From: Naegleria gruberi
Lineage: Eukaryota
Assembly: GCA_000004985.1 (NCBI GenBank)
Contig: GG738858.1
Length of the DNA: 64,000 bases
Reading direction: 5' to 3' (one strand)
Shown here: positions 1 through 64,000 of the stretch, one piece after another
Numbering within the stretch: the stretch's first letter is position 1
How the letters are laid out: every line of letters starts with the position of its first letter
Notes under the pieces: model-generated
The model's input: the letters and a program-made list of their open reading frames with translations, nothing else
Databases searched by the model: none
Told to the model about the DNA's origin: nothing
Made by a program: the position numbers and the translations under genes

Positions 1-3000
1 NNNNNNNNNNNNNNNNNNNNNNNNNNNNNNNNNNNNNNNNNNNNNNNNNNNNNNNNNNNNNNNNNNNNNNNNNNNNNNNNNNNNNNNNNNNNNNNNNNNN
101 NNNNNNNNNNNNNNNNNNNNNNNNNNNNNNNNNNNNNNNNNNNNNNNNNNNNNNNNNNNNNNNNNNNNNNNNNNNNNNNNNNNNNNNNNNNNNNNNNNNN
201 NNNNNNNNNNNNNNNNNNNNNNNNNNNNNNNNNNNNNNNNNNNNNNNNNNNNNNNNNNNNNNNNNNNNNNNNNNNNNNNNNNNNNNNNNNNNNNNNNNNN
301 NNNNNNNNNNNNNNNNNNNNNNNNNNNNNNNNNNNNNNNNNNNNNNNNNNNNNNNNNNNNNNNNNNNNNNNNNNNNNNNNNNNNNNNNNNNNNNNNNNNN
401 NNNNNNNNNNNNNNNNNNNNNNNNNNNNNNNNNNNNNNNNNNNNNNNNNNNNNNNNNNNNNNNNNNNNNNNNNNNNNNNNNNNNNNNNNNNNNNNNNNNN
501 NNNNNNNNNNNNNNNNNNNNNNNNNNNNNNNNNNNNNNNNNNNNNNNNNNNNNNNNNNNNNNNNNNNNNNNNNNNNNNNNNNNNNNNNNNNNNNNNNNNN
601 NNNNNNNNNNNNNNNNNNNNNNNNNNNNNNNNNNNNNNNNNNNNNNNNNNNNNNNNNNNNNNNNNNNNNNNNNNNNNNNNNNNNNNNNNNNNNNNNNNNN
701 NNNNNNNNNNNNNNNNNNNNNNNNNNNNNNNNNNNNNNNNNNNNNNNNNNNNNNNNNNNNNNNNNNNNNNNNNNNNNNNNNNNNNNNNNNNNNNNNNNNN
801 NNNNNNNNNNNNNNNNNNNNNNNNNNNNNNNNNNNNNNNNNNNNNNNNNNNNNNNNNNNNNNNNNNNNNNNNNNNNNNNNNNNNNNNNNNNNNNNNNNNN
901 NNNNNNNNNNNNNNNNNNNNNNNNNNNNNNNNNNNNNNNNNNNNNNNNNNNNNNNNNNNNNNNNNNNNNNNNNNNNNNNNNNNNNNNNNNNNNNNNNNNN
1001 NNNNNNNNNNNNNNNNNNNNNNNNNNNNNNNNNNNNNNNNNNNNNNNNNNNNNNNNNNNNNNNNNNNNNNNNNNNNNNNNNNNNNNNNNNNNNNNNNNNN
1101 NNNNNNNNNNNNNNNNNNNNNNNNNNNNNNNNNNNNNNNNNNNNNNNNNNNNNNNNNNNNNNNNNNNNNNNNNNNNNNNNNNNNNNNNNNNNNNNNNNNN
1201 NNNNNNNNNNNNNNNNNNNNNNNNNNNNNNNNNNNNNNNNNNNNNNNNNNNNNNNNNNNNNNNNNNNNNNNNNNNNNNNNNNNNNNNNNNNNNNNNNNNN
1301 NNNNNNNNNNNNNNNNNNNNNNNNNNNNNNNNNNNNNNNNNNNNNNNNNNNNNNNNNNNNNNNNNNNNNNNNNNNNNNNNNNNNNNNNNNNNNNNNNNNN
1401 NNNNNNNNNNNNNNNNNNNNNNNNNNNNNNNNNNNNNNNNNNNNNNNNNNNNNNNNNNNNNNNNNNNNNNNNNNNNNNNNNNNNNNNNNNNNNNNNNNNN
1501 NNNNNNNNNNNNNNNNNNNNNNNNNNNNNNNNNNNNNNNNNNNNNNNNNNNNNNNNNNNNNNNNNNNNNNNNNNNNNNNNNNNNNNNNNNNNNNNNNNNN
1601 NNNNNNNNNNNNNNNNNNNNNNNNNNNNNNNNNNNNNNNNNNNNNNNNNNNNNNNNNNNNNNNNNNNNNNNNNNNNNNNNNNNNNNNNNNNNNNNNNNNN
1701 NNNNNNNNNNNNNNNNNNNNNNNNNNNNNNNNNNNNNNNNNNNNNNNNNNNNNNNNNNNNNNNNNNNNNNNNNNNNNNNNNNNNNNNNNNNNNNNNNNNN
1801 NNNNNNNNNNNNNNNNNNNNNNNNNNNNNNNNNNNNNNNNNNNNNNNNNNNNNNNNNNNNNNNNNNNNNNNNNNNNNNNNNNNNNNNNNNNNNNNNNNNN
1901 NNNNNNNNNNNNNNNNNNNNNNNNNNNNNNNNNNNNNNNNNNNNNNNNNNNNNNNNNNNNNNNNNNNNNNNNNNNNNNNNNNNNNNNNNNNNNNNNNNNN
2001 NNNNNNNNNNNNNNNNNNNNNNNNNNNNNNNNNNNNNNNNNNNNNNNNNNNNNNNNNNNNNNNNNNNNNNNNNNNNNNNNNNNNNNNNNNNNNNNNNNNN
2101 NNNNNNNNNNNNNNNNNNNNNNNNNNNNNNNNNNNNNNNNNNNNNNNNNNNNNNNNNNNNNNNNNNNNNNNNNNNNNNNNNNNNNNNNNNNNNNNNNNNN
2201 NNNNNNNNNNNNNNNNNNNNNNNNNNNNNNNNNNNNNNNNNNNNNNNNNNNNNNNNNNNNNNNNNNNNNNNNNNNNNNNNNNNNNNNNNNNNNNNNNNNN
2301 NNNNNNNNNNNNNNNNNNNNNNNNNNNNNNNNNNNNNNNNNNNNNNNNNNNNNNNNNNNNNNNNNNNNNNNNNNNNNNNNNNNNNNNNNNNNNNNNNNNN
2401 NNNNNNNNNNNNNNNNNNNNNNNNNNNNNNNNNNNNNNNNNNNNNNNNNNNNNNNNNNNNNNNNNNNNNNNNNNNNNNNNNNNNNNNNNNNNNNNNNNNN
2501 NNNNNNNNNNNNNNNNNNNNNNNNNNNNNNNNNNNNNNNNNNNNNNNNNNNNNNNNNNNNNNNNNNNNNNNNNNNNNNNNNNNNNNNNNNNNNNNNNNNN
2601 NNNNNNNNNNNNNNNNNNNNNNNNNNNNNNNNNNNNNNNNNNNNNNNNNNNNNNNNNNNNNNNNNNNNNNNNNNNNNNNNNNNNNNNNNNNNNNNNNNNN
2701 NNNNNNNNNNNNNNNNNNNNNNNNNNNNNNNNNNNNNNNNNNNNNNNNNNNNNNNNNNNNNNNNNNNNNNNNNNNNNNNNNNNNNNNNNNNNNNNNNNNN
2801 NNNNNNNNNNNNNNNNNNNNNNNNNNNNNNNNNNNNNNNNNNNNNNNNNNNNNNNNNNNNNNNNNNNNNNNNNNNNNNNNNNNNNNNNNNNNNNNNNNNN
2901 NNNNNNNNNNNNNNNNNNNNNNNNNNNNNNNNNNNNNNNNNNNNNNNNNNNNNNNNNNNNNNNNNNNNNNNNNNNNNNNNNNNNNNNNNNNNNNNNNNNN

Positions 3001-6000
3001 NNNNNNNNNNNNNNNNNNNNNNNNNNNNNNNNNNNNNNNNNNNNNNNNNNNNNNNNNNNNNNNNNNNNNNNNNNNNNNNNNNNNNNNNNNNNNNNNNNNN
3101 NNNNNNNNNNNNNNNNNNNNNNNNNNNNNNNNNNNNNNNNNNNNNNNNNNNNNNNNNNNNNNNNNNNNNNNNNNNNNNNNNNNNNNNNNNNNNNNNNNNN
3201 NNNNNNNNNNNNNNNNNNNNNNNNNNNNNNNNNNNNNNNNNNNNNNNNNNNNNNNNNNNNNNNNNNNNNNNNNNNNNNNNNNNNNNNNNNNNNNNNNNNN
3301 NNNNNNNNNNNNNNNNNNNNNNNNNNNNNNNNNNNNNNNNNNNNNNNNNNNNNNNNNNNNNNNNNNNNNNNNNNNNNNNNNNNNNNNNNNNNNNNNNNNN
3401 NNNNNNNNNNNNNNNNNNNNNNNNNNNNNNNNNNNNNNNNNNNNNNNNNNNNNNNNNNNNNNNNNNNNNNNNNNNNNNNNNNNNNNNNNNNNNNNNNNNN
3501 NNNNNNNNNNNNNNNNNNNNNNNNNNNNNNNNNNNNNNNNNNNNNNNNNNNNNNNNNNNNNNNNNNNNNNNNNNNNNNNNNNNNNNNNNNNNNNNNNNNN
3601 NNNNNNNNNNNNNNNNNNNNNNNNNNNNNNNNNNNNNNNNNNNNNNNNNNNNNNNNNNNNNNNNNNNNNNNNNNNNNNNNNNNNNNNNNNNNNNNNNNNN
3701 NNNNNNNNNNNNNNNNNNNNNNNNNNNNNNNNNNNNNNNNNNNNNNNNNNNNNNNNNNNNNNNNNNNNNNNNNNNNNNNNNNNNNNNNNNNNNNNNNNNN
3801 NNNNNNNNNNNNNNNNNNNNNNNNNNNNNNNNNNNNNNNNNNNNNNNNNNNNNNNNNNNNNNNNNNNNNNNNNNNNNNNNNNNNNNNNNNNNNNNNNNNN
3901 NNNNNNNNNNNNNNNNNNNNNNNNNNNNNNNNNNNNNNNNNNNNNNNNNNNNNNNNNNNNNNNNNNNNNNNNNNNNNNNNNNNNNNNNNNNNNNNNNNNN
4001 NNNNNNNNNNNNNNNNNNNNNNNNNNNNNNNNNNNNNNNNNNNNNNNNNNNNNNNNNNNNNNNNNNNNNNNNNNNNNNNNNNNNNNNNNNNNNNNNNNNN
4101 NNNNNNNNNNNNNNNNNNNNNNNNNNNNNNNNNNNNNNNNNNNNNNNNNNNNNNNNNNNNNNNNNNNNNNNNNNNNNNNNNNNNNNNNNNNNNNNNNNNN
4201 NNNNNNNNNNNNNNNNNNNNNNNNNNNNNNNNNNNNNNNNNNNNNNNNNNNNNNNNNNNNNNNNNNNNNNNNNNNNNNNNNNNNNNNNNNNNNNNNNNNN
4301 NNNNNNNNNNNNNNNNNNNNNNNNNNNNNNNNNNNNNNNNNNNNNNNNNNNNNNNNNNNNNNNNNNNNNNNNNNNNNNNNNNNNNNNNNNNNNNNNNNNN
4401 NNNNNNNNNNNNNNNNNNNNNNNNNNNNNNNNNNNNNNNNNNNNNNNNNNNNNNNNNNNNNNNNNNNNNNNNNNNNNNNNNNNNNNNNNNNNNNNNNNNN
4501 NNNNNNNNNNNNNNNNNNNNNNNNNNNNNNNNNNNNNNNNNNNNNNNNNNNNNNNNNNNNNNNNNNNNNNNNNNNNNNNNNNNNNNNNNNNNNNNNNNNN
4601 NNNNNNNNNNNNNNNNNNNNNNNNNNNNNNNNNNNNNNNNNNNNNNNNNNNNNNNNNNNNNNNNNNNNNNNNNNNNNNNNNNNNNNNNNNNNNNNNNNNN
4701 NNNNNNNNNNNNNNNNNNNNNNNNNNNNNNNNNNNNNNNNNNNNNNNNNNNNNNNNNNNNNNNNNNNNNNNNNNNNNNNNNNNNNNNNNNNNNNNNNNNN
4801 NNNNNNNNNNNNNNNNNNNNNNNNNNNNNNNNNNNNNNNNNNNNNNNNNNNNNNNNNNNNNNNNNNNNNNNNNNNNNNNNNNNNNNNNNNNNNNNNNNNN
4901 NNNNNNNNNNNNNNNNNNNNNNNNNNNNNNNNNNNNNNNNNNNNNNNNNNNNNNNNNNNNNNNNNNNNNNNNNNNNNNNNNNNNNNNNNNNNNNNNNNNN
5001 NNNNNNNNNNNNNNNNNNNNNNNNNNNNNNNNNNNNNNNNNNNNNNNNNNNNNNNNNNNNNNNNNNNNNNNNNNNNNNNNNNNNNNNNNNNNNNNNNNNN
5101 NNNNNNNNNNNNNNNNNNNNNNNNNNNNNNNNNNNNNNNNNNNNNNNNNNNNNNNNNNNNNNNNNNNNNNNNNNNNNNNNNNNNNNNNNNNNNNNNNNNN
5201 NNNNNNNNNNNNNNNNNNNNNNNNNNNNNNNNNNNNNNNNNNNNNNNNNNNNNNNNNNNNNNNNNNNNNNNNNNNNNNNNNNNNNNNNNNNNNNNNNNNN
5301 NNNNNNNNNNNNNNNNNNNNNNNNNNNNNNNNNNNNNNNNNNNNNNNNNNNNNNNNNNNNNNNNNNNNNNNNNNNNNNNNNNNNNNNNNNNNNNNNNNNN
5401 NNNNNNNNNNNNNNNNNNNNNNNNNNNNNNNNNNNNNNNNNNNNNNNNNNNNNNNNNNNNNNNNNNNNNNNNNNNNNNNNNNNNNNNNNNNNNNNNNNNN
5501 NNNNNNNNNNNNNNNNNNNNNNNNNNNNNNNNNNNNNNNNNNNNNNNNNNNNNNNNNNNNNNNNNNNNNNNNNNNNNNNNNNNNNNNNNNNNNNNNNNNN
5601 NNNNNNNNNNNNNNNNNNNNNNNNNNNNNNNNNNNNNNNNNNNNNNNNNNNNNNNNNNNNNNNNNNNNNNNNNNNNNNNNNNNNNNNNNNNNNNNNNNNN
5701 NNNNNNNNNNNNNNNNNNNNNNNNNNNNNNNNNNNNNNNNNNNNNNNNNNNNNNNNNNNNNNNNNNNNNNNNNNNNNNNNNNNNNNNNNNNNNNNNNNNN
5801 NNNNNNNNNNNNNNNNNNNNNNNNNNNNNNNNNNNNNNNNNNNNNNNNNNNNNNNNNNNNNNNNNNNNNNNNNNNNNNNNNNNNNNNNNNNNNNNNNNNN
5901 NNNNNNNNNNNNNNNNNNNNNNNNNNNNNNNNNNNNNNNNNNNNNNNNNNNNNNNNNNNNNNNNNNNNNNNNNNNNNNNNNNNNNNNNNNNNNNNNNNNN

Positions 6001-6306
6001 NNNNNNNNNNNNNNNNNNNNNNNNNNNNNNNNNNNNNNNNNNNNNNNNNNNNNNNNNNNNNNNNNNNNNNNNNNNNNNNNNNNNNNNNNNNNNNNNNNNN
6101 NNNNNNNNNNNNNNNNNNNNNNNNNNNNNNNNNNNNNNNNNNNNNNNNNNNNNNNNNNNNNNNNNNNNNNNNNNNNNNNNNNNNNNNNNNNNNNNNNNNN
6201 NNNNNNNNNNNNNNNNNNNNNNNNNNNNNNNNNNNNNNNNNNNNNNNNNNNNNNNNNNNNNNNNNNNNNNNNNNNNNNNNNNNNNNNNNNNNNNNNNNNN
6301 NNNNNN
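1..6306. other. Assembly gap (N run, 6306 nt). Shorter N gaps also lie at 7720-7769, 16182-17230, 18905-19430 and 21671-22048, with a single n at 7822.
   Basis: Runs of n in the sequence itself. Confidence 0.99.
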
Positions 6307-7719
6307 AATTTTTTAAACAAAGAATAAACATTTTATTTGTATATTTACACTACATTAAATAATAAATTAATAATATTAATTAAATTAAATATTAAATTAA
6401 TAATATTAATTAAATTAAATAATAATACTAATATTAATTAATAAATTAAATATTAAATATTAAAGATAATAATTATTATTTTTTAATCTATTTTCATAAT
6501 GTAATAATTGTAATTCAAAACCAGTATTAGGTTGTACAATATTTCTTTTTTGTTTAACGAATTGTAAAGTATTAAAATAAGACCATTGATTTTTTCTCAT
6601 TAAATATGCAATTAAAATGGAAGCACTTCTACTTTTACCTTTCATACAATGTATTAAAACATTTTCATTATTATTTAAACATTTATCAATATAATTAAAT
6701 GATTCATCAAATGTATGATCTATTTGTTCATCTGACATGTCATATAAATGTAAATTTAAATATGAAAATCCTTCATTAGGATAAAATGGTTCTAATGATT
6801 TTACACAAGTTACAATATTTGTTATATTATGATTTTTTAATTCAGGTACATTCATTGCATCATTTATATCTCCTAAATATAAATTATCAGTTATTTTAGA
6901 GGCTAAAAAATTATTTGAATATGGTAAATAATATCTAACTTGTTGATGGGCTTGATAATAATATGATAATACTGATCGGAATATTGATGATTTTGTATAT
7001 TTTACATTATTATTTGTATTATTATTTGTATTGGTATTAATAGTTTGATCATCAGTTGATTGATCAGTAATAGTTGTTGTTGTTGGAGTGGTTGGAGTGG
7101 TTGGAGTATTATTTGAAGCCATTTTTTTTTTAAATGAATTTATTAATAGAAATATCTATTTATTGCAAATGAAAAGTGAACATCACGTTTGAAATTAATA
7201 CTTCTTTAGAGGGCTTGGTAATTAATTAAATTTTCAATTTTCTCCTTCATTCACTATTATTTTATATAACAAAGCATCAATATTGAAGGTCTATTGTTAA
7301 TACTCACTGCATCTTTGAAAAAAAACAGATCTTCTTAAGGTGAAATTCATAGAATGTCGTTGAAAATCCAGATGTTTTGTTTAATTTTAAGGCCAACCCA
7401 GATTCGTTTTATATTTCTATGATGTCTTCCTGCGTTTAATTAATAACAATGGTAAGGTCATGTTGACCACGTAATATCATGAACATTTAACTCAACACGG
7501 GAGCTATTGTTATGATAGGCAATCATATTCAATGGTAGTTCTTCGAACTTGTAAATGAGGTACGCTATTGATAACGACAACAATGGATTACAAATAGTCT
7601 AAGTGGTGTTTAGATGTACGCGCAAATTTCGGTTGTTCATTTAATATTTTATTTTAAGTCTATATATTACTGTATATTTCCAATCAACCGCTGTCAAGTT
7701 TGATTTTTGTAACCTGTAA
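6307..7719. repeat. Tandem duplication unit, copy A (truncated on both sides by gaps). Covers DUSP gene A plus its 3' flank and upstream region.
   Basis: 6307-7140 is essentially identical to 7985-8810 apart from a 9-nt indel and a few substitutions in the coding TTP repeat. 7140-7719 is a diverged, indel-rich homologue of 8810-9700. Example: 'ccacgtaatatcatgaacat...gtctaagtggtgttt' vs 'ccacgtaatatcacgaacat...gtctaagttgtgttt'. Confidence 0.85.
6460..7122 (-). CDS. Dual-specificity protein phosphatase (DUSP/MKP-type catalytic domain) with an N-terminal Thr/Pro/Asn-rich region. Copy A.
   Basis: 220-aa ORF with ATG at 7120-7122. Active-site signature 'VLIHCMKGKSRSASILIAYLM' (HCxxGxxRS, CX5R). 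General DUSP fold motifs: 'LYLGD...NIT.IV.C', 'PNTGFELQLLHYE'. Confidence 0.8.
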   Translation of the reverse strand: MASNNTPTTPTTPTTTTITDQSTDDQTINTNTNNNTNNNVKYTKSSIFRSVLSYYYQAHQQVRYYLPYSNNFLASKITDNLYLGDINDAMNVPELKNHNITNIVTCVKSLEPFYPNEGFSYLNLHLYDMSDEQIDHTFDESFNYIDKCLNNNENVLIHCMKGKSRSASILIAYLMRKNQWSYFNTLQFVKQKRNIVQPNTGFELQLLHYENRLKNNNYYL

Positions 7720-7984
7720 NNNNNNNNNNNNNNNNNNNNNNNNNNNNNNNNNNNNNNNNNNNNNNNNNNTATCAAAAGAGAAAGATTAACATGTTAGAGC
7801 TCAATATCTCTATGGCTATATNTCAGCTGTTCAATAGAGATGATATATTGTATAATGGAATCTGTTGCTACTACTACATGGTGCTCTTACTAATTTTGAA
7901 GAAGTGCATCTAATACTACTAAAACTATATTGTTGAGTTTAAAACACAAGAATATCTTTGAAAATCTAGTTGACACACTAATAA

Positions 7985-9700
7985 TAAATTTTTAAACAAA
8001 GAATAAACATTTTATTTGTATATTTACACTACATTAAATAATAAATTAATAATATTAATTAAATTAAATATTAAATTAATAATATTAATTAAATTAAATA
8101 ATAATACTAATATTAATTAATAAATTAAATATTAAATATTAAAGATAATAATTATTATTTTTTAATCTATTTTCATAATGTAATAATTGTAATTCAAAAC
8201 CAGTATTAGGTTGTACAATATTTCTTTTTTGTTTAACGAATTGTAAAGTATTAAAATAAGACCATTGATTTTTTCTCATTAAATATGCAATTAAAATGGA
8301 AGCACTTCTACTTTTACCTTTCATACAATGTATTAAAACATTTTCATTATTATTTAAACATTTATCAATATAATTAAATGATTCATCAAATGTATGATCT
8401 ATTTGTTCATCTGACATGTCATATAAATGTAAATTTAAATATGAAAATCCTTCATTAGGATAAAATGGTTCTAATGATTTTACACAAGTTACTATATTTG
8501 TTATATTATGATTTTTTAATTCAGGTACATTCATTGCATCATTTATATCTCCTAAATATAAATTATCAGTTATTTTAGAGGCTAAAAAATTATTTGAATA
8601 TGGTAAATAATATCTAACTTGTTGATGGGCTTGATAATAATATGATAATACTGATCGGAATATTGATGATTTTGTATATTTTACATTATTATTTGTATTA
8701 TTATTTGTATTGGTATTAATAGTTTCATCATCAGTTGATCGATCAGTAATAGTTATTGTTGTTGGAGTGGTTGGAGTATTATTTGAAGCCATTTTTTTTT
8801 AAATGAATTTATTAATAGAAATATCTATTTTATTGAGAAAGTACTCAAATGAAAAGTGAACAATTTTACATTATCATCACGTTTGAAATTAATTTCTCCT
8901 GAGGAAGATTTTGAAAATACTCTTGTCAGAGCGCTTTGTAATTAATTAAATTTTCAATTTTCTCCTTCACATTTTAACTGACTTGAATAATTCACTAAGC
9001 ATTCAACATTGACTCAATTTTGAGCCATTATTTTTATTTTATTGAAAGCTGAAGGTCTATTGTTAGCACTGGATTTTGTAAAAAAGAGATTCTTCTAAGG
9101 TGTGAAATTCATAGAAGAAAAGAATGTCGAATATCCCGATGTTTGATTCACCCCTATGTCTAATAATAAGCGATTGAAGGATTCGTATTTCAAGTCAATT
9201 GTTAGAGGGTTGGAGAATGTGTACGAAATTGGCATCTGCTGAGAGAAAGGACAGTTCGTTTACTCTTTTACAAGACTCCTCTGCAACAATTTGTACATTA
9301 TAGGAAGGCCTTGATTGGTGAGTATAATATACGAATATTATCAAGAAGCGAAGCAGGATCCTATTGTCAAGAGCCAACCAGAAACTGTAGTACACTCCAC
9401 TACTGCTTCTGCTTCTGCTTCAGTAGACCACGTAATATCACGAACATCTAAAACTCACCAAGTTCACTGCTACCGTTATTATTGTCAAGTATATTCACTA
9501 CTATTTTCAAACTTGTATATGAGGTGCAGTTATGAAAACGGCAACAACAAATTGAAACTAGTCTAAGTTGTGTTTTGAGGTACGCATCAGCTGGATACAT
9601 TTAGCTTGGTAATGGTTCATTGTATATTTTGATTAAGTCTATAACTGAATATTTATCCGCTGTTAAGTTTGAATAGCATAACATTTTTGCACTATGGTAA
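7985..9700. repeat. Tandem duplication unit, copy B. Period is about 1.68 kb.
   Basis: See copy A. The 3' AT-rich flank (minisatellite-like 'taattaaattaaatattaaattaataatat' doublet), the CDS and about 20 nt of 5' leader are conserved. The promoter side has diverged. Confidence 0.85.
8139..8792 (-). CDS. Dual-specificity protein phosphatase, copy B. 217 aa.
   Basis: Identical to copy A except the N-terminal TTP repeat ('TTPTTITITDRSTDDETINT' vs 'TTPTTPTTTTITDQSTDDQTINT'). Same HCxxGxxRS motif. Confidence 0.8.
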   Translation of the reverse strand: MASNNTPTTPTTITITDRSTDDETINTNTNNNTNNNVKYTKSSIFRSVLSYYYQAHQQVRYYLPYSNNFLASKITDNLYLGDINDAMNVPELKNHNITNIVTCVKSLEPFYPNEGFSYLNLHLYDMSDEQIDHTFDESFNYIDKCLNNNENVLIHCMKGKSRSASILIAYLMRKNQWSYFNTLQFVKQKRNIVQPNTGFELQLLHYENRLKNNNYYL

Positions 9701-10460
9701 ACTTTTACGATCCGAGGTGAAACTTTAAGTTTTCTATCAGTATTTATTCTTTCCATTATATTATTTTATTTGCATTGTATATACATCTGTTATGTGTTGC
9801 TACTATTTTCTAAATTGCTAGTATACACACCGACTATCAACGAAGAACTTAATAAATGTCTAACAATACTTTATCAAGAAACTATCACATTAGAAGATCA
9901 ACAATGGAAAATGAATACGCACCTACACACATTTCTATTACTCTGTTGCCTTGTGAATAAATGTAAGTTGTTTTTGTCTCTTGCATAAATAACTATTTGA
10001 TAGGCCGCCTTGATAATTCTTTACTAAATTGTTTTTAATCATCTTTGCAAATTGGGTATGCCTTCTGATTCTCCTCCTGCCTTCATGATTAGTTCTTGGT
10101 TATTAAAATGGTTTGGAGGAAACTGGAAGAGGAGCAGAAAATCTTCCTTTAATGTTGTTCATTCGATTTGATAACTAACAATCCCAGAAGATGTACTTTG
10201 GATAAGAATAATTCATTCAATTACCTGGCGATATTGGAGAGTATGAAGATTGTGGATCGAGTGGAGGAGTCATGTTGGGAACAAACAATCCAGTCAAGAG
10301 TAATCCACTCTCCAATCTTGACATTTCACTTGTTGATAAGCAGAGACTTTTAATGCAAAAATTCAACTTGCCTTTCATTGTGAGAACAGGTTCAACATTT
10401 CAAGATATTCATAATCAAAAAGATGAGAATTTTAAAATTCAAGTTAATTTATTATTGAAT

Positions 10461-11093
10461 TTACAAAGCACCACAATCAGCAATCTTAACTTCAGACAAT
10501 GGAGTATCACGTTGGTTAGTCTTTGATCCTTCAATCTTCTTAATAATTTCATAACCTTCAACAACCTTTCCGAAAACAACGTGCTTACCGTCCAACCATG
10601 GGCATGGAACAGTAGTAACGAAGAATTGGGAACCATTGGTATTCTTACCAGCATTAGCCATTGACAACAATCCTGGAATGGTGTGCTTTTCCTTAAAGTT
10701 TTCATCTTCAAACTTTGTACCATAGATGGACTTACCACCAGTACCATTAAAGTTAGTAAAATCACCACCTTGAATCATGAAATCTTTAATGACTATTTAC
10801 ATGATTGTATTATTAATATTATATTATTATTAATATTATTGTTGGTTAGCAAGTAGTGTTGGTTGGTTGGTTGATATAAATAATTTTAGATTAATAAAGG
10901 CTTGATAATAATATTAAAATAACATACCTCTGTGGAAGATAGAACCCTTGTATCCGAATCCCTTTTCTCCAGTACACAAAGCTCTGAAGTTTTCAGCAGT
11001 CTTTGGGACAATATCATTGTACAATTCAAAGACAACTCTACCAGCTGGGGCAGCACCGATGGTAATATCAAAGAAAACTCTTGATCTAGACAT
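10461..11093 (-). CDS. Cyclophilin A-type peptidyl-prolyl cis-trans isomerase. Two exons: 11093..10928 and 10792..10461. Intron 10793-10927 (gtatgtt...aaatag on the minus strand).
   Basis: The spliced product reads '[80 protein letters not shown]...[18 protein letters not shown]...' and is 165 aa, which is cyclophilin length. The junction reconstitutes the conserved '[13 protein letters not shown]' motif. Confidence 0.88.
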
Positions 11094-11405
11094 TTTTTTT
11101 CAAGTTTTAAAATATTTTATTAATTCCGTCAAGGTTGAAAAACTTTTTTGATAGGAGCGAGCTTAATCAAGCCTCCACCAACAACACAACAACATTCAAG
11201 TGGCTTTAGTTTACAATAGATTTTGTATTTTCATTTTAACTTACATCATGACTAATTAGATCTTTTCAATTAATTAATACAATAACAAGAATAAGAATGT
11301 TACTAATTTGAAATTTTATTGAATAGTTTTAATTGTTGTTTCATGTATTTTCATTTAAACACAAAGGCTTTTAAATGATCAAAAGTCTAAAATCTATTAA
11401 AATGA

Positions 11406-12866
11406 TTAATCCAAATCATCAAAATTCTTTTCACCACTACCACCACTACCATCATTATCATCACCATGACTACTACCATGACTATTATTATTATTATTAA
11501 TATTATTAATATTATGTTCATGTTGTTGTAAATCTTCATTAAAAGTATTTAAATTAATCATTTGACCATTTTCATCAATTTTAATTAAAGTACCAGGTTT
11601 AACTAAATTTCTAGTTTGAATTGCTTGAATAATTTGATCTAAATTTGAATTATTTAATTCAATTAATTTATCTAAATATGGATGTAAATATTCCAAACCA
11701 AAAGGTAAATCTGAAATTAATTGTAAACATTCAATAGTTAATTGTTGAATAAAAATAGGAAAATTAGAATTTAATTGATAATATAATAAATCAAATAAAT
11801 TTAAATTTGTATCATTTGCATAAATTATATTTGGAATTAAATTTTTTTTAAATAAACAATTTTTTAAAATTGCTAAAATTGATCTTCTTCTTAAACATTT
11901 ATCTTGTTGAATATCTAAATTATTTAATAAATCTAAATTATTATTTTTAAATAATAATAAATGTAAATATGATATATTACAATTATTATTTACAATTATA
12001 TATTTAGCATGATCATTTACACTTAAATTACCTAATATAGTAGGTATTAAATGTGATGATATTAATGATATTTTTAATTCATTCATTGGTCTATTAAAAT
12101 AATTAATTAATTTCATTATATTATATTCTTTTAATTCATCTAAATTATCTGAATCAGAATCAGAATCTGACTCAGTGTCAGAATCATCATCTGAATCATC
12201 TGAATCATTAGATTTTAAATTAGCCTTTTTTAATTTTTTTAAAGTTTCTTCAATTGTTTTCATATTTAAAAATTTTAATCTTGCTTGTTCAGAATTTGAA
12301 GTTAAATTTGATAATAATAATAAAATACATTCTAATGTATCTTTATCATTTTGATTTAATTCATTATTTAATTCTCTTCTTTCCATTTTAATAAAAATAT
12401 TCATTAAAATTTGAATTAAATCATTTTTAACCATTTCATTAAAAAATATAGTTGATTCATCTTGTGATAATAAAATTAAACATGAAATTGATAATTTTGA
12501 TACAAAATGTGATTTATCACTTGTTAAATTAACAAGTGTTTTAATACATTTTTCTAATACTCTAATTGTAAATCTTAAATTATTTAAATATTCTTCAATT
12601 CTTAAAAATTTTAATAAATTTGATAATCCTGTTATACGAACTTGTTCATTATTATGTGAACAAAAATCAATTAATTCTTCAAAACTTTGTTTTTCTTCTC
12701 TTGTTAACATTCCAATATTTGATGATTTTTTAATAGTACTTGTACTAGTAATATTATTATTATTATTATTATTATTAGAATCGTCATCAATTGTTACAGT
12801 ATTAGATAATGATGAAGGCTTGTTGTTGTTGGTAGTAGAAGCCTTGTCGTTGTTATTGTTGGACAT
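11406..12866 (-). CDS. Hypothetical alpha-helical, possibly ARM/HEAT-like protein (486 aa). Has Asn/Thr-rich ends and an acidic DSDDSDDDSDTESDSDSDSD stretch. Possible HGH1/FAM203-like, low certainty.
   Basis: Long intact ORF with ATG at 12864-12866 and the codon usage of neighbouring genes. The family assignment rests only on repeat-like helical composition. Confidence 0.55.
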   Translation of the reverse strand: MSNNNNDKASTTNNNKPSSLSNTVTIDDDSNNNNNNNNITSTSTIKKSSNIGMLTREEKQSFEELIDFCSHNNEQVRITGLSNLLKFLRIEEYLNNLRFTIRVLEKCIKTLVNLTSDKSHFVSKLSISCLILLSQDESTIFFNEMVKNDLIQILMNIFIKMERRELNNELNQNDKDTLECILLLLSNLTSNSEQARLKFLNMKTIEETLKKLKKANLKSNDSDDSDDDSDTESDSDSDSDNLDELKEYNIMKLINYFNRPMNELKISLISSHLIPTILGNLSVNDHAKYIIVNNNCNISYLHLLLFKNNNLDLLNNLDIQQDKCLRRRSILAILKNCLFKKNLIPNIIYANDTNLNLFDLLYYQLNSNFPIFIQQLTIECLQLISDLPFGLEYLHPYLDKLIELNNSNLDQIIQAIQTRNLVKPGTLIKIDENGQMINLNTFNEDLQQHEHNINNINNNNNSHGSSHGDDNDGSGGSGEKNFDDLD

Positions 12867-13159
12867 TTTTTTTTATTCGTATTGGAAGGAATTAGAGTTA
12901 GACCTCACGAATGATGGAAAGGCTTTCCGAAGGCTTTGACTTCAACAAAATAGCTGAATAATATTATTATTATTATGAATAATCTGGTTTATTATTAAAA
13001 CAATTTAGAGATTATTAGTATCTTGACAAAACTTGGTAACTCCCTCACCAAATGCTTCATTCAAAGTTGGTTTTTCAACTTTTAAATTACTAAATTTACC
13101 ATTTTTAATTTCTTCCATTGCTTTCTTTGATATTTTACAATTAGTAATAATTACACATG

Positions 13160-13513
13160 TTACATGTTCTTTGAATGATTTTTACTTAAACCTTTGCATG
13201 ATTCATCATCATCAGGTTGAACAATTGCCTTTTCAAATTTTTCATAAATTTTAGCAATATCATTACAATATAATGTTCTATTTATGGTTGTATATTTATA
13301 TTGAATAGCTATAATCTTTCCATTTTCAGTACATTGTATTGCATCAATTCCTTCCTGATTTACTTTACTTGATAATTGTAATATATTTGGAATGTATTGT
13401 TCTTTTTCTTTACAAATCTTTGTAACAACTCTAAATACTTCTTCAATAGTTAAATTATTATTATTATTATTATTAATATTTAAATTATTAATATTTAAAT
13501 TATTATTATTTAA

Positions 13514-13546
<33 letters not shown>

Positions 13547-14299
13547 ATTTAAATCTTGTAAAGTAATTTGATTATTATTTTCTTTTAAACAAATTAATTT
13601 TGCTTGTGTAAGAAGTGTTTCTGTTATTTCAAATGGTTTAAAAGCAAGTGAAGAATGATGTTCAGTAAAATATGCCAATATATTATATTTTTGATATAAT
13701 TTACTTTTAAATTCATTTTTAATATCAAAATTTTTAATAAAATATTTAAATAAACAACTTGTAAATATTTTTGGTAATTTATATGTATTTGAATGTTCAT
13801 CAATTGTACAATATTGTAATAATTCAATTGGTATTTCAACATTTAATAATCTATCACATAATTTAATATTAAATATTGAACTTAATAATTTAATAATTAC
13901 ATCTTTAGATAAATTTAATTGAATAATTTCACTGTATAAAATATCATTTAGATTTGTTATTAATGATGAAAATCTTGGACTATATTCATAATCATCTTCA
14001 TTTAAATATTTAAATGATTCATTATTTATTAATATTTTTACTATTTTAGGATGAACTACATCTCCTAATAAGGAATGTAAACGATTGAATATTGATGGTT
14101 TAATATTTAATAATAGACTATCTATTTTAATTGATGATTTGATAGTACTACTATATTGAATAGTATTTATATTATTATTATTAATATTACAAAAATATTT
14201 AATATTTAAAATATTATTATGAGATTTAATAAATCTAAAAGATGATGATGCTGATGCTGATGATTTAATAACAGTATTAATATATAATCTAGATAACAT
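13160..14299 (-). CDS. Hypothetical protein (379 aa) with an N-terminal mitochondrial-presequence-like segment ('MLSRLYINTVIKSSASASSSFRFIKS') and an internal Asn/Leu low-complexity region. A further 3' exon at about 13037-13139 is possible.
   Basis: Intact ORF. Minus-strand 'gtttaagt' follows the last sense codon, and there is a downstream in-frame segment 'KAMEEIKNGKFSNLKVEKPTLNEAFGEGVTKFCQDTNNL*'. Confidence 0.5.
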
Positions 14300-14755
14300 A
14301 TTGTTTTTGATAATGAATTAATAGAATTACATCTCAATAGTGTTGATTATTAAGGTTTTAAATGTGACATCAAATGATGATGATGTGATGGATGAAAATA
14401 TTAAGGTGATAATGATATGGTGATGGTGGTGGTGTGTTACTATGAACAATTGTACATCACATCATCAATAGAGTGTGAATATGACTAGTAGATTTAAATA
14501 CAACACCACTATCATTATCATCATCATTATTATTTTGTTGATATCAATTAATTGTTATTCATATAATATTTAATAATAATAATATTAATTAGTATTATTA
14601 TGTAATATTTGGTTTAAAAGCACAGGCTGACTTTGCTTTCAAACATTAGTAGTAATAATCCACATTGGATTTTGTGTTTAATATTGTGAATATTTTGTTC
14701 AACAAATTAACTGATGATTTTCAAAATAATAATAATAGCTGAATAATTGAATAAA

Positions 14756-15787
14756 ATGTCACCAGCAGTTTCATCAAATAAGAGTAGTAGACATCAACAA
14801 CAACAACAACGAGGAAGTAGTGGAGTAGTAAATCAATCCCAAATAGCCTCCAAATCATCATCATCAACACAACAAAAACCAATTAAATTATTACCAATTT
14901 TACAACAAGCATCAGAGGCTTCTAACAACAAGCCTTCCTCTAACAAAAAGCCTTCTTCAATAATTGAAGAACAACAAAACAAGGCTAGTTTAGTATCGGA
15001 GCCTAAAATTATTAAATTTTCCTCTCTAGTCAATTTAGAATCTATTAAAAATCCATATGATATTGCATCATCCAATCATGATAATAATATAAATTTTAAT
15101 AACAAACATTCATCATTAGATGGTAAAGAAAAACAAATAGCCTTAACAATACGTGAAAAGAAGGAATTGAAACAATTAGAACATTCCAAATATATGGAAA
15201 AATTAAAAGAATATTCTCAAGATATTAAACATACACGTAAAGGTGAAGCCTTTGATATTGAAAATAATAGATATATATCTAGAAAGAATGAATTACAAAA
15301 AGAAATGGATCAATTAACATTTGAAATGAAAAAATTTGTCTATGATCAAACATTTAACAAATCCCAAAATGGAAATATGGTTACAAATCAAGAATTATCA
15401 GAAAAACAAAAATTTAAAATTAAACAAATGATGAAAGAAGAATATAGACAACAAGGTAAAGATGTATCTTCTTTAAATGAAAAGTCTAAATATGTTAATT
15501 ATAAAGAATTTAAACAAGAAAAACAAAAAGAATTAAAAATGGAAAGAATTGAAACTAGAGAAATGATTAAAAATGGAATTTTAGATAAAAAACAATTAAG
15601 AAAAAAGAGATTAATGGAACAACAACGTAAATCTTCACAAACTAGAAAATTTTATGCTAAACATGGTGCTCCTAATGAAATTGGTGTTGCTGCTATTAAA
15701 TCTAAATATGGTAAAGGTGGTGCTGTTGGTAAATGGAAAGGTGGTATGTTACATATTAGGAAGGAAGATTTATATACTTTAAAATAA
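14756..15787 (+). CDS. Lys/Glu-rich hypothetical protein, possibly nucleolar or ribosome-biogenesis-like. About 343 aa.
   Basis: The ORF-track start at 14747 is a TTG; the first ATG is 14756 (MSPAVSS...). Charged coiled-coil-like body. C-terminal tail 'FYAKHGAPNEIGVAAIKSKYGKGGAVGKWKGGMLHIRKEDLYTLK'. Confidence 0.55.
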   Translation: MSPAVSSNKSSRHQQQQQRGSSGVVNQSQIASKSSSSTQQKPIKLLPILQQASEASNNKPSSNKKPSSIIEEQQNKASLVSEPKIIKFSSLVNLESIKNPYDIASSNHDNNINFNNKHSSLDGKEKQIALTIREKKELKQLEHSKYMEKLKEYSQDIKHTRKGEAFDIENNRYISRKNELQKEMDQLTFEMKKFVYDQTFNKSQNGNMVTNQELSEKQKFKIKQMMKEEYRQQGKDVSSLNEKSKYVNYKEFKQEKQKELKMERIETREMIKNGILDKKQLRKKRLMEQQRKSSQTRKFYAKHGAPNEIGVAAIKSKYGKGGAVGKWKGGMLHIRKEDLYTLK

Positions 15788-15953
15788 ATATTTTTATTAT
15801 TTATTTTATTTAATTTAATATTTTATTTAATTATATTATATTATATTATTATAATTTATTTTTTATTTAATAATTCTAATAATTGTTCTTGTTTGTTTTT
15901 TAATAATTCCTTTCTCTTTCTCTTCATAATTTTAACATTATCTTTATAAATTG

Positions 15954-16181
15954 TTAATTTCTTTGAATTATCTTTTTTAACTTTATCTGCAAGTGATTGT
16001 TTTTCATGTTTCTTTTCATCTCTTTTTTTTCTTCTTTCTAATTTTGATTGTTTCTTTTTATCAGATATTTCCTGTATTGAAGAAGAATCCGATGATGATT
16101 GTTCTGTTTGTTGATTTATTTCAATTGATTGTCTATATTCATCAAAGAGACGAAGTTGAAATTCTAAAAGTGATTTACTCA
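15954..16181 (-). CDS. 3' end of a gene whose body lies in the 16182-17230 gap. The C-terminal fragment is Lys-rich.
   Basis: Minus-strand ORF reading '...SKSLLEFQLRLFDEYRQSIEINQQTEQSSSDSSSIQEISDKKKQSKLERRKKEMKRN...*' and running into the N run. Stop (tta on plus) at 15954-15956. Confidence 0.35.
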
Positions 16182-17346
16182 NNNNNNNNNNNNNNNNNNN
16201 NNNNNNNNNNNNNNNNNNNNNNNNNNNNNNNNNNNNNNNNNNNNNNNNNNNNNNNNNNNNNNNNNNNNNNNNNNNNNNNNNNNNNNNNNNNNNNNNNNNN
16301 NNNNNNNNNNNNNNNNNNNNNNNNNNNNNNNNNNNNNNNNNNNNNNNNNNNNNNNNNNNNNNNNNNNNNNNNNNNNNNNNNNNNNNNNNNNNNNNNNNNN
16401 NNNNNNNNNNNNNNNNNNNNNNNNNNNNNNNNNNNNNNNNNNNNNNNNNNNNNNNNNNNNNNNNNNNNNNNNNNNNNNNNNNNNNNNNNNNNNNNNNNNN
16501 NNNNNNNNNNNNNNNNNNNNNNNNNNNNNNNNNNNNNNNNNNNNNNNNNNNNNNNNNNNNNNNNNNNNNNNNNNNNNNNNNNNNNNNNNNNNNNNNNNNN
16601 NNNNNNNNNNNNNNNNNNNNNNNNNNNNNNNNNNNNNNNNNNNNNNNNNNNNNNNNNNNNNNNNNNNNNNNNNNNNNNNNNNNNNNNNNNNNNNNNNNNN
16701 NNNNNNNNNNNNNNNNNNNNNNNNNNNNNNNNNNNNNNNNNNNNNNNNNNNNNNNNNNNNNNNNNNNNNNNNNNNNNNNNNNNNNNNNNNNNNNNNNNNN
16801 NNNNNNNNNNNNNNNNNNNNNNNNNNNNNNNNNNNNNNNNNNNNNNNNNNNNNNNNNNNNNNNNNNNNNNNNNNNNNNNNNNNNNNNNNNNNNNNNNNNN
16901 NNNNNNNNNNNNNNNNNNNNNNNNNNNNNNNNNNNNNNNNNNNNNNNNNNNNNNNNNNNNNNNNNNNNNNNNNNNNNNNNNNNNNNNNNNNNNNNNNNNN
17001 NNNNNNNNNNNNNNNNNNNNNNNNNNNNNNNNNNNNNNNNNNNNNNNNNNNNNNNNNNNNNNNNNNNNNNNNNNNNNNNNNNNNNNNNNNNNNNNNNNNN
17101 NNNNNNNNNNNNNNNNNNNNNNNNNNNNNNNNNNNNNNNNNNNNNNNNNNNNNNNNNNNNNNNNNNNNNNNNNNNNNNNNNNNNNNNNNNNNNNNNNNNN
17201 NNNNNNNNNNNNNNNNNNNNNNNNNNNNNNTTGCAATATATTCCAAAAAATTAATAAAAATATTTTTTATTTTAATAATATATATAAAAATGGATACAAA
17301 ATTAAATAGTAAATACTACATTAAATTAATAATTATATCATTTAAA

Positions 17347-18265
17347 TTACTTCTTCTTCTTCTTCTTTGCAGCAAGAGCAGCAGCAGCACCACTAACACC
17401 ACTTCCACTTCCAACACCACGTACTTGTTCAGGAGTTAATAAGGTTTTTTGTCCCTTTTTGTGAAGAACTGATTTTTGAGCTTCAACATCTGATGAACCT
17501 TGATGTCCAAATCCCATCAAATTACCTGAATGTTTCTTCTTTGTTTCCCATCTTGATTTAAATGTTTCACTTTGTTCATTTAACATACTATGAATTGGAA
17601 GTTTGTTTCTTCTCTTCTTTCTTTGTTTCTTCTTTTCTTCTCTATTCAATGCATCAGCTTGTCTATTACCACCACCCATTGTTGTTGATGATGATGTCTT
17701 GTTAGATGATGATGATGAATTAATAGATTGAATATCAATTTTACTAATAGAAAGTGTAGAAGTATTAGAAGAAGAAGTAATATTAGATGAAGAAGTAATA
17801 TTTGAAATAATTGATGAAGTCTTTTCAATTTCATCAATATTCTTCTTAATGGATGTAGAAGATGTGAAGATTGTAAATCTTTACAATATTTCTCAGCAGA
17901 ATCAATATCATAAAAAGACATGGCTTCAATTAAACCAGCAGTGTGAAGTGAAACATTTTTAGAATCTAATTTAATTAACATTTCAAAAGTAGATGCAGCT
18001 TGTTCATATTTTTTAAATTGTAATTGTAATTTAGCTAATTCATTTGCCATTTCAATTAAATCTTCCTTTTTAGATGAAGATGATAATTTTTTAATGACTT
18101 GTTGTAACATTTCCAATGCAGAATTCATATCATCAATTTTCATATAAAGTGCAATAATTAAACTTTGAATTGATTTTTCATTAATTAATTTAGATTCTTT
18201 TAATAATTCAATACATTCTTTATATTTACCTTGTTGTAAATATAATTGTACAAGTACTAATTCTA

Positions 18266-18296
<31 letters not shown>

Positions 18297-19878
18297 GTAT
18301 TATTATTAGTATTACTAGTATTAGTATTATTATTATTATTGTTAATATTTTTAATATAATTTTTTAATAATTGAATAGATTGATCAAATTTCTTTTGTTT
18401 AAAATATAAATGTGATAAAATTAAAGTTGGAATTTCTGAATTATTATACTAAATAAATTAAATAATTCATTTTGAATAATTTTTTCACATTCATCAAATT
18501 TACCTAAATGTAATTGTAATAAACAATTATTTAAAGTAACACCTCTAATTTGTTCAGTTGTTAATTTACCTTGTAATTTATCTTGATAAGCATGTTTTAA
18601 TTTCTTTTGAGCTTCCAAATCAAAATGTGTTGTATTACCATTATTAGAATTACTATTATTAGTAGTTACATCTAAAATAGCAACAAGATTATTAGCAGCA
18701 ACTGCACCTGCAACTGTATCTTTAGATTGTGTAAAAACTTGTTCAAATAATTTTTTAGAAACATCAACTTGTCCATTTAAATATTTAACATAAGCTAATT
18801 GTACTAAAATGGAAGAAATTTCATTTGTATCTTCAATTTTACATAATTTTTGTGCAAATTCTAAATATTTCTCAGCTTGTTCATAATCTTTTAATCCAAT
18901 AGATNNNNNNNNNNNNNNNNNNNNNNNNNNNNNNNNNNNNNNNNNNNNNNNNNNNNNNNNNNNNNNNNNNNNNNNNNNNNNNNNNNNNNNNNNNNNNNNN
19001 NNNNNNNNNNNNNNNNNNNNNNNNNNNNNNNNNNNNNNNNNNNNNNNNNNNNNNNNNNNNNNNNNNNNNNNNNNNNNNNNNNNNNNNNNNNNNNNNNNNN
19101 NNNNNNNNNNNNNNNNNNNNNNNNNNNNNNNNNNNNNNNNNNNNNNNNNNNNNNNNNNNNNNNNNNNNNNNNNNNNNNNNNNNNNNNNNNNNNNNNNNNN
19201 NNNNNNNNNNNNNNNNNNNNNNNNNNNNNNNNNNNNNNNNNNNNNNNNNNNNNNNNNNNNNNNNNNNNNNNNNNNNNNNNNNNNNNNNNNNNNNNNNNNN
19301 NNNNNNNNNNNNNNNNNNNNNNNNNNNNNNNNNNNNNNNNNNNNNNNNNNNNNNNNNNNNNNNNNNNNNNNNNNNNNNNNNNNNNNNNNNNNNNNNNNNN
19401 NNNNNNNNNNNNNNNNNNNNNNNNNNNNNNGCTAATAATAATTCATTAGTATTATTTAATTCATTTCTATTAGATTGAATAATTTTCAAGGCTTCCTCTG
19501 CTTTATTTAATCTATACAAGGAATAAATCTTTTGAAAATTAGTGGATTGCAAATTTTCAATAACCTTGTTAAATTCTCCTTTTTGAATTTGATTAACAAT
19601 TTTTAATTGTTTTAATTGATTATTATTCTTATCATTGGATAATACTATTATTATTATTATATGATGAAGATGATCAAGATGGTAATGTTGATGATTAATA
19701 TGAAAGACGGAGAAGAAGATTAATACAGATAAGATTAAAATGATGATGAATATATATTCAACTACTACTAATATAACAACATACACTTTTCCAATGTAGA
19801 ATGAATTAAATCTTCATCTTCATCTTCGATGGCTTGTTTTAATTGTTGATAATTGGACAAGAGATTCTTTGGTGCCAT
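17347..19878 (-). CDS. Signal recognition particle 72-kDa subunit (SRP72) homologue. Multi-exon, interrupted by gap 18905-19430.
   Basis: N-terminal exon 'MAPKNLLSNYQQLKQAIEDEDEDLIHSTLEK' (ATG at 19876-19878) followed by minus-strand gtgtatgt. TPR-region match 'FQKIYSLYRLNKAEEALKIIQS' vs human SRP72 'FEKAYCEYRLNRIENALKTIES'. Ser-rich linker and basic C-terminus '...EEKKKQRKKRRNKLPIHS...FKSRWETKKK...AAKKKKKK*', matching the SRP72 'KKKKKGKLPKNYDP...PERWLP' tail. One frame discontinuity near 17860-17900. Confidence 0.6.
18266..18345. repeat. (TTA)n / (ATT)n trinucleotide microsatellite degenerating into tta/gta variants.
   Basis: 'attattattattattattattattattatagtattattattagtattactagtattagtattattattattatt'. 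Confidence 0.9.
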
Positions 19879-20521
19879 TGAATTTTTTTTTAATTTTAGA
19901 ATTATTTTAAAGCCTTGAAATTCTCACTGTGTCTTCTTCATGCTGATGACATCATCACACAACAAGCCTTTTTATTCTTATTCTTTTCTTGAGAATAAAA
20001 TTTAGGAAGAAGAATTAAAAAGGCTTGTTGATACTACAAGACTAATGTATCACATAATGCTCTTTGTATCATAATAATAATAAATCCAACATTGATCGAT
20101 CAATGAAAATTTAGTCTTCATCAATATTGTTTTCACCAGGTTGAAAAGTAAAATTCCTTCCAATTCAAAGATAAGTGATGGAAACTTTCCTTCACGAATA
20201 ATAACAAACTAACAATTAGCCTCTTCAACTTACCATTAGACCAATAACAATAATATGAAGAATGAACAACACAATGAATACAAACGCTCCCAATCTTTCA
20301 TCAATCAAATGTCATCTACACAAAAAAAATATTTCATCTCCTCCAACGTTAGTTTGTGTGCTGCTGTGAGGTTTTCAAAAGGCTTTTAAAAAACAAACAA
20401 CAACAACATTTACTCAATAGTAGTAAAAAACCATCAATAATAATAGTAATAATATTATATAACATAATATATTTACACACACACATAAATATAATTGTAA
20501 ACAACAATATAGTAGAAAAAC

Positions 20522-21481
20522 ATGACTGACGACGATTCACAAGAAGAAGGAAATTACGATCAAATTAAATGTGTTGTTGTAGGTGATGGTGCTGTTGGTA
20601 AAACATGTAGGTTTTAAAATTCCCGCGCTTTTAATCATCTTTTTAAACTTTGTAAAATAATAATAATAATAATTACTGATAGGTTTATTATTATCATATA
20701 GTAATAATGAATTTCCAGATGGTATGTATTTCTATTTAATTAAGTATCATTGAATGTGATAATGATGATGATAATGATGATTATTGTTATTGTTATTAAT
20801 TAATTAATTTAGAATATATTCCAACTATTTGTGACAATTATAGTAGTAATGTTGAATATAAAGGACATACTGTATCATTGGCACTGTGGGATACAGCTGG
20901 ACAAGAAGGTATTTATTTTACAATAATTGTAATCTCTTTAACATCATTATTTTAACATGTATTAATTCATAATAATATTCATGATAACAAAATAACATAA
21001 CAAAATAATATAACATAACAACATAATAGAATATGATCAATTACGTCCATTATCATATCCAGATACAAATGTATTTTTGGTTTGTTTTTCAGTTGTCAAT
21101 CCATCATCATTAGAAAATGTTAAAAGTAAATGGGTACCTGAATTGAAACAATCATGTCCAGATACACCCATTGTTCTAGTTGGATCTAAAATTGATTTAA
21201 GAAATGATCCAGAACAAAAAAGGAAACTCCAACAAAAAGCTTCACAACCTCTAACTGAAAAAGAAGGAGAACAAATGAAAGTAGAAATTGGTGCTAATTT
21301 CTATAGAGAATGTTCAGCAAAGACAATGGAAGGACTTGCAGATGTATTCGAATGTGTCATTGAGGCACATTATCAACATTTATTATCAAAGAAGGATACT
21401 GAAAGTTCAAATAATCAAAATTCTAAATCTGGTAAAAAAGGTGGAAAAGATAAGAAAAAGAAAGATTGTTTAATCATGTAA
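20522..21481 (+). CDS. Rac/Rho-family small GTPase with CaaX box. Four exons: 20522-20606, 20683-20721, 20813-20908, 21030-21481.
   Basis: Spliced product '[114 protein letters not shown]...LVGSKIDLR...CLIM*'. Introns carry GT..AG with gtaggt/gtatgt/gtattt donors. The P-loop, switch II DTAGQE and the C-terminal polybasic run plus CLIM all point to Rac/Rho. Confidence 0.85.
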
Positions 21482-21654
21482 TATTTAATACATTTTAATA
21501 TATTTTAATATTTAAAATAATTGTTTTTTTTAGTGTTTTTAAAAATCATTGTTGTAATCCATGATGAATTAATATGAGTGAAACTTTGCCAAGTCAATGT
21601 TGATGAGTCATAAAATGTTTCATGTGAAAGCAAACTTTCAAAAAGAGAAGGAAA

Positions 21655-21670
21655 GGGGATCCTCTAGAGT
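21655..21670. other. Cloning-vector polylinker remnant (pUC-type MCS: SmaI half-site, BamHI, XbaI) directly abutting an assembly gap.
   Basis: 'GGGGATCCTCTAGAGT' matches pUC18/19 '...CCCGGGGATCCTCTAGAGTCGAC...' and begins exactly at the SmaI blunt half-site, the classic shotgun-insert junction. Confidence 0.65.
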
Positions 21671-22048
21671 NNNNNNNNNNNNNNNNNNNNNNNNNNNNNN
21701 NNNNNNNNNNNNNNNNNNNNNNNNNNNNNNNNNNNNNNNNNNNNNNNNNNNNNNNNNNNNNNNNNNNNNNNNNNNNNNNNNNNNNNNNNNNNNNNNNNNN
21801 NNNNNNNNNNNNNNNNNNNNNNNNNNNNNNNNNNNNNNNNNNNNNNNNNNNNNNNNNNNNNNNNNNNNNNNNNNNNNNNNNNNNNNNNNNNNNNNNNNNN
21901 NNNNNNNNNNNNNNNNNNNNNNNNNNNNNNNNNNNNNNNNNNNNNNNNNNNNNNNNNNNNNNNNNNNNNNNNNNNNNNNNNNNNNNNNNNNNNNNNNNNN
22001 NNNNNNNNNNNNNNNNNNNNNNNNNNNNNNNNNNNNNNNNNNNNNNNN

Positions 22049-24127
22049 TCTTTTATGATTTGATTTAAAATTTAAATTTAAAGAAAATAAATCTTCACTT
22101 TTTAAAATTTTAGAATTTCCATTTTTAATTAAAATATTTTTCATTGTTAAAGGTAAAATTAAATTTTTTAATTCATTTAAATTTAAATTTAAATTTTCTA
22201 AAATTTCAAAACATTTAATTTCCAAATTAGTATTAAATAATAATAAAATTAAACATTGATATTCATTTACATGTAAATCATATTCACTTCCAAATCTGGC
22301 AATTAATTGACATGTACCAAGTGAATGTATCCATTTTAATATTCTATTTTGAGTAATTGAATTATAAAAATTTAAAAATAAATTTAAACAATTATTAAAT
22401 TCATTTGGTAATTTTAATTTTAAATTTAATTGAATATAAATGGAAGGCCAAATTCCATTTGTTAAAATTTGTGGATTAAATTCTATTTTATTATTATCAT
22501 TAGTTATATTATTATTTCCATTTATATTATTAATTAAATAATTTTTAAATTTAAATTTTAATTCATTTGAATTATTTAAATCTTTAATCATTCCTTCTAA
22601 TTTAAAAGTAAATGAATTTCCCATTTTTAATTTTAATTTATAAATTAATTGTTTTTCCAATTCAATTTCTTGATTTTTAATTAATTTTTTACATAAAAAT
22701 CTTTTAAAAAATTCTAAAAATAAATCTTTATCATTTAAATAGGAAAATAATAATAAAATATTTTCAATATTTAAATTAAATTCAAAATATTTAACTAGAA
22801 TTTCAGGAAAATCTAAATTTTCATTTACTAAATTTGTAAATGACTGAAATAAAAATTGTTGAAAATAAAAATTATCTTTAAATTCAAATTTAATTAAATT
22901 ACTAAATTTAGTATTTAATTTTAATAAATTTGTAATATATTCATTTGAATCATTTTTAATTAATTCTTTTCCTTCTTTAATTATTACTTGTTTCATTGAA
23001 TTTGCTAATTTTGGTAATTCATTTACAATTTCAAATAATTTAAATAAGATTTTTAATTCTTTAATATTAAAATTATTAAATATTTCAATTGATTCTAATA
23101 ATAAAATTTCTAAATTATTTAAAATTAATTCTTGATTTAAATTTTTAAATAATTTTTTAATGGTTGAATTTGGAAAGAAAAAGGAATTTTTATCTTCAAA
23201 AATTAAAATATTTTCAATTTCTTTAAATAAATAATTATTTTCTAATTTCCATTTTTGATTTAATTGTTTAAAATATAAATTTGATAAATTTAAAAATTCA
23301 TTTTCAAAATCCAAGTAAATTGAATTTTCCTTATATAGATTTAATTCATTTGATAATTCAATTAAATATAAAATTCCATTTTTTAATAAATTTTCATTAA
23401 TAATTTCAAAATTTCTTTTTTTTTCATATTTTTCCAAAATTAATTTAGAAAAATTATTTTTAATTTCCAAATAAATAATTTTAAAATAATTTTCAATTGC
23501 AATTTGTTTTAAATTTGATTTTTGAAATTGTTCTATAAAAGATCTTTCAATGTAATTAAATAATTTTGTAAAATATTTAATAATAATTAAATAATCTTTC
23601 CATTTTTGTATACATTGATTTAAAAATAAATCTCCATTTAAATTTTTTAATTGATTTAAATTATTATTTAAAAATTTTATAATAATTTTTTCATATTTAA
23701 TATAAATTAATTCTTTTGAAATTTCTAAATTTAAACATAAATTATAAATGGATGAATAAATAATTAAATAGTCTTGACTTGATGAATTTAAATTTTCTAA
23801 AAATTGTAAAATTCCTTTTTTAATTATTTTCCATTGTTTTTTAAATAATTCATATTCATCATTGTTATTATTATCACTACTAGATGAATTATTTGAAATA
23901 CTATTGAAAAGTTTAATTTTCTTTTCTTGATGAATAAATTCATTACTTGTTGATTCAAAAGTTGATGATTGTAATAAATTAGAGTTGACTTGATGATGAT
24001 CGGAATGTGATGGTGATGATAAGGAACATGATGACAATGTATTATTGATAGTATCCTCATCATCATCTAAACAAGAAGATAATTGACAAGATTTTCGTTT
24101 TTTAGGAACATTTCTTCTGAAATTCAT
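22049..24127 (-). CDS. Cullin-family protein. The N-terminal and central part is present; the C-terminal winged-helix/neddylation end is lost in gap 21671-22048.
   Basis: ATG at 24125-24127. Cullin-repeat signature at the N-terminus ('WKIIKKGILQFLENLNSS...YLIIYSSIYNLCLN'). Cullin-homology region '...NYLINNINGN...LNLFLNFYNSITQNRILKWIHSLGTCQLIARFGSEYDLHVNEYQCLILLLFN...'. The ORF track's terminal '...TLEDPLSFSF' is vector-derived. Confidence 0.75.
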
Positions 24128-24220
24128 TTTTTATGTATTGGAAATTATTTACAATTCATCTCTTTCAATGACATTTAAATATCACCAAATGATGATGATG
24201 ATGATAAACAAGGATGAGAT

Positions 24221-25060
24221 TTAATTTGTTTGTAACTTATTTTTCAATTGTTCAATTTCTGATTGTAATTGTAAAACTTCTTCTTCATGAGTTTGTTGCA
24301 TCACTTCACGTAAATGTTTATCTGCTTGTTTTTGTAAATTTAATTGATTTTCAAAATCAGATTTCATCATTTCCTTTTCTTTTGCTAATGAAAGAATCTT
24401 ATTTCTAAATACATTTTTAGTAGTTTCTAAAATTGTTATTTGTTGTTTCAATGAATCAATTGTTAATCTAGTATCACTATTAATACTCAATGTATTATAC
24501 ATTAATTGATAATATGTTTTATCATTAGTTAATTCTATAATTTCATTTTCTAATATTTTAATCTTTTCCAAATATGGTTGAATAATTGCTTCTTCTTCAA
24601 CTATTTCATATTGAATAATTGTATTTTGTGTACTAGTTGTTTCGAGTACTGGTTGTATTATAGTGTTAGTAATAGTAGTAGATGTTGTATTAATTGTTTG
24701 ATCTAAAAGTATTGTTGGTGAATTAATAGGTGATGATGAATTAACTCGATTAACTTTAAAAGTTTGATCTTCAAAGATGGCAAATTTCTTCTTCTTTGAT
24801 GGACTTTTATATTGACCGGATGGTGGTGGTGATATAGTAGTGGATTGTAATTTTCTCTTCAGATCAAGTTTGTTCGAAGGCTTTAAAGAAAATTCCTTCT
24901 TCATAGGCTTTGAATTTTGTTGTTGTTGTGACTTGAGTCCTGTTGGCGTGATATTTTCCTTATCAATGATGGTGGTTTTCTTATTGGCGAGTTGAAGACT
25001 AGTGCCTCTCATTGTGGCCATTAGAGGATTAGTTGGTTGGAGGGCTTGTTGTTGAGACAT
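24221..25060 (-). CDS. Hypothetical coiled-coil protein (279 aa) with N-terminal KEN motif ('DKENITP') and a Ser/Thr/Gln-rich middle.
   Basis: Intact ORF with ATG at 25058-25060. C-terminal 110 aa are heptad-like (…LQLQSEIEQLKNKLQTN). Transcribed divergently from the CH-domain gene at 25156. Confidence 0.5.
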   Translation of the reverse strand: MSQQQALQPTNPLMATMRGTSLQLANKKTTIIDKENITPTGLKSQQQQNSKPMKKEFSLKPSNKLDLKRKLQSTTISPPPSGQYKSPSKKKKFAIFEDQTFKVNRVNSSSPINSPTILLDQTINTTSTTITNTIIQPVLETTSTQNTIIQYEIVEEEAIIQPYLEKIKILENEIIELTNDKTYYQLMYNTLSINSDTRLTIDSLKQQITILETTKNVFRNKILSLAKEKEMMKSDFENQLNLQKQADKHLREVMQQTHEEEVLQLQSEIEQLKNKLQTN

Positions 25061-25155
25061 TTTTTTATCTGTGATATTAAATTGATTATTTTTTGAAATT
25101 ATTTAACGTTAGATTTTGGCGGCAAGTTTAACCGCTTAAAATAACTACAAAAAAA

Positions 25156-27541
25156 ATGAGTGCAAACGTTCCAAGAGAAATTCTCAAGTGGATGCAATCA
25201 TTGGACTTGTCGTATTCGATAAAGAATATGAGAAGAGATTTTTCAAATGGTTTTCTTATAGCAGAAATTATTTCTCGATATTTTTCTCAAGAGGTTGAAA
25301 TGCACAGCTTTGATATCGGTGTTGGAGTTAAGGCTAAAATGGATAATTGGCAATTATTAGAAAAATTCTTTAGAAAACATGGACTAAATATTTCAAGAAA
25401 AGTTATTGATGATTTAATTGCATGTAGACCAAATTCTCTGAATGTTGTTTTGGAAGAAGTTTATACATTTCTCACAGAAAAGAGGTAAGTTTTCAGTAAT
25501 AAGAATTTCTTGATCCGAATTTAAAACCAGTGTCAAGAAGGCTAAACCAATCAGACTTCCTACAGTTAATGTACCTAATTTTGCTAAACCAACAGTCTCT
25601 AAAACTAATAAGGATGATGGAAGAGCAGCTGTTTCAAGTTTTGTCATGTCAAAGAGAAATCAAATTTCATCAGCTAAAGGAAATTCATCTAACAATAATA
25701 CTAATAATGAAATACCTTCATTGGAAATTACATTTAGAGATAGTAAATCATCAAGTACTCAACGTTCTAAATCATCAAATCAACAACAACAAATGGCCGC
25801 CACTGCATTATTAGCAAATATTTTCATTGATATGAATGATATTATTGAGGCAGCATCATGTAATGAATCGGATATCATTTCAGAGTATAGATTGGACAGA
25901 GGAAATTTAATTGCATCATTTTTGGAGAAGATTAATTCAATTCCTGTTGAACATTCTGAAGGAATTCTTAATAGTATAAAGGAAAGGATTCCTCTCTATT
26001 CTGAAATGATGTCAGCTCAACCAAAAGATTTTTGGAAGTTTATGAACATTTTCATTCCAGCTGTAAGAAATTCATCTGCAACTGTGTTTCAAATATTGTG
26101 CTCTATTTTAATAACATTGGGTATTGAAATGGTATCGAGAGATCCTGAATCAACTTGGGAAGCTGTTGAAGATTTTGCATTGGATAAATTTGTTGAAACA
26201 ATTTCAACTCAAGCAAGTAAGAGAGAAGAAATTGTTCAAATTGTTTACAGTTTTACAACATCAGATTTCCACACCCATAAGAGAGTGATTTCAAAGTTAG
26301 TTGAAAAATGCTCTAAATACGAGTCACATTTAATAATTCATATCCTAGCTCTTTTGGTAAGACATGAGTCATCTCTTTTAACAATATATGATTCAGGAAA
26401 TGGACCAATTTTCAATGATGATCAAGTTGACTTTTTCGAAGTATACATGAATCATGCTATTAGTGGATTGAGTAATCCATCTCCAAAAGTTAGAGCTTCA
26501 AGTTTATCCATTGTTCATACATTATTATCATATGACGATATTACATTTGATAATAAGAATGAAACAAAATCTAAGAGAGATAATAGTGAAAGTGAAGTCA
26601 ACTTTTCCAATCAACCTTTATTATACATTATGGAAAATTTATGGTCCCAAAGTATTGAACCATTGGAAAATGATAATTGGTGGGAAGTAACAGCTCAATT
26701 AATTGTTTTAACCTCTAAGTGTTTGACACAAGTCAAAAAATTATACATGGTAGATAATATACAAGAGCATGAAGACATCTTGATAGCGTTCTTAGAAAGA
26801 CTGTTAGCTAGAGAATTGAGCTCAACATTGAAGAGTATCATTCTCTCATATGTTAGCTCTCATCTTAAAACATATAGTGACAGATTAACATCTGTTTACC
26901 TTGACATTCTCTTCTCTATAACAGAAGAAGAAAGAGTTGCACTTTTGGAACAACCTTCAAATCATGTTGAATTATTACAAGTTGGAAATAGTCAATACAA
27001 GTTCCCAATCATGAGTATACCATTTGAATGGGACAGTTTAACGGTTGCAAAGGTAGTTTCTGATCAAGTTGTAAATCTAGATCACTTGGAAGTTGAACAT
27101 TACGATGTATTGAATGCTTGTATATCTATAGCACAATTAGATCAACCTGAAGATGATAAGACATTTAAGGATTCATGTCCATCTGAATGGTTGGAGATTT
27201 ATGATCGTCTTCAAAATCACTTCTTTGTTGGATTGGTTGATGAAGAATTGTGCGAGATGGCTGCACAGTTGATAGTTAAATTCTTCTCAGTTTTGAAAAA
27301 GGAAGTTGTTAAATCAATGGCTGCCCAACTTGTTAACTCTATTGAAATAATCTATGGAGGTAACCAATTTGCACACCAACAAGCCATTTTTTCTCAGTTC
27401 TTAATAGACGTCTACTCTTTGGGAAGTCCATTCAGTCAACCATTAATGAAGCTTGCCAGTTCACTCATGGAACAATCGCATCTAACAACAAATCAACATT
27501 TAGGAAAGTTTGTATCCTTTGTGAGGAATAACATGATGTAA
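25156..27541 (+). CDS. SPEF1/CLAMP-type (DUF1042) calponin-homology domain protein with a long C-terminal extension. Two exons: 25156-25484 and 25531-27541, with a 46-nt intron.
   Basis: Exon 1 'MSANVPREILKWMQSLDLSYSIKNMRRDFSNGFLIAEIISRYFSQEVEMHSF...DNWQLL' aligns with the SPEF1 CH domain ('LYLWVDNIPLS...RNLSRDFSDGVLVAEVIKFYFPKMVEMHNY...SNWGHL'). The gtaagt...aaaaccag intron joins in frame to '...VKKAKPIRLPTVNVP...MSKRNQISS...', which is the 25646 ORF. Confidence 0.65.
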
Positions 27542-28643
27542 ATTCATTGTAAATAAAAACAATAAAAACCAAACAAGGTTTAGAAAGTAATACAATGGAA
27601 AAGCATTTCTTAATAAGTCATCATTAATAATTGCCCAAATAAGGACATTTTAGGTTATCACTCTATTAATTTTCGCATTTTACTTTCAAAACCTAAATTT
27701 GATCTTTAAAATCCAAAAATTAAGCAAAGATCCCTTCACCTTACAAGAATGGTAATGCTAGTCCCACACGGTAATATGACCTTAAATTACAGTAGCCAAA
27801 TTAGTCAACTATTAAAAAATTGAGAAAAGATCGGATGGCCCCACTATTCAAAACTGTTTTAAGGATTGATCAATGCATTCACAAGCCTTTTAGGATGCCC
27901 AACTATTTAAACAGTCCAAACACACCACAAGGTTTCCTCAATAGCAACACAGTGTGCACCATTCAACAACTAACAACAACGACTTTAGTAATTGCAGTGG
28001 ATACCCTAAGGTTTACTGATTCTCTACACTATGGAGGTGATTACTCTTAGAAAAATTAACAACACTCAACACACTACTGTTGTTGAATTTAATACACAGA
28101 TACGTTGTGTGTATTCTCCACTTTAACAATATCATCATCAAGATTGGCATCATTTACATTGTTTATCTAATAAGAGTATATTGAATACTAAAATCGATTA
28201 TTACCTATAAAGTATATTAAGGACCAGATTCAACTCAAAAATATATTGTTCTTACTCCCATAAATAATTCTAAGCGTTGAACCTGTCTAAATATAATAGC
28301 CATCAACATCATTTAACTGTTTAGCTATTTAACTACAATACATAAATTCTAGTAAAATAGTAAACTCATCCGAATATTTCATCAGAGTTTACTAATCCTC
28401 TCAAAGCGAATCCTATCCCACACTTGTCAAGATAGATAACACGAGTGCGTGCTTTGTGAATCATCTAGGAACAATTAAGGCAACGCAACAAACTAATAGC
28501 AACATAATTACCTTGTGTGTTCTTGGCGCGCGCAACTTCCTCTGATATCTACAAACAAGGCTTATTCTCTCATTCAAACCCTCAACAAACGCATTGTTGG
28601 TTTTCGTTGGAATAATAACATACATTTATATAATTATTGAAAA

Positions 28644-31356
28644 ATGAGTCGAGTCACACCACTATCACCCTCACAGCAGAGTCAAATAACGCCCTCAACA
28701 ACGACATTATCCTTTAAATCTTCGGATTCTAAGGGTCAACAGATGAATAATTCTGCTAGTACAATTCAAATATTAAATTCAAGACCAATATCAGCATCAG
28801 GTACGCAAAGAAGTAATTCACTTTTTGATGAAACTTACATTACTTCAAACTCTGAATTTGAAGCGGAGAGAATTGATAAACAAATGCCAGTCATGATGAG
28901 ATTAGAATCAGCAGTATTTGAGCCTAAGAAGAATACTTATGATCCAAATCAATTTTCATCAAGTACTTTAAATTTAAATTCTAAAAGTGAAACTAATCTA
29001 TCAACTATGGCTTTAAATGATCCAACTCCATCTGAAACAGGTAGCATTTATTCATTAGCTTCAAGTCCAAGAAGTTTTTATTTTAGTTTTAGATGTTCTT
29101 TATTATGTTCAATGTTTTTTTTAATTATTTCACCAATTTTATTATTATTAGCAATTTCCATAACCTTTTCTTTATTAACTTCAGTTGAAGTTGAAAAACA
29201 AGTTGTTTTATTATCTTTATATAGAGCTGAATTATATGTTTCTGATTTTTTAGATCTAGGAAGGAAATTAACAGTTTTACAAAAACAAATGATTACTGAT
29301 AATTATTATTCCAAGTTTGAAACTGATGATTATTTCAACACTTTTAATAATTACAAATCAATTTTAAAATCACTTGCTGCAGTTCACAAACATAATAAGG
29401 CTTCTTTCTTTTTATTTGATTTTACTTCTCGCAATGCTGATTACATTTATGTAAATACAAAACAAACCGAAACAAGAATTTGGAATTCCAAATTATATGA
29501 TAATCAACAAGAATATTATTACATGTCAAATATTGAATCTTTACCATATTCCAACATTACTAAATATAACTTGACGAAGGATTTAAAATTTGATGTTATT
29601 GGATATATTGAACAAGAATTTTGGAATCCGTTCGCAGAAACATATTTTAAATTATCACAATCGTATGATAAAGCTCTTGTACCAATGTCAGTACAAACAC
29701 AAGGTGCTGACAGTGTTGAAGAACGAGTTTACATTTGTTATCAGGAGAATGTCTATTCTCAAATTAATGAAACAAAATTCCTAGGCGTTACAAGTGCAAA
29801 TGTTGTGGTGAGAGAATTGGCTTCCTTTATTAAGAATTATCATGTTTCAGCAAGAGGTTTTGCACTTGTTGTAGAAATGAATTATGATCAAGAATCAAAT
29901 ACATTGAAAAAGAGAATGGTTGCCTATAAAGATTATAATCAATTGGCAAAGAAAGATCCAGAAAGTACAGGTGGTTATAAAATACCAGACGCAGAAGAAA
30001 TTGAAGATTTGTTTTTAAGATTTGTTATCACACAGATTATACCTAATAATGTTCATGATGTGAATATCAAATCAGAAGAATTGTTTAGATTCATGTATGG
30101 AGGTGAATCTTATTTAATGGCTTTTAAGATTGTTTCATCTTCAAAAGATTTAAACATGCAATGGTTGACTATTATTTGTGCTCCTGAAATTGGTATGTTT
30201 TTTTATTATCAAAAATTGAATCATATTTGAAATGTATATTGTTGAATTGTGTAATATAGATTTTATTGGTAATTTACTTTTATTAACAGGTCTTAATATT
30301 GGTGTTAGTATATTAGCATTCTGTTTTTCAATGGTATTTGTATTCTATTTTGCCTCTTCAATTTCTAAACCATTATTATATTTCTCATCTGAGAGTAAAG
30401 CCATTTCAAATCTTAAAGTACATCGTGGAGGAATTATCAAGACTAGAATTCGTGAAATTTTACTTTTATCTGAAGCTTTTGAAAAGATGAAGACAACATT
30501 GAGATCATTTATGAGATTTGTTCCTCGTCAATTAATTGTGGAAATGGTAGAAAAGGGAATTGAAATGAAATTAGGTGGTCATATTCATGAAAATATTACA
30601 ATTTTATTTTCAGATGTTGAAGACTTTACAACATGGAGTGAAAAATTAGAACCACAATTTTTAATTAGACATGTTTCTGAATATTTCCATGTCATGACAG
30701 AAGAAATTGTGAATGAAGAAGGTACACTTGATAAATATATAGGTGATGCAGTAATGGCATTCTGGGGAGCTCCTAATTTTATGTATGACACTTCAATGAG
30801 AGCTTGTAGAGCTGCTATTAAATGTCAAGAAAGAATGGACAAGTTGAGAAAAATATGGGAGAAACAAAACAAACCTTTATTTAAATGTAGAATTGGATTA
30901 CATACTGGTTCATGTATTATTGGTAATATTGGTTCTTTATGGAGATTAAATTATACTGCTTTGGGTGATTCTGTTAATTTAGCATCAAGATTGGAAGGTC
31001 AAAATAAGTTTTATGGAACTGAAATTTTAATTAGTCAAGATACTTATAAGAATGTTGCTAGTAGTTTTAATTGTAGAAGAATTGATACAGTTGGTGTAAA
31101 GGGTAAATCGGTTGGTATTACTATTTATGAATTAATTTCAAGAAAGGAAGAAACTATACCAAATCCTAAAATTGAAACACGTTTGAAATTAACTCCAATT
31201 TATGAATCTGCACTTGCTGAATATCAATTAGGAAGATTTACTGAAGCACTTAAATTGTTAATGACAAGATGTCAAGATATTGATTGTAATGACTTGGCTA
31301 CTCAAACGTTAATTGATAGATGTAAAGAATACATTCAATATCCACCATATAATTGA
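28644..31356 (+). CDS. Receptor-type class III adenylyl/guanylyl cyclase with ACG-like architecture: TM, about 340-aa extracellular sensor region, TM, cyclase catalytic domain. Two exons: 28644-30192 and 30290-31356.
   Basis: TM1 is 'FYFSFRCSLLCSMFFLIISPILLLLAISITFSLL'. The intron runs gtatgtt...ttaacag (30193-30289). TM2 is 'GLNIGVSILAFCFSMVFVFYFASSI'. Catalytic motifs: 'ITILFSDVEDFTTWSE', 'LDKYIGDAVMAFWGAP', 'RIGLHTGSCIIGNIG', 'GDSVNLASRLEG'. Total about 870 aa, similar to Dictyostelium ACG (858 aa). The CHASE-type identity of the ectodomain is inferred from architecture only. Confidence 0.75.
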
Positions 31357-31556
31357 ATGAAAAGTAAAAATATGTTCAATTTCTATGATAATCAATCTCT
31401 AGGTCAATACTTGTGAGATTACAATTAATTTCGGGCTTTACCTCGCTAGAAAGTGATCCGAGTTAACACAGTAAAAAATGATTTCCAATTCATCTCCAAT
31501 TTATTACAGCAAAATAAGCGTTCCACACTATTGAGAAAAAGCCTTGATCAAAAAAA

Positions 31557-32405
31557 ATGTCAACAACAACAACAATTAACAATATGGAAGTTAGCAAAAC
31601 TGCCCGCACTGTAATGATTGTTTGTATGCTATTGATGGGTATGACACTCATTCATGGCGCAACAACAGCCATTCAACTTAAAAGTTCAGGTGATACTGTG
31701 ACTGGATCCGTCAGCAAGGGAATTATGAATATGTATTATATTAATGTTGATAGTGTTAGTTCAATGTCTGTCCAATTCACCAACACTTATTCATCATCAT
31801 CTGTTAATGTTTATATCAAAGCTAATCAACCACCAACTACCTATAATTATGATAGTATTATTACCTATCCAGGTGTTTCAAAGAGTATTATTACATTGAA
31901 GAATTCAACTCTCACTCAACCATATTATATTGGTGTTTATGGTCTTGGTAGTTCTACTAATTATTATACTTTACAAGTTAGTGTCATCTCTGGACAAGAT
32001 ATTGCCAATTGGGTTATTGGTGTTATTGTTGCTGGTAAGTTGTTATCTTTACATTGATCTAATATCATACTCCTTTTTCATCTTTTCATACTAATCATCA
32101 TCATCTATTTAGCTGTTATTATCACCATTTTGTGTGCTGTTGCTGCTGTATTAATTCCAATCTTGATTTGTTGTGGTGTTCTCAGTTGCACAGTTTGTTG
32201 TGGAGCCGCAGCAGGTGCAGCAGCTGGATCAGCTGGATCATCAGGAACCTATCAACAAATTCATCACAATCATACCAATCATGTTCATCATTCTATTTCT
32301 CAACCAATTGCTCAACAACCAACTACTTATTATTCTGGTCAACAACCACCACAACAACAACAATACTATCCACAACCAACTTCTGCTAATTATCAAAAGG
32401 TTTAA
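31557..32405 (+). CDS. Single-pass membrane protein with a Cys-rich TM/juxtamembrane region and a His/Gln/Pro-rich cytoplasmic tail. Two exons: 31557-32034 and 32113-32405.
   Basis: Signal/anchor 'TVMIVCMLLMGMTLIHGA', a 130-aa ectodomain, then intron gtaagt...atttag. Then 'AVIITILCAVAAVLIPILICCGVLSCTVCCGAAAGAAAGS...QQPPQQQQYYPQPTSANYQKV*'. Confidence 0.55.
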
Positions 32406-32574
32406 ATTATTAATTTATTAAAATTGATTATAAATCTAGATTTGTTATTTTCATCTTCTATTATTGTTAACCCTAATTTTCGATTATTTTCTATTGAAAA
32501 AGGCTTTTCATATCATTGCCAAATAATTCCATTAATTTATCACTCTTTTCACTTTGTGTGAGTTGAGAAAGAAT

Positions 32575-32931
32575 TTATTCTTCTCCATCATCATCATCCT
32601 CATCATCTTCATCTTGTTGACTATTCTTAATGTAGGTATTGAATTTAGGAATGGCAATAAAATAGGCTGAAGAAATAAACAAGGCAGTGAATGCTATCAC
32701 TCTCCTTCCGAATGAATCATTCCACATCTTTCCAATATTCAATGCTAATTTCTGGAGACGAGTGAGTGGAACTTCATTAGGCTTTGAAGATGTTGGTTTG
32801 ATAGGATTGAAATTATTCTTCCTTCCTAGAAAAGATACAATCTTATTAGTGGTTGGTGTTGATGAATTAATTGGTTCACTGTTTCCGAGGAGTGTATTAT
32901 TATTACTAGGTTTCTTTTCCGTCGTCGACAT
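32575..32931 (-). CDS. Small (118 aa) tail-anchored-type protein with an acidic C-terminal tail (DEDDEDDDDGEE).
   Basis: ATG at 32929-32931. Single predicted TM 'VIAFTALFISSAYFIAI' near the C-terminus. Function is not assignable from the sequence. Confidence 0.45.
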   Translation of the reverse strand: MSTTEKKPSNNNTLLGNSEPINSSTPTTNKIVSFLGRKNNFNPIKPTSSKPNEVPLTRLQKLALNIGKMWNDSFGRRVIAFTALFISSAYFIAIPKFNTYIKNSQQDEDDEDDDDGEE

Positions 32932-33133
32932 TGATTATGAAGTAGAAAGAAAATTTAAATAATTTAAAGTAATTTGATGATTTTTTAATAAATGAATTGA
33001 AATAATATTTGTTGAAGGCTTTTTTAAAAAATTTTGAATATTTAAAAAAATAGCCTTTAAACTTGTGCAAGGAGCCTTTTTGTATTTTATCTCAAAACTT
33101 TGATTAAAAGTCTATTTCGGAATTGCATTAAAA

Positions 33134-35410
33134 ATGAAAAGAACATTAGAAGAAGGTTCAGAAGAACAATCTAAAAAACTCAAGATTGCCCAAGATAAGA
33201 ATCCACTCTCACCATATTGTGATGAAGAAAGTTCTGTTGGTATTAGTAAATATGTTGATGTAATTTTAAACGGAGATTCATTGGATATTTCTTTACCTCC
33301 ATTCACTGGTATTATGAAACAAAGATTTAGTGATTTTATTGTTCATGAAATTGATAGAAATGGAAAGGTTATTTATTTGACAAGTACAGAAATTCCTGAG
33401 AGTATCAAGGATAAAAGATCAAAGGATATTGATTTGGATCCAGAAGCTAAAAAGGAAAATGAAAGAAAAGGAATTGAAGAATTTAAATCAATTATTTCTG
33501 ATCAAACAATTGTTGCTGGTATTGAAGATTTCTTACAAAAGCATCAAGAAACTGAAGATTCACTTGTTGAAATTGTTAAACAAAGAAAAAAGATTGAAGA
33601 AGCTGATGTTCCAACACATTTAATTAAAGAAAATGATAAGAATAATAGATCAAAGATTCACAACATTATCAAGGAACATTTCAGTCATGTTATGGTTTCA
33701 GATACTTTAAATAAGGATAATGATCAATATGTTAGATTGAGATATCAATTCCAAAGTTTCACTCTTCAAACTTTATTCTTGAATAATCAAAATAATAGTA
33801 AAGCCAAGAAGAGAGAAAAGAGAGATAACAAAAAGAAGGGAGGAAGAAGAGAACAAAATAATCCAGCAACTCAATCATATTTCGATCCAAGACAATTTGC
33901 TTGGCCAAAAGAAAGACCAAATTATATTCAATTTGTTTTATATAAGGAAAATAGTGAAACCACTGAAATTATTGGTGAAATGTGTAGAATTTTGAAATTG
34001 AAACAAAAGAATTTCCAAATTGCAGGTACAAAAGATAAGAGAGGCATCACAACTCAAAGAGTTACTGGTTATCAAATTAGTGCTGAAAAATTAATGCAAG
34101 TTAATCAAAAATGTCACAAAATGGTTAAAGTTGGTAATTTTGAATATGTTGACAGACCATTGAAACTTGGTGATTTGAGTGGTAACAGATTTACACTTGT
34201 TTTAAGAGATTTAAAAATTCCAGAAGGAAGTCCATTTTCAAATAGAAATGTTGAAGATATTTTCAGAGAAAGAATTGAACAACTTAACAAGTATGGTTAT
34301 ATCAATTATTTTGGTATGCAAAGATTTGGTATTACTTACAATAGTGTTAAGAGAGAATATCATAGTGATTATCCAACTCATTTATTGGGTCAACATCTTT
34401 TGAAATCCAATTGGAAAACTTTAGCTAAAATTATTTTAATTGCTGGTATTCAAAATGTCAGAGATCAACGTGCTAAACAAACAATTATTGATTTTACAGA
34501 AGGAAAGATTTCAGCTGAACAATGTTATAATTCACTTCCAAAATTCAAATTTAATACTGAAAAGATCATGTTGAATTCCTATGTGAAAACATCTGAAAAT
34601 GATCATTTGGCAGCAATTCAAGCATTACCAATGAATTTATTATCCATGTATATTCATGCCTATCAATCACTTGTATATAATCATATGGTTTCATTGAGAA
34701 TTGAAAAATATGGATTGAAAGTTGTTGTTGGAGATATTGTTGTTTCTAGAAGTGAATTAAAGAGTTGTGAAGATCCAAAATTAACATTTGAAAGTCCAAT
34801 TACTAGAATTGAAACTGAAGAACAAGCTCAAAAATACAATATTGAAGATGTTGTAATGAGTATTCCAGGTTATGATATTCAATTCCCATCCACTGAATTT
34901 GTTAATAAGGAAACTTATTATAAATTCATGTTAGAAAATGGTGGAATTACTGAAGAAGATTATAAGAAACATCTTTCACAATATAGAACATTTGGTGCCT
35001 ATCGTTTCATGATTGAAAAAGCAAAAGATATTGAATTTGAATTTAAAGATTACAATCCAGAAACAAACAAATTAGTTGAAACTGATTATGATAATAACAT
35101 TACAAAGAAACCTTTGGAACAAATTCCATGTGAAAATACCAAAAAGGCAGCTATTATTTCCTTCTCTCTCAACTCTTCCAATTATGCAACCATGTTCGTT
35201 CGTGAACTAATTCGTCTTCCATCTGTTATTGATTGGAAATGGATTGAAAGTAATGGAAATCCACAACAACAAGAAGAACAACAAGAACAAGAACAAACAA
35301 ATGAAGATGATGAAGTTAATGATGAAGAACAATCACTTGCTACTGAACAAGATCATGATGAAACCAATCCACAAGAAGATGTTATTGCTGATGCTAATAT
35401 GTGTGAATAA
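33134..35410 (+). CDS. Pseudouridine synthase of the Pus7/TruD family. 758 aa, single exon.
   Basis: TruD catalytic motif 'FQIAGTKDKRGITTQRVTGY'. TruD-family blocks 'RFSDFIVHEID', 'YINYFGMQRFG'. Acidic Gln/Glu-rich C-terminus. Confidence 0.85.
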   Translation: MKRTLEEGSEEQSKKLKIAQDKNPLSPYCDEESSVGISKYVDVILNGDSLDISLPPFTGIMKQRFSDFIVHEIDRNGKVIYLTSTEIPESIKDKRSKDIDLDPEAKKENERKGIEEFKSIISDQTIVAGIEDFLQKHQETEDSLVEIVKQRKKIEEADVPTHLIKENDKNNRSKIHNIIKEHFSHVMVSDTLNKDNDQYVRLRYQFQSFTLQTLFLNNQNNSKAKKREKRDNKKKGGRREQNNPATQSYFDPRQFAWPKERPNYIQFVLYKENSETTEIIGEMCRILKLKQKNFQIAGTKDKRGITTQRVTGYQISAEKLMQVNQKCHKMVKVGNFEYVDRPLKLGDLSGNRFTLVLRDLKIPEGSPFSNRNVEDIFRERIEQLNKYGYINYFGMQRFGITYNSVKREYHSDYPTHLLGQHLLKSNWKTLAKIILIAGIQNVRDQRAKQTIIDFTEGKISAEQCYNSLPKFKFNTEKIMLNSYVKTSENDHLAAIQALPMNLLSMYIHAYQSLVYNHMVSLRIEKYGLKVVVGDIVVSRSELKSCEDPKLTFESPITRIETEEQAQKYNIEDVVMSIPGYDIQFPSTEFVNKETYYKFMLENGGITEEDYKKHLSQYRTFGAYRFMIEKAKDIEFEFKDYNPETNKLVETDYDNNITKKPLEQIPCENTKKAAIISFSLNSSNYATMFVRELIRLPSVIDWKWIESNGNPQQQEEQQEQEQTNEDDEVNDEEQSLATEQDHDETNPQEDVIADANMCE

Positions 35411-35700
35411 ATTGGTGGTCCACAATAAACCCTTACTTTATTCGATACAGACAAGTGATTCGAATGACGTTAGAAAAAAAAATATCAAACATTAAAACAT
35501 TTGTTAGAAGAAACAAGTAGAAGAAACAATAAAAAAACCAGAATCCTGAATCCATAATAGCATTTATTAATGGGGAATATTCTATCATCACTAACATTAT
35601 CATCATATCATCATCAACATGTTGATTCATCACTATCATCAATAACTACAACAACTACAACAACTATCAATACAAATATCATACATCATCACTATCATCA

Positions 35701-36996
35701 ATGGTTGAATTATCGGAGAAGGATGTAATTGCAATTGCAGTTTCATCAAGTGTTGGTGGAGTTTGTTTATTTTCCCTTCTACTCTCTGTCACTGTCTATT
35801 CTATTTATTTATATAGGAGAAGAAGGACAAGTCAACAACAACAACAACAACAACAATCTATACCATCAATGACAACACCTCTATTACAAAATAATAGTAA
35901 TAATTTAAATAATAATAATTCAAATAATTTAAATAATTTAAATAATTCAAATAATTCGAATAATTTAAAAAAACAAGTAAATTTACAAATAATTAAAGAA
36001 GGTATTATAAAATCATGTATTCAAGATAAAGAAGGAATACTTGTTAAAAGTTCTATTGCTAAAGATTTACCAAGATTAGTAAAAAAGACAATTTTATATT
36101 TTAATGGAAATGAAACATTTTCAAATATGGAACCAACAGTTAAATCATCACCAAGTAAAGGAGCAGAAGGTGATATTAATTTTGTTTGTTGTAAATTCCT
36201 TGCAGAGTTATCAAAATGTGTTAATGGTTCACAAAATGGAGTTATGGAGCTATCACAACAAGATGATCAACATTCCTCTTATGGAAGTAATACAAGTAGT
36301 TCATCACATTATAGTTTATTAGCAGTTAAAGGAGATTTAGATATTATTGATACGAGTATGAATGATCCAATGATTGATTTTAAAAGAAGATCAACAAGAA
36401 TGTTAATGAATACTTTGAATAACATTTCGAATAGAACAAATAGTCCAGATTCTTCCTCAATGATTAATGTTCAAAATTTTGAAACATTTTCAATCTTTTT
36501 AAAAGAAGTTTTTGGAGAACAATCACCAGTTGTTAACATTCTCAAATTGTGTAGTCAAACTGCTCTATTCGAAGGTTTAAATCAATTGAGACCTGCACTA
36601 ATGGATGTTGGAATAATGTTTAAGGATTTTAGAGGTAAAAATTGGACAGTTAAGATTTATACAAATAATCATGAACATTATCTTCAACAACAACAAATGA
36701 TACTTCCAATAGTTGAAGAGTCAAATTCTCCTTCTATAAATGGAGAATTGGAAGATAATTTTGAATTGCCAACTATAATTCATGAAAGAATTGAACAAGT
36801 AATTAACATGCAATTACAAAATTTATTTACATTTACTTATCAATTACAAATTGTAATGGATGAACATTTTCAATCAGTTCATCGAGTTCAATACAAGTTA
36901 TTGTCAATTGATTTTTCCAAATCAAATTTCCAATCAAGCGAAAAAGAAGAATATGAAGAAAAAATCAAATCTGTTTTTCAAAATGTGAAATTTTAA
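35701..36996 (+). CDS. Hypothetical N-terminally membrane-anchored protein (431 aa) with a poly-Gln/Asn linker.
   Basis: Intact ORF from ATG. Contains 'VSSSVGGVCLFSLLLSVTVYSIYLYRRRR' (signal-anchor) and a (caa)n-encoded Q9 tract. Confidence 0.5.
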   Translation: MVELSEKDVIAIAVSSSVGGVCLFSLLLSVTVYSIYLYRRRRTSQQQQQQQQSIPSMTTPLLQNNSNNLNNNNSNNLNNLNNSNNSNNLKKQVNLQIIKEGIIKSCIQDKEGILVKSSIAKDLPRLVKKTILYFNGNETFSNMEPTVKSSPSKGAEGDINFVCCKFLAELSKCVNGSQNGVMELSQQDDQHSSYGSNTSSSSHYSLLAVKGDLDIIDTSMNDPMIDFKRRSTRMLMNTLNNISNRTNSPDSSSMINVQNFETFSIFLKEVFGEQSPVVNILKLCSQTALFEGLNQLRPALMDVGIMFKDFRGKNWTVKIYTNNHEHYLQQQQMILPIVEESNSPSINGELEDNFELPTIIHERIEQVINMQLQNLFTFTYQLQIVMDEHFQSVHRVQYKLLSIDFSKSNFQSSEKEEYEEKIKSVFQNVKF

Positions 36997-37210
36997 GAGA
37001 ATTTTTGTAAACTATCAAATAAACTAAACCTAGGTTTTCTAATACTTATTCTAATTACATTCATTACTTAGTGGAAGCCATGTTTTGACGTTTAATTTGA
37101 TTTGTTGATTGTTGAGAAAAACTGTTGTGCATTCGTGAATACTTAATTTCATTTAAGAAAGTAAGTGCACTAAATTGAGTTTAAAAGATCAGTCATCAAA
37201 TGCTAATTGC

Positions 37211-38824
37211 CTACTGATTATTAAAGCAAATAGTATCCATTCTCAAAATATTGATTACAATCTGGATGGCAGTCTGAATGATATGTTTTCTGTTGTAAAA
37301 AGATTCAAGAGGAATGTAAGTGGTTGATGCGTGTTGGAATAACTCACTTCTCTGTATCAATGAAAGAGGCTTTTCATTTAGCGATTGTATAGAACTTGTC
37401 GATTGAATAAACGTCACATATTCCTCATTATTTTTCTTGACTAGTTCTTCTAGTAGTTGAAAGAAGTATCTTTCGTTGAATTGGGGTAGTGAATTCCTCA
37501 ACAACATTTTTGGAATGGTGAGCAGTGACTTGGAGACGAGGGTCACAATAATCTTAAACAATTCATCCTCTTTGTCTTGGGCAAGTGTTTGTACAATATT
37601 AGATAAATGGCATTCAAATGAACCTCCTCCAATTATTGCTGAAATTTCTCCTCTTCCAATTACATGTTTTACATGTCTAATACAATTAATTATTTGAAAT
37701 TCAACTTGATTCAAGTTTTCTTGATTCAATGATTTCAATTGTAGTGTGGAAAATACATCATCATGCATACTATTAGGAAAGTCAAAAGTTAAATCACATT
37801 GCTGACCATTATTCTTGAAAATAGTTTTCATGTTTGAAAGACCATAATTATAGTCTTTGAGATTTTCAAAGCAAGTTGCTATTCCAGTCATTTTCAAAAT
37901 ATCAACAAGTTTGAATATCAAATCCATACTATTTGATTGATAGAAAAATACTGAAACGCCTCTTTCATTCAAAATTTGAATAAATCTTCTACTCAGTATG
38001 TTAAACTGTTTTCCAACAAGTATAATTACATTACAATCTATTTTCATGGCAATATTTTGATCCAAATCACAACTGAGGATACATATTTTTGATTGATTAA
38101 CCTTTTCCTGTTGCGAAATTCTTATATTCAAATTCTGAAGTGATTGTAATGTCAAAGAATTTTTAAATAATTTACTATCATCTATCTTTCCCAAAGATTT
38201 AGAAATATTTAAATTATATTCAGAAATTAAATGTAAATTCTTAAACCCATTTGATGAATATTCAAACCATTCATAAATTAAATTTTTTAAATGATTACTT
38301 TGAATTTGAATATTAATCATTGATTTGATAAAAATTGATAATTCCTCACTCGTTCCAATCTTAATTTTTAATAATGAATTATCTGAATTGTTATTAAACA
38401 TTCTTTCCATAATTTGATGTAAATAATTACAAATGGTATTAATATTTTCATACTTGTTTCCAAATTCTGAACAAATTAAATCCAACAACTCATAACTCAA
38501 CACTAAACATGAAATTGTTCCATCACAAAATTCACTCGCAACACCACTAAACAATGATATCAAATATTGTACTATTGGATTATTAGTTTTAATAAATTCT
38601 AAAATCTGACTTCCACTCCTCGTAATAATTTGACTCTGATGAACATCAGTAATTAATTTAAATTTACCATTCGGACCAAATGATGAGGAAACCTGATTTA
38701 CCAACTTGAACAATTCATTTCTAATTTGAATGGTGGTATTATTATTTAATGTTTTCTGATGACTCACTGATAGAACCATCACTGAATTCGGAGAAAGAAA
38801 TCTCAAGCCTTGATTTTGTTGCAT
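37211..38824 (-). CDS. Highly divergent group II chaperonin (TCP-1/CCT)-like protein, possibly MKKS/BBS-type.
   Basis: 'GPNGKFKLITDVHQSQIITRSGSQILEFIKTNNPIVQYLISLFSGVASEFCDGTISCLVLSYELL' matches the CCT equatorial-domain consensus 'GP.G.DK........ITNDGATIL..L...HP.AK.L.........E.GDGTTSVV.LA.ELL'. The ORF-track start 38845 is TTG; the first ATG (MQQNQ...) is at about 38824. Confidence 0.5.
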   Translation of the reverse strand: MQQNQGLRFLSPNSVMVLSVSHQKTLNNNTTIQIRNELFKLVNQVSSSFGPNGKFKLITDVHQSQIITRSGSQILEFIKTNNPIVQYLISLFSGVASEFCDGTISCLVLSYELLDLICSEFGNKYENINTICNYLHQIMERMFNNNSDNSLLKIKIGTSEELSIFIKSMINIQIQSNHLKNLIYEWFEYSSNGFKNLHLISEYNLNISKSLGKIDDSKLFKNSLTLQSLQNLNIRISQQEKVNQSKICILSCDLDQNIAMKIDCNVIILVGKQFNILSRRFIQILNERGVSVFFYQSNSMDLIFKLVDILKMTGIATCFENLKDYNYGLSNMKTIFKNNGQQCDLTFDFPNSMHDDVFSTLQLKSLNQENLNQVEFQIINCIRHVKHVIGRGEISAIIGGGSFECHLSNIVQTLAQDKEDELFKIIVTLVSKSLLTIPKMLLRNSLPQFNERYFFQLLEELVKKNNEEYVTFIQSTSSIQSLNEKPLSLIQRSELFQHASTTYIPLESFYNRKHIIQTAIQIVINILRMDTICFNNQ

Positions 38825-39203
38825 TTTTTCCCGCCCAAATTCCAAAGGCTATTATCCAATCCTAACTTTTCCAACAACATTGTTAACAACCATTATTGAA
38901 AATCAATCTTTTAAGAGTATGCAATAACTTTGAATTTCAAACCTCAAGTCATTCATTAAATTACCTTCCAAATAAGTTAGTCAATCGACATCTACCTGAT
39001 GATTTTGACACAATTCACTGAATCATTCACTTGCAACGCCCACAATATCCAACAGCAAGTCGCATAGTTCACGTCCCAGTATCAAAATCCACAAGCGAAG
39101 AGTTTGAACAACCAGCAAAAAAATAACGATAAACGCAAAAGGCTTTTTTCATCATTCTTCTATATTGGCCAATAATTCAATTTACGCGTAGTGTTTAGAA
39201 TAG

Positions 39204-42200
39204 ATGATGTCGGTTCAATCGATAGTGGGAGGAGAAGGTTCTTCTAGAAGGACCAGAGGATCAATTTATTCTTCAATGATTCTGATCATGTCAATTGTGA
39301 TGATGATGATGGTCATTTTGATGGGTCAACAGGAATATCATTCTTGTAGTGCTGTTGTGAATCCAACATGTTTTGGTTTTACCAATAGTTCAGGTTTTGA
39401 ATGTGTTCATCAATTGGGATCATGTATTAGTGATAATACTTGTTTCTTTTCTCCAACAACTTCAATCATTGGAATGGGTAGTAATACCTATTCACAACTT
39501 GGTATTACTGCTTCAAATTTTACTGATTATCCAATTAGAGTCAACTCTACGTACAATAGAATTTTCTATATCAGTAAAATGACAATGACTAATAGTTTAG
39601 TAACAGACTACAATGGAGATGTGTTAATGTCTTCAACTCAAGATCAAAAATTCATTCAAGCCTCCACTGCACTTCCTGCTTTGACAACTATGAATATTGG
39701 TGGTGATTTTCCAATTGCAATTTTAGGAGATGATACCACTACTGCTTTAATCACAACCACTAACAAGATTTATGTTTATGGCGATCAGACAAATAATAAT
39801 TTGGGTAGAGAAACTCTTGCTGATGAGGTTGTTTCCTCTCCTACTGCTTTGGGTTATCAGAATGTTGTTGATGCTTCTATTTCAAAATTGGGTGGATGTG
39901 CAATTCATAGCAATAATGGTGTTGACTTTAATATTACTATTTGGGGACCAGCTGCTAAAACCATGTCCAATGGAGTTGGTTATTTAGCATTGACTAATCA
40001 AGCCATTAATAATGATAATTCTCGACCATTTGTAAAATGTGAAATTATTTCTGCTAAGAATTCAAGTGGTTATGATGTTCCAGCAGTTTTTGTTATGGAT
40101 GATTTGGGTAATTTGTACTCTGGTGGAGCCAGAAGTAATTTGGAAGGTTGTAATCCAACCATCAAAAATGCATGTGACTTTGGTGAATGTTTTGCTGCTC
40201 AAAAGATTTTATCAAGTGTAGATTCATTCAAGTGTTCAGCCACTCATTGTGTTGCTGCAATTAATGGTACAGATATTTATGTTTGGGGAAATAACACAAA
40301 TGGTCAACTCGGTAATTCTGCCTATCTCCAAACACCAACAAGGATTCAAGTGTTTACTCCAGAAACTATAATTCAAGTAACTGCTACTAAGAAAAATATT
40401 TATGCATTAACTGAATCTGGTTTTATTTATGGTATTGGTAGTAATGAAAAAGGTCAATTGGGTCGTTCTCCATCTACTTTCCTCTCTAGAACCTATTTCA
40501 CTAAAATTGTAATTCCAGATCAAAGAAGAAAGATTTGGCATATGGCTGATGGTCCAAACAGTGAACATTTGTTGGCCTTTACTGGCTTCAAATGTGCATC
40601 TCAATACTCAGGTGGTGATTGTTCCACTCCTCTTTTCAACTGTGCAGGTTATGCTCCAAGCGATTCTGCTGTTTGTGGAGGTAATGGTATTTGTGCTGAT
40701 ACTGATTATTGTATCTGTTCTTCTGGATTTATTGGTCAATTCTGTAACACTACAGTTTCATCAGCTTGTTATGGAAAGCCAACAAATTTGGCTTGTAGTA
40801 ACAGAGGTTCTTGTATTGGTGTTGATAATTGTCAGTGTGCCTCACCATTCACTGGCAACCAATGTGAATTGTTCCAAAATGATTTTAATTTTGTTGCAAA
40901 TTTCTCACAATTACCAAACTCAAAGATTTATGATAACTTTAATATTTCTAATCTTGTTATCACCCCTACACTTGGTATTTCCAACCCAGCTTATAATACT
41001 ATTTGGGCCTATACTCAATATACCTCAAAGCTTTATTTGACAGGTCCATCTTCATACAGTTGGCAAGGTAGTCAATTATCATTCGATAAGAATTTTGTTA
41101 CCAATTTGAAACCAGGTTATTATGTTCTCAAATCAGAAAGTATTGCCAATGTTACCAATCAAATAATTGTTGTTAACAATACTTTTACATTTGAAAAGGT
41201 TTCTACATCTTTAACAAATCCACTTACATTAGATCAAACAGGTGTAATCTATGTATCACAGTTTGCATCTGTTGTTGTTTCAGCACTTATTACTGACCCA
41301 ACCTTTGATGCCTCAACATTTGATTATGACTGGCTTTCCAGTAATGATCAAGCTAATTATGTTTCTGTCAAAGCATCCACATCTATTGTCAATAATAATA
41401 AGATTACTTTTACCAATCTTGCATCTCAACTCCTTCCATCAAACTTTGCTGGTACCAATCACACTGTTTTTTTCAAAGTAACATACAATAGATATAGTGG
41501 CGACTCCAATTCATTTAGTGCTTATTTCACAGTTGTCATCAGTACAAAGGCCTATGCCCCAACTATTGCTCTAACTAGATTCCCATTTAGCAGTTATTTG
41601 TCAACAACAAGAGCAACAAGTCTTTCAGCTGTTTTGACCTTCACTGAAACTATTCCTTCAGATTTGGTTATTAGTTACTTGTGGACCTGTGATAAATTTA
41701 CTATTACAGATGCCACACAAGCTGCTTTAATTATCTATCCAGCTCAATTGACCATTGATACTTCATACCAATTCTCCCTGACTGTCACTGTATCATACAA
41801 GGGAGATGTTAACACATATGTTTCTACTTTAAATATCAAAACTCCACCTGCTTTACCAACATATTCTGTTAATACTCAAATACTCAGCATTTCTCCAAGC
41901 GATGGTAGTGGTGTTGCTCTCCTCACCTCTCACAATATCACAGTTGCTCCTCTTCCAGTTTCTGATACTAGAATTCTCAAGTATACTGTCAGATATTCTT
42001 TCAATGCAAGTGATGCTGCATCCTTTAAAGATTTATTATCTCTCAGTTCAACAATTTTGAATGATAGTGCTTATCTTCCATATGGTACTATGACACTTCA
42101 AATCTACATTGAAGACGAATATGGAAACAAATTGACAGCTGGCAACTTGGCTGTTTCAACTCAAAATATTGACTTTAGTTCACTTGCTAATATTATTAAC

Positions 42201-44732
42201 ACAAGAGATTTGTCTTTGAATCAAATTGAAACTACAGCAACAACACTCAATTCTGCTGCTGACCAAGATACTAAATCCCTAAGAGAAAAACTTTCAGAAA
42301 TTCTTATAGCCAAACTTAATGGTCAATCTTCTTCGACAAGTCAAGCTATTTTGAGTATTTCTCAAAAACCTTCAGATATCACTGCTAAAACTTCTCAACT
42401 CCTTGTTTCTGGTGTTACAACTTTGGGAGGTAATCTCAGATCAATTTATGCAGCAGGTGGTGAAGCAGATAAAATAGCTAGTGCCTTGACTGGTTCATTG
42501 TCAAACATTGTTGACAACAAGAATATTACTACAAATGAAACCAATAAGGATATTACCAATTCTTTGGCTTCTATCTCAAGAGAACTTGCCAAGATTTTAC
42601 TTCCATCCCAAACCTTGTCAATCAGCTCTAATAATTTCAATATCCTTGTTTTTGGATCTTCCTCTACAAAATCCAGTAATTATACTATTGAAGGATCATC
42701 AATTGGTACTCCTGACAACTTTGATGAATATCTTTCTGGTGCCACTTCATCACTTAACTCTGCCTCTAAGGCCTATGGTGTTGAACTTGTCTACTACAAA
42801 TCTTCATTGTTTGAATCAGTTGGAAAAGCCTCTAACAGTACAAGATCTAGTAATATTTTATCATTTGTTGTTAGTGCCTCCACATCATTTGGTAGTGAAA
42901 GTAGATCGACAGTTTCTATCAAGGGATTGACGAAACCTTTGGTGTTTACATTTACTGTAGCTAATGGTTCTACAAATGGATTCGAATGTAAATTTATTGA
43001 CGAAATTAATAATTATTGGAGTACAGATGGTTGTTCCTCTTTGATCCTCAATGACAACACTGTACAATGTTCATGCAATCACGCAACTAAATTCTCTACA
43101 TTCAGATTATTTACTCAAGTTGTATCCCAAGAAGAATATCTTGGAAGTACTGGTATTAGAATTGTCAATGTTATTTTTGGTGCTATTTATTTCTGTCTAG
43201 CTGCTTTGGTGTTCATTGCTTTGATTATTCTCAGAAACATCAATCCTGTAAGATCAAGATACATTGGTCCTTACATTGGTTTGATTGCAATTATGGTTGA
43301 CTCATTGATCATTTCATTCATCCAAAATATTGTAGTTTTATCTTTGGATAAGGGTATATCCAATTCAACTGCCGATATTGCCAATATTAGAAGAATCAGC
43401 GACGGTTTTAACTATTTCAATGTAATCCTTGTCATTCCTCTTTACTTGACCGCTTTCTTCACTTTCTTGGTCCAAATTGTTAGATACTTTATCAAGAGAC
43501 ACATGTATGAATTCATGTCAAATAAGGTTCTTTTCAATGCTCAAATTTATAGAGCTATTACTTCCAAGATTGCCTTTTGGGTTACCTTGCTTTCTTCTTT
43601 GGCAATAATTATGGCTTATTACACCATTTGGGTTGGTTTGGGAGGAGGAAATGTTTTCGTTGTTAGTACAAACACTGCTCAACAAGATAAGGAAAGAATG
43701 ACATTTACATATATTACTTCCCTTTCCTACTTTGGTCTTGCATGGATAATTGCTATCTGTATGGTTGTTATTGCAGCTTGGGATCTTTTCTACATGAATC
43801 GCCATTTATTCACTTCATGTTGTTATTCTCAAGAAGATTTGTTGAAGAAATCCTCTAGCAATCTTAATCAAACTAGAAATAGAGTTGAAAAACTTCTCAA
43901 TATGTTATCTAGAACAAAGAAACAAAAAGTTCAACTTGGAAAGTCTGCATGGTTGACTGTCCCTCAAGTTTACTACTTTACCGATGACAATTTATATTTC
44001 AGATTGGAAATTCACGTCTTTATTACAGCCTTTGTTTTCCTCACCATCAACTATCTTGCTGGTATTGCTGATATTTCAGTAATTTCAGTTGGATTAACCA
44101 ATGCTGGATCCCGTTTGGCTCCTCAAATTGTTTCCCTAATTGCTGGTATTCTCTACACATTCTGTTTGATTGCTGCTTTTGGTGGTGTGATTGTTGTCTC
44201 TTACCTTACTGAAAGACGTAGAAAGCAGTACCATAAGGATGTAGCTCCTCAATCAAAGATGGATGAAGATGAATTGAACATTGTATTGAGTGATAGATTT
44301 GGTAAACCATTGTTTGTTGAATTCTGTCAAAAAGAATTCTCACTTGAAGTAAGTTTTGGAAATTTTAATTTTATTAACACATTTAAATAGAATGTTTATT
44401 TCTATGATGCAATTACTGATTTCCTTAGAAGTGCTGATTCTAAATCAGATGCAGATGTTAAGAATTCCATTTCTGACATGTTTGAAAAGTATATCAAGAC
44501 TGGTTCTGAATATGAAGTCAACTTGCCTAGCGCCTCAAAGAAGGCCTTTATCACAACACACGAGTGTTCACAACCATCCTCCAAGATGGTTAAGGATATG
44601 TTGGACAATGTAATGATTTCAGTCATGTACAATTTGAAGGATACTTACAGTAGATTCTCAATGACTGAAGAATACAAGCTCTACCAACAAAGTAGAGACA
44701 ACATCAGTATGTTGGAAAACAACTTCTTGTAA
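39204..44732 (+). CDS. Large receptor with RCC1-like repeats, EGF-like Cys modules, an S/T-rich stalk, GAIN/GPS, 7TM and a C-terminal RGS domain. Two exons: 39204-44348 and 44391-44732.
   Basis: RCC1-type repeats: 'VYGDQTNNNLGRE', 'VWGNNTNGQLGNS', 'GIGSNEKGQLGRS'. EGF-like: 'CAGYAPSDSAVCGGNGICADTDYCICSSGFIGQFC', 'CSNRGSCIGVDNCQCASPFTGNQC'. GPS motif 'CKFIDEINNYWSTDGCSSLILNDNTVQCSCNHATKFS'. Seven hydrophobic helices span 43140-44230. The RGS domain is split by a 42-nt intron (gtaagt...aaatag): '...PLFVEFCQKEFSLE|NVYFYDAITDFLRSADS...EYEVNLPSASKKAFITT...YSRFSMTEEYKLY'. Confidence 0.75.
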
Positions 44733-44914
44733 ACAAGCAATTAAGAGTTAATAAATCTAAATTTCATTCAATAAATGTTAAGCAATGAAATTGTGACTAA
44801 CAATCTAACACACTCGAAATTTGGCGCCTAAATTTTCCGTTTTTTAAATTTGAAAACAAAACGTTAACATAAGTTTCCCGCCAATCATCTTTAAACAAAA
44901 CAACAATCAAAAAA

Positions 44915-47047
44915 ATGTCCACACTCACGCCAAACAACTACTTGAAGCGTAAGCGAAGTGATGAAAACTCACCAACGGACCAAGAGAATGTAAATCCTAA
45001 CAAGAAGACTAGTAAAATCCCAGTACTAAAACACTCTAATAGCTCCTCCTCTCTCAACTCATCAACACTTTCCACCAACAAAACCACACCAGTTAAACCA
45101 ACCTTACCAACAAGAACCAATTCAATCCGAGCAAATGCCACTTCTAAGATTAATATGCCAAAGCCTACATCTACACCTTCCACTAGAGTCTCACACTATC
45201 AAAAAACTACACCAAATAGTACAAATCCAAATGCCAGACAATTCGGTTCTGTCTCTGGTAGAATGCTTGCTCCAGGAAGAACAACCCAACAACAACAGCA
45301 GCAACAACAACAACTTCAACAACAATCGAAGGTTGAACTTGAACAAACCAAGTCTCAACTTTCACTTGTTTCCGAAGAAAATAACCACCTCAAGACTAAA
45401 ATCGATGAACAAACCAATCAACTCAAAGATTTGGGTCAGTTAGAAGAAAGAACAAAGTTCCTCTCCACTCAAGCAAACAAATTCCAAGAAGAAAACTTCC
45501 AATTGAAGTCTACAGTCACATCCCAAGAAATTGAAATTAGTGCCATGAAAGGTGTTCAAGAAAGATTACAATCTGATAATATTGATTTGAGAGTTAAAGT
45601 CAGCTCTTTGGAAAAGGAAGTCTCAATGGAAAAGAAGCAAGCAGAAATGGACAAGGCCACCATTAAAATTCAATACGAAAGTGAGCTTAGAATTCAAAAA
45701 GAAACATTCGAACAGCAAATTACTGAAATTACTGAAATTAAGGATAAAGAGCTTTCTCTCACTAAAGACAGACTCACTAGGGAAATTACCAAGTACAAAA
45801 CTGATTTGGAAAAGACTCAATTTGACTTGAGCTTATCAGTTGAAGATGCCAACTCCAAAGCAGAAAAGATTAGATCTCTTGAAGAAATTATCAGACAACA
45901 AGCAGAAGATATCAAATCTCTTGAGAGTAAGAGACATAAGGATGAAAATGAAAGAAGAAGATTACACAATCTCATTCAAGAACTTAAAGGTAATATCAGA
46001 GTTTATTGTAGAGTCAAGCCTGCCCAAAACTTGAAATGTATAGATTATCCAGAAAATGATGTTGATGAAAGATCCATCAGTGTTCAAGAGGAATCCAGAA
46101 CATCTGCAACTGGTGCTTCAGTTGATGGCAAGAAGGCCTTTTTCGAATTTGACAAGGTATTCAAACCAAACTCAAAGCAAAGTGAAATTTTCCACGAAAT
46201 TTCTCAACTTGTACAAAGTGCACTTGATGGTTTCAAGGTTTGTATCTTTGCCTATGGTCAAACTGGTTCTGGTAAGACTTTTACTATGGAAGGTCCACCA
46301 AGAGATGTAATCTCAAAGCTTGATATTGAATCACAAAAAGAAGTTGTTGGTATGATTCCAAGAAGTGTTGACCAAATCTTTGAATCAGCTGAAAGACTCA
46401 AAGAAAGAGGATGGACTTTCTCAATCGTTGCTAGCTTTGTAGAAATTTACAATGAAACTATTAGAGATTTGTTAGACTCCACAACTAAGGACAATGTAAA
46501 ACATGAAATTAAGCATACTAAAGATGGCTCTACATCAGTAACTGGTATCAAATACGTCAACGTTTCTGGTCCACAACACGTTCAAGATTTGTTAAAGATT
46601 GCTTCCAAGAATAGAGCTGTTGCAGCAACTCAATCAAACGATAGATCTAGTAGATCACATTCTGTCTTTACTTTGCAAATTACAGGAAGAAATGATATCA
46701 CTGATCAAACAACTCAAGGAGCATTGAATTTAGTCGATTTGGCAGGTAGTGAAAGAATTGGTACCAGTCAACCAGCTAACGGTGAAAGAGTTAAAGAAAC
46801 CCAAAACATTAATCTCAGTTTGACATGCTTGAGTAATGTTGTAAATGCTCTTTTGAATAAGTCATCACATGTTCCATACAGAGACTCTAAATTGACCTAC
46901 CTCCTTCAAAATTGTTTAGGCAAAGATGCCAAGACTTTGATGTTTGTTAATATTGACCCAGATAATGTAAATGAATCTCTTCAATCACTTCGTTTTGCTG
47001 CTAAGGTAAATTCATGTGAAGTTAATGCCTCAAGAAAGGTAAAGTAG
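44915..47047 (+). CDS. Kinesin-14 (C-terminal motor, minus-end-directed type). 710 aa.
   Basis: N-terminal Ser/Thr/Gln-rich tail, then coiled coil. Neck 'KGNIRVYCRVKP'. P-loop 'GQTGSGKTFTM'. Switch I 'SSRSHSVF'. Switch II 'DLAGSE'. The motor sits at the C-terminus. Confidence 0.88.
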   Translation: MSTLTPNNYLKRKRSDENSPTDQENVNPNKKTSKIPVLKHSNSSSSLNSSTLSTNKTTPVKPTLPTRTNSIRANATSKINMPKPTSTPSTRVSHYQKTTPNSTNPNARQFGSVSGRMLAPGRTTQQQQQQQQQLQQQSKVELEQTKSQLSLVSEENNHLKTKIDEQTNQLKDLGQLEERTKFLSTQANKFQEENFQLKSTVTSQEIEISAMKGVQERLQSDNIDLRVKVSSLEKEVSMEKKQAEMDKATIKIQYESELRIQKETFEQQITEITEIKDKELSLTKDRLTREITKYKTDLEKTQFDLSLSVEDANSKAEKIRSLEEIIRQQAEDIKSLESKRHKDENERRRLHNLIQELKGNIRVYCRVKPAQNLKCIDYPENDVDERSISVQEESRTSATGASVDGKKAFFEFDKVFKPNSKQSEIFHEISQLVQSALDGFKVCIFAYGQTGSGKTFTMEGPPRDVISKLDIESQKEVVGMIPRSVDQIFESAERLKERGWTFSIVASFVEIYNETIRDLLDSTTKDNVKHEIKHTKDGSTSVTGIKYVNVSGPQHVQDLLKIASKNRAVAATQSNDRSSRSHSVFTLQITGRNDITDQTTQGALNLVDLAGSERIGTSQPANGERVKETQNINLSLTCLSNVVNALLNKSSHVPYRDSKLTYLLQNCLGKDAKTLMFVNIDPDNVNESLQSLRFAAKVNSCEVNASRKVK

Positions 47048-47472
47048 AGAGTGGATCCTACTTTATTTATAAAAAATTAATTTATTAACTATTGTTTTTG
47101 GCTAATGAGTAATAACTTGTCCTTGTACACAGATAATATAACTAATGAACCTGTACAATATTAGCCTTCAAATCATCATTACCAAGATAACAAGTTTGTG
47201 TGCATCAATTTGATTGAGTTGCTGCAACAAGTGCACTTGCATAGAAAGTGTGAAACCTTGATGGTACCAATTAAAAATGAGGTTGATGATGGCTGGAAAC
47301 ACTTTAAAAAATACAACAACATCCCTCCCGCGATCACGCCGGTGCAACAAATTCTTCATCATCAATTTCCATCTAGAAAATCTGAGTAAACATTGTATGT
47401 TTAATTGTATAACCTTAGATTTATAATATTAATAATAATTTATTGTATTTTTAAAATTATAGTATATCCATC

Positions 47473-49071
47473 ATGACTGAATTAACACCACAACAAATTA
47501 GTGTCAGCTTTGTTACTCAATATTACTTTATTTTGTCATCAAATACTAAAAACCTTTTCAAATTTTACAAGACCGAATCTGAGATGACTCATGAACACTC
47601 AACTGTTGTTAAGCAATTACCCGGAAATATTAATCCTAATGCAGCAGTTGGAGTTGATAATATTGAAAAGAAGATTTCAACCCTAGGCTATGAAGAATGT
47701 AAAGTCAAATTGACCTATGTTGACTCACAACGCTCATTGAATGGAGCTGTTTTTGTTTTTGTAGAAGGTGTTATGACAAGACAAGTTGACCAAAAGGAAA
47801 TGAATTTCACTCAAACTTTCCTTTTGGCTGAACAAGAAAATGGATACTTTGTTAGAAATGATTATCTTCGTTTCATTCCTGATACATCTAACATTCCAAC
47901 CACTGTTCAAGCTACTCAAAGCAATCCTCCACTTGCTGAATCATCAACCACTGCTTCTGTTTCCAGCACTTCAAGCAGTGAACATCACTCTAAATCACAA
48001 AATGGTCATCAATTATCCTTCTCTCTTAATCCATCCACTGTTAACATTGTTTCCTCTACTACCAACGGTTCTCACTCTCCAAGAAGTGAAGCCAGTTCAA
48101 CTGCTGCTACAGCTGGTGCCAGTTCTGTTTATGGTGGAGCAGAAGAAAATCAATTAGATGATGAAGCTGAGGAAGAAGAAATTACAGTAGTTGAAAAGCC
48201 ACAACAAAATCAACAACCAACTCAAGCTAAATCAACTACTAGTGTACCTGCTGAAAATAAGGAACCACACGGAACAATTTCTTATGCTGCTGCTGCTAGT
48301 GGTAGAGATTATAAGAATGAATCATCTGAACAAACTCAACCAAAACACAAGTCTGGAAAGAAACACAACAAGGAAAATAAGGAACACAAGACTGAACAAC
48401 ACAAGACCGAAAACAAGGAACACAAGACTACCACTGAACAACAACAACACAATAAGGAACACAAAGAACACAAGGAACACAAAGATCACAAAGAACACAA
48501 GGAACATAAGGACCACAAGAATGAACATCATAAGAATGAACACAAGAAACCAGCCACTGCTCCAGTAACTGGTGAACAAAAGCAAGTATCAGCTGAAAAG
48601 AAGGAAAAGACTTTCCGTGGAAAGGATCATCCACTTAATAAGCATGCTATCTATGTTCGTGATCTTCCTGTTGGCACTAAGGATAGTGATTTGAAGGAAG
48701 CTTTTGCAGCTTATGGTAGCATTATTGATATTAACAACAAGTCTGGTAAGGATCAATCATACAATAAGTATGCTTTGATTTTCTTTGAAAAACAACAAAG
48801 TGTTGATGAAGTATTGAAGAATCCAGCTGTCTCAATCAATAATCACCAATGTCCAATCACAAAATACCAAAGAAAGCCAAAACAATACCCAAGAACTCCA
48901 AACCAACCAACATCTACAACCACCACCAGTACACCAACAAAGACTGAGACCACTACTACTCCTGTCACCAATAATACTCAACAACCACGTAATAATAATA
49001 ACAATAATCGTGCTCCAAGACAAAAGTATACTCGTGCCACCAGTAATGAAAGTGAATCAGAAAAGAAGTAA
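47473..49071 (+). CDS. NTF2-like domain plus RRM protein (G3BP-like) with a His/Lys-rich tandem repeat in the linker.
   Basis: NTF2 fold start 'QQISVSFVTQYYFILSSNTKNLFKFY'. RRM 'HAIYVRDLPVGTKDSDLKEAFAAYGSIIDIN...YALIFFEK'. Linker 'HKEHKTEQHKTENKEHKTT...HNKEHKEHKEHKDHKEHKEHKDHKNEHHKNEHKK'. Confidence 0.8.
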   Translation: MTELTPQQISVSFVTQYYFILSSNTKNLFKFYKTESEMTHEHSTVVKQLPGNINPNAAVGVDNIEKKISTLGYEECKVKLTYVDSQRSLNGAVFVFVEGVMTRQVDQKEMNFTQTFLLAEQENGYFVRNDYLRFIPDTSNIPTTVQATQSNPPLAESSTTASVSSTSSSEHHSKSQNGHQLSFSLNPSTVNIVSSTTNGSHSPRSEASSTAATAGASSVYGGAEENQLDDEAEEEEITVVEKPQQNQQPTQAKSTTSVPAENKEPHGTISYAAAASGRDYKNESSEQTQPKHKSGKKHNKENKEHKTEQHKTENKEHKTTTEQQQHNKEHKEHKEHKDHKEHKEHKDHKNEHHKNEHKKPATAPVTGEQKQVSAEKKEKTFRGKDHPLNKHAIYVRDLPVGTKDSDLKEAFAAYGSIIDINNKSGKDQSYNKYALIFFEKQQSVDEVLKNPAVSINNHQCPITKYQRKPKQYPRTPNQPTSTTTTSTPTKTETTTTPVTNNTQQPRNNNNNNRAPRQKYTRATSNESESEKK

Positions 49072-49721
49072 ACCTAAAGACATTAGAAAATGGCTGAAAT
49101 TAAATTGTAAAAACAAATGTAAACAAAATCAAAGAAGAAACAAAATTTTGCAGAATTAGGACTAATTCTTTTCGAAAGTAAATCATTCAATATTAATTTT
49201 CTCTATTTCCTTTGTTCTAAAGCTTTGTTCTAAAAATCGTTCCAAATCATACTGAAATTCACATTTGAACATTTCAAAAATAGAATACCATAATATTGTG
49301 AATATTAAAAGTAAATTACATGTTAGGGATGGGAAAGTCCTATTGTGAATGAGGCATGTAGTGTAATTCTAACACCACGATCAGCTCATTTATCTGAAGT
49401 GTTGGTGGCGTAACTCCATCCATGCCTTTTTACATCTGCAAAACTTTTTCTTTTGGTAAGCAAATGAGTTTGTTTTATTGAGGGCACATGTTTTCAAAAT
49501 TAAGACAAGAAACCAACAATCAACACGAACCAATACAACGACACTGGTGGAAATTCTTGAGAAAAGGTTTTCAGGCATAATTGAGTCAACTACCACAACA
49601 CTGCCTTGGAGTTTGGCTAATTTTAAAAATGCATGGGGCAATCCGGAGTGCCCTGTCTGTAGGGTATTGTCATTGTATTGAATAACTGTGATATCTGAGA
49701 TATTTCCAAATAAAGAAGGTA

Positions 49722-50880
49722 TTAAAAAATATTCGAATATTTTATACAAGCTCCTAAATGTATGAGAGCAAGCTGTAGAATTGATGTAACTGAGTCAGGT
49801 GATATTTGAGTTGTTTCCACCATTTCATTAAAAATTTGAATAGCATCTCTTCCTCTTCCATTTTTACCCAATCCATGAATTAAGGTAGTCCAGAGAGAAA
49901 CATTAATCTTTGATCTACTTTGAGATTTGAGAGTATTAAATGTCAACAGTGCTTTTTCTATTTCTCCAAACTTGGTAAGCATTCTTAATAACACGTTCAT
50001 AGCATTTACATCATTATTCAATTTGTTATTGTTCAAAATATTATCGAACAAGTTCATTCCTATCGCTTTGTCGTTTGATCGTATACATGCAGAAAGAAGT
50101 AAAATATTAATGGATGGATTATCTTTGATTCCAATAATAGTATTCATTAGTATGAATACTTTATCAAAATTGTTTTTCTTCAGAGATGCTTTAATTAGAC
50201 GTCCATAATGACTTACATTTGGGTTAATATTAAACCTATCCTTCATAGAATTAAGCAACTCTTCTGTTGATTTAATATTTCCAGAACTTGCATAGGCATC
50301 CTAAATTTTTAGTATGGTTGCTTCATTAGGGTTTAAAAAGTATGAAATAGCTCAAAAGCTCTGTTTGTCTTATTGTTCTTTACAAAACCTGAAAGCATGT
50401 TATTCCAAGAGACAATATTCTTCTCTTTCATTTCGCAGAAAATAGAATAGGCAATATCTGGTTTTGAGTAATTACAATAAAATGATATTCACTCTCGAAC
50501 ACTTCTGGAAACCCACAAAGTTGTCTCAAAGTAAAATTCCATGTTATTTTTATCTTTCCCTTGTTTTTTTGTTTCCTTATCAATGATATCAAATCTTTAC
50601 AATACTCCAAAGGTTTCATATCATTGCTTTTAGAATTGATAGCTGATATCATTGAAACTACCAAAGAAATAGAAACATCGCCTTTTTGCTTTAGGATTTC
50701 ATACATTTCCAAACATTGTTCCTAATTATACCCTTCGGAAGGTTTGGGATGTTTTTTGAATTGATAAAGTGCTTGATCTAATTTTTTCTCTTCCACCAAT
50801 TTCCTAACTGTTGTGTTGTATAGTGAAGAAATAGATAATGTTGTTAGATTCCGAAAGCTAATCATTTCTTTTATTCAAAA
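49722..50880 (-). pseudogene. Pentatricopeptide-repeat (PPR) gene with multiple in-frame stops and frameshifts. Candidate pseudogene.
   Basis: Clear PPR units: 'NVSLWTTLIHGLGKNGRGRDAIQIFNEMVE', 'EKNIVSWNNMLSGFVKNNKTNRAFELFHTF', 'DAYASSGNIKSTEELLNSM'. Mitochondrial-type N-terminus 'MISFRNLTTLSISSLYNTTVRKL'. Minus-strand frame discontinuities lie at about 50740 ('GYN*EQCLEMYEIL'), about 50430, about 50350 (TAA) and about 50300 ('ILKI*DAYASSG'). Confidence 0.45.
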
Positions 50881-51007
50881 ATAATTTAACCCATGTAAAC
50901 AATTTGAATTCATTATTGGTGGATATTGTTTGAGAAGATTTGAAATCTAGTTCATTATTTGGAGGTAATTTTAAGGATTCAACATTTCCTAGTTTTACAA
51001 TAAAAAG

Positions 51008-51124
51008 ACTACAGCACCACAGGTTCCCAAGTTGTCTCCAACCTCAGTACTGATGTGGCTCGACGATGCTTAACTTCTCAAATCGGACGGGATGAGGTGC
51101 ATTCATCGTGATATGGCCGTAGCC
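51008..51124 (-). rRNA. 5S ribosomal RNA gene (about 117 nt), followed on the minus strand by a T-run (plus 'taaaaa' at 51002-51007) as Pol III terminator.
   Basis: Reverse complement: 'GGCTACGGCCATATCACGATGAATGCACCTCATCCCGTCCGATTTGAGAAGTTAAGCATCGTCGAGCCACATCAGTACTGAGGTTGGAGACAACTTGGGAACCTGTGGTGCTGTAGTC'. This matches universal 5S blocks: ACGGCCATA, CATCCCGTCCGAT, GAAGTTAAGC, AGTACT, GGGAGAC-like, TGGGAA, GTGCTGTAG. The 5'/3' ends are complementary (helix I). Confidence 0.8.
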
Positions 51125-52457
51125 ATTCAATACCTTAATCTGCCTCCTTTCAACAATCTCGGGAAAAGCAAAAGATTAAGTTAAATCCTTCATTCTCAAT
51201 TTTAAATAAACATCAACTCTATAAAAGCATTCAATATTAACTGCCTCGACTCTTTACAATGAATATTCAAACAAACTATCTTCTTTCCATAAAAAAATAA
51301 TAATATCAATTATTATTTCCAAATTCCGTAAAAAGATATGAGTCTAGACTTTTCAGTGCATTTACAATATGTGTGATTGTAAGAGAAACTACCAATTTCG
51401 TACTTCCTAAAGTTAAAATCGTTGTATTACGATATGAATCTAACTGTAAATCAGGCGGCAACAATATTGGCAATATTAAGCAACATACAAAGAATCCAAA
51501 TAAATCGGTTTGAACTCTTGATAAAGTTACGGTATTGAAGAAACACAAAGGTTGTATTTCATTGCAATCAATTTCATTATCCATTAATCATATCAAAGAG
51601 TTCGATATTAAATATTTATCTAAGGAATGGGTAGTGGCTATCAGATACTACATATTTGTATAATTTTTGAATATTCTTTTTGTTAAAGGGTTTTCACGAG
51701 TTGAATCTTTTTAAGACGGTGCAGTCCAGAAGGCAATATTTTGCTACCCACCACTGATAGAGATCTTACACCACTTGCTACCAATTTGGACTTTGATTAC
51801 GGTTTTGGCTAAGATCTCCGCCCGTCATCATGTTGAGAAGACAAAAACAACAAAAAGTGTTGTGTTTTACAACAACTTGAAACCTCCAAAACCAATATTC
51901 ATTCACTGTATTGCTGTTAGTTTAAATAAGATATTCAAAGTATTGGTGTTGAAAGGTTAATCTTCATCCCTACCTATTGAAAACATACATTTCCGCACCA
52001 AGGTATTCCAAACCAAAACCAAGAACCGAGAAAGGTTGTTTGTTTTTGAAATTGTTCCAAGGCTTTTTCCCTGATAAATTCACTTGAACAAGCGTATCAC
52101 AGTACACGCTCCAAACAACAACCAAAAAAATAATACCACCAAAACTCAGACTTTGTAGTAGCAATCAATCGCTGGGCAATATTAGTGTTGTTGGTCATCC
52201 GTTGAGACGAGAGAGGGAAACAGCAGCATCATAATTAATCTCCTTGCTAAAACTTACATAAGATTGACCATAATCTTCATCATCTTTGTATTCTACAAAA
52301 TACACATTTTATCATCATCAAAAACAGTAACTTTTTGATTCTGTTATCATCATTAAATAGACCAATTTCATATTGGATATTATTGTAGAATAGTATTATA
52401 TAGATAATTGTTATTAATCTATCACTTGATCCTAATTTATTTAATTTAAATCTATCA

Positions 52458-54446
52458 ATGATGTATCAGCCAACAAAAAGTAAATACGAAACATTGCACA
52501 ATCATGATGCAGTACAAGGAAACAGCAAACAATCATCAAACTTACTGCCATCACTTCAAAATTGCAATAAGAGCAAACAACCTTGTATTTGCTCAACTAC
52601 AACTTCAACTTCACAAATTCAATCAAATATTTACCTCCAACAACAACCTTCCCGATCTAATGGTTATTTCAGTAATATGGACCATATGATTAATAGTAAT
52701 TCATCCTATCAATTGTACAGACAACATTCCTTCTTAGATTCAGTCCTTACTTCCAACAATAACAATAATGGACTTCTCGAGCATGATAACACATTTCCAG
52801 ATAATTATTCTACCAACATTCCAGGTACTGAACAAATATTAATGATATTAATGTGCAATGGTATGACCCCTGAATTCGATCAATTTAATGGTAAATTCAA
52901 AACTCCAACCTACAAGTACAGTACAAATAGATTAAGAACAGAAAATTTAAACACCAACAGTAGCAATGGTACAACACCATCCTCTTCTTCTTCCACAACA
53001 CCATCCTCTAGTATATCCTCCCCTAATTGTAATGATAATCTTAAATCTCACCTTGAGAGCTCAAATACAATAACAATCATATCCAGAGAAGATATTTGCA
53101 ACGTGAATGCTACTTGTAATTCTCCACAAAGAGAATCAATCTCTAGTAACAATCAACAATATCTTTCAGAATCTTCAAATAAGCTTGATGAAAACTTAAC
53201 CCTTCCTCCTTCTCCATGCGTTTCAGACATTTCCGAATCGGAACAAGTTAAAATTCCAGAAGAAATAATTTTCCAACAAATGACCACCACCACTCCTACG
53301 ACAGACCAAAACCTCATTCCTCACAAGATTGAATCTGTTATCCATGGTTCAACCGAATCATGTCGTATTTCTGATAGTCATGGCGAAACTACCGATGAAT
53401 CCAGTGATGAAGAGGATGCTCCAAAAGCAAAATATCCAAAAAGAGAAGCAAGAGACCAACAAAAAACAATGAAACAAGACCTATCACTTGATTCTGCAGA
53501 ATCATCTGGTTTTGTTGTTAAACCTACCAGGACTTACAGTTTCAGAGATGCCACTATCTATATTCTTTCTCAAATTGGTAAACCAATGACCGCAGTTGAC
53601 ATTACTAAGAACATATTTGATAACAAGATGGTTAAAAGCGCAGGAAAAACTCCTGAAAGAACTGTTGCAGCCATGATTTATCAAGAAATGAAAAAGAAGA
53701 AAAACACCTCTGAGTTTGCTTTATTTGGCTCTGGTCTCTTTGGTTTAAGTGCTTGGAAGAGTGATGACCACACAAGCCAAGATACTGCCAGTGTTTCCAC
53801 TGACGCCTCCTTGTCATCAGTTGACAGAGCTGATAAGAAGAAAAAGGAAAAGAGGAAAAAGAGGAAACTTGCTACTAAACCAGAGAAGGAATCAGAGCTT
53901 TCAGAAGCAGAAAGTGATAATGGGATGTCCGTTTCAAAAAGAAAACCTAGAAAAATGCACAAACACAAACAAGCTTGTTCTTCTTCAAGTGAGGAAACCT
54001 CAATGACAGATTCTGAAGAAACAACAAGTAGTAAGAAGAGAAAACACAATGAATCAGAAGAAACAGCAATTATTATGACAGAGGAAGCTCTTTTCAAAAC
54101 CTACATTTCCAAACTCAAAAAGAAGGATCAAACAGAATCCGATGAAGATGAATGTTTTGTTTGTAAGAATGGTGGTGATTTGATTTGTTGTGATTATAGA
54201 GGATGTAGAAAGGTTTATCATGCTTCATGTGTTGGTCTTAAAGAAGTGCCTCAAGGAGATTGGATTTGTCCTCATCACTATTGTGCAGAATGTAAAAAGA
54301 AATCATTCAGGAGCAAATCTTCTAAGAAGTGTTTCAGTTGTCCATATAGTGTTTGTGGTGAACATGGTTCTCTATTGAAAGATAAGATAGATAACGACAA
54401 GTATGTTTGCACAAAATGTAAACCAATGTGTGAGAACATTAAATAA
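52458..54446 (+). CDS. HARE-HTH plus C-terminal PHD-type zinc-finger chromatin protein. 662 aa.
   Basis: HARE-HTH-like 'YSFRDATIYILSQIGKPMTAVDITKNIFDNKMV...ALFGSGLFGL'. PHD/Cys-rich 'ECFVCKNGGDLICCDYRGCRKVYHASCVGLKEVPQGDWICPHHYCAECKK...CFSCPYSVCGEHG'. Acidic/basic Ser-rich linkers. Confidence 0.7.
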   Translation: MMYQPTKSKYETLHNHDAVQGNSKQSSNLLPSLQNCNKSKQPCICSTTTSTSQIQSNIYLQQQPSRSNGYFSNMDHMINSNSSYQLYRQHSFLDSVLTSNNNNNGLLEHDNTFPDNYSTNIPGTEQILMILMCNGMTPEFDQFNGKFKTPTYKYSTNRLRTENLNTNSSNGTTPSSSSSTTPSSSISSPNCNDNLKSHLESSNTITIISREDICNVNATCNSPQRESISSNNQQYLSESSNKLDENLTLPPSPCVSDISESEQVKIPEEIIFQQMTTTTPTTDQNLIPHKIESVIHGSTESCRISDSHGETTDESSDEEDAPKAKYPKREARDQQKTMKQDLSLDSAESSGFVVKPTRTYSFRDATIYILSQIGKPMTAVDITKNIFDNKMVKSAGKTPERTVAAMIYQEMKKKKNTSEFALFGSGLFGLSAWKSDDHTSQDTASVSTDASLSSVDRADKKKKEKRKKRKLATKPEKESELSEAESDNGMSVSKRKPRKMHKHKQACSSSSEETSMTDSEETTSSKKRKHNESEETAIIMTEEALFKTYISKLKKKDQTESDEDECFVCKNGGDLICCDYRGCRKVYHASCVGLKEVPQGDWICPHHYCAECKKKSFRSKSSKKCFSCPYSVCGEHGSLLKDKIDNDKYVCTKCKPMCENIK

Positions 54447-54709
54447 TTTATTTCACTTTACAATTTCAAATTTGATCTTATTGTTATCTGATTGTTGTTG
54501 GAATATCCCACCAATGGACATTGAGAGTGATAACAAGTCAATCACGACTTTCTCTCAGCGCAAGGAAAGAACAGTACTTATGGTAGGTACCTTCATATTA
54601 CTGTGTGACAAATATCAACATTTACAGAGTTGTTCCAAACTCTTTGGACTAGCATTGCCAAAATCCGACCACCTTTCCAGTTTGACATTTAACAAACACA
54701 AAAAAAATT

Positions 54710-57174
54710 ATGAAGAAACTCTTTTCCCGTACACCTAGCTTTCGTCCAAAATTTTCCAGTAGAATTGATAGCCATGAACAAACTGATGCTCTTGTAGGAG
54801 ATGTTTATCCTGGTCCTCATACAACTAATGGTCAATCATCAATAGTTAATAGTGCACCACTTAGTTCAACTAGTACTAATTCTCTTAACTCCACCACAAT
54901 CAAATATATGTTATTTGGTGGAGAACTTGATGATTCAGATCCAAACAAATTACCACAATTTATTCTTGATACCATTGATTTCCTTCTCAAATATGGTCTA
55001 GAAGTTGAGGGTATCTTTAGAGTTTCAACTCATGAGACTAGAAAAGCCGATTTGATCAACAAGATGAATGATCGATATGCTAAAGAGAAGGATCCACACA
55101 AGAATTGTACATTTACATATAATGGTACAAATAGTGATGAAGTTTATTTTGCCTCTGCTGTTTTAAAACATTACTTTAGAAGTTTACCAACTCCACTCAT
55201 CAAACCACAATTTTATGAAACTTTCATGTTGACAACTAAATGTAGAGATCAGGAAAGAAAAGACATGTTAAAGAATGCTGTCAGATTGTTACCTGTTAAT
55301 TATTTTACTTTATTGAAAAAGATTTCAGACCTTTGTTTTGAAATTTCAAAACACAGCTCATCAAATAAGATGACATGCGAAAATTTATCCGTCTGTTGGA
55401 CTCCTAATTTATTAATGTATGTTATTCATATTATTCATTTATTATTCATTTAGTGATTCAATATGATCTCAATAATTGTAAATGAATTGATCATTCATGG
55501 ATCAATAACTCTCTTCAAATTGTTAAATCAAATAGTAATAATAATATGGATTTTATGGAACAAATGAAGAGAACAGGTGATGCTCAAAATGTAATTGCAG
55601 CTCTTTTCAGAGATTGTAAACAAATCTTTGAAGACGAAGAAGAGGTACCTGTTAGAAATGTAGAAAGAAAACGATCAGCAGCTCAAACTAAGAAATTCTT
55701 TTTGGGACTCACTTCACAAACTTCTCAAGAAGGAATGGCAGTTTACAATGGAGAAAAGAATGAAAATGGAGAGAAACATGGTCGTGGTATTTTAATGTTA
55801 CCAAATGGTTCAGTATTTGAAGGTGAATTTAGAAATAACAGTTATGCAAATGGTAAATTGGTTTATGTTACAGGTGAACAATACGAAGGAAAGTTTATTG
55901 ATGATTTGCCAGATGATGATAATGGTGTTTTCCGTTTTGCAAACATGTCAGTTTACACTGGTCAAGTAAAGAAAGGCCAATTGACTGGAGTTGGTGAATT
56001 GAAATACAAAGATGGTGGTATTTACAAAGGATCATTTGTAAATGGAAAGAGAGAAGGAAAAGGAAGTTTTGAATTTTATGAAGGAAATCAAAAAGTTAGA
56101 CATTACGATGGTGATTGGGAAAATGATTCAATGAGTGGTCAAGGTACCCTAATTAACACAACTATTCAACAAGTTTATACTGGTCAATTTAAGAATAATG
56201 TTTATCACGGACAAGGTGTTTTAATTTCTGGTTTAGAACAAAATAGATGTGAAGGTGAATTTGAGAATGGTGTTGTAAAGAATGGTTCTGGAAGTTTCAC
56301 TTCACTGAATAATGAATTTATTCAATTTGAAGGATCATGGAAGAATTGTCAATTCACAGGTAAAATTAAGATTTTCAATTTCCAAACCAGATCATTAGAA
56401 TTTGAAGGTGATATGATTGACTCTAGAAAGAATGGTTTCGGTAAATTAGTTTATTCAGATGGATCATATTATGAAGGTCAATTTAATAATGATGAAATGA
56501 CTGGTACAGGTTCATTTGTTGATTCTGATAGAGTTTACAATGGTCAATTCGTTAAAAGTTTATTCCATGGTAAAGGAAAGTTAAAGGCAACTTTCAAATC
56601 TAAGGATTATGTTTTTGAAGGAGAATTTAGAGAACACCAACCATATAATGGTGTTGGTTCAGTTGTTGTGAGTAGAAAAACTGGAGATTATTGGGATGGT
56701 GAATTTAAGAATGGAAAGTTTAGTGGAAAGGGTCGTCTCACATTTGAAGATGCTTCTGTTTATGAAGGTAATGTTAAAAATTCACTTTGTGAAGGAAAGG
56801 GTGTTGTCACCTATCCAGATGGATCAATTTATTCTGGATCATTCTCAAATGATGAAAGACATGGTCCTGGAACACTCACTATTAAGGATGGAGATGAGAA
56901 GGATTTCATGATTGTCTCAATTAATCAAGTTTGGGATCATGGTGTTTTAGTTTCACAAGAAGAACCTCAATCACCTGCTACATTGGATGAGAAGGAATCT
57001 CTAATCTTTTCATTCCTTGACTCATTAGAGAAGGAAGAACCTCTGAGATTTGGACCACTTGTTGGTAAAGAACAACGACCTTACATCTCAACTGCCTTAA
57101 CAAAAGCAAAGGAAAATCCAAATACTTCAATCTTGTATGAAATTCTCTATCAACTCTCAAAATGCAGGCGTTAA
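54710..57174 (+). CDS. RhoGAP domain plus MORN-repeat protein. Two exons: 54710-55416 and 55536-57174. Intron 55417-55535 (gtatgtt...aaatag).
   Basis: RhoGAP 'VEGIFRVSTHETRKADLINKMN...VLKHYFRSLPTPLIKPQFYETF...NLSVCWTPNLL'. Across the intron it continues in frame as 'INNNMDFMEQMKRTGDAQNVIAALFRDCKQIF', the expected last helix of the GAP domain. About 15 MORN units follow ('YEGEFRNNSYANGKLVYVTGEQYEGKF...'). Confidence 0.6.
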
Positions 57175-57331
57175 CATGTTGACAATAAAAGTAAAAATCC
57201 AAACATTGTAACAATATTTCTCAATTTCAAATACTTGATGATGATTCAAATTTTCGGAAATGTTCATCCATTGATTCAAATTTTGATTTTTCAAAGTTAA
57301 AAATAAAACCAATCAAATAACAATCAAAAAA

Positions 57332-58834
57332 ATGAATCATCAACATCTCTCAAAATTTGCTCAACCATCATCACTGATGAGAGTGTTCAGTGCTGGTACT
57401 AGAAAATGTAAAGGCTTTTCTCTTGTTCAATCATCTTCTTGGATTAATAATAGGAAATTCCAATCAAATAATATTAGACAATTTTCATCAACAAGTTTGA
57501 ATAGGAATGAAAAACAAGCAAGACAAGATTTGTATTCCTATGAAGTTTATGCTCTTCCGACAGAAAGAGATTATGATAGAATGATTCCGGATAGTGTTGA
57601 AGATAAACAAACTATTGTTGATTTGAATATGGACATTAGAAATGTATTAAATTATGTTCTTTTCTTGGCTTGTGATAAATATTCAGCAGAACGTTTAAAA
57701 GGATATCAAGAACATAAATTTAGTTTTGGAAAGGATAGACTTGTTAGTATTTTACAGTTAGCTCATGATGATTCAACTAGTCATTCAGGAAAAAAGCGAA
57801 GTTTAGAAAGTATTCTGGATAAGTCAACCACTGATTATATTGATATTATTGATGCTGTAAATTCTCACGTTCAATATATTAATAGAGAATTGAACAGACT
57901 TGATTTAAGTATTTCAGAGGAATACTATTCTGGTTCACCAAAAATTTCTGCAGAGGAATCAAATACTTCTCTTGCACAATGTGAAAAGGATATTGAAAAA
58001 TTGAATAGTGTTTTTAATAAGATGTATTCTATGGCTGATGTTGATCCATTGGATGATGATCTCATTGATAATGAAGCATATCACCCAATTGCATTGTATC
58101 TTAAGAATAAGATGAGAATAGTTTCTGTTAAAATGGACTTACAAAAGGACAAAGACAAGTTTAAGGATATTGAATCATTTCTCAAAATGGAACATGACAA
58201 GGATGAAGTTTTGGCTATGTGTAACAAAATTCAAGAAAGAGCTCTCCTCTATATGTCAACTCTACAATTGACAAAAGCCTATTCTGACATTACTCTATGC
58301 ACTCATATTACCAAACTAGTAGTTACAAAAGATGATACCAAGAAAGATATTTTAATTACTAGAGGATTAATTACATTACAATCATTAATTTACATGTACT
58401 CACTCTTGAAGGAATATGTTGTTATCATTAATAGAAAAGTTGATTTTGATTTTACTACAGAAAATCCAAAAGATTTACATCACTTTTTTGTTGAAAATTT
58501 CAAGGTTGTTCAACCAGTTATGTTTGACAATCAAATTGTTGAACTCGATTCTCAACGTTTAGCTTCTCTAGTAGATTTGAAAAATATTTCCCTTAAACTT
58601 GCTGTTTATGCTTCTAATCAACTTGAAATGCTGAAATATGATTTAGATGGTAAGAAGTTTGAATTTTTAGATAAATACCAGAAAGATTTAGACCTCACCA
58701 TGAAAGTTCTCAAATTCCAAGCAATTTATGTAGTCCTTAAAAAAGCTTTATCATTCACTCTTTGGGCAATTGCTTCTATTTGGCTCTTTAGATTTATTTC
58801 ACGAAAGCTTGAAGGAGAACCACTATTCAAATAA
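57332..58834 (+). CDS. Hypothetical protein (500 aa) with a mitochondrial-presequence-like N-terminus and a single C-terminal TM ('FTLWAIASIWLFRFI').
   Basis: Intact ORF from ATG. No recognisable catalytic motif. Confidence 0.5.
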   Translation: MNHQHLSKFAQPSSLMRVFSAGTRKCKGFSLVQSSSWINNRKFQSNNIRQFSSTSLNRNEKQARQDLYSYEVYALPTERDYDRMIPDSVEDKQTIVDLNMDIRNVLNYVLFLACDKYSAERLKGYQEHKFSFGKDRLVSILQLAHDDSTSHSGKKRSLESILDKSTTDYIDIIDAVNSHVQYINRELNRLDLSISEEYYSGSPKISAEESNTSLAQCEKDIEKLNSVFNKMYSMADVDPLDDDLIDNEAYHPIALYLKNKMRIVSVKMDLQKDKDKFKDIESFLKMEHDKDEVLAMCNKIQERALLYMSTLQLTKAYSDITLCTHITKLVVTKDDTKKDILITRGLITLQSLIYMYSLLKEYVVIINRKVDFDFTTENPKDLHHFFVENFKVVQPVMFDNQIVELDSQRLASLVDLKNISLKLAVYASNQLEMLKYDLDGKKFEFLDKYQKDLDLTMKVLKFQAIYVVLKKALSFTLWAIASIWLFRFISRKLEGEPLFK

Positions 58835-58955
58835 ACAATTTTAAATTAATTTAAAATTGTAGATGGAAATAAGAACCTTATTGAAATTGTAAATTGAGAA
58901 TGGCGCCAAAATCATTTTAAAAAATTACGTTAATTGAGGAGAAGGAATTTATTTG

Positions 58956-59630
58956 ATGGCTGAACAATTATTGATGAATGCAGTTGAAAAGGGAGATCTC
59001 CAACAAGTTTCAACCCTTATTGTAGAAACAAATGCTGATGTGGATTTTATTGATGAGGGAAATAGAGGATTCACTCCATGTCATTTAGCTTCGGAAAATG
59101 GTCTGATGAGTGTTTTGGAATTAATATTGACTTATAATTGTGATCCGAACATTCCAAGTAATGAACAAGTTGGATATTTGACTCCTCTCCATATTGCAAC
59201 ATCGAAAGGATATAAGAAAATTGTTGAGACACTTTTGAATTATTATGCAGATCCTAACATGCAAGATATTAATGGTTATACTCCTCTGCACATTGCCTGT
59301 AGGAAGGGATTTTTGGAGATTGCCAAACTCCTTCTCGCAAAAGGAGCTGATGTTGAGATAAAAGATGAGCAAGGTAAAACACCTTATTATTGGGCACAAG
59401 AATACAAACATGATGAGATTTTACCATTCCTTGAAGTGTTTGCTTTCAGTTCAATGAAAGATCTTCCACCAATGCCTCTCGATCCTGCCACAGAAGCAAA
59501 AGCAAGAGAAAAGCTCGCTCTCTACGACTATACTAAACATCATGATTCTACCAAGGTTACAATTCATGTCATTAAGAAACAAGATACAACCAAAACGAAA
59601 AAGAAAACAACTAAGAAAAAGAAGAAATAA
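58956..59630 (+). CDS. Ankyrin-repeat protein (about 224 aa) with a Lys-rich C-terminus.
   Basis: The ORF track starts at TTG 58953; the ATG is at 58956. Four ANK repeats ('GFTPCHLASENGLMSVLELIL', 'LTPLHIATSKGYKKIVETLL', 'GYTPLHIACRKGFLEIAKLLLAKGADV', 'GKTPYYWA'). Confidence 0.75.
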   Translation: MAEQLLMNAVEKGDLQQVSTLIVETNADVDFIDEGNRGFTPCHLASENGLMSVLELILTYNCDPNIPSNEQVGYLTPLHIATSKGYKKIVETLLNYYADPNMQDINGYTPLHIACRKGFLEIAKLLLAKGADVEIKDEQGKTPYYWAQEYKHDEILPFLEVFAFSSMKDLPPMPLDPATEAKAREKLALYDYTKHHDSTKVTIHVIKKQDTTKTKKKTTKKKKK

Positions 59631-59789
59631 GGAGTTTTTCTTCATATTATCAAATTGTTTGATCAACTGAATTATTCCTGAATCGGATATCTGTTTGAGT
59701 TTCTATTCAAGAAGCAGTAGGGACCAAATAATTAGCGGAGTTAATCATAAGGAGTTCGTTAAGAATTGTAATTTGAAAAGAAAAAAAAA

Positions 59790-61105
59790 ATGAAGAGAGT
59801 CTTATTGGTAGCTACCATTTTGGCTGTTCTCGCTGTTTCTGTCTTTGCCAAGACAATCACAGTCTCACTCAACAAGAAGGTTTTGGATCATTCTGATTCC
59901 AATGCTGTTGCTTGGTTCAACAATATCCGTATTGCTCAAATGACCAAGGTTGGTGCTGTTCCTAACAGACCATACTTGAAGACTGGTGCTTCTCCAGTTG
60001 TTCCATTGAACGATTTCTCTGATACTCAAGTATGTATTTTCATCAAGTATTGTTCTCTATAATTCCGTTATTTTTCCTGTTATTATTTTGTGTTAAAATT
60101 GATTTTTGGTGATCGATGTTAATTTATATTTGATTTGATGATGACAATTAATAACAGTACTATGGTTTTGTCAGTCTTGGTACTCCACAACAAAATTTCA
60201 AGGTTATTTTCGATACTGGTTCTTCCAACGTTTGGGTTCCATCTGAAAGTTGTTGGTCTATCACTTGTTTGTTGCACAACAGATACGATCACACCAAGTC
60301 CTCAACTTATGTTGCCAATGGTCAAAAGTTCAACATTACCTATGGTAGTGGTGGTGTTAACGGATTCTTATCTCAAGATGCTCTCTCTTGTGGTGGTATT
60401 CCAGTTAAGGGACAAGTTTTCGGTGAAGTTATGAGTGAACAAGGATTGGCTTTCTTGTTCGGTAAGTCTGACGGTATTGTTGGTATGGCTTTCCCATCTA
60501 TTTCTGTTGATGGTGTTACTCCAATGTTCAACAATATGATGAATCAAAAGTTGGTTGACAAGAATTTGTTCTCATTCTACTTGTCAAAGACTTCTGGTAG
60601 TACTGCAAGTGCTATGATTTTGGGTGGTATTGATACTAAGTATTATACTGGTCCATTGACCTATGTTCCATTGGCCAATAGAACTTATTGGGCTATTAGA
60701 ATCAACGATGTTGGTGTTGGTGGTGACTACAAGGGTGTCTGTCCTCCAGGTGGTTGTCTTGCTGCTGTTGATACTGGTACTTCCCTCATTGCTGGTCCAG
60801 CTTTGAAGATTGGTCCTATTATTGAATCTTTGAACATTGCTAAGGATTGTTCCAACATTGATTCTAATCCTGATGTTACTTTCAAGATTGGTGGTGTTGA
60901 ATATACTTTGAAGCCAAGAGACTATGTCTTGAAGATGACTCAATTCGGTCAATCTGAATGTATTGCCGGATTCATGCCATTGGCTTTGCCACCTCAATTT
61001 GGTGACTTCTGGATTCTTGGTGACGTTTTCATTTCCACTTATTACACTGTTTTTGACTATGATGGAAGCCGTGTTGGTTTCGCCAAGGCCAATCAAAACT
61101 TGTAA
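59790..61105 (+). CDS. Cathepsin D/pepsin-like (A1 family) aspartic protease. Two exons: 59790-60029 and 60158-61105.
   Basis: Signal peptide 'MKRVLLVATILAVLAVSVFA'. Intron gtatgt...ataacag. 'YYGFVSLGTPQQNFKVIFDTGSSNVWVPS' and 'AAVDTGTSLIAGP' give the two catalytic D(T/S)G motifs. Also the Tyr-flap 'YGSGG'. Confidence 0.88.
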
Positions 61106-61268
61106 ATAAATTAACACAAGTTCTTTAATATTGTACCCTCAATAACTTTACACATTTAATCGGTTTAATGATTTGATTTGAATTTTGATTTGTTCTCCTT
61201 TTGAACAATCATTGTCAGTTGTAAAACTGGTTAGCTGATTAAAGAGACGATGAACTTTAAATAAAAAA

Positions 61269-62652
61269 ATGTGGAAAGGTTGGAATGATCTTGTGGGCAC
61301 AGTGACTGGTGGAAATCATCACACCTCTACGGAAAATAGTGAAGAAAGTGAGGCATCAAATGAAGCAACAAATAATTCCTCCTCCGTACCATCATCAGAA
61401 TATTACACCAAAGATGATTTTGAATTGATCAATAATAAGGAAGATGCAGAAATACATTTAGTTATTTTAATTGCAGGAATGGGTGCTAGAAAGGGACATT
61501 ACCTTTCCGATTCACTTCTTGTTCCTTTTGGTAAATGGTTTGATATTAACAAGTGTCAACAAGCAATGAAAGAAGAAGTTTCCAATTGTTTCAAATCTTA
61601 TGCAAATGATCAGGTTAAAAAGAGATCTCCTCATATTTTGATTCGATCAATTGATTATTGTTCAACTGTTAGAGAAGAAGGAGGTTATAATGAAAAATTG
61701 AATCTTATTTCAATGAAATCAGGTGTTCAATTCCTTCGTTTAATTGCCAATGAATCAATGATTGATGTTTTAATGTATAATAGTGAAAAAATCAAACAAC
61801 AAATGCAAACTGTAAGTGTCAGGAATTGTTGAAAATTATATTGATGAATTACATTACAGACTGCTGTCAAACAAATTAATGAAATATTTGAGGAATTTAA
61901 GGATGTTCCAATCAAATCAGTTTCATTTGTTGGACATTCACTTGGTTCTGTTCTTGCCTTTGATATTCTTTATCAACATCAAGAATCTGGAAATACTCTT
62001 TTAAAGATGAATCCTAATAGATGCTTTTTAGTTGGAAGTCCACTTGGTTTGTTTTTGACAATGTCAGTTCAAACAACCAACCAATATTTAGAAGCATTCC
62101 ATTGTGTTAATCCTCAAACAAATAAGAAACAATTATTGAAGGAAATTGATGTTTATCACTTGTACCATCCTTATGACCCTGTTGCTTATAGATTGGATCC
62201 TCATTTAGATTCTAGATTTGGAAAACATGATCCTCATAGCTGTATGTTGTTATTTCACATTCTGATTTGTTAATTATTCAATAGTGGAGTATTTTGCTAG
62301 AAGATTTAATCCAAATCATTATGTCAATCAATTCAATAACTATGTAAGTAACACTTTAAAATAGATTATTCGAAACAATTTTCATTAGAAAGCTAAGATA
62401 TTTGGAAATCAAGAAAAGATTGATGAAGAATTAAGTGAACTCCTTAAACAATATGAAATGTATGTTAATTTTGAGAATAATTTATCTAACTTTCTTTATA
62501 GTATTGATTATTGCCTTCCAGTAAACTCTGAGCTTGTTATTAATGAGTATTTGAGTGCTGGTGATGTACATTTGAAATATTGGAACAATACTGAAGTTAT
62601 TTGTTTCATTTTAGAGAAAATGAATTTGATTTCTGCCAACAAATCTGAATAA
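61269..62652 (+). CDS. DDHD-type serine lipase/phospholipase A1-like (GHSLG). Four exons, approximately 61269-61811, 61860-62241, 62285-62343 and 62389-62652.
   Basis: After a 48-nt intron the frame continues 'TAVKQINEIFEEFKDVPIKSVSFVGHSLGSVLAFDILY...CFLVGSPLGLFL...VYHLYHPYDPVAYRLDP'. These are the GxSxG nucleophile elbow and the DDHD-like 'HP.DPVAYR' block. Introns have gtaagt/gtatgt donors. The final exon ends '...ISANKSE*'. Confidence 0.6.
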
Positions 62653-62704
62653 AATCCGCCAGCTATTTTGTACATCAGCTTCCTAGTTGTATTTACTTTT
62701 CAGT

Positions 62705-64000
62705 CTACTTTTTTGATCGTTTTTCTGACATTACTCCCAATCTATAACCAAGAAGTAAAAGTAAAAAGTGTTCATCAGCTTTGATGTTATTCTTTGCATC
62801 AATAAAGAGCTGACGAATTTCATCATCTGTTCTACACATTTCAGCGAGCATTGAAGAGTAATGTTGAAGGGAACTATTAGTAAATGAGATACATTGCTCA
62901 TTTTGATTTTGAGGAGGTGGTGGAGGTGGTGGATTATTAGTTAAATTAGTTGTGGTTGGATGGGAGGTAGATTCTGAAAGGAATGAAGATTTGGAATTAA
63001 CATTAAAACCAAACGAAGATGGTAAATTTTGTGTTCTTTCTTCTTTTTCTGCGAACACTGGAAGGTGATTACTTGTCGGTTCATCTCCTCCCAAATTCGA
63101 AAGTGATGGAAGTACTAAAAATCCTGATTGACTATTATCAAAAAGAAAAGATCCTCCACTGTTGGTATTATCCAAAAAACTCTTTTTCAAAAATGAAAAA
63201 TTACTATTACTGGCATCGTTATTCATTCCATGATCTAACAGGGACGATTCATGCTCCTTTTCCACATGAGAATTATGCAACTCATAAATTGAAGGTATCG
63301 AATTTGAGTGGGCATTTGAGTGAAAATTCCAATTATTAAAACCTATTGAATTACTTCTCGAACTACAACTTTGTTCCATTGAATTACTATTGGATTGTTG
63401 TGTATGATGTTTAACTTCATTGAGGTTGTTGAGGTTATTGTTATTGAGATTTTCACTTATTACCTCAACGTTCTTAACACTAACGGTTTCAGGTGTTTCT
63501 TCCTTAACAGGAGAAGTTTCAATATTAGATGTAGTGCTCTTCTTCTTTTTCTTTCCAGTTTTCTGAGTTGTTTCTTGAGGTGTTGGTTCTGTTACCTCTT
63601 TTGTTTCTTTTATTTCTGGTGTTTCTTTTGGAGGAGGCAACAGTTCATCTCCTTTTTTAATTTGTAATCTGTACTTTTGAAGGTGACTCTTAATATGATC
63701 AGTCTGTTAGAAAAATTGATTTGTTAAATTGTTAAATTAACTCTTTTGAAATACATACCGTTACACGAGAAACACCCATTAAATTCTTGATTGCTTTAGG
63801 GGCAGCATTATCAAGTCCCAACACAGAAACAGCTTCCACAAATGATTGATGTAATTCATTGGTCCATGATAATCTTTGTTTTTTGTTTTTAGCCTGAAGA
63901 TCTTCAGAATCACCCGATGAAACAGAAGGAGAAACTGTTGCTTCAACTGTTCTCTTTTTCTTATCATCGGATGATGATAATTGATCATAAGAGGAGTTGG
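62705..64000 (-). CDS. GARP/SHAQKYF-class Myb-like DNA-binding protein. 5' partial; continues beyond the window end. Exons 64000..63759 and 63703..62705, with a 55-nt intron inside the DNA-binding domain.
   Basis: Minus strand '...KKQRLSWTNELHQSFVEAVSVLGLDNAAPKAIKNLMGVSRVT|DHIKSHLQKYRLQIKK' reproduces the GARP consensus 'LHxxFVxAVxxLG...A.PKxIxxLMxVxGLTxxxVxSHLQKYR'. The C-terminal part is Asn/Ser/Pro-rich (PPPPPP). Confidence 0.65.

Follow-up and report, generated by a model that had tools for sequence, protein, structure and literature searches.

A probable tandem duplicate of a dual-specificity phosphatase gene in Naegleria gruberi with an identity pattern expected from gene conversion

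Two dual-specificity phosphatase (DUSP) genes, near-identical in their bodies and strongly diverged in their upstream DNA, stand side by side in a poorly assembled, AT-rich part of the Naegleria gruberi genome; gene conversion within a tandem pair particular to this species is the likeliest reason for their similarity. The window analysed was the whole 64,000-nucleotide (64-kb) stretch of contig GG738858.1 (assembly GCA_000004985.1), in which this pair is the only significant internal duplication. We consider it probable that an older tandem duplication was followed by recent homogenisation of the transcription unit through non-allelic gene conversion. Genes, leaders, flanks, upstream halves, spacers and the coding repeat are all given below on the minus strand.

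The coding sequence (CDS) of copy A (6460–7122) is an intact ORF of 220 aa with no intron, a GC3 of 7% and an HCMKGKSRS catalytic loop. That of copy B (8139–8792), at a start-to-start spacing of 1,679 nt, is an intact ORF of 217 aa, whose product corresponds exactly to EFC46622.1/XP_002679366.1 of N. gruberi NEG-M. The GenBank model EFC46621 is a 143-aa fragment of the complete 220-aa ORF; the exact copy A protein was absent from a collection of 15 billion proteins, and the 90% cluster had the two GenBank models as its only members. Both products matched Pfam family DSPc (PF00782) at ~1e-30 (106 bits, with a cut-off of 33.5) over profile positions 1–132 of 133. In addition, 70 DUSP chains from the PDB were matched at E < 1e-5, with 3lj8, DUSP10 (1zzw and others) and DUSP22 (1wrm, 6lvq) as the top solved structures (E ~1e-21, residues 72–212), which bears out the assignment of the genes to the DUSPs in the initial annotation.

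The P-loop HCxxGxxR(S/T) is present in both copies as HCMKGKSRS, and H158, C159, G162, S164, R165 and S166 were invariant in our alignment (A1). Upstream of the loop, D128 (LYDMSDE) also occupies an invariant column and, by its position, is presumably the general acid. No Pfam domain was found outside residues 72–211, and there was no rhodanese/CH2 domain with its kinase-interaction motif; lacking this docking domain, the protein is not a classical MKP. The N-terminus forms a low-complexity Thr/Pro/Asn-rich tail, and a YYYxAxQxxRYYLPY motif occurred, among the sequences aligned, only in Naegleria, Willaertia and related ones. Both genes are accordingly predicted to encode small single-domain ("atypical") DUSPs, and with their intact ORFs, HCxxGxxRS loop and conserved Asp, both copies look functional. 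The DSPc domain, the P-loop and the upstream Asp are shared with atypical DUSPs such as human DUSP22 and with the catalytic domains of MKPs such as DUSP10, whereas the tail, the YYYxAxQxxRYYLPY motif and the lack of a rhodanese/CH2 domain set the Naegleria protein apart.

The near-identical block comprises the 3' flank, the CDS and the leader of each copy. Alignment of 6307–7160 with 7986–8830 yielded 839 matches and five mismatches over 844 aligned bases (~0.6%), with three indel events. One of the mismatches (6309) is just inside the copy A contig, at its third base; the other four lie in the CDS, where 6814 is synonymous and 7047, 7061 and 7076 are non-synonymous. A perfect 9-nt tandem repeat (7082–7107; GTTGGAGTG, 2.9 copies) encodes TTP repeats, and the in-frame 9-nt indel corresponds to one GTTGGAGTG unit fewer in copy B. 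The few remaining differences sit in the slippage-prone N-terminal Thr/Pro repeat. The leader and core upstream sequence of copy A (7123–7160) is conserved in copy B (8793–8830) but for one T in the poly-T run before the ATG, the length of which differs by 1 nt between the copies. The 3' flank of copy A (6307–6459; GC 5%) matches that of copy B (7986–8138) at 152 of 153 positions. It contains an AT-only 30-nt minisatellite (6354–6458, 3.5 copies), which recurs in identical form in copy B (8033–8137). Between the copies, dS (0.008; one synonymous difference) is about equal to dN (0.006). This equality, together with the identity of a fast-evolving minisatellite, indicates that the block is young and shares recent ancestry, rather than being merely constrained.

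Beyond this block, similarity falls off steeply. The upstream half of unit A (7161–7719; 559 nt, GC 29%), which runs to the end of its contig, is homologous to that of unit B (8831–9700; 870 nt, GC 33%), a non-coding segment without notable ORFs or Rfam matches, and the two halves differ in length by 311 nt. Their alignment comprised 462 matches, 64 mismatches (526 aligned bases) and 59 gap events, so that the mismatch contrast with the gene body (5/844 vs 64/526) is highly significant (Fisher p = 2.7e-22). The decay is stepwise, from 0.6% mismatch up to 7160, through ~2% with seven indels at 7161–7249, to 12–16% thereafter, this last range stemming from a gap-optimised alignment where MAFFT gives ~40%. 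The homology of the upstream halves is significant: the first BLAST HSP reaches into them as far as 7249/8969, and 7462–7703 is 69% identical to 9423–9672 (E = 2e-21). That the upstream halves belong to a transposon or another repeat family seems unlikely from a search covering the 64-kb window, which found no other copy, no tRNA gene and no Rfam match. The initial annotation had described this architecture correctly, namely a near-identical CDS and 3' flank with an in-frame 9-nt indel and few substitutions in the TTP region, and homologous yet heavily diverged promoter-side halves with many indels. Its view that identity extends into the leader also held, except that ~38 nt are kept instead of only the first few.

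A plausible history starts with a duplication in N. gruberi that would have covered at least the gene and 0.6–0.9 kb of upstream DNA, giving head-to-tail paralogues old enough for their upstream regions to diverge strongly. Later, one neighbouring copy may have been overwritten with the other by non-allelic gene conversion or by an unequal exchange to the same effect. The overwritten tract would approximate the transcription unit, that is, the 3' flank, the CDS and ~40 nt of leader, with ~0.6% difference remaining. The data show the sequence pattern, the protein family, the orthology and the number of copies in relatives; from these we infer conversion as the process, and likewise the tandem order that the scaffold draws. 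The identity pattern is the one that an older duplicate would acquire if conversion acted on its gene body, as had been proposed at the outset. Divergence changes abruptly along the aligned paralogues (three vs 59 gap events), and homogenisation extends to silent and non-coding sites, among them the leader and the minisatellite of the 3' flank. Of the two tract boundaries only the right-hand one can be seen, as the left end lies within the gap. The human fetal gamma-globin pair HBG1/HBG2 is the textbook case of non-allelic gene conversion between tandem paralogues. It shares with the DUSP pair a near-identical block that spans coding and non-coding sites, a sharp boundary and an older, diverged duplicated flank. 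Unlike HBG1/HBG2, the DUSP pair has a single visible tract boundary, no second species with the duplicate, and a tandem order taken from a gapped scaffold.

In its relatives the locus has one DUSP copy. Some 12 kb of the window (10.4–22.8 kb) are collinear with N. fowleri VFQX01000037.1. The cyclophilin gene (10461–11105; exons ~10461–10793 and ~10905–11105) anchors to N. fowleri L006 at 12104–12872, and a second anchor is provided by an HGH1/DUF383-like gene (11406–12866; 486 aa, GC3 6%), the orthologue of N. fowleri FDP41_004496, which shares a contig with the N. fowleri DUSP. The copy-number comparison that the initial annotation had called for found, at the orthologous locus of both N. fowleri and N. 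lovaniensis, a single DUSP after cyclophilin on the same strand, and the second N. gruberi copy is therefore either specific to this species or artefactual. In an uncultured relative one DUSP precedes the Ank orthologue, and Willaertia has one in an unrelated gene context. A search for the Ank orthologue of N. gruberi brought up no protein from this species, but failed to recover the N. fowleri one as well. Where N. gruberi has 9701–10460, the rest of the 1.67 kb of non-coding DNA that separates DUSP B from the stop codon of the cyclophilin gene, the relatives carry an LRR gene (2,744 aa in N. fowleri and 2,642 aa in N. lovaniensis). The unique GC-normal spacer downstream of copy B (7770–7985) matched nothing else in the window and neither the Ank nor the LRR genes of the relatives. 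The idea that the spacers are remnants of the LRR gene, or of the Ank gene next to DUSP in relatives, was dropped, as neither tblastx nor blastn gave a hit at E < 0.01. A viral or horizontal origin of the AT-rich DUSP cassette, which a GC3 of 6–7% and Asn-rich neighbouring genes had suggested, was likewise rejected, since its closest homologues come from Naegleria and Willaertia and the locus shows synteny with N. fowleri.

The state of the assembly weighs against the preferred reading. A run of N (1–6306) reaches the window start and may therefore be longer than the 6,306 nt seen, and copy A begins directly at its edge. The copy A contig (6307–7719; 1,413 nt) is bounded by gaps at both ends, and a gap of exactly 50 N (7720–7769) separates it from the next contig, in which a lone n occurs at 7822, within the spacer downstream of copy B. 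Of these features, the 6.3-kb gap at which copy A starts, the 50-N gap and the lone n between the copies had been pointed out in the initial annotation. The 50-N gap looks like a floor value, while other gaps appear size-estimated (1049, 526 and 378). The window has five N runs of at least 50, none of them beyond its first 22 kb, which are AT-rich, and a vector polylinker was left untrimmed at a contig end (21655–21670). The left edge of the copy A contig breaks off in the 5%-GC minisatellite, which, together with the AT-richness of the first 22 kb, offers a simpler reason for the gap beside copy A than the further hidden copies suggested in the initial annotation.

Under these circumstances, there is an appreciable though minor chance that contig 6307–7719 is the second haplotype of 7986–9700, left unmerged by the Sanger assembler and scaffolded beside its own allele. 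There would then be one real DUSP with an unusually diverged upstream allele, and the identical block would be a tract of allelic conversion or loss of heterozygosity. NEG-M has been described as a heterozygous diploid (PMC9928731), and the literature searched on N. gruberi heterozygosity, haplotypes, AT-rich regions and GC3 contained nothing specific. Duplicated contained contigs lie within 50 kb of their match, with a median identity of 98.1%, and are defined by alignment of >93% of the contig at >95% identity (Kelley and Salzberg 2010, PMC2864568). The geometry of the copy A contig fits this class, in that it is a separate contig of <2 kb that adjoins its match and can be aligned end to end within 7986–9700. 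The likeness extends to the small contig beside a larger match in a Sanger shotgun assembly of a heterozygous diploid. Furthermore, the identical part (854 nt) is about the length of one Sanger read, which would fit a split confined to reads with an anchor in the diverged part, and the 50-N gap, the low-coverage neighbourhood with its vector remnant and the single copy at the orthologous locus of the relatives all point the same way. The caution over misassembly in the initial annotation was therefore justified by this gapped, poorly assembled region and by PMC2864568; its "collapse" was not, since any artefact here would instead be a false duplication of two haplotypes.

Against this, identity exceeds 95% over only 60% of the contig (854/1,413 nt), short of the >93% that defines the class. 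The other 40%, the upstream remainder, is 59–88% identical to its match, depending on the alignment used. With a substitution divergence of 12–40%, 59 gap events and lengths that differ by 311 nt, it far exceeds ordinary allelic variation and is too diverged and indel-rich to look like an allele. Moreover, it directly adjoins the block with 0.6% difference, and no redundant contigs were found elsewhere in the 64-kb window. That 40% of the copy A contig falls far below >95% identity (PMC2864568) thus speaks for a converted tandem duplicate over a typical haplotype artefact.

It is somewhat less likely still that the two genes are real paralogues but not in tandem, with the copy A contig coming from elsewhere in the genome and pulled in by mate pairs within the 850-nt near-identical block. 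The contig is tiny, repeats its neighbour almost perfectly over 60% of its length and is joined through gaps only; in addition, N. lovaniensis has a DUSP family member at an unlinked site (L005), so the family can duplicate to such sites. The upstream DNA is homologous as well, however, which means that the duplicated segment took in local flank, as in a tandem event, and there is no positive evidence for another location. Proximity of copies favours frequent gene conversion, which also argues for neighbouring genes.

The oddest local feature is compositional. Several coding sequences nearby, including those of neighbouring single-copy genes, have a GC3 of 4–7% and stand between GC-normal spacers, so that the AT extreme is limited to coding sequence; the block is GC-normal in N. 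fowleri. In the DUSP pair, the near-identical block and an extremely AT-rich block roughly correspond, and both approximate the transcription unit. On the left, a compositional change point (7978) coincides with the identity boundary (7986), but an exact coincidence fails on the right, where change points at 7042 and 9047 face identity boundaries at 7160 and 8830. A transcript-linked process, such as cDNA-mediated conversion or transcription-coupled AT-directed mutation, might account at once for the homogenised DUSP pair and for the AT extreme of the coding sequences, which we regard as very improbable.

Finally, an account in which equally old copies were held alike in the gene body by purifying selection while their promoters relaxed could draw on the CDS being the conserved part and on both ORFs being intact, but it is effectively refuted by the lone synonymous difference and by the equal identity of the non-coding minisatellite, 153-nt 3' flank and 38-nt leader next to DNA with 64 mismatches and 59 indel events, so that the relaxed promoters alone offered in the initial annotation are insufficient.

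A tandem duplicate homogenised by conversion is an ordinary, already known kind of event and adds nothing new as a mechanism, and its importance beyond genome curation is small. More useful are two by-products, the orthology map to N. fowleri and the finding that the extreme, coding-limited AT enrichment of the N. gruberi block coincides with assembly gaps. If the pair is an artefact, the gene count is one too high and EFC46621 and EFC46622 are a single gene. If it is real, it adds to the lineage-specific tandem duplicates that evolve in concert, and N. gruberi has a heterolobosean-type atypical DUSP in duplicate, each copy with upstream DNA of its own. The same enzyme would then be under two different upstream regions, with a dosage effect or differential regulation as the likely consequence.

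The two dual-specificity phosphatase (DUSP) genes were identified on the minus strand as complete open reading frames (ORFs), copy A at 6460–7122 (220 aa) and copy B at 8139–8792 (217 aa). Both were matched full-length by the Pfam dual-specificity phosphatase catalytic domain (1e-30, 106 bits) and in both the P-loop reads HCMKGKSRS and the upstream Asp is conserved. The top solved-structure matches of the pair were MKP catalytic domains and DUSP22 (E ~1e-21), and the phosphatase assignment of the initial annotation is thus borne out. A second domain was detected in neither copy, and N-terminal residues 1–70 are of low complexity, rich in Thr, Pro and Asn; on these features, both proteins are predicted to be atypical, single-domain DUSPs. 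The copy B protein is identical to EFC46622.1/XP_002679366.1 from a 782-kb scaffold of N. gruberi NEG-M. The adjacent public model, EFC46621.1 for copy A, is a 143-aa "partial" fragment without either end; the ORF in the sequence is nonetheless complete, with start and stop codons.

The two units, 1,679 nt apart from start to start, were compared zone by zone (A coordinates). The 3' flank (6307–6459) contains one mismatch in 153 positions, at contig base 3, and the coding sequence at 6460–7046 a single synonymous one in 587, at 6814, both without indels. The N-terminal repeat of the coding sequence (7047–7122) shows three mismatches, all non-synonymous, and an in-frame 9-nt indel, which corresponds to one repeat unit of the perfect 9-nt tandem array at 7082–7107 and points to slippage. 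The leader (7123–7160) has no mismatches and one T inserted or deleted in a poly-T run. Upstream, 2/88 mismatches with seven indel events (7161–7249) are followed by 62/438 with 52 (7250–7719), as counted from a gap-optimised alignment; MAFFT gave just 59% identity for this region. Homology of the upstream halves is real, with BLAST aligning 7462–7703 to 9423–9672 (E = 2e-21), and the contrast between blocks is strong (mismatches 5/844 versus 64/526; Fisher p = 2.7e-22). The identity pattern had therefore been described accurately in the initial annotation, except that leader conservation extends over ~38 nt rather than the first few, and that its list of differences, correct as to the 9-nt indel and the repeat-region substitutions, omitted the synonymous and the homopolymer difference. 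BLAST found no further duplications within the 64-kb window.

Divergence between the coding sequences is minimal (dS 0.008, dN 0.006), and the 3' flank is an AT-only minisatellite (30-nt period, ×3.5), identical between copies, which purifying selection would not have kept so. From at most 6307 up to 7160 the copies therefore share very recent ancestry, while the DNA directly upstream is old. Similarity falls off in steps upstream, which fits an older duplicate overwritten by one or more conversion tracts that would end near its promoter. We regard true tandem paralogues with conversion as the probable explanation.

The nearest homologues of the DUSPs are Naegleria and Willaertia proteins (identity 58–67%). 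Collinearity with N. fowleri extends across window 10.4–22.8 kb, the common order being cyclophilin, HGH1-like, 383-aa gene, 122-aa gene, SRP72-like, small GTPase and cullin-like. The N. fowleri orthologue (FDP41_004496) of the HGH1/DUF383-like neighbour (11406–12866) shares a contig with the N. fowleri DUSP (FDP41_004493). From that block, the N. fowleri order runs on through cyclophilin(+), a 2,744-aa LRR gene(-), DUSP(+) and an ankyrin (Ank) gene(+), and the LRR–DUSP–Ank arrangement is also found in N. lovaniensis; the equivalent strand of N. gruberi reads cyclophilin, 1.67 kb of non-coding spacer, DUSP B, DUSP A and the gap. By gene order, the N. gruberi DUSP locus is therefore orthologous to that of these relatives, with the LRR gene absent. 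The latter lies between cyclophilin and DUSP on the opposite strand over 8.6 kb (N. fowleri locus L006, 14140–21881, 2,744 aa; N. lovaniensis locus L001, 1122–9732, 2,642 aa), and no relic of it was detectable in the N. gruberi spacer (8793–10460). An intact, Asn-rich 379-aa ORF (13160–14299, minus) is flanked by the HGH1-like gene and by the gene orthologous to the 383-aa one of N. fowleri. The N. fowleri block, although collinear elsewhere, has no counterpart of this ORF, and its only matches were of low complexity.

A comparison of copy number among relatives, as proposed in the initial annotation, returned a single DUSP at the orthologous locus in N. fowleri and N. lovaniensis, one in Willaertia in a different gene context, and one, followed by an Ank orthologue, in an uncultured relative. 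This leaves the second N. gruberi copy as either specific to its lineage or not real. In N. lovaniensis a further paralogue, unlinked to the first (locus L005, PYSW02000002.1, 10001–10600, 199 aa), lies between Peptidase_S58 and HATPase_c genes; its N-terminus resembles that of the syntenic N. lovaniensis copy, which suggests that this species underwent an independent, dispersed duplication in the same family.

The first 6,306 bases of the window (1–6306) are all N and are followed by the copy A contig (6307–7719, 1,413 nt), exactly 50 N (7720–7769) and the copy B contig (7770–16181), the latter containing one isolated n (7822). Further N runs span 16182–17230, 18905–19430 and 21671–22048, so that all five runs of at least 50 in the 64-kb window fall within its AT-rich first 22 kb, the other 42 kb being one unbroken contig. 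Contig 19431–21670 ends at its gap in the 16 nt GGGGATCCTCTAGAGT (21655–21670), a pUC-type SmaI/BamHI/XbaI polylinker from untrimmed cloning vector (one match in the window, none in 100 shuffles; chance expectation none). The misassembly caveat in the initial annotation was thus warranted by suspicious geometry, poor local assembly and a vector remnant.

The copy A contig might be a second haplotype placed beside the first, which we consider unlikely. It is shorter than 2 kb, gap-bounded and aligns at every base inside the neighbouring contig, a layout matching the "duplicated contained contig" of Kelley and Salzberg (PMC2864568), which in Sanger assemblies of heterozygous diploids is often such a haplotype; NEG-M has been described as a heterozygous diploid (PMC9928731), and the neighbourhood is badly assembled, as the clustered N runs and the polylinker attest. 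Although alike in size, gap bounds and containment, copy A departs from that class in identity: its members align over >93% of the contig at >95% identity (median 98.1%), whereas only 60% of the copy A contig exceeds 95%. The rest diverges by tens of per cent, with 59 gap events and a length difference of 311 nt; it resembles old paralogous DNA far more than alleles, and directly adjoins DNA differing by 0.6%. Less likely still, copy A is a real paralogue wrongly placed in the scaffold. Coding-sequence selection with "relaxed promoters" alone, also raised initially, is rejected by the dS and the identical AT-only minisatellite; the initial interpretation was otherwise reasonable, as conversion over the gene body of an older duplicate fits the stepwise decay.

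Copy A ends, at the gap, within a minisatellite of 5% GC, and the other gaps lie in the AT-rich part, so that extreme AT content is sufficient to account for the gap; in the first 22 kb, the assembly may have been fragmented by AT content and not by repeats. Extra DUSP copies hidden in the gap are possible, but indicated by nothing observed here.

GC3 is 4–7% in both DUSPs, the HGH1-like gene, the 379-aa ORF (4%) and the cullin-like gene (22049–24127), and the spacers separating them (window 6307–24200) have 24–33% GC. Coding sequence that is AT-richer than intergenic DNA is the opposite of the usual pattern, and we did not find such coding-limited AT enrichment described in the N. gruberi literature. 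Better-conserved genes are spared (cyclophilin, 10461–10793, GC3 32%; GTPase), and GC3 in the orthologues from N. fowleri and N. lovaniensis is 23–38%. A compositional change point at 7978, left of copy B, falls where the identical block begins; there is no such coincidence on the right. DUSP GC3 is 11% in Willaertia magna and 55% in the uncultured relative (ENA ERZ27315067 k141_138887), and DUSP synonymous composition therefore spans 6% to 55% GC across heteroloboseans. Foreign origin, suspected from composition, is excluded by the Naegleria and Willaertia homologues. The DUSP pair sits in a genome already published and annotated, and the phenomenon is an ordinary one, namely either concerted evolution of a lineage-specific tandem gene duplicate or a false duplication of a routine kind.

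Follow-up and report, generated by a model that had tools for sequence, protein, structure and literature searches.

The window analysed here, a 64,000-nucleotide stretch of the Naegleria gruberi contig GG738858.1, contains two adjacent open reading frames on the plus strand, 28644-30230 (528 aa) and 30232-31356 (374 aa). The first-pass annotation had joined them into one intron-split gene, and our analysis bears this out: a GTATGT donor at 30193 allows both ORFs to be joined in frame, and the DNA between the exons is low in GC (17.5%, versus ~30% in the exons). An in-frame stop lies 6 nt upstream of the initial ATG. The gene is organized as follows:

28644..30192, plus strand: exon 1, codons 1-516 and the first base of codon 517, opening with the ATG at 28644
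30193..30259, plus strand: spliceosomal intron of 67 nt, phase 1, GTATGT...ATATAG
30260..31356, plus strand: exon 2, including the TGA stop (31354-31356)

Three AG dinucleotides (30259, 30289 and 30316) are possible in-frame acceptors. The intron had previously been drawn as 30193-30289; its donor is confirmed, but its acceptor is misplaced by 30 nt. Splicing to 30289 removes a 97-nt intron and yields an 871-aa protein without the ten residues DFIGNLLLLT, whereas splicing to 30259 removes 67 nt and yields an 881-aa product in which they are kept. We place the acceptor at 30259 because four orthologues keep this stretch, which reads APEIDFVSRMVMLISLNVG in Willaertia magna, APQTDFTSNVFMLAGINVG in N. 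fowleri, APEIDFNGNMVLLACLNIG in N. lovaniensis and IDFVGNVILLSVCNIG in an environmental relative. With this acceptor, the BLASTP alignment to the bacterial protein P0001 is gap-free across the second membrane helix and its score rises from 229 to 242 bits. The 97-nt intron and a 124-nt alternative were rejected: both are in frame, yet they score lower against the homologues and delete conserved residues. From the sequence, acceptors 30289 and 30316 could still serve as minor alternatives. In an environmental relative, P0230, an intron sits at the same codon: its sequence stops at ...APEI and continues into read-through residues.

The neighbours of the gene encode a cullin, a MOR2-PAG1_C-domain protein, TruD/Pus7 and a kinesin-14. 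Three ORFs in the window match known N. gruberi proteins exactly:

44915-47047: kinesin-14 ORF, 100% identical to N. gruberi D2V9R0
47473-49071: ORF, exact match to N. gruberi D2V9R1
57332-58834: ORF, exact match to N. gruberi D2V9R3

The host is thus the heterolobosean amoeboflagellate N. gruberi, and these matches rule out a dictyostelid source; the suggestion that the gene is a dictyostelid lineage marker fails on the same proteins. Bacterial contamination was also rejected, because the gene has a spliceosomal intron, shares its GC content of ~30% with its neighbours and is flanked on both sides by eukaryotic genes.

The protein contains two strong hydrophobic segments (aa ~150-180 and ~517-550). 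Hydropathy, Pfam and the AlphaFold2 (AF2) model agree with the topology first proposed for it, an ectodomain between two transmembrane helices followed by a single class III cyclase domain. From the amino to the carboxy terminus it consists of a disordered tail, TM1, a double-Cache sensor, TM2, a HAMP-like linker with a transducer helix, a class IIIb domain and a C-terminal tail:

28644..29078, plus strand: N-terminal cytoplasmic tail rich in Ser, Thr and Asn, aa 1-145, which AF2 predicts to be disordered
29088..29183, plus strand: TM1, aa ~149-180, by hydropathy, continuous with the sensor's long stalk helix
29184..30191, plus strand: extracellular double-Cache (dCache_1-like) sensor, aa 181-516
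30192..30357, plus strand, with the intron inside this range: TM2, aa ~517-549, by hydropathy and the AF2 helix 516-566
30349..30519, plus strand: HAMP-like linker, aa ~547-603, then a helix containing the invariant Pro605, which connects to the cyclase domain
30571..31146, plus strand: class IIIb nucleotidyl cyclase domain, aa 621-812, Pfam PF00211
31165..31353, plus strand: C-terminal three-helix tail, aa 819-881, AF2 helices 819-839, 843-854 and 862-876

The N-terminal tail (AF2 pLDDT below 50 over aa 1-140) is absent from the bacterial homologues, which begin at TM1 (residue 4 of P0258 corresponds to residue 138 of the query). A single AF2 helix at 149-222 covers TM1 and the stalk. After TM2, the model shows a helix-connector-helix arrangement (516-566 and 581-603), and in the homologue alignment P554 is at least 90% conserved while E582 and P605 are invariant. 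The Pfam HAMP model (PF00672) scores 12.4 bits (E 0.21) here, below its cut-off of 25; 12 of the 55 full-length homologues match it at E<=0.01.

The ectodomain of ~335 aa carries three N-x-S/T sequons (N304, N309 and N375). Searched on its own, it is not hit directly by Pfam's dCache_1 (PF02743), even at E<=10, and an NCBIfam search returned nothing meaningful. The assignment to dCache_1 therefore rests on transitive profile and fold evidence. The Pfam model is matched by 51 of the 55 full-length homologues, and hhalign relates the heterolobosean and bacterial ectodomain profiles over the whole ectodomain (296 columns, probability 98.9%, E 1.2e-17). The ectodomain model (pLDDT 89.7, pTM 0.88) shows the features of the dCache fold, namely a long N-terminal stalk helix and two stacked PAS-like (PDC) modules between two transmembrane helices, and its top 50 Foldseek hits are dCache-type (tandem-PAS) sensor domains. 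The first-pass annotation had expected a CHASE domain (PF03924) in this region. Pfam gave no match to CHASE in the whole protein, nor in the ectodomain alone at E<=10, and in the tally of the top 25 families none of the 55 full-length homologues has one at E<=0.01.

In the ligand pocket, the AA_motif of the dCache_1AA amino-acid sensors consists of Y121, R126, W128, Y144 and D173 in PctA numbering (Gumerov et al. 2022), and the D173N change in PctA by itself abolishes binding (PMC8915833). This motif is absent from the N. gruberi protein, where the equivalent residues by alignment are W327, E332, Y334, ~V348 and N386 and the pocket signature YDPRxRPWY...D has become FWNPFAETYF...N. The bacterial consensus (YDPRxRPWY...Y...D) has kept the greater part of it. 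In each of the four heterolobosean sequences aligned here, other residues stand in for the canonical amino-acid-binding motif: R126 is changed to E or Y, W128 to Y or F, and D173 to N.

The C-terminal tail is common to the bacterial homologues, with BLASTP alignments reaching aa 879, and a minority of the homologues match TPR models. The N. gruberi protein ends in PPYN followed by TGA, exactly at the nearly invariant Trp of the family, and lacks a W-x-G-V...K end motif of ~10 aa whose W and G are at least 90% conserved (alignment A1). A second intron that would restore this motif was rejected by inspection, as there is no GT donor before the TGA. The missing motif may mean reduced function, or may reflect an allele or an assembly error.

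With such an ending, the gene could be a paralogue in decay or without function, drifting towards a pseudogene among the at least 81 cyclase genes that make up the very large Naegleria repertoire (PMC9928731). We consider this improbable. Consistent with decay, the TGA in place of the Trp is followed just downstream by an out-of-frame relic, AAT GAA AAG TAA (NEK*), that recalls the ends of the sister-species proteins (...WDGVHRNHEK* and ...WDGVYHNVEK*), and the ligand-pocket motif is gone. In addition, a collection of 15 billion proteins holds no matching protein model: neither the 881-aa nor the 871-aa product, nor either ORF alone, has an exact match there, although neighbouring genes are present. 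Six unspliced neighbouring ORFs likewise have no exact record in the collection. Against decay, the 881-codon frame is intact but for its last ~10 codons, every catalytic residue and every invariant residue of the HAMP and transducer region is retained, and the fold is predicted at high confidence. Moreover, the pocket changes are common to Willaertia, N. fowleri and an environmental relative, which indicates a long-standing, conserved alteration and not recent decay.

The catalytic domain is recognized by the Pfam Guanylate_cyc model (PF00211) with an E value of 2.7e-23 (83 bits; the cut-off is 21.9). The six catalytic residues of class III are all present (D635, D679, K675, T749, N756 and R760 in the 881-aa numbering), so that the full motif set claimed by the first-pass annotation is confirmed; each is conserved in 49 to 55 of the 55 homologues. 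R745 is conserved as well. The motifs ILFSDVEDFT and ITIYELIS occur in the protein. The nearest PDB entries, by sequence and by fold, are CyaB (3r5g), a bacteriophytochrome-fused cyclase, Cya2, CyaC and OaPAC/bPAC. CyaB aligns at E 1.6e-31 with 34% identity, a target-normalised TM-score of 0.88 and all catalytic residues in register; the class IIIa-type mammalian AC5 (E 1.2e-12) and the ANP receptor (E 1.6e-10) are more distant.

Substrate specificity in these enzymes is read from a pair of residues. Class IIIb is marked by Thr or Ser in place of the substrate-specifying Asp, and the resulting Lys/Thr pair is the signature of class IIIb adenylyl cyclases, as in CyaC, CyaB and sAC. The pair looked for at the outset was Lys/Asp for ATP or Glu/Cys for GTP. 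Of the former, the Lys is found (K675) and its partner is Thr749 instead of Asp; the latter is not present. By this pair and by its nearest relatives, the catalytic domain is class IIIb, and the ATP specificity read from the pair makes cAMP the most likely product. A guanylyl cyclase is very improbable by comparison. Pfam PF00211 spans both activities, the structurally close Cya2 (2w01) is a guanylyl cyclase, and the N. fowleri orthologue is automatically named 'Guanylate cyclase domain-containing protein'; however, Lys675/Thr749 is neither a Glu/Cys nor a Glu/Gly pair, and these positions are held by Lys in 55 of 55 homologues and by Thr or Ser in 54 of 55 (49 Thr, 5 Ser).

There is hardly any prospect that the protein corresponds, by orthology or in function, to the germination adenylyl cyclase ACG of dictyostelids, an intramolecular osmosensor of the CHASE type: its host is Naegleria and not a dictyostelid, neither the protein nor any of its 55 homologues gives a CHASE hit, a HAMP-like linker follows TM2, the Lys675/Thr749 domain is nearest to Pseudomonas aeruginosa CyaB, and among the top 150 relatives all those checked by name or genomic context are heterolobosean or bacterial-type. 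According to the literature, the catalytic domain of ACG belongs to class IIIa and carries the motifs FFLDIAGF and MKTWYLMG (PMC2535757), neither of which occurs in the class IIIb domain of the N. gruberi protein; this contrast is drawn from the published motifs. ACG is refuted here as orthology, on which the sequence evidence bears, and not with respect to osmosensing itself. The first-pass annotation had named, as evidence against its own reading, an ectodomain without CHASE similarity and closest homologues among the soluble guanylyl cyclases. The former is what we find, but the closest homologues are membrane-bound adenylate cyclases of the bacterial type.

We are therefore confident that the 881-aa product is a type-II-like, bacterial-type receptor adenylyl cyclase encoded by a two-exon N. 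gruberi gene. True orthologues, recovered by an exhaustive HMMER search where word-index searches had missed them, occur in W. magna (50% identity), N. lovaniensis (48%) and N. fowleri (39%). The bacterial proteins P0258, P0195, P0260 and P0298 align from residue 138 or 148 of the query through 879. P0258 adjoins a gene with Pfam SBP_bac_10, a context that we read as planctomycete-like, and P0001 adjoins a Legionella_OMP gene; a further 599 relatives come from bacterial genomes of many phyla. A bacterial gene probably entered an ancestor of Naegleria and Willaertia, and would later have gained the intron and the N-terminal tail.

Judged from sequence and predicted structure, the protein most likely functions as a ligand-gated homodimeric adenylyl cyclase. 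Like other class III cyclases with a single catalytic domain, it would form a homodimer with two active sites at the interface, in which D635 and D679 would bind metal, K675 and T749 the adenine of ATP, and R745, N756 and R760 the phosphates and the transition state. An extracellular small molecule may bind the membrane-distal Cache module, and the signal would pass from the stalk helix through TM2 and the HAMP-like linker to the register of the catalytic dimer, thereby setting the rate of cAMP synthesis. More tentatively, the heterolobosean sequences (Naegleria spp. and Willaertia) may form a clade of horizontally acquired receptor cyclases, restricted to Heterolobosea, in which a rebuilt pocket recognizes a ligand other than an amino acid and couples this cue to cAMP. 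If so, these receptors would give an amoeboflagellate a direct route from an external cue to cAMP, with a possible role in encystment or in the switch from amoeba to flagellate. Within such a clade, the N. gruberi copy would be a C-terminally truncated one that seems not to be in the reference protein set.

Among known systems, the bacterial dCache_1-HAMP-class IIIb adenylate cyclases of ~700 aa, such as P0258, P0195 and P0001, have the same architecture throughout: TM1, double-Cache ectodomain, TM2, HAMP-like linker, transducer helix, IIIb Lys/Thr domain and helical C-tail. They occur in Verrucomicrobiota, Alphaproteobacteria, Planctomycetota, Legionellales, Spirochaetota and others. Their identity to the N. 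gruberi protein is 26-30% along the whole sequence, and 33-43% in the part that starts with the membrane-proximal Cache module. The Naegleria protein differs from them in its added 145-aa disordered tail and spliceosomal intron, in a sensor that escapes Pfam dCache_1 and has a changed pocket motif, and in the loss of the terminal W-x-G-V...K motif. Of the solved catalytic domains, those of CyaB (3r5g) and Spirulina CyaC (1wc0), both class IIIb adenylyl cyclases, rank among the closest. CyaB has a membrane MASE2 module and CyaC has intracellular sensor domains; neither is known to carry a HAMP linker or a Cache sensor outside the cell.

Within Naegleria itself, a Cache-domain 'bacterial-type adenylate cyclase' has already been reported for paralogues (Upadhyay et al. 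2016, PMC4822843). Its supplement lists D2VLR9_NAEGR (894 aa) and D2V3A4_NAEGR (745 aa), from the same organism and with the same reported pair of dCache_1 and Guanylate_cyc; D2VLR9 is also very similar in length, with its Cache domain at 323-521. Judged by accession order, these are probably a different locus. The accessions D2V9R0, D2V9R1 and D2V9R3 run along the scaffold, so the present gene would be expected near D2V9Q0-Q5, if annotated, and the part of the PMC4822843 table examined contains no D2V9 entry. The gene is a fairly ordinary case of a protist with a signalling gene of bacterial type, and the literature already notes genes of this kind. It nevertheless adds to the Naegleria cyclase repertoire a well-defined member with an extracellular sensor, a corrected gene model and an orthologue in the pathogen N. 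fowleri.

The likeness to AcgA is one of layout. In both proteins, two transmembrane helices bracket a large extracellular Cache-superfamily sensor; each has one class III domain and presumably acts as a homodimer, and the length of 881 aa is similar to that of ACG as the first-pass annotation gave it. AcgA is defined as a CHASE protein (PMC7316887), and ACG is restricted to Dictyostelia with conserved synteny (PMC2535757, PMC7316887), which the N. gruberi gene does not share. The layout of sensor between membrane helices and cyclase recurs in unrelated lineages and is thus no lineage marker. Both modules of the N. gruberi protein, the dCache_1-like sensor and the class IIIb domain, come from other families than the CHASE sensor and class IIIa domain of AcgA, and recognizing this corrects a tempting misassignment.

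The gene at 28644-31356 (+) very probably encodes a bacterial-type receptor adenylyl cyclase of Naegleria gruberi, with a predicted dCache-HAMP-class IIIb architecture. Two adjoining plus-strand ORFs, 28644-30230 (528 aa) and 30232-31356 (374 aa), are fused in frame when a GTATGT donor at 30193 is joined to a downstream AG, and the ATG at 28644 is preceded by an in-frame stop 6 nt upstream. The excised DNA is AT-rich (17.5% GC versus about 30% in the coding sequence on either side), and the first-pass annotation of both ORFs as one gene with a single intron is thus borne out. The intron proposed there (gtatgtt..ttaacag, 30193-30289) keeps its donor but not its acceptor. Three in-frame AG acceptors are available (30259, 30289 and 30316). 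Splicing to 30289 gives a 97-nt intron and an 871-aa product, whose BLASTP alignment with P0001, a bacterial protein and the top homologue of the first-pass search, contains two junction gaps that sum to exactly 10 residues. Splicing to 30259 gives a 67-nt intron and 881 aa, adding DFIGNLLLLT; the junction gaps vanish and the score rises from 229 to 242 bits. Equivalents of these ten residues occur in four relatives. In an environmental contig, too, an intron interrupts this codon: its protein (P0230) stops at ...APEI and is followed by intron read-through. We therefore take the intron to be 30193-30259; acceptor 30289 is a possible minor alternative, and both it and 30316 could act as alternative 3' splice sites.

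Cyclase gene, junction segments in relatives and catalytic residues (881-aa numbering)
28644-30192 (+): first exon
30193-30259 (+): intron, as taken here
30260-31356 (+): second exon
Willaertia magna KAL9641840, ten-residue junction segment: APEIDFVSRMVMLISLNVG
N. fowleri FDP41_005515, ten-residue junction segment: APQTDFTSNVFMLAGINVG
N. lovaniensis C9374_008629, ten-residue junction segment: APEIDFNGNMVLLACLNIG
Environmental relative, ten-residue junction segment: IDFVGNVILLSVCNIG
Metal residues: D635, D679
Base-recognition residues: K675, T749
Phosphate/transition-state residues: R745, N756, R760

Pfam detects only Guanylate_cyc (E 2.7e-23) and a sub-threshold HAMP (E 0.21) in the protein. 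The closest solved structure by sequence is P. aeruginosa CyaB (1.6e-31), other top relatives being a bacteriophytochrome-fused cyclase, cyanobacterial Cya2 and CyaC, and OaPAC/bPAC; mammalian AC5 (1.2e-12) and the membrane guanylyl cyclases (about 1e-10) score lower. Fold comparison of the AlphaFold model gives the same ranking (CyaB: target-normalised TM-score 0.88, 34% identity). The catalytic residues are kept in 49-55 of 55 homologues. The substrate-specifying pair, for which Lys/Asp (ATP) or Glu/Cys (GTP) had been envisaged, is neither of these but Lys/Thr; Lys with Thr replacing Asp is the signature of class IIIb adenylyl cyclases.

The ectodomain, suspected at first to be CHASE, has no match to PF03924 or any other Pfam family, even at E<=10. 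When 1.84 billion representatives were searched exhaustively with HMMER, heterolobosean orthologues ranked first and were followed by many proteins of about 700 aa (33-43% identity, query residues 375-869 covered), four of which align from TM1 to the C terminus (query 138/148 to 879). Among 55 such relatives, Pfam assigns Guanylate_cyc to all, dCache_1 to 51, MCP-like_PDC_1 to 50 and HAMP to 12; CHASE appears in none among the matches listed (E<=0.01). Profile-profile comparison of four heterolobosean with 52 bacterial ectodomains aligns the entire domain (98.9% probability, E 1.2e-17, 296 columns), and the ectodomain alone is modelled with confidence (pLDDT 89.7, pTM 0.88) with a predicted long stalk helix that leads into two alpha/beta modules. 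Profile and model thus identify a putative divergent dCache_1. Its three N-x-S/T sequons are compatible with an extracellular location. The sequence after TM2, SISKPLL...REILLLSEAFEKM, carries a family-conserved Pro554 and an invariant Glu582 and is modelled as helix-connector-helix, consistent with a HAMP-like linker. A helix with invariant Pro605, which we take to resemble the cyclase-transducer element of class IIIa/b enzymes, joins this linker to the catalytic domain. We infer a homodimer in which the two catalytic domains would form two symmetric ATP sites; the membrane-distal Cache module would receive a signal and, by way of the stalk helix, TM2 and HAMP, alter cAMP synthesis.

The dCache_1 amino-acid-binding motif comprises Y121, R126, W128, Y144 and D173; a D173N exchange by itself abolishes binding (PMC8915833). 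Most of the motif is retained in the consensus of the bacterial relatives (YDPRxRPWY...Y...D); the aligned N. gruberi positions are W327, E332, Y334, about V348 and N386, so that an amino acid appears unlikely as ligand. Since the R126, W128 and D173 positions are also substituted in Willaertia, N. fowleri and the environmental relative, the changes point to a conserved new specificity instead of decay.

The C terminus gives some weight to the view that the gene is partly disabled. The usual end, in orthologues as in bacterial relatives, is PP.(N/K/E/V)W(D/N)GV....K, with W and G at least 90% conserved; in N. gruberi (31340-31380) PPYN is followed by a TGA that takes the precise position of the near-invariant Trp. 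Directly after TG, out of frame, AAT GAA AAG TAA encodes NEK-stop, which resembles the ends of the N. lovaniensis (...NHEK) and N. fowleri (...NVEK) proteins. This relic, together with the TGA, is the chief ground for partial disablement and suggests that a few bases were deleted, with a shift of frame, or that the sequence contains an error.

The surroundings are ordinary eukaryotic genes (cullin, TruD/Pus7, kinesin-14 and an NTF2+RRM protein). ORF 44915-47047 is N. gruberi kinesin-14 (XP_002679253, D2V9R0; 100% identity, 782-kb scaffold), with N. fowleri (68%) and Willaertia magna (54%) as next matches, and ORFs 47473-49071 and 57332-58834 are exactly N. gruberi D2V9R1 and D2V9R3. The window is therefore from Heterolobosea, not Dictyostelia, and the cyclase does not serve as the strong lineage marker that it had been thought to be. 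The exact 871-aa and 881-aa products and several neighbouring unspliced ORFs are absent from a collection of 15 billion proteins, and profile searches with named matches return no N. gruberi entry for the cyclase; kinesin and two further genes on its 3' side do have N. gruberi entries there. Reference gene models may thus differ in this stretch, or lack the cyclase.

Other features of the window
51006-51124 (-): complete 5S rRNA gene (Rfam RF00001, 105 bits), solitary amid protein-coding genes
39204-44390 (+): unspliced 1728-aa ORF with RCC1-like repeats, a teneurin-type EGF match and a GPS (GPCR proteolysis site) motif, a mix unusual in a heterolobosean; no annotated product on record
31557-32405 (+): two-exon gene (256 aa; intron 32035-32112, GTAAGT...TTTAG) with a signal or TM segment, Cys-rich TM helix and His/Gln/Pro-rich tail; no Pfam match to the first exon
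1-6306, 7720-7769, 16182-17230, 18905-19430, 21671-22048: N runs (8310 in total, the first 6.3 kb included), which are assembly gaps or masked stretches, so that ORFs spanning them (e.g. 15993-17309) are artefacts

With one genome scanned for each prokaryotic species, 599 relatives were found, including Verrucomicrobiota, Alphaproteobacteria, Planctomycetota/Gemmataceae, Spirochaetota, Bradyrhizobium and Legionellales (Fluoribacter gormanii and Coxiellaceae, the latter including a MAG). Genuine bacterial surroundings are seen for two of the homologues: P0258 adjoins an SBP_bac_10 gene and glycosyltransferases, a context we read as planctomycete-like, and P0001 (Logan SRR22746138 contig, gene 3367-5460) lies beside a Legionella_OMP gene, which indicates a Legionella-like source. 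Such bacteria are amoeba-associated, which may be relevant to how the gene reached amoebae. Named eukaryotic matches are confined to Naegleria and Willaertia, besides the environmental contig with the same-codon intron. This distribution fits acquisition of the gene from bacteria by an ancestor of the Naegleria/Willaertia amoebae; the gene would then have gained the intron and a disordered 145-aa N-terminal tail. Upadhyay et al. 2016 already record for Naegleria a 'bacterial-type adenylate cyclase' with a Cache domain, and their table gives D2VLR9 (894 aa) and D2V3A4 (745 aa) (PMC4822843). Given the scaffold order of the D2V9R-series accessions in the window (D2V9R0, D2V9R1, D2V9R3), the locus is most likely a further paralogue, its Cache domain missed by Pfam. 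It adds a member to a known kind of cyclase, and its general interest is low.

The first-pass identification as an ACG-type cyclase holds for the coarse topology only, and the ACG/CHASE/dictyostelid interpretation is unsupported beyond it. CHASE and dCache_1 are placed in one superfamily (PMC4822843), so that a likeness of fold to the ACG sensor is expected. In the literature AcgA is by definition a CHASE protein (PMC7316887). It has a catalytic domain of class IIIa, in which the motifs FFLDIAGF and MKTWYLMG are conserved, and synteny of the ACG genes is kept throughout Dictyostelia (PMC2535757); the Naegleria cyclase differs from AcgA in its sensor, its catalytic motifs and its synteny alike.

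Follow-up and report, generated by a model that had tools for sequence, protein, structure and literature searches.

The gene at positions 39,204 to 44,732 of the 64,000-nt stretch of Naegleria gruberi DNA analysed here (contig GG738858.1; the window) raises the question of whether one protein joins an adhesion-receptor-like exterior to a cytoplasmic RGS domain that becomes legible only when a very short intron is removed, and of what such a protein might do. Joining 39204-44348 to 44391-44732 gives a protein of 1828 aa, as a reading made from the letters alone (the sequence-only reading) had proposed, and residues 36-1828 of this product are identical, at 1793 of 1793 positions, to RefSeq XP_002679252.1 (UniProt D2V9Q9, 1793 aa), the product of NAEGRDRAFT_65525. 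The adjoining kinesin-14 gene is an exact match to XP_002679253.1. NAEGRDRAFT_65525 is a real, previously annotated gene and an uncharacterised member of a known receptor family; RefSeq/UniProt have carried this spliced model from the time the N. gruberi genome was released, and the novelty earlier claimed for it does not hold. From N to C terminus the protein consists of a signal peptide or anchor, an RCC1-like propeller, a pair of EGF-like modules, a beta-rich region, a GAIN domain with its GPS, seven transmembrane (TM) segments and an RGS domain, so that the architecture, a single gene for RCC1-like repeats, EGF-like modules, GPS, 7TM and RGS, had been read correctly. We consider it somewhat probable that the protein is a type-I-oriented surface receptor of a heterolobosean 'GPS-7TM-RGS' family, in which input at the ectodomain tunes an RGS GAP brake on G-proteins. 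The gene model and its N-terminal feature are as follows.

39204..44348, + strand: exon 1, aa 1-1715 (from the ORF listing, the sequence and the identity of aa 36-1715 to XP_002679252.1)
44349..44390, + strand: spliceosomal intron of 42 nt, phase 0 (donor GTAAGT, branch-like element TTATTAAC, acceptor ATAG)
44391..44732, + strand: exon 2, aa 1716-1828 and the TAA stop, coding for most of the RGS domain
39204..39335, + strand: signal peptide or signal anchor, in which RRTRG precedes 20 hydrophobic residues in a row (hydropathy maximum, aa 19-44)

An in-frame TAG lies directly 5' of the first ATG of exon 1, and the annotated start codon, M36 (39309-39311), sits within the signal peptide or anchor. 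In a metagenome orthologue (P0001) and a Willaertia magna orthologue (P0124), signal-peptide-like N-termini stand directly ahead of a conserved CFGF motif. The annotated start probably cuts the signal peptide short, a point that goes beyond the published account.

The reading of the gene depends on the 42-nt intron. It has GT-AG boundaries, a locally typical length and a GC content of 17%, and its removal restores both the frame and a conserved domain: the splice junction falls between E1715 and N1716 and re-forms the conserved RGS motif EFSLE/N (the slash marks the junction). Where N. gruberi reads EFSLE/NVYFYDAI, the N. fowleri protein is continuous (EFSLENIYFYDAV), as are the metagenome orthologue (EFSLENFDMYF) and a Willaertia paralogue (EFRVENLFCF), and human RGS18, RGS7 and RGS8 align uninterrupted over the same site. 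Orthologous DNA (L001) likewise runs CTTGAA/AACTTT without an insert at the intron position. The window has two further putative short GTAAGT..YAG introns, one of 48 nt (61812-61859) and one of 78 nt (32035-32112), and removing either restores a long ORF, as it does here. The RefSeq model XP_002679252.1 takes out the same 42 nt, implying that the annotators' pipeline accepted the intron. On sequence comparison, removal of the intron is confirmed as the correct reading of the gene, and the earlier claim that the RGS domain can be read only with the intron removed is borne out by the intron-less orthologues, the RefSeq model and a Pfam RGS match across the junction. The last three bases of the intron form an in-frame TAG (44388-44390), so its retention would bring a stop after 13 extra residues and leave a receptor without most of its RGS domain; a GAP-competent protein would require the intron to be spliced out. 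The opposite view, that no splicing takes place, would yield a 1728-aa receptor ending at this TAG, with 44391-44732 either untranslated or a separate 84-aa ORF from 44478. The unspliced reading is indeed an intact ORF, the intron length is divisible by three, and a protein collection holds a product identical to the 84-aa ORF, albeit as a prokaryote-style gene call. However, that view truncates the RGS domain after 23 residues, whereas the exon 2 protein is conserved with N. fowleri, the metagenome orthologue and Willaertia in frame with exon 1; the orthologous DNA is continuous, the splice sites are canonical, comparable introns lie nearby and the RefSeq model splices the intron. We regard the unspliced reading as highly improbable.

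With the intron removed, the cytoplasmic tail holds the following domain.

44280..44678, + strand: RGS domain, aa 1693-1811, split by the intron between E1715 and N1716

The Pfam RGS model (PF00615) matches at 48.5 bits against a cut-off of 23.9, covering profile positions 4-115 of 117 and spanning the junction, which upholds the RGS assignment of the sequence-only reading. Among PDB entries, the single sequence matches RGS18 (E 3.5e-7) and also RGS7 and RGS8, and a family profile matches RGS10 at E 1.9e-16. The G-alpha switch-contact residues are taken here to be RGS4 E87/N88, N128, D163 and R167 (numbering of the RGS4-Gi-alpha-1 structure). The motifs EFSLE-N, EYEVN-L and K-D-TYS-R-F are intact at the G-alpha-contact positions, and the contact columns are 80-99% conserved across 61 family members. 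As judged from these motifs, the tail is a canonical RGS domain that keeps its G-alpha-contact residues.

The family to which the protein belongs has a published precedent. Bosch et al. 2022 (J Biol Chem, PMC9283941) described 28 '7TM RGS' proteins of N. fowleri (Nf 7TM RGS1-4 and 24 others), several of which carry GPS motifs and EGF-like or lectin ectodomains 'reminiscent of adhesion GPCRs'. For three of them, Nf 7TM RGS2-4, the RGS domain was shown to speed GTP hydrolysis on Nf G-alpha 2/3/5/7 and to bind the transition-state form (PMC9283941). The N. fowleri orthologue of the present gene is FDP41_004521, 64% identical over GPS-7TM-RGS, and it lies outside the set of four RGS domains tested in 2022, as judged from construct lengths and primer-encoded C-termini. 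The synteny with kinesin-14 is kept in a more distant relative, and together with the identity to N. fowleri it implies purifying selection. A HMMER search over 1.84 billion representatives returned 66 cluster representatives at E<=1e-30, about 60 of which cover GPS, 7TM and RGS when aligned to the family model; the named members all belong to N. gruberi, N. fowleri, N. lovaniensis or W. magna. In a Pfam scan of 26 homologues, RGS was found in 24, GPS in 22 and RCC1 in 6. The GPS+7TM+RGS architecture is common within Heterolobosea, and the earlier description of it as uncommon cannot be kept, given the roughly 60 representatives that have it. Against the statement that 7TM-RGS was not known together with GAIN/GPS and RCC1/EGF modules, GPS with EGF-like or lectin ectodomains had been published; the RCC1 propeller alone is unmentioned in that paper (PMC9283941). 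A subgroup with the RCC1 propeller exists inside the family, which goes beyond the published account.

Outside the membrane, three regions precede the GAIN domain.

39456..40583, + strand: RCC1-like beta-propeller region, about aa 85-460 (Pfam RCC1, WD40_RLD and PDB sequence matches)
40584..40871, + strand: two EGF-like Cys-rich modules, about aa 461-556 (EGF_Teneurin and EGF_2, both sub-threshold)
40872..42173, + strand: beta-rich middle region, about aa 557-990, conserved in orthologues

The RCC1 model (PF00415) scores 52.6 bits against a cut-off of 21.7, in agreement with the RCC1-like repeats noticed before, while the whole-domain WD40_RLD model reaches 91.7 bits, below its cut-off of 150, over profile positions 40-285 of 363. 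Against PDB sequences, the propeller region matches UVR8 (E 1.3e-23), HERC2 (5e-20), RPGR (1e-16) and RCC1 (9e-13). The EGF-like modules score below threshold (EGF_Teneurin 20.7 against 24.3; EGF_2 17.9 against 22.1); their six-Cys spacing is visible in the sequence, and the same models match paralogues strongly, up to E 5.6e-53. The Pfam scan gave no match in the beta-rich middle region, and REJ domains occupy this position in two other family members. The ectodomain contains 21 N-glycosylation sequons and 31 Cys.

Immediately ahead of the membrane lies a domain of about 320 residues, with the features below.

42174..42599, + strand: GAIN subdomain A, helical, about aa 991-1132
42612..43109, + strand: GAIN subdomain B, beta-sandwich, about aa 1137-1302; the GPS motif lies within it
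42987-43097, + strand: GPS motif, Pfam aa 1262-1298
43083..43088, + strand: predicted GPS scissile bond between A1294 and T1295 (CSCNH-A/T-KFSTFRLF), placed by alignment to the GPS consensus

The GPS motif that had been placed just before seven hydrophobic helices was confirmed by Pfam (PF01825; 31.1-33.7 bits against a cut-off of 22.5), and C1262, W1272, C1277, C1289, C1291, H1293 and T1295 are present and at least 90% conserved in the family. To speak of a GPS motif understated the case: the whole GAIN fold is present, with helical subdomain A, beta-sandwich subdomain B and the GPS strands integrated, and this also goes beyond the published account of the family. The residue before the predicted scissile bond (P-1) is Ala in NAEGRDRAFT_65525, and most family members have Thr there. 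The P-1 Leu of cleaved animal GAIN domains sits in a hydrophobic pocket (PMC3321182), and the Ala at this position makes autoproteolysis of NAEGRDRAFT_65525 uncertain. When the strand TKFSTFRLF is set against the T-x-F-x-x-L-M pattern, T+1, F+3 and F+6 fit and are at least 90% conserved; at +7 NAEGRDRAFT_65525 has Arg, where most other family members have a hydrophobic residue. The strand downstream of the scissile bond is a candidate tethered peptide by this pattern.

These observations bear on the possibility that the protein is a constitutive membrane-anchored GAP, an adhesion molecule or both, with the GAIN domain as an uncleaved stalk, the 7TM as an anchor and no switching by ligand. A P-1 residue of Ala or Thr rather than Leu would fit, as would the uncleaved state of some animal GAIN domains, such as that of BAI3 (PMC3321182), and the large repeat-rich ectodomain with many sequons resembles adhesion proteins. 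On the other hand, the cleavage-triad His and Thr, both Cys pairs, the Trp and F+3/F+6 are at least 90% conserved in 61 members, and the motifs QP.KSR, Q..RY, DD.LYFR.E and FGG, in the membrane segments and loops of the 7TM, show conservation far beyond what a passive anchor needs. We hold a constitutive GAP to be quite unlikely, and we favour the tuned brake.

The membrane domain itself follows.

43140..44204, + strand: 7TM domain, aa 1313-1667; its third intracellular loop (aa 1530-1600) is long and basic

Hydropathy gives seven segments after the GPS, and the loops carry 24 K+R inside and 8 outside, which fits an N-out/C-in topology and the seven helices read earlier. The bundle has a GPCR fold with the GAIN domain immediately N-terminal to it. 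A 7tm_2 match, which the sequence-only reading had put forward for checking, did not appear: the isolated TM region matched neither 7tm_2 nor any other 7TM Pfam family at E<=10, no 7TM Pfam family was found at E<=0.001 in any of 27 family members, and a 7TM-only family profile matched no GPCR among PDB sequences at E<=10. Sequence matches to adhesion GPCRs end at the start of TM1. The 7TM core is a generic GPCR fold without a detectable sequence link to class B/adhesion receptors, again beyond the published account. Since the core has no sequence relation to 7tm_2, the label 'adhesion GPCR' needs qualifying, and since it has no detectable relation to any GPCR class, the tethered-agonist mechanism is not transferable by homology.

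The same domain allows for a conventional activating GPCR, in which the 7TM would act as the GEF for slow-exchanging Naegleria G-alpha subunits and the RGS domain would sharpen termination (kinetic scaffolding). The true GPCR fold agrees with this, as do a long ICL3 and the Q..RY motif that the whole family conserves where TM3 meets the cytoplasm, both typical of coupling surfaces. In N. fowleri, the slow-exchange G-alpha subunits 'presumably require' a GEF, there is one cAR-like candidate GPCR only, and fast and slow G-alpha types both interact with 7TM RGS proteins (PMC9283941). However, GEF activity has been shown for no 7TM-RGS protein, the G-alpha partners in the plant and Trichomonas precedents are self-activating, and no sequence similarity was found to any G-protein-activating GPCR class, so we judge an activating receptor to be unlikely.

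The preferred reading, that of an ectodomain-tuned GAP brake, would work as follows. The secreted ectodomain (propeller, EGF-like modules and beta-rich stalk) ends in the GAIN domain, the last strand of which runs directly into the 7TM. By analogy with the N. fowleri paralogues, the RGS domain may serve as a membrane-held GAP that acts on at least one of the many G-alpha subunits of Naegleria and would hold its targets GDP-bound. Binding or mechanical load at the ectodomain would reach the 7TM bundle by way of the GAIN/GPS junction, and autoproteolysis at HA/T with exposure of the TKFSTFRLF strand may come first. The change in the 7TM would then alter where the RGS domain lies, how available it is or how long it stays at the surface, so that the brake on G-protein signalling is released or tightened. 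Overall, this would be AtRGS1-type logic with adhesion-receptor-type input.

For the heterolobosean family as a whole, a tentative and rather doubtful proposal is that GAIN/tethered-strand input drives a GAP rather than a GEF output. In the same proposal, a 7TM core that cannot be recognised as class B leaves two origins for the GAIN-7TM junction: either it pre-dates the split of the GPCR classes, which would put it close to the last eukaryotic common ancestor, or it was assembled independently in Discoba. If the junction pre-dates that split, the adhesion GPCR family would be younger than the 'adhesion GPCR' input logic, which would also be the more general of the two.

Several known systems share parts of this design. 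The animal class C orphans GPR158/GPR179 recruit their RGS, as RGS7-G-beta-5, in trans from a second polypeptide; they lack a GAIN domain, and their ectodomain bears no relation to the present one. In polycystin-1/PKD-REJ proteins, too, the membrane part is not of class B and GAIN/GPS stands ahead of its first TM helix, and REJ occurs in two Naegleria-type members (the Pfam scan gave no REJ match in NAEGRDRAFT_65525); polycystins lack an RGS domain and differ further in their 11 TM helices, PLAT domain and channel partner. Animal adhesion GPCRs (ADGRL/latrophilin, ADGRB/BAI, ADGRG6, ADGRE5/CD97 and CELSR) share the modular adhesive ectodomain, the complete GAIN/GPS abutting TM1, the Cys/Trp/His/Thr pattern, the T-x-F-x-x-F strand at the tethered-agonist position and a 7TM of GPCR fold. 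In contrast to them, NAEGRDRAFT_65525 has a 7TM without 7tm_2/class-B signal and a P-1 Ala/Thr instead of Leu, and it has a cytoplasmic RGS (GAP) output, which no animal adhesion GPCR is known to carry. AtRGS1 of Arabidopsis has the same succession of seven TM segments and cytoplasmic RGS, and GAP output on G-alpha is the working model for both; the likeness drawn here is one of architecture. AtRGS1 is essentially without an ectodomain and lacks GAIN/GPS, and its regulation in plants is by phosphorylation-driven endocytosis. The N. fowleri 7TM RGS proteins, with their large ectodomain containing EGF-like repeats, GPS, 7TM and C-terminal RGS, are of the same family by sequence, and NAEGRDRAFT_65525 comes from a sub-lineage outside those assayed in the published study; its RCC1-like propeller comes first, and its GPS lies within a full GAIN fold.

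The receptor gene NAEGRDRAFT_65525 of Naegleria gruberi is read as two exons, 39204-44348 and 44391-44732. In the ORF listing the unspliced ORF encodes 1728 aa, from an ATG at 39204, directly preceded by a TAG, to a TAG at 44388-44390; removal of 44349-44390 makes this ORF continuous, in phase 0, with 44391-44732 and gives a product of 1828 aa. Residues 36-1828 of this product are identical (1793/1793 residues) to XP_002679252.1 (EFC46508.1; UniProt D2V9Q9), the public entry for the gene, a 'predicted protein' of 1793 aa in which the same splice had already been made, and the start codon is the sole difference between the two models. The annotated start, M36 (39309), falls midway in a hydrophobic N-terminal segment, and the in-frame ATG at 39204 adds RRTRG and the remainder of a signal-peptide-like segment, as in the orthologues: P0001, an orthologue from a metagenome, and P0124, one from Willaertia magna, both have complete signal-peptide-like N-termini right before a conserved CFGF motif. 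Because M36 interrupts the segment and the orthologues carry it in full, the receptor more likely starts at ATG 39204, or at another Met codon before M36, than at M36 itself; this probable change of start codon is the sole practical correction for the locus. The model of the Naegleria fowleri orthologue, FDP41_004521, also looks N-terminally truncated, since it begins only 15 residues before the CFGF motif.

The sequence-only reading had placed a 42-nt intron within the RGS domain, and this was borne out by orthologue DNA, homologue alignments and the RefSeq splice. The 42 nt, GTAAGTTTTGGAAATTTTAATTTTATTAACACATTTAAATAG, which end with and include TAG 44388-44390, show a consensus donor, a branch-like element (TTATTAAC) and an AG acceptor, with a GC content of 17% in comparison to 35% in the gene. 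The junction sits within the best-conserved RGS motif (N. gruberi, EFSLE/NVYFYDAITDF, with the slash at the junction), which is uninterrupted in homologues: EFSLENIYFYDAVSEV in N. fowleri, EFSLENFDMYF in P0001 and EFRVENLFCF in a Willaertia paralogue. P0001 (1822 aa) is a single continuous ORF on its contig, followed by a kinesin, and its DNA at the junction reads ...TCTCTTGAA/AACTTTGAC... without an insert; human RGS18, RGS7 and RGS8 also align over the receptor splice junction without a gap. The 40-kb non-gap part by itself leads one to expect 13.7 GTAAGT hexamers per strand, and the whole window has 9 and 12 on its two strands; the hexamer is not above chance, so the donor motif alone is no evidence and the case for the intron rests on conservation. 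The alternative, that 44349-44390 is not spliced and the 1728-aa ORF stands as the product, is in the face of this conservation very unlikely. Among public proteins, an 84-aa ORF that begins at the first Met of exon 2 (44478-44732) appears as a separate prokaryote-style call from an ENA assembly (P0143), the representative of a cluster that also contains the full-length N. gruberi receptor, and illustrates how short introns that split genes lead to spurious small 'proteins'. Two more short GTAAGT..YAG introns of the window, whose removal likewise brings back long ORFs, were read at the following positions:

32035-32112, + strand: intron of 78 nt, removal of which extends the ORF of a small membrane protein whose tail is poly-Q/P
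61812-61859, + strand: intron of 48 nt, removal of which extends the ORF of a protein that bears a GHSLGS motif resembling those of serine hydrolases

Just downstream of the receptor, the 710-aa product of ORF 44915-47047 matches N. gruberi kinesin-14 exactly (XP_002679253.1; D2V9R0). This match ruled out a dictyostelid as the source, to which AT-rich DNA, poly-Q and N-rich proteins had at first pointed. In the metagenome contig L001 (ENA ERZ27315067, contig k141_1803788; GC 40%) the stretch 470-8270 holds the intron-less receptor orthologue (44% identity, 97% coverage) and, after it, a kinesin-14 orthologue. The kinesin-14 orthologue that follows P0001 on L001 is 67% identical to that of the window, which indicates that synteny is retained in an unsampled heterolobosean relative. 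From 24 kb on, the window is gene-dense with few and short introns, as expected for N. gruberi. The stretch 6307-24200, interrupted by five assembly gaps, has a GC content excluding Ns of 13-28% (13.4% in 22001-24000) against 29-35% downstream, and could either belong to the scaffold as an unusually AT-rich part or mark a place where scaffolding joined DNA from another source. Other features of the window were:

21638-24127, - strand: cullin-family ORF (Pfam Cullin, E 7.6e-96) with an extremely N/K/I/L/F-rich product
33134-35410, + strand: TruD pseudouridine synthase ORF
37211-38845, - strand: TCP-1/Cpn60-family chaperonin-like ORF
47473-49071, + strand: NTF2+RRM (G3BP-like) ORF
51006-51124, - strand: 5S ribosomal RNA gene (Rfam RF00001, 105.4 bits, full length), between protein-coding genes
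52458-54446, + strand: HARE-HTH protein ORF

The chaperonin-like ORF begins with TTG, which implies that its true start, or an intron, is to be sought elsewhere. It and the TruD, NTF2+RRM and HARE-HTH neighbours have no obvious functional tie to the receptor.

Pfam, hydropathy and the family homologues showed that RCC1, EGF-like, GPS, 7TM and RGS modules in one gene, the layout first read by eye, is an accurate description. In the Pfam search of the 1828-aa product, RCC1 (52.6 bits, cut-off 21.7), GPS (31.1 bits, cut-off 22.5; aa 1262-1298) and RGS (48.5 bits, cut-off 23.9; aa 1693-1811, spanning the splice junction) scored above their cut-offs, whereas the EGF-like models were only sub-threshold and 7tm_2, which the sequence-only reading had also named, was not matched. 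Similarity search identified the N-terminal region as an RCC1-like propeller (UVR8, E 1.3e-23; also HERC2, RPGR and RCC1), with the whole-domain propeller model of Pfam below its cut-off. It is followed by two six-Cys EGF-like modules and then by approximately 430 beta-rich residues that matched no family, and REJ and PKD domains, sought with Pfam in this middle region, were not found. The ectodomain contains 21 N-glycosylation sequons and 31 Cys. A family profile of 27 sequences aligned to latrophilin-3 residues 623-967 (E 8.1e-15) and to the latrophilin-1 GAIN crystal chain (E 1.1e-8), with further matches to ADGRG6, G1, G2, G3, F1, D1, E5 and CELSR1. An AlphaFold2 model of aa 940-1715 generated from the 27-sequence alignment (pLDDT 77; a 4-sequence alignment gave an unusable model with pLDDT 41) showed helical (aa ~991-1132) and beta (aa ~1137-1302) subdomains as well as seven long helices, and its ten best PDB matches in Foldseek were adhesion-GPCR GAIN domains (BAI3, E 4.7e-11), among them the CD97 holoreceptor aligned over 706 columns. 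The pre-membrane region is thus a complete GAIN domain and more than a GPS motif alone.

The GPS reads C1262...W1272...C1277...C1289-S-C1291-N-H1293-A1294/T1295-K-F-S-T-F-R-L-F, where the slash marks the predicted scissile bond, and the candidate tethered peptide is TKFSTFRLFTQVV. In 61 family members aligned with hmmalign, the Cys, Trp, His, Thr at +1, Phe at +3 and Phe at +6 are at least 90% conserved, and the P-1 residue before the bond, which in animals is a Leu lodged in a hydrophobic pocket of the GAIN domain (PMC3321182), is Thr in the majority of the family and Ala in the receptor's orthologue group. Given that the key GPS residues are conserved yet P-1 is Ala or Thr instead of Leu, self-cleavage of the receptor is plausible but unproven. 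Were the GAIN domain to serve as an uncleaved stalk, the receptor could instead be a constitutive anchored GAP or an adhesin.

Hydropathy showed one N-terminal hydrophobic segment and exactly seven segments downstream of the GPS, with loop charges (K+R 24 inside, 8 outside) consistent with an N-out/C-in orientation. No 7TM Pfam family matched the receptor at E≤10 or any of the 27 family members at E≤0.001, and the PDB sequences that a 7TM-only family profile matched at E≤10 included no GPCR. The family has conserved 7TM motifs of its own: R..QP.KSR follows TM1, Q..RY closes TM3, DD.LYFR.E precedes TM6 and FGG lies within TM7. Since known 7TM families were not matched, the receptor is 'adhesion-GPCR-like' as regards its general layout and its input module, without membership of 7tm_2. 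The RGS domain keeps SLE-N, EVN and KDTYSRF in columns that are 80-99% conserved family-wide, and these we take to correspond to the G-alpha switch contacts of RGS4, i.e., E87/N88 (SLE-N), N128 (EVN), and D163 and R167 (KDTYSRF). Together, these data establish in which order the domains follow one another and which topology is predicted for them, and show that the GAIN, GPCR-fold and RGS modules are intact and that conservation is strong.

When 1.84 billion representatives were searched exhaustively in HMMER with a profile of GPS-7TM-RGS, built from a three-row alignment (A3), 743 matches reached E≤1e-3 and 66 reached E≤1e-30, about 60 of which (800-2665 aa) covered GPS, 7TM and RGS when aligned to the family model; with the full-length receptor as query, matches were swamped by bacterial RCC1 proteins. 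Named members came from N. gruberi, N. fowleri, N. lovaniensis and W. magna and no others, the remainder being metagenomic, and N. gruberi has at least four paralogues besides the receptor gene. Among 26 homologues, Pfam detected RGS in 24, GPS in 22, EGF in 10, RCC1 in 6, NHL in 2, REJ in 2 and PKD in 1, and the fragment aa 940-1715 of the receptor, scanned alongside them, also matched GPS. Bosch et al. (2022; PMC9283941) described 28 '7TM RGS' proteins in N. fowleri, 'a number' of which carry a GPS and EGF-like/lectin ectodomains 'reminiscent of the adhesion GPCRs', and showed, for the RGS domains of Nf 7TM RGS2-4, selective GAP activity towards Nf G-alpha 2/3/5/7 and binding to the GDP-AlF4- state; RCC1 is unmentioned there. 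Construct coordinates and primer-encoded C-termini ruled out FDP41_004521 (1778 aa) as one of the four cloned RGS domains. The architecture had been presented as uncommon, a claim to novelty that falls away: the receptor is an uncharacterised member of a published heterolobosean family (PMC9283941), already annotated in N. gruberi as NAEGRDRAFT_65525.

Considering the biochemistry of these paralogues and the precedent of AtRGS1, the receptor is most likely a GAP receptor, in which the RGS domain would act as a membrane-held GAP for Naegleria G-alpha subunits and engagement of the ectodomain would, through the GAIN-7TM junction, alter the effectiveness of this GAP, possibly via cleavage and the tethered strand. 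In a rival explanation the receptor would be a true activating GPCR that carries its own terminator, which would agree with the slow-exchange G-alpha subunits and with how few classical GPCRs Naegleria has. N. gruberi has a reported complement of more than 30 G-alpha genes and 229 RGS genes (PMC5784254), and in N. fowleri the conventional GPCR candidates are few, with one cAR-like gene (PMC9283941); because of this large toolkit and the few conventional candidates, GPS-7TM-RGS proteins are the likeliest surface sensors feeding the Naegleria G-protein system. Those of N. fowleri have been discussed as belonging to a druggable pathway, and the present locus provides a clean example from the non-pathogenic N. 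gruberi, with a complete GAIN domain, in which to ask if a GAP can be controlled through GAIN autoproteolysis and a tethered strand. With respect to known systems, De Mendoza et al. (2014; PMC3971589) noted many bikonts with 7TM-RGS architectures, and GAIN domains were found in Tetrahymena and Dictyostelium by Araç et al. (2012; PMC3321182), so an ancient non-animal GAIN domain is not new; the remaining evolutionary and mechanistic interest lies in the joining of GAIN input, a non-class-B 7TM and GAP output in one receptor.

Follow-up and report, generated by a model that had tools for sequence, protein, structure and literature searches.

A single 5S rRNA gene lies on the minus strand of the 64-kb stretch of Naegleria gruberi DNA analysed here (the window). 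It occupies a spacer of ~1.6 kb that separates two protein-coding loci of divergent orientation: its 3′ end is followed after ~140 bp by the first ATG of a pentatricopeptide-type (PPR) locus on the same strand, and its 5′ side faces a gene starting at 52458. The features of this region are listed below, with positions relative to the first base of the 5S gene where applicable.

49725–50865, minus strand: decayed DYW-type PPR gene, the downstream neighbour and not part of the 5S unit (PPR Pfam matches; homologue P0138)
50996–51002, minus strand: TATTGTA, directly after the T-run, common to the window and to the related metagenome locus L006
51002–51006, minus strand: T5 run, read as an RNA polymerase III (Pol III) terminator
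51006–51124, minus strand: 5S rRNA gene, 119 nt, full length (RF00001 match, fold, covariation, match to the L006 5S)
51028–51045, minus strand: Box C-like element GAGGTTGGAGACAACTTG, +80..+97
51068–51075, minus strand: Box A-like element AGTTAAGC, +50..+57
51148–51156, minus strand: candidate upstream promoter element TTGTTGAAA, -32..-24 (hint only)
52458–54446, plus strand: gene for a protein with HARE-HTH and PHD-like zinc-finger domains, the divergent upstream neighbour (Pfam HARE-HTH)

[quoted passage not shown]

When the whole 64-kb window was scanned with cmscan (Rfam 15), positions 51006–51124 of the minus strand matched the 5S_rRNA family (RF00001) with 105.4 bits against a gathering threshold of 38 (E 4.4e-22). 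The alignment extends over model positions 1–120 of 120, and zero non-canonical pairs were flagged. The minimum free energy fold of the RNA is the canonical 5S three-way junction, in which helix I (9 bp) closes the ends and two arms are formed by helices II–III and IV–V; its energy is -41.5 kcal/mol (z = -2.6 vs shuffles). The canonical structure is also backed by covariation. In an alignment of 13 related full-length 5S sequences, 97.7% of the cells were paired, compared with 33–41% in slid-alignment controls, and compensatory changes were present in 18 of the 39 pairs. The interval 51006–51124 is a genuine, structurally intact 5S rRNA gene.

A preliminary description of this DNA had reported a full-length 5S gene on the minus strand with a self-complementary helix I, and had proposed an RF00001 covariance search as its check. 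The complete model match, the score well above the gathering threshold, and the canonical fold all agree with that report. Its span of 51002–51124 corresponds to the 5S gene together with the T-run, which it had named as a terminator and which is indeed present as five T at 51006–51002 of the sense strand.

On that strand, the gene ends in ...GTAGTCT, followed by TTTTATTG. The gene's last aligned base doubles as the first T of the TTTTT run, and the run is longer than the minimum of four T that serves as the criterion for a Pol III type-1 terminator. In 10 of 12 related full-length 5S copies, T3–T4 likewise comes directly after the gene; in the two exceptions, L015 and L012, the T-run lies 8 and 5 nt further downstream, respectively. 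From established Pol III biology, we infer that the T5 run is a Pol III terminator.

Within the 64-kb window, the gene is solitary, as had been stated in the preliminary description. One 5S was recovered by Rfam at the gathering threshold over the whole window, by nhmmer, and by an E-value scan of 44000–58000; at sub-threshold scores, the Rfam scan of 44000–58000 returned a spurious bacterial sRNA match only. ARAGORN and Rfam detected no tRNA genes in the 64 kb, and Rfam detected no SSU, LSU, or 5.8S rRNA there. The location of the gene in a GC-richer tract, which had also been claimed, stands in part: it is true of the gene itself (51% GC) and of 51700–52200 (35–39%) but not of the rest of the spacer, which at 25–31% GC resembles its surroundings. 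The stretch at 51700–52200, upstream of the HARE-HTH/PHD gene, has no ORF exceeding 64 aa and gave neither a Pfam match nor a credible Rfam match. It may be the 5′ UTR or the promoter of that gene.

Pfam and homologue mapping also confirmed the two flanks as originally described, namely a PPR pseudogene and a PHD-finger gene. PPR repeats were found by Pfam at 49722–50258 and 50333–50431 of the minus strand. The best homologue of the locus, P0138, has the architecture PPR-E-DYW; the DYW type is the architecture of plant-type RNA-editing factors. P0138 maps onto 50814–49725 in three reading frames; the junction at 50330 is contiguous, so that an intron could not be accommodated there. Between the first two aligned P0138 blocks, some 138 residues are missing, and no E or DYW part of this protein was aligned at the locus. 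Additionally, in-frame TAG codons near 50720–50722 and 50309–50311, read by eye, break otherwise good PPR motifs. In a library of 1.84 billion representatives, no protein exceeds 36% identity, and the locus thus does not seem to be covered by any annotated protein. As far as can be judged from its sequence, the label of pseudogene is supported. DYW-type PPR genes are known in N. gruberi, and 49725–50865 would be a pseudogene of that family.

On the other side of the spacer, the protein encoded at 52458–54446 matches HARE-HTH with 42.6 bits, and its C-terminal PHD-like matches fall just below the curated Pfam cut-offs. Orthologues of this protein are present in N. lovaniensis and N. fowleri.

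The host genome and its dispersed 5S family

Over its full length, the kinesin-14 ORF at 44915–47047 shows 100% identity to the NCBI entry for the kinesin-14 of N. gruberi (XP_002679253.1 / EFC46509.1), which sits on a contig of 782,252 bp. The next matches are those of N. fowleri (68%), a Naegleria-like contig from ENA (67%), Willaertia magna (54%), and Acrasis kona (44%). A block consisting of an RCC1-GPS(-RGS) receptor, kinesin-14, and an NTF2-RRM gene is collinear in N. gruberi, N. fowleri, and the ENA Naegleria contig. Beyond the NTF2 gene, the gene order of the window is rearranged relative to the other Naegleria loci, and no remnant of the RagA gene was found in the window; in N. fowleri and N. 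lovaniensis, this gene precedes the orthologue of the HARE-HTH/PHD gene.

Rfam and nhmmer searches of ~84 kb of syntenic or orthologous stretches found no 5S gene. These stretches were the kinesin-side syntenic loci of N. fowleri (L001) and of the Naegleria contig (L016) and the HARE-HTH/PHD orthologue loci of N. fowleri (L017) and N. lovaniensis (L018). The position of the 5S gene appears to be specific to the lineage, which is what one would expect of a family with turnover, the search itself showing just that the position is not conserved. In the course of this comparison, we observed a second kinesin-14 (P0004) in N. fowleri, near the HARE-HTH/PHD orthologue, and a 1249-aa gene model in N. 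lovaniensis in which kinesin domains are joined to NTF2/RRM domains, probably because annotations were merged.

The 5S genes of N. gruberi have been catalogued before. A study of the JGI assembly published in PLoS One in 2012 (PMC3369914) listed 279 putative genes for 5S, described as 'not located with rDNA units'; they measure about 117–120 nt, and an internal control region and T-runs are reported for them. The gene in the window comes from the same genome and corresponds to the catalogued ones in its size, its lack of linkage to rDNA, and its T-run.

We computed the spacing of these genes from the published Table S1 of PMC3369914. According to this table, the 279 candidates are distributed over 117 scaffolds; 57 of them are alone on their scaffold and 222 have a neighbour on the same one. 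Among the latter, the nearest-neighbour distance has a minimum of 462 bp, a median of 22.75 kb, and a 90th percentile of 130 kb, and no candidates are closer to each other than 300 bp. While 79 candidates lie at most 10 kb from another, a further 143 have a same-scaffold neighbour but none within 10 kb. Together with the 57 that stand alone, this leaves about 200 of the 279 without another 5S within 10 kb. In the N. gruberi genome, 5S genes typically occur singly among protein-coding genes, and the family as listed in Table S1 is dispersed, with a few loose clusters whose members are 1–5 kb apart. The window copy is almost certainly one of the 279 rows of this table, many of those listed for scaffolds 8–15 being compatible with it. 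As an aside, Table 1 of PMC3369914 scores the 5S genes of N. gruberi as 'tandem: yes', which its own Table S1 does not bear out (none <300 bp).

The circular extrachromosomal rDNA element of Naegleria, 13–15 kb in size, carries single copies of 18S, 5.8S, and 28S only (PMC12482156; PMC5805870), and thus the 5S genes must be chromosomal. Several papers (PMC5805870, PMC10586121, PMC12482156) contain statements that Naegleria rRNA genes are absent from nuclear or chromosomal DNA, or are exclusive to the plasmid, which overlook the chromosomal 5S. The often repeated claim that the nuclear DNA of Naegleria contains no rRNA genes is correct for 18S, 5.8S, and 28S but needs the addition 'except 5S', and the locus in the window is a counter-example.

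We conclude, with a probability of roughly 0.9 for identity and family membership together, that the gene in the window is one member of the dispersed nuclear 5S multigene family of N. gruberi. It is worth stressing that the dispersed arrangement in this species is already known, having been catalogued since 2012 (PMC3369914). As a discovery, the window copy therefore matters little: it is a routine gene that was correctly spotted.

Similar arrangements are known elsewhere. In Neurospora crassa, Schizosaccharomyces pombe, and Acanthamoeba castellanii (PMC1635290), single 5S units are likewise scattered in unrelated unique sequence and transcribed independently by Pol III. These organisms belong to other eukaryotic supergroups, and Naegleria differs additionally in having its large rRNA genes on an extrachromosomal circle. 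In Yarrowia lipolytica (PMC2566860), about 100 5S copies are dispersed outside the rDNA unit, as in Naegleria.

Related 5S genes and candidate promoter elements

A metagenome scan with a 22-mer from loop C/helix III yielded 14 contigs, each of which carries exactly one 5S. The 5S of one of them, L006 (JGI Ga0247722_10036048), is identical to that of the window at 118 of 119 positions. The ORFs next to it have no similarity to those of the window, so L006 is an independent locus, presumably from a close relative within Naegleria. The sole difference within the gene is position 24 in loop B, which is U in the window and A in L006. A is found at this position in 11 of the 12 relatives, and U occurs also in L012, the most distant of them; position 24 is weakly conserved in the Rfam model.

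The VFQM/VFQO contigs (L002, L003, L005, L007–L009, L011, L013, and L014) each contain one 5S that is 75–78% identical to the Naegleria gene, and judging by the near identity of these 5S sequences, the nine contigs apparently come from one eukaryote. The upstream flanks of eight of these copies are unrelated (mean identity 0.30); what the eight share is a weak TAT(A) around -26..-23 and, at -8..-1, a stretch rich in pyrimidines. This shows that N. gruberi is not alone in having dispersed 5S genes with a short upstream box.

For the internal control region, we used the patterns quoted in PMC3369914. The Box A pattern N(G/C)(C/T)(C/T)AANC has a sole match in the gene, AGTTAAGC at +50..+57, and these columns are invariant across all 13 relatives. 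The best match to Box C, for which the consensus is of the vertebrate type, is GAGGTTGGAGACAACTTG at +80..+97, with mismatches at 2 of 18 positions. Both of them are the two sides of one helix pair (columns 85/92), which is U-A in the window and G-C in most relatives. The intermediate-element pattern produced 11 matches and is too degenerate to be informative.

Upstream of the gene the picture is different from the published one. A TATA box has been reported for the 5S genes of N. gruberi (PMC3369914), whereas no canonical TATA box is visible at -25 to -30 of the window copy. Outside the gene, the window and L006 align in two places only, TATTGTA and TTGTTGAAA, the latter in register at -32..-24. 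An in-register run of 9 nt was reached in 104 of 20,000 shuffles in this comparison of two loci, the window and L006. The position of TTGTTGAAA is also where the dispersed 5S genes of the other metagenome organism carry their weak TATA-like box. The shared motif is a suggestive hint of an upstream element, resting on two loci.

Such an element would be of interest in view of the transcription factors involved. No detectable TFIIIA homologue was reported for N. gruberi (PMC3369914), so classical type-1 promoter recognition may not apply as such. For Acanthamoeba, by contrast, regulation by TFIIIA is documented (reference 25 of PMC1635290), and a precedent for TFIIIA-independent 5S expression exists in Yarrowia (PMC2566860). 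In that yeast, 48 of 108 5S copies lie directly 3′ of a tRNA gene, in contrast to the window, which is devoid of tRNA genes. A tRNA-5S dicistron of the Yarrowia type is thus excluded, and the window 5S needs its own promoter.

Taken together, the reported absence of TFIIIA and the motif TTGTTGAAA would point to a non-canonical, upstream-assisted recruitment of Pol III. We put forward tentatively, and with the odds clearly against it, the idea that the 5S genes of Naegleria may rely on an upstream element at -32..-24 that is specific to the lineage, and that Heterolobosea may recruit Pol III in this way. With ~280 dispersed copies and reportedly no TFIIIA, the flanks of the 5S genes could reveal how Pol III finds these genes in a deep-branching eukaryote, and TTGTTGAAA is a weak first pointer in that direction.

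Most probably, Pol III transcribes the window 5S as a stand-alone gene from an internal control region (Box A at +50..+57 and the Box C-like element at +80..+97), a short upstream element might assist, and transcription would stop at the five T after helix I. We infer these promoter and terminator roles, and the transcription of this particular copy, from established Pol III biology. Judging by its sequence, the copy is probably active.

The alternative is that this copy, although structurally intact, is silent or redundant within the family, having arisen by recent duplication and being on its way to becoming a pseudogene. In a family of about 279 copies, individual ones are dispensable, and the decayed PPR gene that adjoins this copy may indicate locally relaxed constraint. 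The presence of U24 in one relative only of the 12 (L012, the most distant) and the missing canonical TATA at -30 would fit the same explanation. Against it, the gene is full length, scores 105 bits, and has no flagged non-canonical pair, and it is one base off an independent copy, that of L006, in a related genome. The T-run and Box A are intact, and the motif at -32..-24 is common to both loci. We consider a silent copy unlikely.

Other explanations of the locus and further features of the window

Two further ideas of the preliminary description, a retroposed or solo copy and a target-site marker for retroelements that seek Pol III genes, found no support. Dispersed Pol III genes do attract retroelements in some compact genomes, an example being TRE5-A of Dictyostelium, which is found at tRNA genes and at the rDNA element (PMC5391098). 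A retroposed 5S would be expected to lie between direct repeats, but there are none bracketing the gene and no target-site duplication around it. Neither does it resemble the head of a 5S-derived SINE: an A-rich tail is lacking, and the T-run comes directly after helix I with no SINE body. The three spacer ORFs of at least 60 aa that were scanned contain no Pfam domain and hence no reverse transcriptase, integrase, or transposase, and there are no tRNA genes in the 64 kb. Moreover, the similarity to L006 continues beyond +1 on the upstream side, as far as -33, and a copy made via RNA would lack such sequence. Any origin or role of this kind is very improbable.

Even less credible is a misassembled fragment of an rDNA unit, which the preliminary description had named as the finding that would speak against its reading. 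Several assembly gaps do exist in the left part of the window, but from 22049 onward the sequence is gap-free and unique, including the 5S region and both flanks. No other rRNA (SSU, LSU, or 5.8S) accompanies the gene in the 64 kb, and the rDNA circles of Naegleria are without 5S.

The premise of the preliminary description that this might be a chromosomal 5S in a dictyostelid, whose 5S normally sits on an extrachromosomal palindrome, can be dismissed, since the AT-rich, intron-poor window with its poly-N and poly-Q proteins is only superficially Dictyostelium-like, while its kinesin-14 is that of the heterolobosean N. gruberi (100% identity) and its closest relatives are all Heterolobosea. 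As the host is Naegleria, the rDNA palindrome of Dictyostelium is not a relevant comparison. Both Dictyostelium discoideum and Naegleria have their large rRNA genes on an extrachromosomal element. In Dictyostelium, however, the 5S is part of the large rDNA repeat, beside the Pol I unit (PMC1635290), whereas the Naegleria circle has no 5S and the 5S genes are chromosomal.

The remaining observations concern the left part of the window, at a distance from the 5S gene. An AT-rich island extends over 6307–24200, with 13–34% GC in 1-kb windows of called bases, mostly <29% (33% at 9–11 kb), as compared with 26–35% at 25–64 kb. Runs of N occupy 1–6306, 7720–7769, 16182–17230, 18905–19430, and 21671–22048. 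The island holds ORFs of eukaryote type. Among them, a cullin ORF at 21638–24127 of the minus strand, which scores 322 bits with Pfam Cullin, overlaps a stretch (22–24 kb) where GC is only 13%, and another, of 486 aa, is rich in poly-N and D/S repeats. In the viral contigs that were scanned, no relatives of the island ORFs were found. The island may be compositional in nature, consist of foreign DNA, or result from a chimeric scaffold. At its left end are two near-identical dual-specificity phosphatase ORFs (6460–7122 and 8139–8792, minus strand); the same AT-rich tandem repeat of 30 nt comes after each of them, and the segments 6354–7122 and 8033–8792 represent a tandem duplication of about 1.7 kb that adjoins the 6.3-kb gap.

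Follow-up and report, generated by a model that had tools for sequence, protein, structure and literature searches.

A RhoGAP–MORN protein of Naegleria gruberi very probably encoded by a single two-exon gene

Results

Organization of the locus

The window analysed here is a stretch of 64,000 nucleotides of Naegleria gruberi contig GG738858.1 (assembly GCA_000004985.1), with a GC content of 29.6% once its 8310 N positions are left aside. Two adjacent open reading frames lie 92 nt apart on its plus strand and are flanked by spacers of 157 and 263 nt. The first (ORF1, 54710..55453) encodes 247 residues bearing a RhoGAP domain, and its product ends in CWTPNLLMYVIHIIHLLFI (also shown as MTCENLSVCWTPNLLMYVIHIIHLLFI); the second (ORF2, 55546..57174) starts at its own ATG at 55546 and encodes 542 residues bearing MORN repeats. 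Excision of positions 55417-55535 places both in one frame of 781 residues that closes with the stop TAA at 57172-57174. The split codon AT|T specifies Ile236, and the protein sequence across the 55416|55536 join reads CWTPNLLINNNMDFMEQMKRTGDAQNVIAALFRDCKQIF (in a second excerpt, CWTPNLLINNNMDFMEQMKRTGDAQNV). For orientation, NLLINNNMDFMEQMK is a peptide of the spliced product and MYVIHIIHLLFI is the peptide of the tail produced by reading through into the intron. An initial annotation, made from the sequence of the window, had named both frames, a GTATGTT donor at 55417 and an AAATAG acceptor ending at 55535, all of which were recovered at those positions. The features are collected in Table 1.

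Table 1 Coordinates of the RhoGAP–MORN gene, its encoded features and three comparison introns of the window
Feature	Position	Strand	Description
Exon 1	54710..55416	+	ATG 54710; residues 1-235 and first two bases of codon 236; low-complexity N-terminus and RhoGAP helices to MTCENLSVCWTPNLL
Intron	55417..55535	+	GT-AG, 119 nt, phase 2; donor GTATGTT 55417-55423, acceptor AAATAG 55530-55535
Putative branch site CAATAAC	55503-55509	+	Followed by pyrimidine run CTCTCTTC
Exon 2	55536..57174	+	Last base of codon 236, residues 237-781, stop TAA 57172-57174
RhoGAP domain	54953..55641	+	Residues ~82-271, interrupted by the intron; Pfam part, residues 82-238
RhoGAP terminal loop and helix	exon 2	+	Residues 237-271, NNNMDFMEQMKRTGDAQNVIAALFRDCKQIFEDEE
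Arg104 codon AGA	55019..55021	+	Candidate catalytic arginine finger, in EGIFRVS
Asn225 codon	55382-55384	+	Conserved Asn in MTCENLS
MORN-repeat array	55744..56898	+	Residues ~306-690, ~16 units of ~23 aa
C-terminal helical tail (predicted)	56971..57171	+	Residues ~715-781; conserved across homologues
Intron, RGS gene	44349-44390		42 nt; GTAAGTTT...AAATAG; restores RGS PF00615, 4-115/117
Intron, Myb gene	63758-63704	minus	55 nt; GTATGTAT...CTAACAG; restores Myb PF00249, 1-46/46
Intron, DUF676 gene	61812-61859		48 nt; GTAAGTGT...TTACAG; restores DUF676

The RhoGAP domain across the junction

The Pfam RhoGAP model (PF00620) was found in ORF1 with an E-value of 2.9e-31, and its scores of 107-109 bits lie above the curated threshold of 24.5. 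Its coverage runs from position 1 to 144 of 148 in ORF1 alone and from 1 to 147 in the joined protein. The initial annotation had expected the domain to become full length only with exon 2, and the match does lengthen on joining; however, since 144 of the 148 positions are already covered without exon 2, completeness of the Pfam match is not decisive. The Pfam model is in fact shorter than the structural RhoGAP domain, and by alignment to solved RhoGAPs the helical bundle is complete, with the C-terminal helix beyond the model, in the spliced product only. When PDB sequences were searched with phmmer, ARHGAP5 (2ee4) aligned up to chain residue 206 of 209 and p190A (5irc) up to residue 198 of 201. 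These alignments extend as far as the constructs solved by crystallography or NMR, reach query residues 211 and 207, the junction being query residue 176, and end at residues 267-271 of the joined protein, that is, 31-36 residues into exon 2. Against the solved domains the piece missing from ORF1 therefore measures about 31-36 residues, and the earlier figure of 15 has to be revised, while the proposal that exon 2 supplies the last GAP helix ahead of the MORN array agrees with these alignments. The start of exon 2 is thereby supported as encoding the loop and helix that close the domain. The AlphaFold model of the N. fowleri orthologue, built on a 5-row alignment and with pLDDT below 50 in the N-terminal half of the GAP domain, has a helix at residues 229-248 (pLDDT ~71-82) directly after residue 223, the equivalent of the junction, and weakly suggests the same placement of the helix.

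Typically, RhoGAP catalysis involves an arginine finger, borne by a GxxR motif in the loop that follows helix A, and a conserved asparagine of helix F, as in p50RhoGAP and p190. Arg104 of the joined protein aligned with the motifs EGLYRVSG/EGIYRVSG and Asn225 with MTADNLS/MTSENLS of ARHGAP5, ARHGAP20 and ARHGAP35, and both residues are invariant across three orthologues. The best-matching solved GAP domains are those of the human p190 RhoGAPs (ARHGAP35, 5irc and 3fk2; ARHGAP5, 2ee4), with E-values of ~1e-12 to 1e-13; the alignment takes in the arginine-finger motif and the conserved Asn as well as the C-terminal helix, and a fold search also recovers the p190 proteins. The likeness is nevertheless confined to the GAP domain, at ~25-30% identity, and the p190 proteins carry GTPase-like, FF and pseudo-GTPase domains and are devoid of MORN repeats.

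The MORN array and the C-terminal tail

MORN repeats (PF02493), tandem units marked by a YxGxW/F...GxG motif, were detected in ORF2 with an E-value of 5.6e-45. The score of 144-149 bits exceeds the threshold of 22.5, and 11 stretches reach E<=1. A regular-expression scan flagged 14 units and, in the GAP region, one match unrelated to them, and the count given in Table 1 was made by eye on the joined sequence, so that the earlier figure of about 15 repeats is a fair one. In the model of the N. fowleri orthologue this part folds as a beta-hairpin array, with strands over residues 285-690 at pLDDT 80-93. The top Foldseek matches of the model were MORN1 crystal structures (E 1e-17), with target TM-scores of 0.71-0.80 against the Toxoplasma, Plasmodium and Trypanosoma proteins. 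The same elongated beta-hairpin array is shared by MORN1 (6t6q, 6t4d, 6t4r), axonemal radial-spoke and central-pair proteins (7jtk, 7sqc) and junctophilins (7rxe, 9uo9), and target TM-scores of the orthologue model against this whole set were 0.71-0.87. MORN1, the axonemal MORN proteins and the junctophilins are, however, without a GAP domain, whereas the N. gruberi array is both longer and fused to an enzyme.

The C-terminal tail returned no Pfam match. It is predicted to be helical in the N. fowleri orthologue model, at pLDDT <50, and its motif '..NP.T....E...Q' is kept in all five aligned proteins.

Homologues and the position of the splice junction

Four homologues with the colinear RhoGAP–MORN layout were obtained: N. 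fowleri XP_044561353.1, an ENA metagenome protein (P0002), Willaertia magna KAL9657289.1 and a JGI metagenome protein (P0134), the last two having been added by an exhaustive HMMER search with exon 1 alone as query. The closest is the N. fowleri orthologue FDP41_004539 (P0001; KAF0976640.1; UniProt A0A6A5BS50, 'Rho-GAP domain-containing protein'), which has 762 residues and was retrieved at 99% coverage; its identity to the spliced protein is 63% by BLASTP and, over the full length, 65% by MAFFT. Its regions succeed one another as in the N. gruberi protein, with a RhoGAP domain after the N-terminus, then a linker, the MORN array and C-terminal helices; it differs in being intron-free and 19 residues shorter, chiefly in the low-complexity N-terminal region and the linker. 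P0002 has 756 residues and ~51-52% identity to the spliced protein. The Willaertia protein, P0002 and P0134 share the RhoGAP–MORN architecture and the C-terminal motif at 30-52% identity, although the Willaertia model, at 610 residues, has fewer MORN units and, within the GAP domain, a 35-residue insert that was perhaps introduced by the gene model. A metagenome scan with the GAP-junction alignment yielded no further relatives, and the RhoGAP–MORN family appears small, with members so far only in Naegleria, Willaertia and metagenome organisms.

All five aligned proteins are colinear from their first residues through the C-terminal helices. The N-terminus can be aligned with those of N. fowleri (MPVFKRVFSFRPK) and Willaertia (MKKLFSR), and the C-terminal end ILYEILYQLSKCRR with IIFEIIYQLSKRAKH of N. 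fowleri. Two of the homologous genes, 2289 nt long in N. fowleri and 2271 nt for P0002, are each one uninterrupted reading frame of exactly 3 x (aa+1) nt, and at the junction they read CWQPNILYNPSHDFMEQ and CWQPNLLVNPAEDFLQQ, respectively, against CWTPNLL|INNNMDFMEQ of the spliced protein, with no gaps. Around the interval between the two frames, 12 GT-AG pairs leave an open frame, and the sole gapless fit among them is 55417/55535; each of the remaining 11 entails an indel of at least 12 residues against the homologues. The proposal of the initial annotation that the two frames are one gene spliced at 55416|55536 is thus upheld by the in-frame join and the intron-free colinear homologues.

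Strain comparison and character of the intron

A metagenome contig of 2312 nt (L005) is 99.3% identical to positions 53777-56083 of the window and so offers a comparison with a near-identical strain. Within the intron the two differ by 4 substitutions and a 1-nt deletion, or 5 changes in 119 nt (4.2%), with GT and AG retained. Exon 1 differs solely by a 6-nt in-frame insertion, exon 2 by 2 synonymous substitutions over the 548 nt compared, and the upstream gene by one synonymous change. The 5 changes in 119 nt of intron stand against 3 events in 1255 nt of exons (Fisher's test, p = 2e-4, for this one strain pair). As an effect of the 1-nt deletion the 12-residue read-through tail MYVIHIIHLLFI becomes MYVIHIIIYYSFSDSI in L005, and being frame-shifted in this way the tail lies outside coding constraint.

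The composition and the splice sites are in keeping with an intron as well. Its GC content is 21.8%, compared with 32.7% and 33.6% in the exons, and the donor GTATGTTA at 55417 fits the local consensus GTA[AT]GT (GTATGT/GTAAGT) of the three other introns of this 64-kb window, which were validated by the continuity of Pfam domains after splicing. At 119 nt it is longer than these three neighbours (42-55 nt). GT-AG ends, a frame supported by homologues, agreement with the splice consensus and a non-coding pattern of change, each a mark of a U2-type intron, were found.

Annotation status

Six single-exon neighbours are exact matches to N. gruberi NEG-M proteins (EFC46506, 46507, 46509, 46510, 46512 and EFC46624), and a single accession of the series, EFC46511, is left over for the plus-strand interval containing the RhoGAP–MORN gene together with its upstream neighbour. 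Homology searches and exact look-ups returned no N. gruberi protein for ORF1, ORF2 or the joined sequence, an alternative join was equally without an exact match, and the upstream 662-aa PHD/HARE-HTH reading frame was likewise without an N. gruberi protein match. The search with the GAP region also omitted P0001 and P0002 in spite of 59-71% identity there, and because it missed these known homologues its negatives are weak. Literature searches found nothing on XP_002679255, EFC46511 or D2V9R2, and nothing specific on intron statistics in Naegleria.

Discussion

Alternative readings of the locus

The colinear homologues, the single splice pair that fits them without a gap, the strain pattern, the donor match and the alignment of solved RhoGAPs into exon 2 together lead to the one-gene model. 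We hold with high confidence that 54710-57174 on the plus strand is one two-exon N. gruberi gene with a single 119-nt phase-2 intron of the U2 type, encoding a 781-residue RhoGAP–MORN protein, and this gene structure is supported by comparative evidence.

It is conceivable that the one gene also gives functional alternative products, through retention of the intron or through use of the in-intron acceptor CATTTAG ending at 55453, either of which would yield a truncated GAP without the MORN array. That acceptor-like site is present and its product would end in LLIDSI, exactly as the initial annotation had described; among protists, moreover, alternative splicing most often takes the form of intron retention. 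The functional products that the annotation drew from this site found no support, and we regard them as unlikely. The intron defined by the 55453 acceptor would be 37 nt long (36 nt in L005), below the validated range of 42-55 nt, and the tail made by intron retention is not conserved between the strains. The truncated protein would be without the structural GAP helix and probably unstable, and the intron-free homologues are unable to make such isoforms at all.

That the two reading frames are separate genes, a RhoGAP-only gene ending at the TAG at 55451-55453 and a MORN gene starting from the ATG at 55546, we consider very improbable, even though each frame has its own ATG and stop, the Pfam RhoGAP model is nearly covered by ORF1 and intergenic spacers as short as those beside the gene do occur in the window. 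Gene callers of the prokaryotic style do call the two apart, as exemplified by P0121, a 253-residue database protein that is ORF1 read through into the intron as called on L005. Yet all four homologues are single colinear proteins, two of them encoded without interruption, and the read-through tail with which such a RhoGAP-only protein would end is the very segment that is frame-shifted in the near-identical strain. The residues INNN, just upstream of ATG 55546 and hence outside a MORN gene starting there, align with YNPS and VNPA of the homologues. A GAP encoded by ORF1 would, in addition, be without the terminal helix that is present in all solved RhoGAPs whose alignment extends to that point.

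One gene spliced at other sites, either 55453/55535 (83 nt, adding 12 residues) or 55417/55571 (removing 12), has a slimmer chance still. Both combinations are in frame and leave the reading frame open, but each introduces a 12-residue indel against homologues that are otherwise gapless. Acceptor 55571 would cost the protein the conserved DFMEQMKR, and donor 55453 (GTGATT) departs from the local GTA[AT]GT consensus, its frame being broken by the 1-nt deletion in L005. An assembly artefact, or a pseudogene disabled by a 119-nt insertion, is scarcely credible: the insertion is indeed absent from homologues and several N-runs mark the window as an imperfect assembly, but the same segment (118 nt) occurs in the independently assembled ENA metagenome contig L005, a Logan assembly protein (P0280) clusters at 90% with the ORF1 read-through product, the ends are canonical GT and AG with the frame restored exactly, and every coding difference between the strains is either synonymous or frame-preserving, as under purifying selection.

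History of the intron

Neither N. fowleri nor P0002, the more distant relative by identity, has the intron, and parsimony slightly favours a gain in the N. gruberi lineage over two losses. Comparison of the intron with the window by blastn-short gave only chance-level matches of 12-21 nt, with no introner-like repeats. A bolder scenario would have a recent gain in the N. gruberi clade between the last two RhoGAP helices, with regulated retention giving a MORN-less GAP fragment, and with the gene perhaps absent from the NEG-M protein set; we find this scenario doubtful as a whole. The locus is otherwise an ordinary two-exon gene whose orthologue is already in databases.

Proposed function and significance

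The protein would begin with a short, disordered N-terminal segment, followed by the complete RhoGAP domain, a short acidic/basic linker, some 16 MORN repeats and a conserved helical tail. From what is known of the family it is most likely an active GAP for a Rho/Rac-type GTPase, in which the domain with Arg104 and Asn225 would speed GTP hydrolysis on a member of the Rho/Rac family. By analogy with other MORN proteins, the beta-hairpin array may serve as a targeting or scaffolding module that would place the GAP at a membrane or at a cytoskeletal or axonemal structure. Both the biochemical activity and the localisation are thus suggested by family membership.

Overall, the chief value of the present analysis lies in the correct gene structure and annotation, and general concepts are left unchanged. 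Read naively or in the prokaryotic manner, the open reading frames pass for two proteins, a 'RhoGAP' and a 'MORN'; the metagenome-derived database entry P0121 is exactly such an artefact. As N. gruberi is a model of the conversion from amoeboid to flagellate form, the RhoGAP–MORN protein would be a candidate for spatially targeted inactivation of Rho/Rac in this organism.

Homologues and genomic surroundings of the RhoGAP-MORN gene

An environmental metagenome contig (L005, ENA ERZ929261) is 99.3% identical to positions 53777-56083 of the N. gruberi NEG-M window and carries a 6-nt insertion that adds two Asn residues after window position 54900, within the low-complexity N-terminus of the RhoGAP-MORN gene. 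The database "protein" called on this contig (P0121) is a read-through of unspliced exon 1 and intron, and hence an artefact; the second member of its cluster, P0280, is derived from a Logan assembly.

In the Willaertia magna homologue (P0151, KAL9657289.1), a Ser/Thr/Pro-rich insert of 35 residues at about residues 170-205 breaks the Pfam match to RhoGAP in two, and several MORN units are lacking. The insert and the fewer MORN units could reflect either true divergence or an intron or exon mis-modelled in the Willaertia annotation.

Gene order around the RhoGAP-MORN gene differs between the window and N. fowleri contig VFQX01000037.1 (3959-5939), as a ferric-reductase/NADPH-oxidase-SH3 gene precedes it in N. 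fowleri whereas a PHD/HARE-HTH gene precedes it in N. gruberi. The latter is a 662-aa ORF with a C-terminal PHD-type zinc finger and a HARE-HTH domain; C9374_008612 of N. lovaniensis (41%) and FDP41_004607 of N. fowleri (46%) were its top matches. Searches with this ORF gave no N. gruberi protein, despite the N. gruberi NEG-M origin of the window, and it may also be absent from, or modelled otherwise in, the N. gruberi reference set.

Features and candidate introns of the window
Feature	Position	Strand	Remark
N-runs	1-6306, 7720-7769, 7822, 16182-17230, 18905-19430, 21671-22048
662-aa ORF	52458-54446	+	PHD-type zinc finger and HARE-HTH; upstream of RhoGAP-MORN gene
1728-aa ORF and second exon	39204-44390 plus 44391-about 44730	+	RGS continuity across intron
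Two ORFs	28644-30230 and 30232-31356	+	One stop between; candidate 67-nt intron 30193-30259
Candidate intron	25485-25530	+	After CH_2 (sperm-flagellar-type CH) domain
Candidate intron	32035-32112	+	GTATGT/GTAAGT donor
Candidate intron	60030-60157	+	A little upstream of pepsin-type aspartyl protease domain
Intron	61812-61859	+	Confirmed by DUF676 domain continuity
Intron	63758-63704	-	Confirmed by Myb domain continuity

Base composition and other confirmed or candidate short introns

Assembly gaps or masking account for 8310 N positions, which lower the naive GC content of the window (25.8% vs 29.6%) and produce spurious long "ORFs" of X, such as that at 15993-17309.

Beyond a 42-nt intron (44349-44390, GTAAGTTT...AAATAG) at its 3' end, the 1728-aa ORF extends into a C-terminal RGS domain (PF00615, 4-115 of 117 covered) that is uninterrupted only once spliced. 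The large membrane protein so encoded has ~1828 aa and combines RCC1-like and EGF-like regions with the RGS tail. Five more short candidate introns of 46-128 nt were found in the window, with GTATGT/GTAAGT donors. The paired ORFs are probably joined by their candidate intron (GTATGTTT...AATATAG) and would then encode a membrane protein of 882 aa whose C-terminus resembles adenylate/guanylate cyclases.
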